A stretch of 33,062 nucleotides of DNA from an uncultured Woeseia sp. (GTDB taxonomy: Bacteria > Pseudomonadota > Gammaproteobacteria > Steroidobacterales > UBA11654). The notes under the pieces are model-generated. The model was not told where the DNA came from. It did no database searches and was given only the letters and a program-made list of their open reading frames with translations. Position 1 is the first letter of the stretch; each line of letters starts with the position of its first letter. A program made the translations under genes and the position numbers. Below are positions 1-33,062 of the stretch, piece after piece. Where the stretch lies: assembly GCA_964561815.1 (NCBI GenBank), contig CAZLQT010000003.1:1-33062 (forward strand), in the 5' to 3' direction.

Positions 1-631
1 CCTTTTGATTAATATCAGGGTGATCTCTCGGCCAGTTTTTTGAATATTTCCACCATATTGCTGAACCGATCAGGCCTAATATTGAAATCAGGAAGAATGT
101 GGATTGCCAACCAAAATACTCAGCTAAAAGAACGATTAGAGGTGGAGTCGATGCAGATCCCAATGCGAGTGCTGTGGAAGTCATTCCATTCGGAAGCGCC
201 CAAGACCCTGAAGGAAACCATCGTGCTATTACTCCACCTGCCATAGCAGGGAATAAAGGACCTTGGAATACCCCTAATAGGAATCGACAGATAAATAAAA
301 GCGGAATCATCAAAGCTATTGAGAAACCAGCTATTACAATGAAACCAGAAAGCACTGTGATTAAAGTGCAACCCAATATACAGAGAGCTAGTGTGCTTTT
401 AGGCCCTATTTTCTCTGAAAGCAAACCTCCTGGAAATTGAAAGAGTGTGTAACCCCATAAAAAAGAGGAAAGAAGCCAGCCTAATTGTATTTGTGTGATG
501 CCAATATCGTCCATCAAATATTTACCAATGACTGAAAGATTGCCTCTAAATACATAAGCTATATATCCAAGCAAAAGGGTAATAAAGAGAACTCTCCATC
601 TAATATTTGTTGGTTTAACTGAGTTAATCAA
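1..631 (-). CDS. MFS transporter, anion:cation symporter (ACS; D-galactonate/glucarate-type) family, 3'-truncated by the window edge
   Basis: Not in the ORF track because it runs off the edge. Manual translation from TTG at 631 gives MINSVKPTNIRWRVLFITLLLGYIAYVFRGNLSVIGKYLMDDIGITQIQLGWLLSSFLWGYTLFQFPGGLLSEKIGPK, with the ACS-type RW...R.NLS and Y..FQ.PGG.L.E+.G motifs. The start overlaps the Rieske gene stop by 8 bp. Confidence 0.85.
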   Translation of the reverse strand, partial: MINSVKPTNIRWRVLFITLLLGYIAYVFRGNLSVIGKYLMDDIGITQIQLGWLLSSFLWGYTLFQFPGGLLSEKIGPKSTLALCILGCTLITVLSGFIVIAGFSIALMIPLLFICRFLLGVFQGPLFPAMAGGVIARWFPSGSWALPNGMTSTALALGSASTPPLIVLLAEYFGWQSTFFLISILGLIGSAIWWKYSKNWPRDHPDINQK

Positions 632-1700
632 AGCTGATATCCAATTTTTCTGATATATATTTTCTGATGTCTAAATTTTCGTCTTCCATTTTTCCGTAAT
701 AACCGTATTCAAAGACAGATGAATTCATACCTTTTTGGACTTTTTCACATATACCCCAGTCTTGTTTGTTGATCATGTTCCAAAATTCTGCTGCATCAGA
801 GGGATCAAAATCATTCATCTCAATAGCTTCTGGGTGGAAGAGAATTCTGCAGTCAATTGAGGTTTTATTTGTATCTTCAGGCGAGATAATGAAAGCAGCC
901 ACATGATCCATAGATAAACTTATCAATAAGTTTGGGTAAATTGCTTGCCCGAAATGCCTTTCTTGTTCGTTTTTATTTAATCCTGGAAATGGAGGTCTGT
1001 TAGTGGTTCCTGAAAAAGTGAAAGTGTTTGTCCCGTCTCTTTGAGGGATGCCCTCCTCCCAATTTAAGGCTGATCCTCCATTTTCTCTGAACGCAGGTAC
1101 AACTTTACATAATTCAGGATGAACCCCTGCACAATGGTAGCATTCGTTGTAATTTTCAATAATGACTTTCCAATTGGATTCTACCGAATAGTTATATTTA
1201 GAAGAAGACAGAAGATCTTCTAATGGATAACGCTTAAATTGTTCTTTTATGTTTCCCAGTTGATTGCTGAGAGTTTGTTCTCCATTAATATTGAGAAAAA
1301 TAAAACCTCCCCATGTGTCAAGGTTTACTCGGTTTAAATGAAATTTTGGATCATCTAGATCGACATTGAGGTGAGGTGTTTTAGCTACTGACCCATCAAA
1401 GTTATATGTCCAAGAATGATAGGGGCAAATAATATTCCTTTTTAACTGACCAGATGTCTTATTTTCTATAAGCTGACATCCTCTGTGCTTACAAAAGTTG
1501 TGAAAAGCCCTTATTGATTGGTCATTAGATCTTAAAAGAAAAATGCTTTCCCCACCTACATCGATTGCCTTGAAATCGCCAACATTGGGAATATCTTCCT
1601 CTCTGCCGCAACAAAACCATTCTTTATGAAAGATATTTTCACATTCTTTTTTAAACCAATCAGATTTAAAGTAAAGGTCTTTATGTAAGGTTTTTTCCAT
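624..1700 (-). CDS. Rieske non-heme iron oxygenase alpha subunit (GbcA/choline monooxygenase/Stc2-like group)
   Basis: Rieske ligands CKHRG and CPYHSW; mononuclear-iron motif NWKVIIENYNECYHCAGVHP; C-terminal QDWGICEKVQKG. Substrate not assignable. Confidence 0.9.
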   Translation of the reverse strand: MEKTLHKDLYFKSDWFKKECENIFHKEWFCCGREEDIPNVGDFKAIDVGGESIFLLRSNDQSIRAFHNFCKHRGCQLIENKTSGQLKRNIICPYHSWTYNFDGSVAKTPHLNVDLDDPKFHLNRVNLDTWGGFIFLNINGEQTLSNQLGNIKEQFKRYPLEDLLSSSKYNYSVESNWKVIIENYNECYHCAGVHPELCKVVPAFRENGGSALNWEEGIPQRDGTNTFTFSGTTNRPPFPGLNKNEQERHFGQAIYPNLLISLSMDHVAAFIISPEDTNKTSIDCRILFHPEAIEMNDFDPSDAAEFWNMINKQDWGICEKVQKGMNSSVFEYGYYGKMEDENLDIRKYISEKLDISFD

Positions 1701-2455
1701 CAGCTTAGTTTTTTTACATATTTTTTATTAGCCTCTTTATCTTCTGGGCTGGCGAGAGATTTCAACATTAATTCTCCATCTTCTTTGGAGTTGTAATTTC
1801 CGTTTCTTATAGAAATTAATTGTTGTTTTGTAATCTTTAAAGCCATCTCAGGCTTTTTCCCAATAATTTTTGCTAAGCCCGCTGATTCTTTTTTAAAATC
1901 CTCATTTTTTATAACTCTACTGATAAAGCCAATATCATAGGCTTCGTTTGCATCAAATTTCCTGCATGTCGTCACCAAATCAGTTGCAAAAGAAAATCCT
2001 ACCAAACGAACAAGATAATCTAGACCTCCCCAGGTTAAAGGGATTCCAGCATCAAGCTCTGGTATAAAGAAGCTACTGTTATCTGATGCGATTCTTATGT
2101 CACATGCTGAAGCAAGAACCATCGCACCCCCAATACAATGGCCTTGAATAGCAGCTATAGTGATTTGTGGGAGTGAAGAGAGAGTTTCAGTTGCAACTCT
2201 GCCTAAATCAGCTGCTTCACGAGGATCACTGACTAATATCTTTTGAAAGGAAGGCAGATCAGCACCAGAAGAGAAGTTTTCTTCTGAGCCTTCCAAAACT
2301 ACAACTCTAATGTCATCATCATTTTTTATAAAGTTACAAAGATCAATGAGTTCATGTAGTAAATCTGGGGATAGTGAATTTAAGGTAGACGGACGATTAA
2401 ATTCTACATGCATAACTCCAATTAATGATTTAAATGTAGTTTTTAAATCTGTCAT
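1700..2455 (-). CDS. Enoyl-CoA hydratase/isomerase (crotonase superfamily) protein
   Basis: FNRP..LNSL, FSSGADL oxyanion loop, IAAIQGHCIGGA, ACDIRIA, IPELDAG. TGATG overlap with the Rieske start. Confidence 0.9.
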   Translation of the reverse strand: MTDLKTTFKSLIGVMHVEFNRPSTLNSLSPDLLHELIDLCNFIKNDDDIRVVVLEGSEENFSSGADLPSFQKILVSDPREAADLGRVATETLSSLPQITIAAIQGHCIGGAMVLASACDIRIASDNSSFFIPELDAGIPLTWGGLDYLVRLVGFSFATDLVTTCRKFDANEAYDIGFISRVIKNEDFKKESAGLAKIIGKKPEMALKITKQQLISIRNGNYNSKEDGELMLKSLASPEDKEANKKYVKKLS

Positions 2456-2469
2456 CAGCTCAAACCCTA

Positions 2470-3654
2470 TTAAGGATTAACACCATACCCTGCTGAATTC
2501 ATTCGATAAGTGATTCCTTTTTTTTGATTCTTTTCCAATTCAATGTATTTTTTGATCTCAGCAGCCTTTGATTTTTTATCAAAATTATCCATAGCTAGCC
2601 CCATTCTATGATTTGATTCCAGTAGGTAATTTATTTCACCCTTCATTATCTTCTGGTAAATTTCTAATGAGTTAGTGATTTCACTTTTATTAAAACTTTT
2701 TGGTTCAGGCAATAATCTTACCAATTCATCTATACATTTGATTGTGGTGTTCATTCCTTGGCTTCTTCCAGGATGAAGTCCGTGACATGCATCACCAATA
2801 AGCACTAGATTATCTTTTGTCCAGCGTTTTGCAATAATCATCGATGGTGGGTAGATGCCTGCTGAATACATCGGTAGGGATTTATATTCTGTGACCAATG
2901 AGCCTATAAAATTTGTGTAATCTTGATCACTCATTTTTTTCCATTCTTTAACCTCATTCCTGTCGATGGTCAGCCCAATTTTACAGCCTCCTTTTGATCG
3001 AGGTATCATTGTGACTATACCTCTATCTGTAAGATAGGTTCTTAGGTTGTTTTCTGAATCTGCTTCGTAGTCTTGAGAAAAAAGTACAGCTAAGGCTCTT
3101 TTATATCGAAATGTTTCTCTTTCTAATTCAAATTTTCGAGCAACGTTTGACGCAACACCATCAGCGCCAACAACTAACTTGGTAGATATAGTGTGCTCAG
3201 TTTTGTCCTTCAATATTAATTGATACAAACTTTCATTATTATCTGTGGATACATGTTGACAATTAATAATAGGCCTATAAAGGCTAAAGTTTTCATCCTT
3301 TGACGCGAATTTTAAAAACACATCACTGATATCTTCATGGTTGATGAACATAAAGAAAGGCTGAGGAATATCTAGTTTTGAGACATTGGCATCCATTAAA
3401 AAATTGGCTGATTCATCAAACCAAAGTGAACCGGCTCTTTTTTTGGCGCCCGCATCAAAGAAATCATCCAAAACACCCCATTGATTAAGAATCTCGCAGA
3501 CAAAAGGCTGAATATGATCACCTCTTGCGGTATCTTGTGGTTTTTCTGATTTTTCAACAAGAACCACTTTATAGCCTTTATCGGTTAAGCAAGCTGCCAT
3601 AGCAGAACCGGCAACTCCGCCTCCGATAATGAGTACATCTGTTTCAATTCTCAT
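2470..3654 (-). CDS. FAD-dependent monooxygenase (UbiH/PHBH-like flavoprotein)
   Basis: GxGxxG (IIGGGVAG), DG motif (VVGADG) and GD motif (LIGDACHGLHPGRSQGMN). Confidence 0.88.
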   Translation of the reverse strand: MRIETDVLIIGGGVAGSAMAACLTDKGYKVVLVEKSEKPQDTARGDHIQPFVCEILNQWGVLDDFFDAGAKKRAGSLWFDESANFLMDANVSKLDIPQPFFMFINHEDISDVFLKFASKDENFSLYRPIINCQHVSTDNNESLYQLILKDKTEHTISTKLVVGADGVASNVARKFELERETFRYKRALAVLFSQDYEADSENNLRTYLTDRGIVTMIPRSKGGCKIGLTIDRNEVKEWKKMSDQDYTNFIGSLVTEYKSLPMYSAGIYPPSMIIAKRWTKDNLVLIGDACHGLHPGRSQGMNTTIKCIDELVRLLPEPKSFNKSEITNSLEIYQKIMKGEINYLLESNHRMGLAMDNFDKKSKAAEIKKYIELEKNQKKGITYRMNSAGYGVNP

Positions 3655-3674
3655 GCAATAGAACCCTCTGTTTA

Positions 3675-4379
3675 TTAAGTGATTTCTAAGCTATCAAGTA
3701 AGTAGTCTGATTTTAAGTGATCCCATCTTATTTTTACAATGATGAAATCGTCACTGTAGGTCCAAATGTGGATTGGTGGCCAGTCATAACCGACCACATC
3801 ACTGTCCCAACTCAATTGAAAATAGTTTGTTTTGAAGGTTCCTGCAGGGACAGATAATTCTTCGTTGCCATGAAAGCTTATATATTTTTCTGTCATCGTT
3901 ATATTTGGTCCTGTATTGCCATGAGGTGTTTTAGAGGTGGTTACACAGTTCTTAAAATGTTGTCTCTCTTCTTTGTTATCCATATCAAAGACGGCACAAC
4001 CCCAAGCATCATTTGCTACAGGGTGTGCGCCAAATGCCATAGGCCAACTATCAACTCTTTGTTGTTGTGTAAATCGACCTGCATCTCTTGTTATAGCTTC
4101 GCATTCAACCATCTGATCTGAGAAGTTATACCAAGTTGTTCCTTGAAAGGAGCCATCAACTGAGAGTCTGACAAAAGCATCTATAGGCAACCAATTCTTA
4201 TCAACGGTGTATACGACGTCTCTAAGGAGTTGGTCTTCATCGATTTCGCATCTAGCTCTTAGTGTCCTAAAACCATGGTTGTCTTTACTGATAGTGAAGT
4301 ACTCTCGCCCTACTTCACCTCGATCATCATGACAATAAAGAACTTTCCCTGAAATATATTTAAATGGCTTTTCACCCAT
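3675..4379 (-). CDS. Uncharacterised soluble protein, paralog of 16799-17533 (C-terminal E.L.VPAGTF motif reminiscent of DUF3108-like beta proteins)
   Basis: 234 aa ORF tightly packed in a co-oriented run; aligns end to end by eye with the 16799 ORF; no signal peptide or TM segment. Confidence 0.8.
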   Translation of the reverse strand: MGEKPFKYISGKVLYCHDDRGEVGREYFTISKDNHGFRTLRARCEIDEDQLLRDVVYTVDKNWLPIDAFVRLSVDGSFQGTTWYNFSDQMVECEAITRDAGRFTQQQRVDSWPMAFGAHPVANDAWGCAVFDMDNKEERQHFKNCVTTSKTPHGNTGPNITMTEKYISFHGNEELSVPAGTFKTNYFQLSWDSDVVGYDWPPIHIWTYSDDFIIVKIRWDHLKSDYLLDSLEIT

Positions 4380-4392
4380 TATAGATTCTGAA

Positions 4393-5454
4393 TTAAGGGT
4401 TCGAAATCTCTTTGACTAACTCGAGGGCAGTTTTATCACTATCAGGAAGAGCAGCGTCTGAGGTCTTAATCGATGTTACTCGGCTCCCCCAGTCAATAAC
4501 GGCAGCAGCTCCTGTTAAACCGCCTCCGAATGCCAGAAACAGCATCTTTGAGTTGGGCTGAACTTTACCTTCATCAAGAGCTTCTGTTAAAGCAATAGGG
4601 ATTGAGCCAGCAGAGGTGTTTCCATATTTATCAAGATTGATAATCATTTTCTCCATTGGAAAGTTACATCTTTTAGCGGTAGCTTCCAAAATTCTTAAGT
4701 TAGCCTGATGCGGTATACAAAGATCAATATCATCAACCGTAAGGTTTGATTCTTCTAAAGCTTCCTGAGCTAATCTAGCCATTGTTTTGACTGCATTTTT
4801 AAATATTTCTTGTCCCTCAAAATGAATACCTAGAAAATAACCATCTTTTGGATCTTTGAATTCCATGCTAGAGCCAAAATTATCAAGTTTTAGCGTATCA
4901 CCCAGAAAGGGATCACAGGTTAGTTTAGACGAGTAGAGCTTAGAGTCGTTATCAACTGCTTCAATCACTACAGCTCCACAACCGTCACCAAATAAAACAG
5001 CAGTATCTCTTGCACTCCAGTCAAGAAAGAAACTCACCTTTTCTCCGCCAACCAAGAGAATGTTTTTCATAACTCCAGAGGAAATCAATGAGTAGGCAGT
5101 GGTTAAGCCATAGACAAAACCAGTGCATGCAGAGTTCAGTTCAAAGGCCGCAGCATGTTTGTTACCGATATTTTCTTGTATTCTTGATGCTGTGGTTGGG
5201 ATGATGTATTGAGGTGTGCAGGTTGCCATAATAACCGCATCTATATCTTGGGGGTCTTTATCAGCCGCTGCAAGTGCGTGTTGGGCTGCAACAGTTCCCA
5301 TATCACTTAATGATGTATGAGCTATTCTCCTCTCTTTAACTCCTGTTCTGGAAATAATCCACTCATCATCCGTATCTAGAAATGTTTCAAGATCTTTATT
5401 TGTAAGTATTGAGGGTGGTGTGCATTTACCCCAACCTGTAATTTCTATACCCAT
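4393..5454 (-). CDS. fabH: 3-oxoacyl-ACP synthase III (FabH), variant with a C-terminal extension
   Basis: DEWIISRTG; catalytic Cys-His-Asn in SACTGF, IPHQANLRI and YGNTSAGSIP; also LFGDG and AFGGGLT. Confidence 0.92.
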   Translation of the reverse strand: MGIEITGWGKCTPPSILTNKDLETFLDTDDEWIISRTGVKERRIAHTSLSDMGTVAAQHALAAADKDPQDIDAVIMATCTPQYIIPTTASRIQENIGNKHAAAFELNSACTGFVYGLTTAYSLISSGVMKNILLVGGEKVSFFLDWSARDTAVLFGDGCGAVVIEAVDNDSKLYSSKLTCDPFLGDTLKLDNFGSSMEFKDPKDGYFLGIHFEGQEIFKNAVKTMARLAQEALEESNLTVDDIDLCIPHQANLRILEATAKRCNFPMEKMIINLDKYGNTSAGSIPIALTEALDEGKVQPNSKMLFLAFGGGLTGAAAVIDWGSRVTSIKTSDAALPDSDKTALELVKEISNP

Positions 5455-5490
5455 TTCTTCATCCCCTATTGAAGAAATTATAGTTTACCT

Positions 5491-6543
5491 TTATTTTTCT
5501 GATACCCCTAGTCGTTCTTGAAGTTTTGGACTGGTTGTTGTGTATTGAAGATGAACTTTTTTACCAGGCTCTATTATGGCTTTTGCAGCAAATGCAGCAA
5601 GCGCTGCCTCATGAAAACCACTGAGGATTAATTTTTTCTTTCCGGGGTAGTTTGAAATATCGCCTATGGCAAAGATTCCTGGAAGATTAGTTTGGAATTT
5701 TTCTGTATCAACCTCTATGGATTTCTTATTGATTTCAAGATTCCATTCAGCAATAGGACCTAGCTTGGGCGATAACCCAAAACAGACAAGCATGCTATCA
5801 GCAGCAATTGTTTTCTCTGCTTTGTCTACTTCTAAGGTTAATGATGTTAAGTTCTCATTATCCGTACTGTAGGATCTGAGCATGCTTTTTTCATAGAGGT
5901 TAATTTTCCCCTCACTTACTAAAGCTTTCATTGTCTTTACTGAAGCAAGAACTCCCCTATACTCATCTCTACGATGGACCAAGGTTACTTTACCCCCAGA
6001 AGCTATAAATTCGCTATCACTTGCAAAGTCGATAGCCCAATCAAGGGCCGAGTCTCCACCACCAAAGATAACGAGATTTTTACCAAAAAAATCTTTCTTG
6101 TTTTTAACTTTATAATGCAGCCATTTCTCTTCAAAGCTATCAATATCTTTTAATTTTATTTTTCTTGCTTGAAAAGAGCCTACGCCACCAGCTATAAAGA
6201 TAGTTTTAGTGATAAATTGGTTGTTAGTGCTAGTGGTAACAATATATTCTTCATTTTTACTCTCGACTGAAACAACTTCTTCTCCCAAATGAATCTCAGG
6301 TTTAAATGGTTCGATTTGCTTCATTAAATTATCAATCAATTCTTCAGCTGAACAAACTGGAATACCAGGGATATCATAAATGGGTTTATCAGGATAAAGT
6401 TCAGAGCATTGGCCACCAATTTTCTCCATACTATCAATGATCACAGAATCAATGCCGAGCAATCCTAATTCAAAGATTTGGAATATGCCGCAAGGGCCAG
6501 CTCCTACTATCAAAGCATCAATGTTTTTGGGTTCTTGACTCAT
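5491..6543 (-). CDS. Ferredoxin/flavodoxin-NADP+ reductase, thioredoxin-reductase-like (TrxB/YumC type)
   Basis: IVGAGPCG, GGQCSELYPDKPIYDIPG, GGGDSALDW, VHRR, GIFAIGD, KLILSGFHEA; no redox CxxC. Confidence 0.88.
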   Translation of the reverse strand: MSQEPKNIDALIVGAGPCGIFQIFELGLLGIDSVIIDSMEKIGGQCSELYPDKPIYDIPGIPVCSAEELIDNLMKQIEPFKPEIHLGEEVVSVESKNEEYIVTTSTNNQFITKTIFIAGGVGSFQARKIKLKDIDSFEEKWLHYKVKNKKDFFGKNLVIFGGGDSALDWAIDFASDSEFIASGGKVTLVHRRDEYRGVLASVKTMKALVSEGKINLYEKSMLRSYSTDNENLTSLTLEVDKAEKTIAADSMLVCFGLSPKLGPIAEWNLEINKKSIEVDTEKFQTNLPGIFAIGDISNYPGKKKLILSGFHEAALAAFAAKAIIEPGKKVHLQYTTTSPKLQERLGVSEK

Positions 6544-7504
6544 TATTTTGTAATCCTTTTAAATTTGAATACATGGGACTAAGTAAATTGGTTATTTGAA
6601 GATCCCAATTCAGTGTCCTCCCTTCAATCTTATATTTTCTTATACTCGCTACTTCCTTCAAGAAAGTAAAACTTTCTTCTATATTTAGATCTAGCTTTAA
6701 TAACTTATTAAGAGAATCAGGTAATAGATTGCTCTCTCCTTCATCCAAAAGATTATGATAAAGGAACTTGGAAAACCAGAAATAGAGTATTCTTAAGTTG
6801 GTCTCTAAATCTTCAGATTTCCAGGAACTAGAAAGCTTTGAAGGCTTTATTTTTTTTGTCAGAAGGTTTTCTAGATCCTTTGCCACTTGTTGGATTTGAC
6901 TATTTAAATACTCAAACCCAAGACTCTTCAGAAGAGTCGGCCTTGAGCCGAATATTTCAATTATTTGTGCCCAACTCTCTTCTGGATTGATGGCCTTCAA
7001 CCAGTTTAATGTTTCTTCTCTGGTCGGATTATTAACTTCAATAATTTGTACTCTACTGATAATGGTCTTAGGAAGATTATTATTAGATTCCGAGATTAAG
7101 ATTATCAATGTATCTTGTGGAGGTTCTTCAAGAATTTTTAATAGACTATTGGCTGCAGCTTTATTCATTGCATCAGCAGGGTTAATTATTGCCACTTTCC
7201 CCTTGCCTTTTAAGCTGGTGAGTAACATAAAGGACTTTAACGATCTTATTTGGTCTATAGAGATTATTTTTTTGCCTTCATCAGGATTAATCAGTTTACA
7301 GTCTGCGACTTTTCCTTCATTAATATCTTCTTCATCGAGATCAATATTTTCTGATAAGAATCCAGCAGCTAAGCTTAAAGCAAGTTTAGACCTACCAATT
7401 CCTCGATCTCCTTTTATTAATAATGCATGTGCACTTTGATGATCTTTTATGGGTTTAGATAGCCTTTTGTATAATTCATTCAGCCATGTCATTTCATTAA
7501 TCAT
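6518..7504 (-). CDS. holB: DNA polymerase III subunit delta'
   Basis: HALLI.G..GIG, ISIDQIR, AANSLLKILEEPP, TIISR; directly downstream of tmk with an ATGA overlap. Confidence 0.9.
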   Translation of the reverse strand: MINEMTWLNELYKRLSKPIKDHQSAHALLIKGDRGIGRSKLALSLAAGFLSENIDLDEEDINEGKVADCKLINPDEGKKIISIDQIRSLKSFMLLTSLKGKGKVAIINPADAMNKAAANSLLKILEEPPQDTLIILISESNNNLPKTIISRVQIIEVNNPTREETLNWLKAINPEESWAQIIEIFGSRPTLLKSLGFEYLNSQIQQVAKDLENLLTKKIKPSKLSSSWKSEDLETNLRILYFWFSKFLYHNLLDEGESNLLPDSLNKLLKLDLNIEESFTFLKEVASIRKYKIEGRTLNWDLQITNLLSPMYSNLKGLQNNESRTQKH

Positions 7505-8127
7505 ATTTTCTTTTTCATAAATTCTAATATGTGAGTTTGGATATTTGATTGAACTTGTTCTATTGGTTTGGTGGCATCAACAATAACCATTCTTTCTTTA
7601 TAAATATCTGCTAACTCGAGATAACCCTCTCTCACTTTTTCAAAAAATAGCTTGTCTTGAGATTCAAAACGGTCATTGGGATTAAGCTTTCTGCGCTTAG
7701 AAATAACATCAATAGGCGCATCTAAAAGAAAAGTCAGATCTGGATTAAAGTCACCCTGGATAATTTTTTTGATTTGATTGACTTGTTCAAACCCTAAGCC
7801 TCTTCCAAAACCTTGATAAGCAAAACTTGCATCAGTAAAACGATCGCAAATAACCCATTTGCCTTCTTCTAGATTAGGCCTGATTACTTCATTAATGTGT
7901 TTTTCTCTTGCCACAAATAGAAGAAGTAATTCACCCATAGGAGAAATACTGTCATCTTTTTCATACAAGAGTGTTTGTCTAATTTTTTCTCCTAATGAGG
8001 TACCTCCAGGTTCTCTGGTCATGTGTGTTTTTATATTTTTTTTATTTAGGAGATCGGATATAAATTTCGCATTGGTTGATTTACCAACACACTCTATCCC
8101 TTCAATTGTTATAAATAAGCCTGACAT
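7501..8127 (-). CDS. tmk: Thymidylate kinase
   Basis: FITIEG...GKST P-loop, TREPGGT, VICDRFTDASFAYQG, PDLTFLLD, DRFE. Confidence 0.96.
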   Translation of the reverse strand: MSGLFITIEGIECVGKSTNAKFISDLLNKKNIKTHMTREPGGTSLGEKIRQTLLYEKDDSISPMGELLLLFVAREKHINEVIRPNLEEGKWVICDRFTDASFAYQGFGRGLGFEQVNQIKKIIQGDFNPDLTFLLDAPIDVISKRRKLNPNDRFESQDKLFFEKVREGYLELADIYKERMVIVDATKPIEQVQSNIQTHILEFMKKKI

Positions 8128-8218
8128 ATGTCTCTATTCTAAATTATCATCTTAAGAACCTAAGATAATTCTTATTATGCATTAAATTAAAGGATTTAAT
8201 TCGAAAATCAAACAATAC

Positions 8219-8241
8219 GAAAAGAAGGATTTATTCCTTCT
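8219..8241 (-). terminator. Possible weak intrinsic terminator after acpP
   Basis: Minus strand AGAAGGA-ATAAA-TCCTTCT followed by TTT, about 30 bp after the acpP stop. Confidence 0.4.
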
Positions 8242-8269
8242 AATTTTCAATAAAAAGGCAGCGGTTTTA

Positions 8270-8503
8270 TTAGTCGGAGTTCTTATTGATATAGTCGATC
8301 GCAGTTTGCACCGTTGATATATTCTCCGCCTCTTCATCAGAGATTTCTATATCAAATTCTTCTTCAAGTGCCATGACTAGTTCAACAGTGTCTAATGAGT
8401 CGGCTCCTAGATCATCTATAAAGCTAGATTCATTGTTGATCTCGTCAACGCCAATACCAAGTTGCTCAGCTACAATGCCTTTAACTCTTTCATCAACGCT
8501 CAT
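8270..8503 (-). CDS. acpP: Acyl carrier protein
   Basis: [20 protein letters not shown] phosphopantetheine site; follows fabG. Confidence 0.98.
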
Positions 8504-8531
8504 GTGTTTCCCCTATATTCAGATATTTCGT

Positions 8532-8559
8532 ATTGTATGAAAAATCATTCTTTTCTCAA
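8532..8559 (-). promoter_or_regulatory. Putative sigma70 promoter for acpP
   Basis: Minus strand TTGAGA-N16-TACAAT, then an AGGGGA RBS before the ATG. Confidence 0.45.
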
Positions 8560-8576
8560 GCAATTTTGGAGAAATA

Positions 8577-9338
8577 TTATTCCATATACATTCCACCATT
8601 TACATGAATGGTTTGACCAGTGATATAAGACCCTGCATTAGAGGCTAAAAAAACAGCAGCTTTAGCTATATCCTCAGGATCTCCAAATCGATCTAAAGGA
8701 ATTTTCTTCATCATCGCTTGATTTAGTTCTTCATTGATGCCCTTAGTCATGTCTGTGGTGATATAACCCGGAGAAATAGTATTTGCAGTTATTCCTCTAG
8801 AGCCAACCTCTAGTGCTATTGATTTTGTAAATCCCTCAAGGGCTGATTTTGTTGCACTATAATGCGCATTCCCTACAGCACCTATTGAACCGACAACAGA
8901 CCCAATGTTAATGATTCTCCCGTGCCTTTTTTTCATCATCCCGCCAATAACTGCTTTAGTCATAAAAAAAACAGAAGACAGATTTGTGTTGATAACCTTA
9001 TTCCAATCCTCTTCTTTAATTCTCATCATTAGGCTTTCCATACTAATGCCTGCATTATTTACTAGGATACTGGGTAGTTCGTTATTTGCTTTAAGATCTT
9101 TCACAATCTGATTAACTTGTTCTGATTTAGAAACATCTAAAACAATACCCCTACCCCTTATCTGGAGTTTCTTAAAACGGTCTGAGATTGATTGAGCTCC
9201 CTCAGGAGTAGTCGCAGTTCCAATCACCAAAGAGTTTGATTGACCAAACAAGTCAGCTATTGATGCTCCAATTCCTCTAGAAGCACCAGTGATAAGTGAA
9301 ATTTCACCTTTAAGCGAGTAATTGTCTAACTCAGTCAT
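8577..9338 (-). CDS. fabG: 3-oxoacyl-ACP reductase
   Basis: ITGASRGIG, LVNNAGI, YSATK catalytic motif, YITGQTIHVNGG; adjacent to acpP. Confidence 0.93.
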   Translation of the reverse strand: MTELDNYSLKGEISLITGASRGIGASIADLFGQSNSLVIGTATTPEGAQSISDRFKKLQIRGRGIVLDVSKSEQVNQIVKDLKANNELPSILVNNAGISMESLMMRIKEEDWNKVINTNLSSVFFMTKAVIGGMMKKRHGRIINIGSVVGSIGAVGNAHYSATKSALEGFTKSIALEVGSRGITANTISPGYITTDMTKGINEELNQAMMKKIPLDRFGDPEDIAKAAVFLASNAGSYITGQTIHVNGGMYME

Positions 9339-9364
9339 ATTTGGATTATACCTTTTGATTAGGT

Positions 9365-10633
9365 CTATCGGTTAGATTCTATTTCCTGATCGTTAATTTT
9401 AAGCATTGAGGATGAGATAAAAGCCACTATTAACAAAACACTAATTAATGCAAAAGGTAATAAATAACCCTGAGTCATGTCGTATAAGACACCTGTTAAA
9501 TATGGCCCTAAACCACCACCTATAGTGTCGAGAATGTTAATGACGCCCATTATTTTTCCTAAGGCTATAATTCCAAATAAGTCTGCTGTTAATAGTTGGA
9601 TCAGAGTATAAAGTCCACCCCACCCTGTCCCATATAGAGCTAGTCCAATCCATATAAAGATAGGGTCTTTGAAAAATAAAGCCAATACGATAAAAATGGA
9701 TCCTATAAGCATTACACCCACCCCTATAAGGAGAACCATTTTTCTTCCAATAATCTCTGCCATCTTTCCGCTTACAACTTTTCCTATAAATCCACCAAAG
9801 AAAATAATAGATACACCTGTGGCTGCTATTTGAGGGGCGTAGTTTTCTTCTCTCATTAATAAGAAAACATGGCCGGTCATAGCTAATATAGAATAGAAAG
9901 TACAAAATGCCATCAGTGATAGTAGCCAGAAATTTTTGGTGCTCAGGGCTTCTGTGAGTGTTAATCCACCTTGCATATTGCTTTGACTAAATTCTTGTTT
10001 CTTTTGTTCTTGCTCTTTTAGTAAGTCTTCTGGACTATCCTTGATAAATAATAGGAGGAAGGGAATGTAACAAAGCGGTATAAGACTGAGCCAAACCATT
10101 ACCTCTCTCCAATCACCAATAGTTAACAGATAAGTATTAATTTGTGGAAATAGACCATTGCCAACACTTGTTCCGGCTAAAAGGATTCCAATAGCTAAGC
10201 CTCGGCTGTTATTGAACCATTTTGAAATTAGTATGACGTTTACAATCATTCCTGAAATACAGAGGACCAGACCCATAAGAACATGGAGTATATACATATC
10301 AGAGAGTGATTGAGCTTGTCCGTAATAAAAGAAAGTAGCTGCAAGAATTAAAAGACCACTGATCATTAATTTTTTTACACCAACTTTATCGGCTAACATT
10401 CCAGAGAAAAATCCAAAAGCTGCTGTTGACCATAAAGTTAATGCATCCCTTAGTTTAAGATCTGCTCTTAAAACATCTTGCCCAGTAATTGCTGAGAGGG
10501 ACTTTATTATTTCTTCTTCAAAAACATAGAGGCCACCTAGTGTTAGGCCATTGGTGAAAGTAATTGTTAGAAAGCAAAAAAACAGGATAACCCATCGATA
10601 ATTTTTCGGATCTTGAGATATTGTGCTGATCAT
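9365..10633 (-). CDS. MFS transporter (MCT/OFA-like)
   Basis: About 12 hydrophobic segments; G.LADKVG.K motif A; WF...RGLAIGI. Confidence 0.88.
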   Translation of the reverse strand: MISTISQDPKNYRWVILFFCFLTITFTNGLTLGGLYVFEEEIIKSLSAITGQDVLRADLKLRDALTLWSTAAFGFFSGMLADKVGVKKLMISGLLILAATFFYYGQAQSLSDMYILHVLMGLVLCISGMIVNVILISKWFNNSRGLAIGILLAGTSVGNGLFPQINTYLLTIGDWREVMVWLSLIPLCYIPFLLLFIKDSPEDLLKEQEQKKQEFSQSNMQGGLTLTEALSTKNFWLLSLMAFCTFYSILAMTGHVFLLMREENYAPQIAATGVSIIFFGGFIGKVVSGKMAEIIGRKMVLLIGVGVMLIGSIFIVLALFFKDPIFIWIGLALYGTGWGGLYTLIQLLTADLFGIIALGKIMGVINILDTIGGGLGPYLTGVLYDMTQGYLLPFALISVLLIVAFISSSMLKINDQEIESNR

Positions 10634-10654
10634 AAATTAATCTTTATTTTTCTC

Positions 10655-10724
10655 TTCATCGAAAGATACATTATTCTATAATTAACCAAAAGCAATGTTT
10701 TTTATTTAATTCGGGTATTAGGAG
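10655..10724 (+). promoter_or_regulatory. Putative sigma70 promoter and RBS for the VOC-like gene
   Basis: TTCATC (10655-10660)-N16-TATAAT (10677-10682); AGGAG at 10720-10724. Confidence 0.4.
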
Positions 10725-10730
10725 TTCATT

Positions 10731-11666
10731 ATGCTGAAATCCATATTAATGGTGACCATGTTAGTTACTAATCTGAGTGTCACTGAGGATGCTTATGAAG
10801 AGTATCTTGGTTACAAAGTTATCGAACAGGGAGTAGTAAGCGATTCCCTTGCGACAATCTGGAATGCTGAGGAGATGATTGATCATCCTTATACAATCAT
10901 GCAGCCAGAAAGTGGTGCAGAAGTTTATTTACGCTTTATAGAGGATCAGCAAACAACGAACTACAAACCCGTTGGAACTCACGGTTGGAATTCTACGGAG
11001 ATACTGGTAGAAGACCCAGATAATCTAGCTAAAGAATTGGTTAATTCTCCTTTTGAAATCATAGGTATGCCATACGATTTATACCCTACTCCTGATGCAC
11101 CAAGAGCAATGCAAGTCCTTGGTCCTTCTAAAGAGATGGTTTATCTTACTCGAATTATTCCAGAGGGATCAGGATTTAATCTTGGTTCAGCTCAATCTTA
11201 CGTTGATCGAGTTTTCATTATGGTGGTTGGCGGTCCTTCAATGGAGGATTTGCAGAACTATTACCGCGATACCTTTGATATGCCTGTGACTGAAGCCTCA
11301 GATTGGACTATAGGTGTTATATCGAGATTAAATGATCTGCCAGAAGATACTACTTATCCACTAGCAGTTGCTGAATTTGAAAAAGATTTCCTTATTGAAT
11401 TAGATGAATACCCAACAGATTCATGCCAATTTTTCTTTTTTTCACTAATCAAAATCTGCGAAGAGGCAATAGTAGCAAGGGAAGTAGCCGAAGGTCATCT
11501 CCCGCCATCGACATCTGTTGTTTCATTTTATGTCGATTCTTTAGATGAAATAGATGTGACTTGGAGAGAAGAGCCAACTGTTATTGATTCATTTCCTTAC
11601 AATAACAGAAGAGTTGGTGTAACTATTGGCGTTGCTGGTGAATGGATTGAATTAATAGAGGAATAA
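10731..11666 (+). CDS. Uncharacterised VOC/glyoxalase-fold-like protein (tandem domains), very acidic
   Basis: VOC-like patterns: VTMLVTNL...AYEEYLGY, YLRFIE, EILVEDPD.L, QVLGPSKEMVYL, YYRDTFDM, C-terminal GVAGEWIELIE. Good RBS. Confidence 0.65.
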   Translation: MLKSILMVTMLVTNLSVTEDAYEEYLGYKVIEQGVVSDSLATIWNAEEMIDHPYTIMQPESGAEVYLRFIEDQQTTNYKPVGTHGWNSTEILVEDPDNLAKELVNSPFEIIGMPYDLYPTPDAPRAMQVLGPSKEMVYLTRIIPEGSGFNLGSAQSYVDRVFIMVVGGPSMEDLQNYYRDTFDMPVTEASDWTIGVISRLNDLPEDTTYPLAVAEFEKDFLIELDEYPTDSCQFFFFSLIKICEEAIVAREVAEGHLPPSTSVVSFYVDSLDEIDVTWREEPTVIDSFPYNNRRVGVTIGVAGEWIELIEE

Positions 11667-11709
11667 CTGATGATCATAGGTTGATCATGAAAGGATTTAA
11701 AAGGTAAGT

Positions 11710-12558
11710 CTAGTCCTCCAAATACTTTGTCTTTTTTAGTATTTTCTCAAATTGGGGATCTTTTTCTTCTAATTGAGACTTAAACGCCTCTTTCATGTCG
11801 TCCTTAAAGTTCATTGCCGTGTTCCACAATGCCACATAGTTCAGAGATTCTTCGATTGAGTGATCTCGATTGTAGTTAATCACTTCCTTTATTCCTGAAA
11901 TAGCTAGCGGTGATTTATTCGCAATTTCTGCAGCCACTGATTCGGCATGATCAATCATCTCATCTTGACTGTCGAATATAGAATTAACTAAGCCGTATTC
12001 AAGAGCTTCCTTTGCAGAGAATCTTCGGCCAGTATAAGCAAGTTCTCTTACCACTCCTTCAGGCATCAAATGAGGCAGCCTTTGCAATGTTCCAACATCA
12101 GCTGCAAGACCAATATTAATTTCTTGTATACAAAAGAAAGCGTCATTGGTTGCATATCTGATATCGCAAGCACTCACCATGTCGACTCCACCACCAATAC
12201 AAGCACCCTGTATTGCTGCAATGACGGGCATTCTAGCTTTTTCTAAACAGCTGATAGTGTATTGAAGATCTCTAGTGACTCTATAGGAGGCCTCATTTTT
12301 TCGACCTAAATTTGTTTCAAGACTGTCCTTTTTAATTTCACCTTCACTAAAGTTAGCAAGATCCATACCAGCACAAAAGTGTTTTCCTTCAGCAGTCAAT
12401 AGAATCACTCTTGCGTCACCTTGATCTGAGATACTATCAATAAGATGTGGAAGTTCAGACCAAAAAGCCTTGGTCATTGTATTCAGCTTTTTGCCTCTAG
12501 ATAGAGACACATGAGCTATATGTCCTTTTAGTTCAAAGTTAAAACAAGTGTAATCCAT
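11710..12558 (-). CDS. Crotonase-family protein, delta3,5-delta2,4-dienoyl-CoA isomerase (ECH1)-like
   Basis: HFCAGMDL, CIGGGVDMVSACDIRY and the ECH1-type signature FCIQEINIGLAADVGTLQRL. Start moved from 12591 to ATG 12558 to avoid overlapping the permease. Confidence 0.88.
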   Translation of the reverse strand: MDYTCFNFELKGHIAHVSLSRGKKLNTMTKAFWSELPHLIDSISDQGDARVILLTAEGKHFCAGMDLANFSEGEIKKDSLETNLGRKNEASYRVTRDLQYTISCLEKARMPVIAAIQGACIGGGVDMVSACDIRYATNDAFFCIQEINIGLAADVGTLQRLPHLMPEGVVRELAYTGRRFSAKEALEYGLVNSIFDSQDEMIDHAESVAAEIANKSPLAISGIKEVINYNRDHSIEESLNYVALWNTAMNFKDDMKEAFKSQLEEKDPQFEKILKKTKYLED

Positions 12559-12563
12559 AGTAA

Positions 12564-13904
12564 TTATTTTAATAGTTTCCTGGCCAGCCAATAAATAACC
12601 ATGGATGAAATAAGACCGGTGATTGCTGGCATAATAAATACAGGTGAGTAGTAAGTGCTGATTGCACCAGCAAGATAAGCTATAAAGGCTGAAGGGTTCC
12701 AGCTAGCAACTCCATCAAAATTACCCTGATGGAATTTTTCTTTATCAATAAGATAATACTCAACTATCACTGGACCAATCAATGGCGGAACTATGCTGGC
12801 TAATAATGCCAAGAAAGCGAAAAAGTATTGATATAAACCTAACCCTAGAATGGTTCCTAAAATTCCGCAGATAACGGTCATTACATGCTTAGGTCTTTTT
12901 AAGATACTAGATGTTTGAATAACGGGAAGATATAAGTTGGCGTCACCTGTTGTCCAAAGTGCAAGACTCATACCAATAATACCAATCCATCCAATAATCA
13001 TTCCTTGTTGCATCAAAATATTTAAATCAACGCCTAGGAAGACAGAGAATAAAGAGTCATTTGAAACAACACCTCCTAAGGCTCCGAGAATCTGCAAAAA
13101 CCATTGAGCGATAATGAGAACTATGAAAGGTATAGCAATTGCTACCCACCCTTTTTTAGCAAACCTTGTGTATTCAGGCATGACTACTGCTCCGACAATC
13201 CAGGAACCGATAACAATATTTATAGCCTCAATCGTAGTCATTTGGCTTTTTGCAGTTATAGCTGTTGATAGCGATTGAAAGCCTGAAAAACCACCTGCCT
13301 GAACTATATTAAGGTAGATAGCATAGAGACCTACAAAAACCAGAACAGCCACTGAGGGAATACTTATTCTTTCGAGCCCTTTAACACCAAAATAAGTTGT
13401 TGCAGTATAGAGAATTCCAGCCAAGATAGCTGTAATGAGAAATGTTGAAGAGGAAAATATTTCAGCTGCCTCAATATTGGGGTGAAGTGCTAGAGTCCAA
13501 GTTATCCCGAAAGCTCCCACCACGATACCTTGCCATCCAATAGTAAGGATAGAGATAAAAAGAACAGGAATATAAGCGCCTACATTTCCATAGACGTATC
13601 TGTAGAGTAACCCACTGTTGCAAGCTGTTTTGTAGCCTATATAACCAACAATTGCCCCTACAATAAAGTTTGCTAAGTTACCCAAAAAGGTTGAAAGGAT
13701 AATATCTGGCCAGAATGGGATACCATTACCCAACTGGCTACCAGTAAATAATCCCGTTACTAAAAAGCCCCACCCAAATGCTAGAGCCAATAAAGGGCCA
13801 GTGTTCCTTCTTTGTTCACTGGATAATGCTGTTAAAGGATTATCAGCACTGTTTTTTTCTGCTTCTATATCTAATGTCCACCATTCTCTAAGTCTTTGTA
13901 ACAT
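12564..13904 (-). CDS. NCS1-family (cytosine permease CodB-like) transporter
   Basis: About 12 TM segments; GLLYRYVYG..G, IGWQG, GVKGLERIS, IVIGSWIVG..MPEYTRF, SIVPPLIG.V..EYY, WNPSA. Confidence 0.82.
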   Translation of the reverse strand: MLQRLREWWTLDIEAEKNSADNPLTALSSEQRRNTGPLLALAFGWGFLVTGLFTGSQLGNGIPFWPDIILSTFLGNLANFIVGAIVGYIGYKTACNSGLLYRYVYGNVGAYIPVLFISILTIGWQGIVVGAFGITWTLALHPNIEAAEIFSSSTFLITAILAGILYTATTYFGVKGLERISIPSVAVLVFVGLYAIYLNIVQAGGFSGFQSLSTAITAKSQMTTIEAINIVIGSWIVGAVVMPEYTRFAKKGWVAIAIPFIVLIIAQWFLQILGALGGVVSNDSLFSVFLGVDLNILMQQGMIIGWIGIIGMSLALWTTGDANLYLPVIQTSSILKRPKHVMTVICGILGTILGLGLYQYFFAFLALLASIVPPLIGPVIVEYYLIDKEKFHQGNFDGVASWNPSAFIAYLAGAISTYYSPVFIMPAITGLISSMVIYWLARKLLK

Positions 13905-13946
13905 CTCTAATACCTTTTAAGGATTGATATTTATCTACGAACAGAA

Positions 13947-13955
13947 ATTCTAGCA
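13947..13955 (-). promoter_or_regulatory. Possible extended -10 promoter for the NCS1 permease
   Basis: Minus strand TGcTAGAAT just past the receptor terminator, about 43 bp upstream of the ATG. Confidence 0.35.
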
Positions 13956-13972
13956 TCAATTAGGATTCATAT

Positions 13973-14005
13973 AAAAAAAACCCCGGTCTCTAGACCGGGG
14001 TTTTT
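13973..14005 (-). terminator. Rho-independent terminator of the TonB-dependent receptor gene
   Basis: Perfect GC-rich stem CCCCGGTC / GACCGGGG with a 4 nt loop; 8 T follow on the minus strand and 5 T on the plus strand; about 20 bp past the stop. Confidence 0.92.
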
Positions 14006-14024
14006 ATTGAATGAACTAACGATA

Positions 14025-16622
14025 TTAAAAATCGTAAGAAATTCTTATGCCAACATTTCTTGGTCTAAGAGGTGTGACCGAGATACCTTGACTTGCCGTG
14101 AATAAGGCGAATGCACTTGGTGAAGCAAAGTCACTCCATCTTGCACAAGCTGTCCAGGCTTCTTCATCGCCAACATTACTGACATAGACTTCCATTCTTA
14201 TGTTATCTCTCTGAATACCACCACGTGCGTTAATGAGACTATAACTATCACAAGTTGCGAAGTTACTTTCATCAGCATAGGTTTCACCAAAATAATTAAG
14301 ATCTGCTCTAAAGAAGGTATCCCAACCATTGCTTAGTGTGTTTTTATACGTAGCACTGAGAGATGCCATATCTTCTGGGTATCTAGGCATTGTGTTACCA
14401 GCCATTTGTGAAAAGCCAGCAAAAGCTGTTACAAAGTTATATTGATAATCATTAAACTCTGAATCAGCCATACCTAATGTACCGTTTAATGACCAGTTGT
14501 CATTAAGCTGAATGTCACCTTCGATTTCAATTCCAGAAATCTCAGAATCACCCATGGCATTAAAGTTTCTCACATTGTAGTAAGGCGTTGACTGATCTAA
14601 CTCAAGCTTTGGAGCACCGACTGATGCACAATACCAGTTAGCAGCTCCAAGATCAGCTGCACGACAGTCTTCATTAATGACTGCTGTACTTCTTCCTTTT
14701 TGGTTTTCCCAATCTGCTTGATAAACAGCAACTGCAAGATTGACTCTTCCAACGGTTCCTTTCCATCCAAATTCAATGCTGTCTAATTCTTCCTCTTTTA
14801 AGAATCGAGCAACATTTGGTTGAGTGGCCTTGTATTGAGCAAGCTCTCTGTCAGTAGCATTTGCTACCGCGTCATTAGCTTTACCTGGGAGAACACCTTT
14901 TGAGTAACTAGCGTAAAACATTGAACTATCACTAGCTTTATACCTAAGGATTATTCGAGGTAAGATATTATCGAAATTCAATTCATTAATCGAAGCTTGT
15001 TGAAGAATTTGTTGAATTTCCTCTTTTTGCCATCTGGCTTCAGCGCTTAGTGTTAGTTGTTCATTAATATCATAATCAACAGCGGCATAAATACCCATTG
15101 ATTGCACATCATCAGAATTATTACCTGATGCACTATCAACGCTGTTACCCGCTCCATATTCGATATGACAACCTCTGCTAGTAAAGTCAAATGGTGCCAA
15201 TGGCGGCCTAATTGAACCTAAGAACCATAGTCCTGGAGGTGCTGGAACACCTGGCGCAACAAAGTAACCTGCCACAGGCATACCAAAGCTGTTTACGCAT
15301 TCTAGAAGAATTGCTCCACCTTGGCCTCTATGAATAAAATGTTGACTGTAACTGTTTGCTCCAACTAGCCATCTTAAATCACTGTCTTGATTACCTAGTA
15401 GCTTAATATCAAAAGTTCGATCTCTAGAGATATAGGGGTCTCTCGCTGTTGAATTACTATGAGCTGTATAGTCAAAGTCTCTTACCCACATTGTAGCAAC
15501 TTTGTTGTAACCCCAGCTTGCCTCAAGAGTCATATCATTATTAAGATCAAATGTAGTATTAACATTGATCCTGTCAATATTTCTTGCCATTCCGTACATT
15601 CCGTCATCCATCATTGGGACTTCACCATCAAAACTTGCTGAGATTGGCAGAGCTGCCATTTTAGCTGCAGCATTACTGCTCATGATTGCGTTCATGTTGA
15701 TAACATTATTTCCACCAAAGTAGTCAACAGCATCACCTGGTCCTGGGACCATTCCACAAATGTAGTTTACAGGGCTTACTGATGGGTTGGCTGGGTCATT
15801 CGTTGTAGCTGAAGTTCCGGTACAGCTATCGTTCCTGTAACCAAGAATATATCCACCTGCTGGCCCACCGTCTCGGTCTTCACTGTGAAAGGCTCTAACT
15901 TTCATTTTCCATGTGTCTCCCTTAGCAACGATGCTACCAATGATAGATTTGGTTTCTTCGGCGCCCATGTCACCACCATCTGCAGCAGTGAAAATTCCGT
16001 CTCTGCTGTAGTGTTTCGCGGCTAACCTAGCAGATAATCCATCTGTAATTGGGCCTTCCATTGAACCATAGATGATATATTCGCCATCTTCACCGAATAA
16101 AAGATCCACATGTCCTTCATTCTCTTCTGAGTTAGGATCCTTGGTGATGTAATTAACAGCACCACCAAAAGTAGATCGGCCATAGAGGGCTGATTGAGGC
16201 CCTTTAACAACTTCAACACGCTCTACCTCTTCAAGAGGTATAGAGTGATATCCGCCAATTACATAAATACCATCCACAAACATTGTTGCGATATTTAATG
16301 AAGGATCTTCAGAGAGGCTATTTACATTCATCCCTCTAAATCTCAGTTGTGAATTAACACGACCTGGTGCTTGTCCACCTTGTGCTGAATGCTGAAAGCC
16401 TGCAACTTGAAGTGAGAGATCTTCTAGATTTTTGAATCCACTTTCTTGGATATCTTCAGCTGAAAAAACTGAGATTGCCAATGGGATTTCAGAAAGATTC
16501 TCTTGACGTTTTCTTGCGGTAACTACTATCTCTTCTAAAGCATCTTGTGCGTAGAGTCCTGGAGAAAGAATTCCAGATAAGCTTACAAACAGGATGGTTG
16601 AAAAAGCTATTAGTTTTTTCAT
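14025..16622 (-). CDS. TonB-dependent outer-membrane receptor
   Basis: Signal peptide ending LYA-Q; TonB box EEIVVTARKR; plug motif ERVEVVKGPQSALYGRSTFGGAVNYIT; C-terminal PRNVGIRISYDF. Confidence 0.96.
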   Translation of the reverse strand: MKKLIAFSTILFVSLSGILSPGLYAQDALEEIVVTARKRQENLSEIPLAISVFSAEDIQESGFKNLEDLSLQVAGFQHSAQGGQAPGRVNSQLRFRGMNVNSLSEDPSLNIATMFVDGIYVIGGYHSIPLEEVERVEVVKGPQSALYGRSTFGGAVNYITKDPNSEENEGHVDLLFGEDGEYIIYGSMEGPITDGLSARLAAKHYSRDGIFTAADGGDMGAEETKSIIGSIVAKGDTWKMKVRAFHSEDRDGGPAGGYILGYRNDSCTGTSATTNDPANPSVSPVNYICGMVPGPGDAVDYFGGNNVINMNAIMSSNAAAKMAALPISASFDGEVPMMDDGMYGMARNIDRINVNTTFDLNNDMTLEASWGYNKVATMWVRDFDYTAHSNSTARDPYISRDRTFDIKLLGNQDSDLRWLVGANSYSQHFIHRGQGGAILLECVNSFGMPVAGYFVAPGVPAPPGLWFLGSIRPPLAPFDFTSRGCHIEYGAGNSVDSASGNNSDDVQSMGIYAAVDYDINEQLTLSAEARWQKEEIQQILQQASINELNFDNILPRIILRYKASDSSMFYASYSKGVLPGKANDAVANATDRELAQYKATQPNVARFLKEEELDSIEFGWKGTVGRVNLAVAVYQADWENQKGRSTAVINEDCRAADLGAANWYCASVGAPKLELDQSTPYYNVRNFNAMGDSEISGIEIEGDIQLNDNWSLNGTLGMADSEFNDYQYNFVTAFAGFSQMAGNTMPRYPEDMASLSATYKNTLSNGWDTFFRADLNYFGETYADESNFATCDSYSLINARGGIQRDNIRMEVYVSNVGDEEAWTACARWSDFASPSAFALFTASQGISVTPLRPRNVGIRISYDF

Positions 16623-16798
16623 AATTTTATCCCCACATAATTTAAAATTAATGCAATTTAACCTAATTGATCATATTGCAAGATTAATATTACACCAATA
16701 ACTGAATTTAAAGTTAAAGTTTTATCTGTATTTAAAGATTAATATTTCTAAAAAGAATAAGTGAGTAATTTTTTAAAGATCCAGAAAATCTTATAAAA

Positions 16799-17533
16799 TT
16801 AGCTGTTTTCAAGTTCTACCAATTCATAATAAGTCTGCATATATCCCCCCACAGCTCCCTTGAGGAAAATATAATCACCGTCATTGGTGCACCAAACATC
16901 ATAGGGTGGATGTTCTTGAGGTAAACCAGGGGTTCCAACAAATCTGTAATGAAGGGCATCAAAGGTTCCTGCCTTAACTGTAACTGATTCTTCTCCAACA
17001 AATTCTATGTTGGAGGTAATAGAGAAAAGCATTGGCCCAGTTGCGCCTCTATGATCTGGCGAAGATAACATCATTTCACCAATGTTTTGAGGGTTTTCAG
17101 ATTTTGAACGATCGAAAAGCCTCAAATGCCAGGCATCACAAGCAATGGCATGATTTTGGAATGTTTTGAGTTGCCCTTGAGTTTTCATTTTTTGGCTTAC
17201 CCGTCCCTCTAGCAATGTATCTGCTTCACATTCAGCATATCCATCACCAAAATTGAACCATCCTGAGCCCATGAATTTGTCATCGACAGAAATCCTCACA
17301 AAGCAATCTAGTGGCAACCAATTTTCATCCAATGAGTACGTTATATCTCTCATAACTGCTGGTCGGTCATCTATTTCACAATGAGCTACTATTTTTCGAT
17401 GCCCATTGCTGTGTTTGTTAATAATGAAATATTCTCGACCTCGTTCTTGGCCCTTACGATCTTCTTTATCACTTAAATAAATAATTTTACCGATAACGGT
17501 TTTGTGATCTTTTTGTAAAATTTTGTCATTCAT
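16799..17533 (-). CDS. Uncharacterised soluble protein, paralog of 3675-4379
   Basis: Shares GREYF, CEID, NWLP.D.FVR.SVD, ECEA, H...DAW, G.TGP and V.AGTF with the 3675 ORF. Likely start ATG 17533 (ATGAATGA overlap with the lipoprotein stop) rather than 17554. Confidence 0.8.
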   Translation of the reverse strand: MNDKILQKDHKTVIGKIIYLSDKEDRKGQERGREYFIINKHSNGHRKIVAHCEIDDRPAVMRDITYSLDENWLPLDCFVRISVDDKFMGSGWFNFGDGYAECEADTLLEGRVSQKMKTQGQLKTFQNHAIACDAWHLRLFDRSKSENPQNIGEMMLSSPDHRGATGPMLFSITSNIEFVGEESVTVKAGTFDALHYRFVGTPGLPQEHPPYDVWCTNDGDYIFLKGAVGGYMQTYYELVELENS

Positions 17534-18035
17534 CTTCTTTCTCATTCCCTTCATCTAATTCACGTGTTATTTGAGGTGATGAATCAGTTTCAGGCTCTAA
17601 TTCTTGCATAGGCTCTGCCTTACCAAAACGAACCATTAGATTGTAGTGAGCTGTTTCATCAAGTTCTGTGACTGACATAATGGAAAATCTTTCTGGAAAG
17701 ATGTTATCCGGAATAATTAGTTCATCCCCTGCAAAGCCACAGACTCTTCCCGTAAATGATTTAAAACTAATCATGTCCATTCCGCCATCATCCAGGTTTG
17801 GAGGACTTACCTGTAAATGATAGGACCTTGATTTTGGTCTACCGTAAACAATTAAATTGCCTCTATCAAGAATTCTGTAATCTCGGATATCTATGGTATT
17901 AAAACAACCTGCCTTTTTAGGCACAGACCCGAAATTGTCATCGTCTCTTATTTCAGACTCATTACTGCAGGCATTTAGAGTGATAAGTATTAAAAATAAA
18001 GTCAGAATTTTATGTTTTCTTTCTCTCTTTAACAT
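17526..18035 (-). CDS. Putative lipoprotein (DUF6491-like)
   Basis: Basic N-terminus, hydrophobic stretch, lipobox LNA-C; GCF..DIRDYR..D..NLIV and VCG. Family assignment is from motif memory only. Confidence 0.65.
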   Translation of the reverse strand: MLKRERKHKILTLFLILITLNACSNESEIRDDDNFGSVPKKAGCFNTIDIRDYRILDRGNLIVYGRPKSRSYHLQVSPPNLDDGGMDMISFKSFTGRVCGFAGDELIIPDNIFPERFSIMSVTELDETAHYNLMVRFGKAEPMQELEPETDSSPQITRELDEGNEKEDE

Positions 18036-18140
18036 TTTGATTAAATTTACTGTAATTTTTTATAATTTTCAGTCAGAATACCACTCTAAAAATTATATAT
18101 CTCTACTTCTTTAAAGCAGAAAATTACTACGAACTGAAAG

Positions 18141-18896
18141 ATGGAAAAAATCCTTGTATGCATAAAACGAGTTATTGACTATAACGTCAAGATCAGGATA
18201 AGGCCTGATGAGTCGGGCGTTATTACAGATGGCGTTAAAATGAGCATCAATCCTTTTGATGAGATTGCCTTAGAGGAAGCATTGAGAATTAAAGAAAGTG
18301 GAAATGCCAATGAAGTCATCATAGTAAGCATTGGACCAGATGACGCTCAACAACAACTCAGGACTGGCTTAGCAATGGGCGCTGATAGGGCAATTCATAT
18401 AGAGCACCCTACTCCACTGGAGCCAATTCAGGTGGCAAAATTGCTTTCCAAGATTGTTGAACAAGAACAACCAGAGCTAATTCTAATGGGTAAGCAAGCC
18501 ATTGATGATGATGCAAATCAAACTGGACAAATGTTGGCACAGATCTTTTCTTATCCTCAAGCCACCTTTGCTTCAAAAATAACTCTTACGGAAAATACTT
18601 TAGAAGTTGTTAGAGAAGTTGACCAAGGTTTAGAGATTCTGGACATAGACTTACCTGCAATCGTAACAGTGGATCTTCGTTTAAATGAACCTCGTTATGT
18701 CAAGTTACCTGACATCATGAAGGCAAAAAAGAAACCTTTAGAGGTTCTGGATCCAGTTTCCTTAAATGTCAATCTTGATCCATCCATTAAAGTTCTGAAT
18801 GTTTCTGCTCCACCTCCTAGGCAATCTGGGGTAATGCTTGAAGATGCTTCTCAACTGGTAAGCTCACTAAAGGAAAAAGGTCTTTTAAATGACTAG
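18141..18896 (+). CDS. etfB: Electron transfer flavoprotein beta subunit
   Basis: KILVCIKRVID, SINPFDEIALEEA, LAMGADRA, GKQAIDDD.NQTGQMLA, LRLNEPRY. Confidence 0.96.
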   Translation: MEKILVCIKRVIDYNVKIRIRPDESGVITDGVKMSINPFDEIALEEALRIKESGNANEVIIVSIGPDDAQQQLRTGLAMGADRAIHIEHPTPLEPIQVAKLLSKIVEQEQPELILMGKQAIDDDANQTGQMLAQIFSYPQATFASKITLTENTLEVVREVDQGLEILDIDLPAIVTVDLRLNEPRYVKLPDIMKAKKKPLEVLDPVSLNVNLDPSIKVLNVSAPPPRQSGVMLEDASQLVSSLKEKGLLND

Positions 18897-19836
18897 TGAC
18901 CAAAAAGTACTGCTTATTGCTGAACATTTTCAAGGGGAAATTATCTCTTCGACTAGTAAAGCTATTAATTGTGCTTCTCAAATCTCATCCCATGTTGATT
19001 TGTTAGTGCTATCAAATGACTCCAACCTTAGTGACCGAGCTTCACGATATGATGGCATTAATGAAGTTTTATTTATTAACGACGATTTATTTGAACATTC
19101 AATTGCATCTACAATGGCTCCGGTGATTGCGGAGATTGCTTCCTCATATGATTATGTGCTTGCACCCTCAACAACTTTTGGTAAAGATTTAACACCTAGA
19201 GTTTCTGCTCTTTTGGATGTGAGTCAAGTCACAGACATTATGGAAGTAATTGACAGCAGAACATTTAAACGACCAGTTTATGCAGGAAATGCAATCGAGA
19301 CAATAGAAATTAATGCAGGACAGAAGGTTGTCGCCACTGTTCGACCAGCTTCTTTTAAAGATGTAGAAGATTCCAACAATGCTTCAGTAAAAAATTTGGA
19401 TCTTCCAGCTGTTAATGTTCCTACCCACACCAGATTTAAAGGAATACAGTCTGAGGTAAAAGAACGGCCAGACCTTCAAGTAGCCTCAGTAGTTATTTCG
19501 GGAGGACGAGGAGTCGGAAGTGCAGAAAATTTTGAGATACTTTACCAACTTGCTGATAAATTAGGAGCATCTGTTGGCGCTTCTAGAGCCGCAGTCGATG
19601 CAGGATATGTACCTAATGATATGCAGGTTGGGCAGACAGGGAAAATAATTGCACCAGATCTGTATTTCGCATTTGGAATATCTGGCGCCATCCAGCATGT
19701 TGCTGGAATAAAAGATGCCGGAACTATTGTTGCAGTTAATAAAGATCCTGATGCTCCTATTTTTGAAATAGCCGATATAGGAATCGTTGCTGATCTTTTT
19801 GAATTTATTCCTGATCTTCTCTCCAAATTGGATTAA
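18889..19836 (+). CDS. etfA: Electron transfer flavoprotein alpha subunit
   Basis: [49 protein letters not shown]. Confidence 0.96.
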
Positions 19837-19843
19837 TCTTCCA

Positions 19844-21037
19844 GTGCAAACAAATCGACCCTCAACCCTATTGCTAGGTTTAGCAAGTGGCATGTCTCCT
19901 TTTGCAATGGCATTAGTTGTTCCTACCTTGGAGCTTTTTGCTCAACAATACGACGCTCCTTATTCAAAAATACAATTTATTATTTCTGCCTATTTGTTTG
20001 GTTTAGCTTTAGCTCAACCCATTGTCGGATTTTTATCCGATAAAGTGGGCAGAAGACCTGTAATGATTTACGGTATTATTCTTTTTTTAATTGCTTCATT
20101 TATCTGTCTGAAAGCTGAAACTTTAACAACACTAATCCTTGCTCGATTTACTCAAGGCATTGGCGCTAGCGTTGGAACTGTTATGTCTAGAGCCATTATC
20201 AGAGACACAACAACGGACAATGATTCTGGTAAACCATTATCTAGAGTGATTGCCATTATGGGCATGGCTCCGATGATAGCACCTGTGGTTGGTGTTTTAG
20301 CTTTGGAATTTTTCGGTGATCCAAGTGGAATATTTATAGTTACTCTGGTCCTCGGAATTCTCATCATCTTTCCAGTGATTTTTTTATTACCAGAGACACT
20401 CGATAAGAATTTGAAAAGATCTAGAGCAGAACCACTTTGGCACCAAAAGTATGCTTTGCTTTTAAAGTCAAAGATATTTATAGGGTCAACCATGGTCTAT
20501 GGGTTCACCACAGGAAGTTTTTTTGCATTATTAGCCGTTGCTTCAACAGTTTTTGCTAATGACTTAGGAATTGGTGCCAGAGGCTTCGGCATAATCTGGA
20601 GTTGTATGACTTTGCTTTATGCAATTAGCTCATACTTTGGAGGGAATTTATCAACACGTATTGGTTTGATGAAGGTTATGAATCGTGGCGTATCAATCAA
20701 TCTCGTAGCTGGTTTTTCAATTTATCTCTTAGTTAGTTCTCTTGGCACTAATTTGATCAGTATTTTGATACCTCTGACACTAATGTTCTTTGCACATGGT
20801 TTTATCGTCTCCATGTCATTAACAAAAGCAGTAAGTGATCGACCAGAAATAGCGGGATCAAGTTCCGGATTATCAAGTTCTATGGGCTTAGTAACCGGTG
20901 GATTGTTCAGTATTTTATCAGGGGCATTTTACTCAGGCCAATTCTTGCCCATTGCTTCATTGGTCACTTTATCCACGGTACTTTGTGGTCTTAGTTACCT
21001 TTTGATTGTTTCAGGCGAGAAGGAAATTAATACTTAA
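19844..21037 (+). CDS. Bcr/CflA (DHA1) multidrug-efflux MFS transporter
   Basis: G.LSDKVGRRPV, ARFTQGIG, RAIIRD, APMIAP, LPET. Likely start GTG 19844, just after the etfA stop; the ORF-track start 19787 overlaps etfA. Confidence 0.85.
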   Translation: MQTNRPSTLLLGLASGMSPFAMALVVPTLELFAQQYDAPYSKIQFIISAYLFGLALAQPIVGFLSDKVGRRPVMIYGIILFLIASFICLKAETLTTLILARFTQGIGASVGTVMSRAIIRDTTTDNDSGKPLSRVIAIMGMAPMIAPVVGVLALEFFGDPSGIFIVTLVLGILIIFPVIFLLPETLDKNLKRSRAEPLWHQKYALLLKSKIFIGSTMVYGFTTGSFFALLAVASTVFANDLGIGARGFGIIWSCMTLLYAISSYFGGNLSTRIGLMKVMNRGVSINLVAGFSIYLLVSSLGTNLISILIPLTLMFFAHGFIVSMSLTKAVSDRPEIAGSSSGLSSSMGLVTGGLFSILSGAFYSGQFLPIASLVTLSTVLCGLSYLLIVSGEKEINT

Positions 21038-21759
21038 TTAACCCTGAATTCAATCGCTTGTTCTGATAAAGAAGCTGTTTGATTAAGCGGCAATTTCCCT
21101 GGCTTAGCAACGCCTATCCAGACTTCAACTAAAAGAAGGAACCATATTGTTAAAACAAAGATTCTAGCCTTGGATAGGCTCTCAGCCATAGCAATATCGT
21201 CTGCTTCATTGATAGTGTCATTAACAATGTTGTGGATCCCTTTTATGAAACCGCCAATATATTTTCTAATCATGATCCCACAAAAGATTAGACCAGCAAA
21301 AACAATTAACTTAGCTCCTACCCAAGGATCAGAGTCTAGTCTGTCAGTGTAATTAAAGGCATAGAAAACTGATGCAAGAAGAGTAAAGACCATGATCCAG
21401 CGAAAATAGTAGTCAACTGTTGTCATTTTTTTCACCAAGTCAGTGCCTTCATTGAAATGTATATATATCAATGCACAAGTCCAAATTGGTCCTAGCATAA
21501 TAATGCCAACCATCTGCCAGAGAGGATGATCGATGCCGTAATAATGAGTCAAGATACCGCCTACGGTCAACATCATGCTTAAGCATAGTCTAGGAATGAG
21601 ATCCAGATTCATCATGATCTTCCCAGCAGCTTGCCTAGCTTCTCGAGATAGATTTTTATTGATTGCGAAACCACTAGAGTAAAACACACCAATGTCCCCT
21701 CCTAACCAATAAGCAAAAAGTAATAGATGCATTAATAATGCTATATCTTCTCCTGACAT
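21034..21759 (-). CDS. Uncharacterised integral membrane protein (HemJ/CopD/DUF2269-like motifs)
   Basis: Five to six hydrophobic segments; MHLLLFAYWLGGD in the first helix and PWVGAKL later; GGGGG RBS. Confidence 0.7.
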   Translation of the reverse strand: MSGEDIALLMHLLLFAYWLGGDIGVFYSSGFAINKNLSREARQAAGKIMMNLDLIPRLCLSMMLTVGGILTHYYGIDHPLWQMVGIIMLGPIWTCALIYIHFNEGTDLVKKMTTVDYYFRWIMVFTLLASVFYAFNYTDRLDSDPWVGAKLIVFAGLIFCGIMIRKYIGGFIKGIHNIVNDTINEADDIAMAESLSKARIFVLTIWFLLLVEVWIGVAKPGKLPLNQTASLSEQAIEFRVN

Positions 21760-21776
21760 TTTAACCCCCTAATTTG

Positions 21777-22775
21777 TTATTGAATTGTGACGATAGTTTT
21801 ACCAAAGTTTTCCCCTCTCATAAGTTTGCAAAATTGAGCAGGAGCATTTTCCAAGCCAAAAACCTCATCTTCTATATAATTTATTTTACCTGTTTTTAGC
21901 CAATCAGAAGCAATAGAAATAAAATCATTTTGTTTGTCGTAATGATCGTATACAACAACTCCTCTTATGGTAGCTCTAGACCCGACAATTGGACCTAGAT
22001 TTGGACCAGGCGGCGGAGAATCTAAATTGTATTGGGTCATGAATCCGCATAAAACTACTCGGGCATGCATAGCTAGATTTCTTGTCATTATATTAAGCGT
22101 CTCTCCACCAACATTATCAAAATAAATATCAGCACCTTCTGGGCAAAGATCTTTGAGACGCTCTTCAATGTTTTCGGTCTTATAATTAATACAATCAATG
22201 AATCCAAATTTATTTTTCACGACAGAACATTTTTCTTCGCTTCCTGCTATACCGATCGCCTTAGCACCATATATTTGTGCAATCTGGCCCACCATACAAC
22301 CCACAGGACCGCTAGCTGCTGAAACTACCAAGTGATCACCCTCCTTTGGTTCTCCATAGACTGTCAATCCTGCATAAGCGGTTAAGCCAGGCATTCCTAA
22401 GATGCCTAATGCGGTGCTTAACGGCGCCAATGATGGGTCTAGTTTCCTTACACCTTCACCATCAGAAACACCAAACTCTTGCCAACCGTTTGAGCAAACC
22501 ACAAAATCGCCTTCACTAAAATCAGTGTGATTAGATTTGACCACTTCAGAAACTGTCCTGCCAACAATTGTGTCACCCACATTTACTTTTTCCGAGTAAA
22601 TATGTCTTCCAGTTATTACTCCACGGATATATGGATCTAGAGAGAGATGAAGAGTTTTAGTTAATATTTGGTTATTGGTGATCTCAGGAATGTCTGTCTG
22701 AATAGTATCAAAGTCATTAATCTCTGGAATCCCTACAGGATTCTTTTTAAGAATGATCTGTTTGTTAGTGCTCAA
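21777..22775 (-). CDS. NADP-dependent alkenal/double-bond reductase (prostaglandin reductase/CurA-like MDR)
   Basis: LSLDPYIRG, LGILGMPGLTAYAGL, VSAASGPVG, IYFDNVGG, GENFGK; TTG start. Confidence 0.92.
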   Translation of the reverse strand: MSTNKQIILKKNPVGIPEINDFDTIQTDIPEITNNQILTKTLHLSLDPYIRGVITGRHIYSEKVNVGDTIVGRTVSEVVKSNHTDFSEGDFVVCSNGWQEFGVSDGEGVRKLDPSLAPLSTALGILGMPGLTAYAGLTVYGEPKEGDHLVVSAASGPVGCMVGQIAQIYGAKAIGIAGSEEKCSVVKNKFGFIDCINYKTENIEERLKDLCPEGADIYFDNVGGETLNIMTRNLAMHARVVLCGFMTQYNLDSPPPGPNLGPIVGSRATIRGVVVYDHYDKQNDFISIASDWLKTGKINYIEDEVFGLENAPAQFCKLMRGENFGKTIVTIQ

Positions 22776-22781
22776 GTTGAA

Positions 22782-23264
22782 CTAGAGTTGATCAATCATA
22801 TAATCGCAACTGCTCACTTTAAATTCACCGCCGTCCTCAATATTTAGAATTTCTACTTCTCCATCATTCACCACTATTGAAAATCTTTGAGATCGAGTAC
22901 CCATTCCAAATCCAGAGGCATCTAATTCTAGACCTAGTGCCGATGTGAATTCTCCATTGCCATCTGAGAGCATTAAAACCTTACCGTCTGCGTTTTGACT
23001 TTTTCCCCAGGCATCCATAACGAAAACATCGTTAACTGCCATACAAGCCACAGTATCTATTCCCTTGTTGGTGAGTTCATCAGCCTTTTCTACAAAGCCC
23101 GGGAGATGTTGAAGAGAACAAGTTGGTGTAAAAGCACCTGGAACAGCAAATAAAGCGACTCTTTTACCTTCAAACAAATCTGAATAGCCTACTGGCTTAG
23201 GCCCTTCTTCACTCATCGTTGTAAAATTCACATTTGGAATTCTATCTCCTACACTTATAGTCAT
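22782..23264 (-). CDS. Peroxiredoxin, Prx5 type
   Basis: VPGAFTPTCSLQHLPG, VNDVFVMDAW, RSQRF. Confidence 0.95.
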   Translation of the reverse strand: MTISVGDRIPNVNFTTMSEEGPKPVGYSDLFEGKRVALFAVPGAFTPTCSLQHLPGFVEKADELTNKGIDTVACMAVNDVFVMDAWGKSQNADGKVLMLSDGNGEFTSALGLELDASGFGMGTRSQRFSIVVNDGEVEILNIEDGGEFKVSSCDYMIDQL

Positions 23265-23328
23265 TATTTTCTCCTTAATTTTTTGTCTAGACTAGAATTT
23301 GTCTATAGATATTTTATTACACTAGCCT

Positions 23329-24588
23329 TCATTCAACCATAAATAATGCTATTTTAGGGACAAAAGAAACAATTAATAATCCAGTGAGCATGATCAGAAG
23401 AAAAGGTATTGTTGCTTTGCATACCGTCCAAAACTTTTCCTTAAAAACCCCCATAGCTACTATAAGATTGAGGCCCAAAGGTGGTGTTAAATAACCTATC
23501 TCCAAATTCATAACCATAATAATCCCAAAATGAACCGGATCTATACCTTGAGAGCTTGCAATCGGACCTAACATAGGAGCAAGTATTAAAATGGCTGAGC
23601 CAATATCAATAATGCAACCAATGAGTATCAAAAAGAGGTTAATGCCCAAGAGTGCTGTTGTGGGGTTATCAATTCTCTGGCTCATCCAAGCAACTAAGCT
23701 TTGAGGGACTTCTTCATAGGTTAGAAAAACATTTAAACTAAGTGCAATCATTAATACTGGAAAGAGAGACCCGAGAAGCTTGGTTGTTTCTGCTATGACT
23801 TCAAACAAGACTGCCCATTTCATTTCTTTATGAATAAATGTCTCTACAATAATTGCATAAACAACAGCAACAGCAGCTGACTCCGTGGCAGTAAAATAGC
23901 CCGTATATATACCGCCCAAGATAATAATAGGCATCAATAAAGCCCAGACTCCCTTTTTTAGAGAGGTTAGTATGTAATCTAAATTCCATGAACTCTCTCT
24001 GTGAGAAAAGTTCTGCATCATTGCATACCCAAGCATCAAGATTGTTAGAAGTAAAGCTGGACCGATGCCAGCGATAAATAAATCTCCTATGGAAGTTTGA
24101 GTCATGATCCCGTATAAAATCAGTGGAATACTCGGAGGTACAACTATGCCTAGCGTTCCAGCAGCACAAAGAGCCCCTAAAGCAAAACTTTTCGGGTAAC
24201 CAGCATTAATAAGCGCTGGATACATTAGTGTCCCAATAGCCAATAAAGTTACTGTGCCTGATCCAGAGACTGCAGCAAATGCAGCGCAGGAGAGTATCGT
24301 TGCAATAGCTAGACCTCCCGGTATTGGTGCAGTAAGGGATTTCATCAGATCAATTAACCTAGATGCCATTCCACCTCTGGACATTATGTTTCCAGCTAGG
24401 ATAAATAGAGGTATTGATAGAAGAATATCTTTATTAGCTGCGTCCCAAGCATCGACAACAATATTACTGATTACGCCATCACCAAAAGCCCAATAAGCAT
24501 AAGCAGTTGCTGTCCCAAGGATTACAATAAGGTTTTGTCTTAAAAGAAATAAAACAATAATAATGATAGGTAAAAAAGCAGCTGCCAT
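23329..24588 (-). CDS. dctM: TRAP transporter large permease (DctM family)
   Basis: SIPLFILAG, FAAVSGS, GTLGIVVPPSIPLILY, GGIYTGYFTATESA, GIDPVHFG, IGYLTPPLGLNL. Confidence 0.93.
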   Translation of the reverse strand: MAAAFLPIIIIVLFLLRQNLIVILGTATAYAYWAFGDGVISNIVVDAWDAANKDILLSIPLFILAGNIMSRGGMASRLIDLMKSLTAPIPGGLAIATILSCAAFAAVSGSGTVTLLAIGTLMYPALINAGYPKSFALGALCAAGTLGIVVPPSIPLILYGIMTQTSIGDLFIAGIGPALLLTILMLGYAMMQNFSHRESSWNLDYILTSLKKGVWALLMPIIILGGIYTGYFTATESAAVAVVYAIIVETFIHKEMKWAVLFEVIAETTKLLGSLFPVLMIALSLNVFLTYEEVPQSLVAWMSQRIDNPTTALLGINLFLILIGCIIDIGSAILILAPMLGPIASSQGIDPVHFGIIMVMNLEIGYLTPPLGLNLIVAMGVFKEKFWTVCKATIPFLLIMLTGLLIVSFVPKIALFMVE

Positions 24589-25100
24589 CAGACTTCTTCG
24601 GAGACCAACTCTTCAGTTGGGTTGATAATAGGCCTAAGGTTAGGATGAAAGGTATAGATCAAATGTCTTATGGAGGTTAGAAAAAAAGCAAGGGGAATGA
24701 CAGCTTGAAACGGCCATATCGCTATTCTTAAGACAATAGATTGAACATCGTCATTAAAGGTTTCTATCACCACTTGAGCCGCAACTATTGAAAACAATAA
24801 GCAAAATACAAACATCAACCCTTCTTGGCATCGTTCAAGAAAAGGTTCCCAATGTTTTGGGAGCCAATTGTCTGCAAATTTCGGTCTAAGGTGGGCAGCT
24901 TCTGATGAAGCAACACCAAGACCAAACATAACCACAAAGAGGTTTGCATAAACACCAATTTGTCTTGACCAATGTAATCCTGTGCCTGTTAGTTCTCTTA
25001 GGGCAACGTCTGCAAACATAACAATAACAAGAATCATAAACGCACCAAAAGTGATCCATTTTTCAAATTGAGTTAATTTATTTAATATTTTTTCTGCCAC
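24588..25100 (-). CDS. dctQ: TRAP transporter small permease (DctQ family)
   Basis: Four TM segments; G.G.AS...HL motif; GTG start; stop overlaps the dctM start. Confidence 0.85.
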   Translation of the reverse strand: MAEKILNKLTQFEKWITFGAFMILVIVMFADVALRELTGTGLHWSRQIGVYANLFVVMFGLGVASSEAAHLRPKFADNWLPKHWEPFLERCQEGLMFVFCLLFSIVAAQVVIETFNDDVQSIVLRIAIWPFQAVIPLAFFLTSIRHLIYTFHPNLRPIINPTEELVSEEV

Positions 25101-25172
25101 GATATTAATCTGGGATAAATCTTAAATCATTGTAAACTATGAACTCTAACAATTTGAAATAATGAGGTAATC

Positions 25173-26678
25173 ATGGCAGAAGCTCAAGAAATCAATATAT
25201 CTAATCAAGCAAGAGAGTTTTTAGACTCTAGTCACCAACTTCTAATTAACGGTGAATGGGTTGCATCAAAGTCGGGCGAGAAGATTGGTGTTTTTGACCC
25301 TGCAACAGAAGAGCAGATCTCAGAAGTCGATGCTGGTAATGCCGAAGATATTAATGATGCAGTAGCTGCAGCCAGATCAGCATTAACAGGGGAATGGTCA
25401 AAGATACCATCTCATGATCGCGCTCAAATATTAAATAAATTAGCAGATGACATTGAATTGAATTTCGATGTTTTATCCGAACTTGAGGTTTTGGACAATG
25501 GAATGCCGATGCCTTTGGCGCAATACTCTATAGCAAGTCATGGAACTGCGTTGTTGAGATATTACGCGAGTTGGGCAACAAAGATTCACGGCAGTACCAT
25601 ACCGGTTTCACCTGGCGGCGCAATGAACGGCGAATCAATTACATATACTCGTCGCGAGCCTATAGGTGTCGTTGGCGCAATTATTCCTTGGAATTCACCT
25701 CTAATATTTGCCATATTAAAGTTAACCCCTGCCCTTGCTGCAGGGTGTACTGTGATTTTAAAGCCTGCAGAGTTAACCCCAATGACAGCACTTTTTTTAG
25801 GTGAACTCATAAGGAAATCAGGCATTCCCAAGGGTGTTGTTAATATAGTTACCGGTTATGGAGAAACTGCAGGAGCAGCATTAACTGAACACCATGATGT
25901 TGATAAAATTGCTTTTACCGGGTCAACCGAAGTTGGAAAGAAGATTGTTGAGGCTTCAATTGGAAACTTAAAGAAGGTTACCCTTGAATTGGGAGGCAAA
26001 AGTCCTGTGGTTGTTTTTCCTGACGCCGACTTGGAGAAAGTAATACCGGGGGCAGCTAGAGCTTGTTTTTTCTTGCAGGGACAAAATTGTATGGCCGGAA
26101 CAAGACTTTTTGTTCATAAAGATATCTATGAGCCTGTTTTAGCAGGAGTAAAGGAAATGGCAGAGGCTTTTACGATAGGACACGGTTTAATTCCAACCAA
26201 TGACTTTGGACCTTTGATTTCTGCTACTCAAAAAGAACGAGTCATGGAATACATCCAAATCGGGAAAGATGAAGGAGCTGATCTTGTCTCAGGCGGCAAA
26301 TCTGTTGGCGATAAAGGTTATTTTGTAGAACCAACAATATTTTCTAATGTTAAAGGTGATATGCGGATTGCAAGAGAAGAAATTTTTGGTCCAGTTCTAT
26401 GCGCTGAATCATTTGATGATTCAGATCTAGAAACGATTGCTAACAAAGCCAACAATACGAGCTATGGTCTATCTGGTAGTGTTTGGACACAAGATATTTC
26501 TGTTGCTCATAAAATGGCAATGTTGATTGACTCTGGTCAGGTAAGCATTAATTGTCATGCTGCCGTTGATCCTGCGATTCCCTTTGGCGGCAATAAACAA
26601 TCAGGATGGGGTCGAGAATTTGGCGAAGAAGGGCTTGAACCTTATCTTAAAACTAAGGCAACTACTGTCATTTTTTAG
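25173..26678 (+). CDS. Aldehyde dehydrogenase (phenylacetaldehyde-dehydrogenase-like)
   Basis: IIPWN, FTGSTEVG, LELGGKSP (catalytic Glu), QGQNCMAG (catalytic Cys), EEIFGPV, PFGG.KQSG.GRE. Confidence 0.93.
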   Translation: MAEAQEINISNQAREFLDSSHQLLINGEWVASKSGEKIGVFDPATEEQISEVDAGNAEDINDAVAAARSALTGEWSKIPSHDRAQILNKLADDIELNFDVLSELEVLDNGMPMPLAQYSIASHGTALLRYYASWATKIHGSTIPVSPGGAMNGESITYTRREPIGVVGAIIPWNSPLIFAILKLTPALAAGCTVILKPAELTPMTALFLGELIRKSGIPKGVVNIVTGYGETAGAALTEHHDVDKIAFTGSTEVGKKIVEASIGNLKKVTLELGGKSPVVVFPDADLEKVIPGAARACFFLQGQNCMAGTRLFVHKDIYEPVLAGVKEMAEAFTIGHGLIPTNDFGPLISATQKERVMEYIQIGKDEGADLVSGGKSVGDKGYFVEPTIFSNVKGDMRIAREEIFGPVLCAESFDDSDLETIANKANNTSYGLSGSVWTQDISVAHKMAMLIDSGQVSINCHAAVDPAIPFGGNKQSGWGREFGEEGLEPYLKTKATTVIF

Positions 26679-26679
26679 C

Positions 26680-27390
26680 TTACCAGTCGACTTTTTTCCC
26701 AAATCGGTCTAGGAATTTACCGCTATCTTCGACAGTGATGCTCTCAAACATTTCTTGTTGTTGTTCAACACTTTCAGCTGGCTCTATTTCAGCCTCATCG
26801 CCGCCCAAATAAGTTTTACACCAACCTGGAGCTAAAGCAATTACAGTTAGATCCTTCCAGTCAACAGACATTCCCTTTGAGATGATGTTTAAGGCTGACT
26901 TGCTCGCACGGTATGAGTAAAAGCCACCAAAGGTATTCTGCTCTACAGAACCCAAATCGCTGGACATCATAATAAGAATCTTTTTTTTGCTGTTAGCTAT
27001 ATGATCACGGAAGGCTGTTGCAATTTTAAAGGGCGAGAGCAGATTAACTTCTAGAATATCTCTCCAAATCTGATAATCCATACTGTCTATTTTTTGATAC
27101 CCCATTGCACCTGGGACACCCATAGGTCCTGTTGTTCCAGCATTATTAATAAGTATATCGATAGCTGTGTCTCTGTACTTTTCAGCTAATTCTTCAATTC
27201 GATTATGATCTACAACTTCAAGCTGCTCAATAATGAAGTCCTCACCAAATGTATCTTTTAGTTCTTTTAACTCTTTGGCTTGTTCAGGATTCCTGGCACA
27301 AGCAATTACTTTCCAGCCCTTTGCAGCATATTGTTTTACATGTTCGTAACCAAGTCCCCTATTGGCACCTGTAACAAAAACGGTTGGCAT
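26680..27390 (-). CDS. Short-chain dehydrogenase/reductase (CsgA/C-factor-like)
   Basis: VTGANRGLG, LINNAG, MSS.LGS, YSYRASKSALN, PGW..T.LGG. Confidence 0.9.
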   Translation of the reverse strand: MPTVFVTGANRGLGYEHVKQYAAKGWKVIACARNPEQAKELKELKDTFGEDFIIEQLEVVDHNRIEELAEKYRDTAIDILINNAGTTGPMGVPGAMGYQKIDSMDYQIWRDILEVNLLSPFKIATAFRDHIANSKKKILIMMSSDLGSVEQNTFGGFYSYRASKSALNIISKGMSVDWKDLTVIALAPGWCKTYLGGDEAEIEPAESVEQQQEMFESITVEDSGKFLDRFGKKVDW

Positions 27391-27473
27391 TATATTCTCC
27401 TTTAAGTAATTGGTATCAGTATAATAATATCAAGAAATAATATTTAATGATGATACTTAAATGAGGAAAAAAA

Positions 27474-28058
27474 ATGACACAGCCTAAACACTTAAGTGCC
27501 TTAAGCGTCACCCAGAATATTGATACCACAAGTTTAAAACAAGAAACTCAAGACTATTTTAACCTATGCAGAGAGAAACTAGGATTTGTACCTAACGTGC
27601 TTCTCGCTTATGCACATGATGAGGCTAAACTCGATCACTTTATGGGGTTTTATAATAATTTAATGTTGAATGAATCTGGTTTAACAAAACTTGAAAGAGA
27701 AATGATAGCGGTGGTCGTCTCTTCTTATAATCATTGTTACTATTGTCTCGTAGCTCATGGAGCAGCTGTTAGAAATATGTCTGATGACCCGATCTTGGGT
27801 GAGTTACTTGTGATGAACTATCGATCAGCAGAATTATCAGAGCGTCATCGGGCCATGCTTGATTTCACTTGGAAACTATCTGAATCTCCTGAAAAAATTA
27901 CTGAGGGAGATAGAGAAACATTAAGAGGAAATGGATTTAGTGATCAAGATATTTGGGATATCTCTGCGGTTGCTTCTTTTTTTAATATGACTAATAGAAT
28001 GTCTTTAGCCATAGATCTTATGCCTAATAGTGATTATCATGCTAAAGCTAGAGTATAG
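27474..28058 (+). CDS. AhpD/carboxymuconolactone-decarboxylase family peroxidase-related enzyme
   Basis: LGFVPNV, EREMIAVVVS..NHCYYCLVAHG (CxxC..H), FFNMTNR. Confidence 0.9.
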   Translation: MTQPKHLSALSVTQNIDTTSLKQETQDYFNLCREKLGFVPNVLLAYAHDEAKLDHFMGFYNNLMLNESGLTKLEREMIAVVVSSYNHCYYCLVAHGAAVRNMSDDPILGELLVMNYRSAELSERHRAMLDFTWKLSESPEKITEGDRETLRGNGFSDQDIWDISAVASFFNMTNRMSLAIDLMPNSDYHAKARV

Positions 28059-28062
28059 ATAA

Positions 28063-28890
28063 ATGGAAACAGGACTTACAAAAGATATGATGAACTCTTT
28101 GATTGAGATCGGGAGTTCTATAGGCATTAGTCTCTTGCTTGCCTTGGTAATTCTTATTATTGGCCGACAGCTAGTTAAGCTCGTACTAAGGTTAATCACA
28201 GTCGCTCTTGAAAAATCAAATGTTGAAGACACTGTTCGTATATTTGTTACTAACTTATTAAATACCCTTTTGATGATCTTAGTTTTCATTGCTGCAATTA
28301 ATCAGCTTGGAATTGAGACAACTTCAATTATTGCTGTACTCGGTGCAGCTGGATTAGCAATAGGTCTTGCACTCCAGGGCTCGTTAGCGAATTTTGCTGC
28401 TGGAATACTTATTGTAATCTATAGGCCTTACAAGGTAGGTGATTATATTGAAGCTGGAAATCATGCCGGCACGGTCAAGGATATACAAATCTTCTCTACA
28501 GTTCTTAAAACGCCAGACAATAAAATCGTGGTTGTGCCCAACGGAAGTATAATGAACGGTAGTATTGTTAATTACTCAGATCAGGATACAAGACGGGTTG
28601 ACCTTATCATTAGTTGCAGTTATGAAGACGATATAGACAAAGTTAGGTCTGTCTTAGAAGGCATTCTAAAAAAGGAAAAAAGAATTCTTAAAGATCCAAA
28701 ACCTCAAATTGCAGTAGCAGAACTTGCTGACAGTAGTGTGAACTTTATCTTTAGACCTTGGGTTAAAAGAACAGACTATCTTCCTGTCTATTACTCACTC
28801 TTGGAAGAAGTTAAGAAACGCTTTGATAAAGAAGGGATTTCAATTCCCTACCCTCAATCAGACGTGCATATCCATAATCACAAAGAGTGA
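28063..28890 (+). CDS. mscS: Small-conductance mechanosensitive channel
   Basis: AVLGAAGLAIGLALQGSLANFAAG, PYKVGD, VPNG, RRVDL, IPYPQ. Confidence 0.94.
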   Translation: METGLTKDMMNSLIEIGSSIGISLLLALVILIIGRQLVKLVLRLITVALEKSNVEDTVRIFVTNLLNTLLMILVFIAAINQLGIETTSIIAVLGAAGLAIGLALQGSLANFAAGILIVIYRPYKVGDYIEAGNHAGTVKDIQIFSTVLKTPDNKIVVVPNGSIMNGSIVNYSDQDTRRVDLIISCSYEDDIDKVRSVLEGILKKEKRILKDPKPQIAVAELADSSVNFIFRPWVKRTDYLPVYYSLLEEVKKRFDKEGISIPYPQSDVHIHNHKE

Positions 28891-28928
28891 TATAAATTAC
28901 TATTGCTTTGAGTAGCTACAGCAGTTTT

Positions 28929-30809
28929 TTAAGAAGCAGTCATCCATTTCTGGAATTTAGGATCAGCGGGTGCCTCTAGCCCTGTCTCATCTTTGCATCT
29001 TGCCTTCAATTCTTTGATTGATGAGAAGCCTTTATCAAATAGCTTAACTTTGCCTCTGGCTTTTGATTTCTCAGCTCTAAGTTTAACGGTAGCACCTTTA
29101 TTGATACTCAAGTCTTTTCTTAAAACGACGCCGTAATTTTCTTTGGCACCTTCTCTAGTAACAAGACCAGCATCTACATCAAACTGAACTCTTTCAGGCT
29201 CTCTAGTGAAAGGATCTCCACAGCCTCCTCCACCCCATGTAACGTGATAAAGTTTATCACCTTCTTCGACTGCAATTCTGTCACATTTAGATTGGAGAAG
29301 TTCAGTTTCACCGTTTTTTCTAACGAGTGTTTTTGTGCTTCGTTCTCCAGGAAGGCCACCGTTTACTCCCCAAGGATAGGTCAACCATCTATCGTCATGA
29401 ATGGAGACTTCGCCCGGTTCCAAGAATTTATAAGTTGTACACAGAGCATTCCCTCCTCTGTTGTAGCCTGCCCCTCCACTATCTGGGACGGTATAGTATT
29501 CTTCAATCACTAATGGGAAGTAACTTTCTAAGAATTCATTCGGGACGTTAGTAAAGCTTGGCCATAATGAGTGTCCGTCTGGACCATCACCCATAGGTTT
29601 ACCAGGAACGCCACCAAAACCAATCATATAGAGTTGATACCATTCACCGTTTTTATCATATCCTGAATACATTAAATGAGGACTGTCTGAGAATCCTGCG
29701 CCGCATAAGAATTCTGGAGCTCCTTGACCTAGAAGTCCGCCTAATACATCAAAGATCCTTCCCAAAGCATGCGTTCTGCATGATAAAGCAGCAGGATAGT
29801 TTGGTTTCAGCAGTGTCCCTTCAGGAATTTTAACCTCCATCAAGTCATAGAAGCCGTCATTAAACATAATGGCAGGATCAAAAACCATAATCATATAAAC
29901 ACCACAGAACATTTTGAACATTTCTTCATTCAAGAAAAAATTCACAGAACTTATTGATTGTGGATCTGTTCCTTCGAAATCAAAGATGACTTTCTTGCCC
30001 TCTCTCCACATTGCACACTTGATTCTATATGGGCCCATTTCTAGACCGTCATCACAAATGTAATCTTCGAAATATTGTTTCTCTGTTGGAACTGTGTTCA
30101 TGATAAGTTTACCCATAGCTTTTTTATTTCTATCAAGTAAATCTTCCAGAGCTGAGTAAAAAATATCATCTCCAAAACGATTAGCCATTTCAATAACGCG
30201 TTTCTCAGCAGTTCTTATTGAGGCTACAATTGCATTGAAATCACTTTTATTCCAGATTGGAAGTCGACAATTATGCAAGATGATGTTTAGAATCTCCTCT
30301 TGTAATTCATCATTTTTGTATATTTTTGTCGGAGGTACTCTAACCCCTTCTTCAAATATTTGGGTAGCATCGGTTGGCAAACTGCCAGGGACTTTCCCGC
30401 CAACATCTGTCATATGACCAAACATCGCTGCATAAGCAATAAGTCGTCCATCTTTAAAGATAGGTCTTAAAAGTAGCCAGTCATTAGCATGACTAACAGC
30501 ACCATTACAAGAGTAAGGGTCATTTGTTAAGAACATATCACCTTCTTCAATGGTTCCATCAAAAGCTTCTTTAAAGCCATGAATAAAGCTACCAAACTGT
30601 CCAACTACCATCTTTCCGTCTAAGTTTGCAATCATTGGGAACTCATCACCCTGTTCACGGATACCCGGTGACATGGCTGTTCTGAATAGGACTGCGTCCA
30701 TTTCCCATCGTGCAGAAAACATTGAATTCTCAATTACATCAAGGGTAATCGGGTCTAGCTTTACTCGTTTAAATTTTTTATTATTTTTTTGTACTATTTT
30801 TGCAGGCAT
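28929..30809 (-). CDS. ATP-dependent hydantoinase B / oxoprolinase family subunit
   Basis: DPITLDVI, RTAMSPGIRE, TNDPY...SHAND, GHMTDVGG, EEG, SGGAG..RGG, WGV.GG.PG, T.GGGG.GDP; AGGGAG RBS. Confidence 0.93.
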   Translation of the reverse strand: MPAKIVQKNNKKFKRVKLDPITLDVIENSMFSARWEMDAVLFRTAMSPGIREQGDEFPMIANLDGKMVVGQFGSFIHGFKEAFDGTIEEGDMFLTNDPYSCNGAVSHANDWLLLRPIFKDGRLIAYAAMFGHMTDVGGKVPGSLPTDATQIFEEGVRVPPTKIYKNDELQEEILNIILHNCRLPIWNKSDFNAIVASIRTAEKRVIEMANRFGDDIFYSALEDLLDRNKKAMGKLIMNTVPTEKQYFEDYICDDGLEMGPYRIKCAMWREGKKVIFDFEGTDPQSISSVNFFLNEEMFKMFCGVYMIMVFDPAIMFNDGFYDLMEVKIPEGTLLKPNYPAALSCRTHALGRIFDVLGGLLGQGAPEFLCGAGFSDSPHLMYSGYDKNGEWYQLYMIGFGGVPGKPMGDGPDGHSLWPSFTNVPNEFLESYFPLVIEEYYTVPDSGGAGYNRGGNALCTTYKFLEPGEVSIHDDRWLTYPWGVNGGLPGERSTKTLVRKNGETELLQSKCDRIAVEEGDKLYHVTWGGGGCGDPFTREPERVQFDVDAGLVTREGAKENYGVVLRKDLSINKGATVKLRAEKSKARGKVKLFDKGFSSIKELKARCKDETGLEAPADPKFQKWMTAS

Positions 30810-30819
30810 GTTGACTCCC

Positions 30820-32895
30820 TTAACCTTGTGGCGTAATTAGTATGTTGCCAAATTTATCTACTTTACCTCTGTGTTTTGAGAGGATAACAGTCGTTGAGTC
30901 CATCTCCATTACAATGGCAGGACCTTTGATAACATTTCCGAATTTTAGTTTAGAACGATCATAGATCGTGGCTTTTTGATTTTTTCCATCCATAAAGACT
31001 TTTGCCTCATCATCGATGACAGAATCTTTTGATGGTTTAGGCCCACCTTTCTTTACAGATGGAGCTTTTAGAGATAGCGCTTGGTCTTTGACCACTGCTC
31101 TTAAATTAACAAGTTCTTTCTCTTCATCTAAAGAGAAGGTAAACAATTGTTCATGCAATACATCAAATTTGTCTCCAATTGCATCCAGTCCTTTTTTCTT
31201 AAGTTCGGATAATTCAAAGTCCACATTAATTGTTAGACCTTGACCGAGATACCTAAGATCGACCTGATAAGAAGTGGTTCTCTTGCTTTTAGAAACGCCT
31301 TCAGCATCCAGTGTTTTAGATGCTTTCTTGGCTAAGTCCTCAAAAATTTTAACAACCTCTTTCTTATTCGTGTGTGAGAATCTTCTTATGAAGGACATAG
31401 ATGATTCATCTTGAATATTGGTTGATACATCTCCATAGGCACATAGTACGCCTGGACCTGGTGGAATGATAACTGGCCATGAACTAGTAAGTTTCCCCAA
31501 AGCATTAGCGTGTAGAGGTCCAGCACCTCCGAAACCAATTAATGCAAAATCCCTAGGGTCATAGCCTTTTTCGACAGAGACTAATCTTAACGCTCCGTAC
31601 ATATTTTCATTAACGATATCAACAATACCAGCTGCTGTCTGTTTCACAGATAAGCCAAGTGCTTTTGCGACGGGTTTGATTGATTCTTCTGCTAAGTCTT
31701 TTCTGATTTTCCAGTCCTTGTCTCCACCTAAGGCTACATGTTCAGCAGGTATATATCCTAGTACAACATTAGCATCAGTTACTGTTGGTTCTGTCCCGCC
31801 TTTATCATAGGATGCTGGGCCAGGTGCTGCTCCAGCACTTTGCGGCCCAACTCTAAGTGCACCGGTTAATTCTGGAACATGAGCGATTGAACCGCCCCCT
31901 GCTCCGACAGTTCTTACATCGACCGATGATGCTCTTACAGTGACATCACCAACGGAGGTTTCTCTGGTTTGTTCAGCAACTCCGTTCTTAACCAAAGATA
32001 CATCTGTTGAGGTTCCGCCCATATCAAATGTCATTAGATTCTCAAATCCTGCCTGTTTAGCTATCCAAATAGCACCAGACACTCCACCTGCTGGACCACT
32101 CATGAGTAGATTAACAGGAGAATCTGAAGAGGCTTTTGCTGAGGCCAATCCACCGTCTGATCTTAAAATGCGAAGTTTCACATCTTTCATTCTTCTTTTT
32201 AGGCCTTTTTGAAGATTTTTGACGTACTCCGCCACCTTTGGTCTGACATAAGAGTTTGCAACCGTGGTAATTGTTCGCTCATACTCTTGCATTTCTGGCA
32301 CAACTTCAGAAGATAAAGACACTGGTACTTTGGGTAGAAGTTTTTTCTTTCTAATGACGCTTCTAATTTGTTTCTCATGCTTATCGTTTGCAAAAGAATT
32401 AATTAGCGAGACCGTAATTGCCTCGACGCCTTTGTTGGATAATTCTTTAATATCTTTAGCCAGTTGACCAACTTTAAGCTTTGATAAAACTTCACCTCTT
32501 GCAGAAATTCTCTCATCAGCTTCAATGGTTAATGAAAGAGGAGCTAAAGGATCACTTTTGTTGTAAATTACCCAACCCCCTAATCCACCTGGGACAAAGG
32601 AACGAGCAATTTGTAGTACTTGTCTATAACCTTTTGTAGTTATCAAACCTACTTTGGCTCCTGTGCCCGTGAGTATAGTGTTGGTTGCTACGGTAGTTCC
32701 GTGCATTACAGAGGTAATCTTTGATGGCTCTACTCTGGCATTCTTACAAACTTTATTAATCCCATTAAATACACCTATAGATGAATCTTCTGGAGTGCTA
32801 GGGACTTTAGCAGTCCACATCGTGCCTGTTTTTTCATTAATTAAAAGAAGGTCAGTGAAGGTCCCCCCAACATCAACGCCTAGTCGATAACTCAT
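30820..32895 (-). CDS. ATP-dependent hydantoinase A / oxoprolinase family subunit
   Basis: GVDVGGTFTD, HGTTVATN, EYER, SDGG, SGPAGG, DMGGTSTD, GAGGGSI, PTVTDAN, FGGAGPLHA; AGGAG RBS. Confidence 0.94.
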   Translation of the reverse strand: MSYRLGVDVGGTFTDLLLINEKTGTMWTAKVPSTPEDSSIGVFNGINKVCKNARVEPSKITSVMHGTTVATNTILTGTGAKVGLITTKGYRQVLQIARSFVPGGLGGWVIYNKSDPLAPLSLTIEADERISARGEVLSKLKVGQLAKDIKELSNKGVEAITVSLINSFANDKHEKQIRSVIRKKKLLPKVPVSLSSEVVPEMQEYERTITTVANSYVRPKVAEYVKNLQKGLKRRMKDVKLRILRSDGGLASAKASSDSPVNLLMSGPAGGVSGAIWIAKQAGFENLMTFDMGGTSTDVSLVKNGVAEQTRETSVGDVTVRASSVDVRTVGAGGGSIAHVPELTGALRVGPQSAGAAPGPASYDKGGTEPTVTDANVVLGYIPAEHVALGGDKDWKIRKDLAEESIKPVAKALGLSVKQTAAGIVDIVNENMYGALRLVSVEKGYDPRDFALIGFGGAGPLHANALGKLTSSWPVIIPPGPGVLCAYGDVSTNIQDESSMSFIRRFSHTNKKEVVKIFEDLAKKASKTLDAEGVSKSKRTTSYQVDLRYLGQGLTINVDFELSELKKKGLDAIGDKFDVLHEQLFTFSLDEEKELVNLRAVVKDQALSLKAPSVKKGGPKPSKDSVIDDEAKVFMDGKNQKATIYDRSKLKFGNVIKGPAIVMEMDSTTVILSKHRGKVDKFGNILITPQG

Positions 32896-33062
32896 AATAA
32901 CTCCTAATTTTTTTACATCAGGTTACGAACAAAAAATCTTTGGTCTCTTCCTAATGATCTTTGAAATCTTGCTAATCTATAAAACTTATTTAATTTATTA
33001 TTTAGCAAAATAATAATACTTTTATTGCATATTAATTTCAGCATTTTCTGGAAAAATTCCAG

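What the first reader, a model, noticed from the sequence alone, without database searches (positions are those of the whole stretch)
3675..17533. Two paralogs of an uncharacterised, enzyme-like family, each in a different uptake/catabolism module
Seen: ORFs 3675-4379 and 16799-17533 align over their whole length: GK..Y..D, GREYF.I.K...G.R...A.CEID, RD..Y..D.NWLP.D.FVR.SVD..F.G..W.NF.D...ECEA.T...GR..Q, F..H....DAW...FD, S....G.TGP, I.F.G.E...V.AGTF, PP...W...D, D.I..K, Y.L..LE. Neither has a signal peptide. One heads the monooxygenase-crotonase-Rieske-MFS run; the other is coupled to a lipoprotein just upstream of the TonB receptor and NCS1 permease. Inference: the conserved Glu/Arg/Asp/His/Cys/Trp set on a predicted beta-rich scaffold suggests a catalytic or ligand-binding pocket. 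The divergence between copies suggests an old duplication with different substrates. I cannot name a characterised member.
Basis: partly seen in the sequence, partly recalled or inferred. Interest (0 to 1): 0.72.

Follow-up and report, generated by a model that had tools for sequence, protein, structure and literature searches.

The report
Unnamed beta-spiral enzymes of nitrogen-ring breakdown
Two genes in this marine bacterium belong to an unnamed, widespread protein family, predicted to fold into a barrel with five conserved polar residues, that likely acts as an enzyme in an undescribed pathway for breaking down nitrogen-containing ring compounds.

Summary
Both ORFs are real (minus strand) and 38% identical (E 5e-49). 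A third copy lies on another contig. They belong to a large unnamed family (627 clusters at 50% identity, up to 14 matches per genome). No Pfam or NCBIfam model reaches its cut-off. The model (pLDDT 92.5) is a beta-spiral like Brucella EipB (Z 16.7) and PA1994 (Z 15.3). Only the C-terminal 51 columns align to DUF3108. That they share one cavity is inferred, not shown. Copy 1 is lost in 7 of 14 relatives that keep the monooxygenase, and TonB receptors are not enriched nearby. The copies come from different old subfamilies, not a local duplication. The stronger link is to an undescribed ~41-kb catabolic island on sphingomonad plasmids, whose genes lie scattered in this genome. Best reading: a cofactor-free enzyme of N-heterocycle breakdown (0.5). 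The scan met this family before on other DNA (e1-2249741).

The parts
3675..4379 (-). Family copy 1 (P0001, 234 aa); conserved Glu26, Arg53, His119, Asp124, Ser149; a subfamily seen here only in the host's genus; accessory
16799..17533 (-). Family copy 2 (P0002, 244 aa); conserved Glu34, Arg62, His128, Asp133, Ser158; subfamily shared across the order; start at 17533 matches ortholog starts
17526..18035 (-). DUF6491 predicted lipoprotein; overlaps the start of copy 2 by 8 bases; adjacent to it in 15 of 15 close loci, separated or absent in other families
14025..16622 (-). TonB-dependent receptor; variable neighbour of copy 2 (present in 9 of 13 loci with sequence downstream)
12564..13904 (-). 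NCS1 permease; variable neighbour
4393..5454 (-). fabH; ends 13 bases upstream of copy 1 on the same strand (housekeeping neighbour)
2470..3654 (-). FAD-dependent monooxygenase; kept in relatives that have lost copy 1
1700..2455 (-). Crotonase; follows the monooxygenase in two relatives, absent where monooxygenase and Rieske genes are adjacent
624..1700 (-). Rieske oxygenase alpha subunit; best NCBIfam match GbcA, far below its cut-off
10731..11666 (+). Double VOC-like protein; 31% identical to the island gene three places upstream of the family gene on pJE1
21034..21759 (-). Unnamed predicted four-helix membrane protein; 26% identical to the island gene directly upstream of the family gene on pJE1
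28929..32895 (-). Hydantoinase/oxoprolinase A and B pair (ATP-dependent lactamase type); 52% and 60% identical to the island pair

Best explanation
The two genes encode old paralogs of an unnamed family, predicted to fold as a beta-spiral barrel plugged by one helix, that likely work as cofactor-free enzymes on an intermediate of an undescribed pathway for breaking down nitrogen-containing rings. Shown: the homology, the invariant Glu-Arg-His-Asp-Ser set, and the co-occurrence with the island. Predicted: the fold. Inferred mechanism: Arg62, held by Glu34 on the inner face of the sheet, binds a carboxylate or oxyanion of the substrate. His128, paired with Asp133 at the start of the central helix, acts as general acid or base under a Gly-rich lid (158-167). 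The step would be a hydrolysis, elimination or rearrangement upstream of lactam, imide and amide hydrolases that lead to substituted maleates. The copies are scattered pieces of that pathway, not members of two local modules.
For: Invariance at 23-50% identity: R62 and D133 96 of 96, E34 and H128 95 of 96, S158 90 of 96. E34 and R62 sit on the hydrophobic face of amphipathic strands (neighbours F36 1.00, V60 0.99, I64 0.92 hydrophobic). Covariation puts E34, C52 and R62 in one row across three strands (hairpin registers G15-F36, R33-E53, I54-V60). It also puts the helix on that face (I48-A131, L68-W135) and the lid against the hairpin beside R62 (P58-R162, V60-A164). PA1994 has its conserved pocket at the central helix (PMC2954207). 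VioE is an enzyme on the related LolA fold (PMC6363788; Z 9.7). 89 of 96 members lack an export signal. Context: the gene lies in a ~41-kb island with lactamase, PuuE-like and isochorismatase-type hydrolases, two LeuCD pairs and lyases. The run VOC-hydrolase-membrane protein-family gene recurs on five plasmids and in G1083. Island homologs at 40% identity or more lie near 9 of 34 family contexts against 2 of 40 control windows (p 0.011). In family f310, 23 of 23 genomes with the gene have the island's PuuE-like hydrolase, against 20 of 128 without it; 13 of 23 have it within 10 kb. One member is fused to a VOC domain.
Against: No coordinates were available, and a crude contact-graph test of clustering was inconclusive (p 0.06-0.16). 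No activity or substrate was tested. No neighbour is fixed; single-family enrichments (SDR 9 of 34 vs 2 of 40, p 0.011) would not survive correction for the many families tested. The host genus lacks a close PuuE-like ortholog (best 35-37% in 5 of 5 genomes), and G000 shows no match to it or to the isochorismatase (77% complete). In the order, only 3 of 5 family-bearing genomes had it, and 1 of 5 without the family did. The f310 query was taken from beside a family gene, and kin are not independent. Most characterised proteins of this fold superfamily are binders or carriers. Copy 1 is dispensable.
Confidence: 0.5

Rival explanations
1. A non-catalytic binding or carrier protein of the same pathway: the polar set grips a reactive or poorly soluble intermediate and hands it between the membrane protein, the VOC protein and the hydrolases; paralogs bind different compounds.
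For: The fold superfamily mostly binds ligands (PMC6363788), and EipB and PA1994 are proposed binders. The family has cytoplasmic and exported forms (7 of 96 with TAT-like or Sec-like extensions). It is dispensable in host relatives, and 20 of 43 genomes with the hydrolase lack it.
Against: Five near-invariant polar residues, including a covarying His-Asp pair, persist across subfamilies at about 25% identity and in varied gene settings; a binder of different ligands would be expected to vary them (inference).
Confidence: 0.27
2. A heme-, bilin- or metal-binding protein: His128 is a cofactor ligand or stacks on a pyrrole ring, Asp133 holds pyrrole NH groups and Arg62 a propionate.
For: One invariant His; TAT-like signals in 6 of 96 members; CpeT-like neighbours in 3 loci.
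Against: There is only one conserved His, and Cys52 varies. No heme-binding protein is among the top fold matches. No heme oxygenase was seen among the genes scanned in or beside the island.
Confidence: 0.13
3. An envelope or lipid-handling protein like EipB or LolA, with the conserved residues serving as structural salt bridges and the catabolic neighbours being incidental.
For: The best structural match is EipB (Z 16.7, rmsd 3.4, 208 aligned); copy 2 overlaps a lipoprotein gene.
Against: There is no signal peptide in either copy or in 89 of 96 members. No profile match to EipB_like was found, and the conserved Cys pair of EipB has no counterpart. Distribution is patchy and multi-copy, with island linkage.
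Confidence: 0.1

Closest known systems
Brucella EipB (DUF1849, PF08904, PDB 6NTR)
   Same: Predicted beta-spiral of about 14-15 strands around a helix; Foldseek E 6e-8; VIA Z 16.7, rmsd 3.4, 208 aligned, 9% identity.
   Different: EipB is periplasmic, has a conserved disulfide and a mostly hydrophobic lumen (bioRxiv 10.1101/551135, passages). Here: mostly no signal, no conserved Cys pair, a polar invariant set, and no profile match.
Pseudomonas PA1994 (DUF1089, PF06475, PDB 2H1T)
   Same: Spiral beta-roll, cytoplasmic, polar pocket at the central helix; Z 15.3, rmsd 4.2, 171 aligned; Atlas feature score 0.95-0.96 to clusters where 26-35% of members carry PF06475.
   Different: About 55 residues shorter. 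Its pocket is Asp101, Asp103, Tyr147, not Glu-Arg-His-Asp-Ser. Profile match is only 5.8% probability over 55 columns. Its function is itself untested.
DUF3108 (PF11306)
   Same: C-terminal 51 columns align at 95.7% probability, E 1e-8; RefSeq labels the pJE1 homolog WP_254108252.1 'DUF3108 domain-containing'.
   Different: No member tested reaches the 26-bit cut-off (best 22.2). All five invariant residues lie outside the aligned part. G000 has a separate true DUF3108 gene on C93.
VioE (violacein biosynthesis, LolA-like fold)
   Same: Cytosolic enzyme on a LolA-type curved sheet (PMC6363788, passages); Z 9.7.
   Different: Smaller 11-strand clam with a hydrophobic pocket, 6% identity, biosynthetic; a precedent only.
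Maleamate and dimethylmaleate routes of pyridine-ring catabolism (NicF-type amidase, LeuCD-type maleate hydratases, 2,3-dimethylmalate lyase; names and functions recalled, from no call)
   Same: The island carries the same enzyme families: isochorismatase, two LeuCD pairs, an ICL-family lyase and an Asp/Glu racemase-family gene.
   Different: The island adds two PuuE-like hydrolases, a lactamase pair, a methyltransferase and several unnamed proteins; no equivalog model other than LeuC is passed; the substrate is unknown.

Membership tests
DUF3108 (PF11306) | Pfam score over the 26-bit cut-off | tested here: not met
   P0002 14.4 bits, P0001 no match; best of 43 + 47 + 4 members 22.2 bits
DUF3108 (PF11306) | Profile homology along the domain | tested here: inconclusive
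   95.7% probability but only residues 173-228, against an alignment of 8 members
PA1994 / Glycolipid_bind (PF06475) | Spiral beta-roll around a central helix | tested here: met
   Model vs 2H1T: Z 15.3, rmsd 4.2, 171 aligned
PA1994 / Glycolipid_bind (PF06475) | Pfam match and the D-I-D...TPFTNT pocket motif | tested here: not met
   No Pfam match; none in G000; profile probability 5.8%; motif absent from the consensus
EipB_like (PF08904) | Beta-spiral fold | tested here: met
   Z 16.7, rmsd 3.4, 208 aligned; Foldseek E 6e-8
EipB_like (PF08904) | Sequence profile, signal peptide and conserved disulfide | tested here: not met
   Profile probability 0.6%; no signal in either copy or in 89 of 96 members, no conserved Cys pair
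Cofactor-free enzyme on a LolA-like fold (works like VioE) | Conserved residues gathered in one cavity | tested here: inconclusive
   Strand faces and covariation point that way; contact-graph test p 0.06-0.16; no coordinates available
Cofactor-free enzyme on a LolA-like fold (works like VioE) | Catalytic turnover | not testable with these tools
   Needs an assay
Component of the sphingomonad catabolic island | Physical linkage and co-occurrence with island genes | tested here: met
   Met for homologs:
Component of the sphingomonad catabolic island | Full ring-opening gene set present in the host | tested here: inconclusive
   G000 has homologs of HydAB, LeuCD, HMG-CoA lyase, CoA transferase, methyltransferase and cupin; not found: PuuE-like pair, isochorismatase, PrpD, HapK (77% complete); 5 of 5 relatives have only a 35-37% match to the PuuE-like gene

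The most novel reading that the evidence does not exclude
The island is a bacterial route for consuming tetrapyrrole debris (bilins, heme or chlorophyll breakdown products). Lactam and imide hydrolases, an amidase, two maleate hydratases and two lyases would dismantle the two differently substituted maleimides that such pigments yield. This family would be the first enzyme on the EipB/PA1994 beta-spiral, acting on a pyrrolic intermediate through its His-Asp pair and Arg, and a marker for pigment recycling by streamlined ocean bacteria.
Probability: 0.12. Interest if true: 0.85.

Novelty: new variant of a known kind. Interest (0 to 1): 0.5.

Why it matters
The two best fold matches, EipB and PA1994, have no established biochemical activity in the papers read, so a catalytic member would give this fold a first reaction. 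The family is kept in two to five matches per genome in many 1.1-1.6 Mb marine genomes, which suggests use in the ocean carbon and nitrogen cycle. The practical gain is a test system: a compact ~41-kb island with a close homolog (about 50% identical) sits on plasmids of cultured sphingomonads, so the pathway and the protein can be studied by ordinary genetics. The window's local gene order itself is ordinary mosaic synteny.

Tried and rejected
Library searches with no match over cut-off: Pfam, NCBIfam, PDB sequences (13, 25, 66; best E 0.029 on the shared C-terminal hairpin). Search for long fusions of 530-2000 aa: none, weak evidence. Single-sequence fold of copy 1 failed (pLDDT 37), so its fold rests on homology to copy 2. 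Homodimer prediction gave no verdict: score 0.76, one control 0.71. Contact-graph clustering test inconclusive. Promoter scan at 16500-18200 found no more sites than shuffles (5 vs 6.9). RNA contigs from 4 of 22 listed runs cover part of copy 1 (X1, 3906-4142) and little of copy 2; contigs cannot show level or co-transcription. Rejected: local duplication (I had seen a FastTree, before naming the group); copy 1 as head or required part of the monooxygenase-Rieske run; TonB coupling; catalytic Cys. Seven of the 12 class-level matches were weak partial hits; three of them coincide with true DUF3108 genes. Paper searches that found no description of the family or island, read as listings only: EipB/DUF1849/PA1994 (38), DUF1838/6491/4437/3108/6134 (72), LolA-like enzymes, Woeseiales (77), DUF1089/PF06475 (102), pJE1/TomTYG65 (110), biliverdin-maleimide catabolism (113, 0 papers), hematinic acid and tetrapyrrole terms (117), bilin-degrading bacteria (121). 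The library lacks most subscription journals, so a published account of the island may exist. No supplements were read.

Full report
Observation. Both ORFs exist at the stated coordinates on the minus strand and align over 220 columns at 38% identity, E 5e-49. A third copy lies on G000:C38 and is cut by the contig end. The closest named record carrying copy 2 is titled Woeseia sp. (97% identity). G000 is 1.19 Mb and 77% complete. Copy 2 overlaps a DUF6491 lipoprotein gene by 8 bases. Copy 1 starts 13 bases after fabH.

Family. A profile of 43 members found 627 clusters at 50% identity. Matches occur in 84 of 201 genomes of the order, with up to 14 per genome, in 6 of 401 across the phylum, and in 23 of 151 of family f310. 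No Pfam or NCBIfam model is passed. In 96 full-length members (98 less one fusion and one tandem double), R62 and D133 are invariant, E34 and H128 occur in 95, S158 in 90, and all five in 88. C52 occurs in only 67. Seven members have N-terminal extensions, six of them TAT-like. One member is fused to a VOC domain and one is a tandem double; each is a single observation.

Fold. AlphaFold2 on copy 2 gave pLDDT 92.5, with long strands and one central helix. The best matches are EipB (Z 16.7, rmsd 3.4, 208 aligned) and PA1994 (Z 15.3, rmsd 4.2, 171 aligned), above the porin and LolA-type rows (Foldseek). By profile, only residues 173-228 match DUF3108 (95.7%). PF06475 scores 5.8% and PF08904 0.6%. 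This is therefore a separate family within the LolA/DUF3108/beta-spiral group.

Pocket. Coordinates were not returned, so I used strand pattern and covariation (375 rows, 218 effective). E34 and R62 interrupt the hydrophobic face of their strands. The hairpin registers place E34, C52 and R62 in one row. The helix packs on that face (I48-A131, L68-W135), with H128 at its start. The Gly-rich loop 158-167 touches the hairpin beside R62 (P58-R162, V60-A164). PA1994 has its conserved pocket at the central helix (PMC2954207, parts 2 and 3 of 4 read). Against this, a contact-graph test was inconclusive (p 0.06-0.16). One shared cavity is inferred, not shown.

History. In a 56-row tree, copy 2 nests with homologs from other families and classes, copy 1 forms its own long branch, and orthologs of the C38 copy group with f310 members. 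One clade for copies 1 and 2 is rejected (p-AU 5e-5). The paralogs are old, and their closeness in the window is not a local duplication.

Local modules. Of 15 fabH loci, 14 have the monooxygenase beside fabH. Copy 1 is intact in 7, a remnant in 2 and absent in 5. The Rieske gene persists in four of those lacking it. Beside copy 2, DUF6491 is adjacent in 15 of 15 close loci, and the TonB receptor follows in 9 of the 13 with sequence downstream. G419 has the receptor but no family match. In other families the two genes are separated or the lipoprotein is absent. Across 81 windows merged into 34 contexts, against 40 control windows from the same genomes, TonB receptors were not enriched within about 5.9 kb (3 vs 9). 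SDR (9 vs 2), MDR (7 vs 2), an unnamed membrane protein (6 vs 1) and VOC proteins (4 vs 0) were more frequent, at uncorrected p 0.01-0.05. Genes were called with my own script, and 130 of 327 neighbour clusters were scanned against Pfam.

The island. tblastn found the family on 8 of 72,556 plasmids, all from sphingomonads. On pJE1 the gene lies in a ~41-kb block of 35 genes. The block holds two PuuE-like hydrolases, an isochorismatase, two LeuCD pairs, ICL-family and HMG-CoA lyases, a CoA transferase, a lactamase-type hydantoinase pair, FAD oxidoreductases, a methyltransferase, a cupin, MFS and TonB transporters and GntR. The run VOC-hydrolase-membrane protein-family gene recurs on pTomTYG65b (same layout as pJE1, so hardly independent), on three Novosphingobium plasmids and in G1083. 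pSA1 has a second, divergent copy beside a methyltransferase, FAD oxidoreductase, isochorismatase, P450 and Rieske gene. The island was found after the contexts were fixed. Its homologs lie in 17, 9 and 5 of 34 contexts at 30, 40 and 50% identity, against 7, 2 and 0 of 40 controls. In f310, 23 of 23 genomes with the family have the PuuE-like gene, against 20 of 128 without; within one genus it is 10 of 10 vs 1 of 19. The window itself holds island homologs: the hydantoinase pair (52%, 60%), the VOC protein and the membrane protein. Against a strict link, the host genus lacks a close PuuE-like ortholog, and the order is mixed (3 of 5 with the family, 1 of 5 without).

Mechanism. From recalled knowledge (no call), isochorismatase-type amidases, LeuCD-type hydratases and ICL-type lyases process maleamate and substituted maleates in pyridine catabolism. 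With lactam and imide hydrolases, this points to breakdown of nitrogen rings. I commit to a cofactor-free acid-base enzyme in the upper part of such a pathway (0.5). The rivals are a carrier of an intermediate (0.27), a tetrapyrrole or metal binder (0.13) and an envelope protein (0.1). VioE shows that an enzyme can use a related fold, while most relatives are binders (PMC6363788, passages). EipB is periplasmic with a disulfide (bioRxiv 10.1101/551135, passages).

Novelty. The fold is known, the family is unnamed, and RefSeq files one member loosely under DUF3108. Ten paper searches found no account of the family or the island, within a library that lacks most subscription journals. Verdict: a real, unnamed, enzyme-like family whose interest lies in the island link and the cultured hosts, not in the window's gene order. 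Interest 0.5.

Noticed in passing
window 624-2455: The Rieske gene is only 61% identical to that of G566 and G538, whose fabH is 97-99% identical, but 84% to G573 and G492. The crotonase follows the monooxygenase in G436 and G419 too. This suggests recombination of the segment.
   Followed up: partly
L222:2538-2729 and L226:2570-2729: Short remnants of copy 1 between fabH and the monooxygenase in G573 and G531, from two different sub-branches, so probably two separate losses.
   Followed up: partly
window 21034-21759: Unnamed predicted membrane family with a conserved H...YWLG.D.GV motif, three copies in G000, no Pfam match at 1e-10; the most specific neighbour of the family and directly upstream of it on the island.
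   Followed up: partly
G000:C38:11830-12540 (L041): Third copy; its orthologs group with f310 members from another class (support 100/99), a possible transfer; direction not tested.
   Followed up: partly
L232 and L238 (pJE1 3381-44799); L233: A ~41-kb catabolic block of unknown substrate with the same layout on plasmids of a Sphingomonas and a Sphingobium, bordered by plasmid-backbone genes.
   Followed up: partly
L239:33684-47000 (pSA1): A second cluster with a divergent family gene, methyltransferase, P450, isochorismatase, amidohydrolase and Rieske gene.
   Followed up: no
G566:C1:193307-195900: The TonB receptor ortholog is in two frames with a stop; pseudogene or assembly error.
   Followed up: no
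L087 and L088 (G410): Two family copies lie near nitrile hydratase genes in a genome with 14 matches.
   Followed up: no
G000 contigs C6, C7, C8, C10: Other unnamed island-type genes in this genome: methyltransferase with its small partner (C6), DUF4437 cupin (C8), DUF1838 proteins (C7, C10).
   Followed up: no
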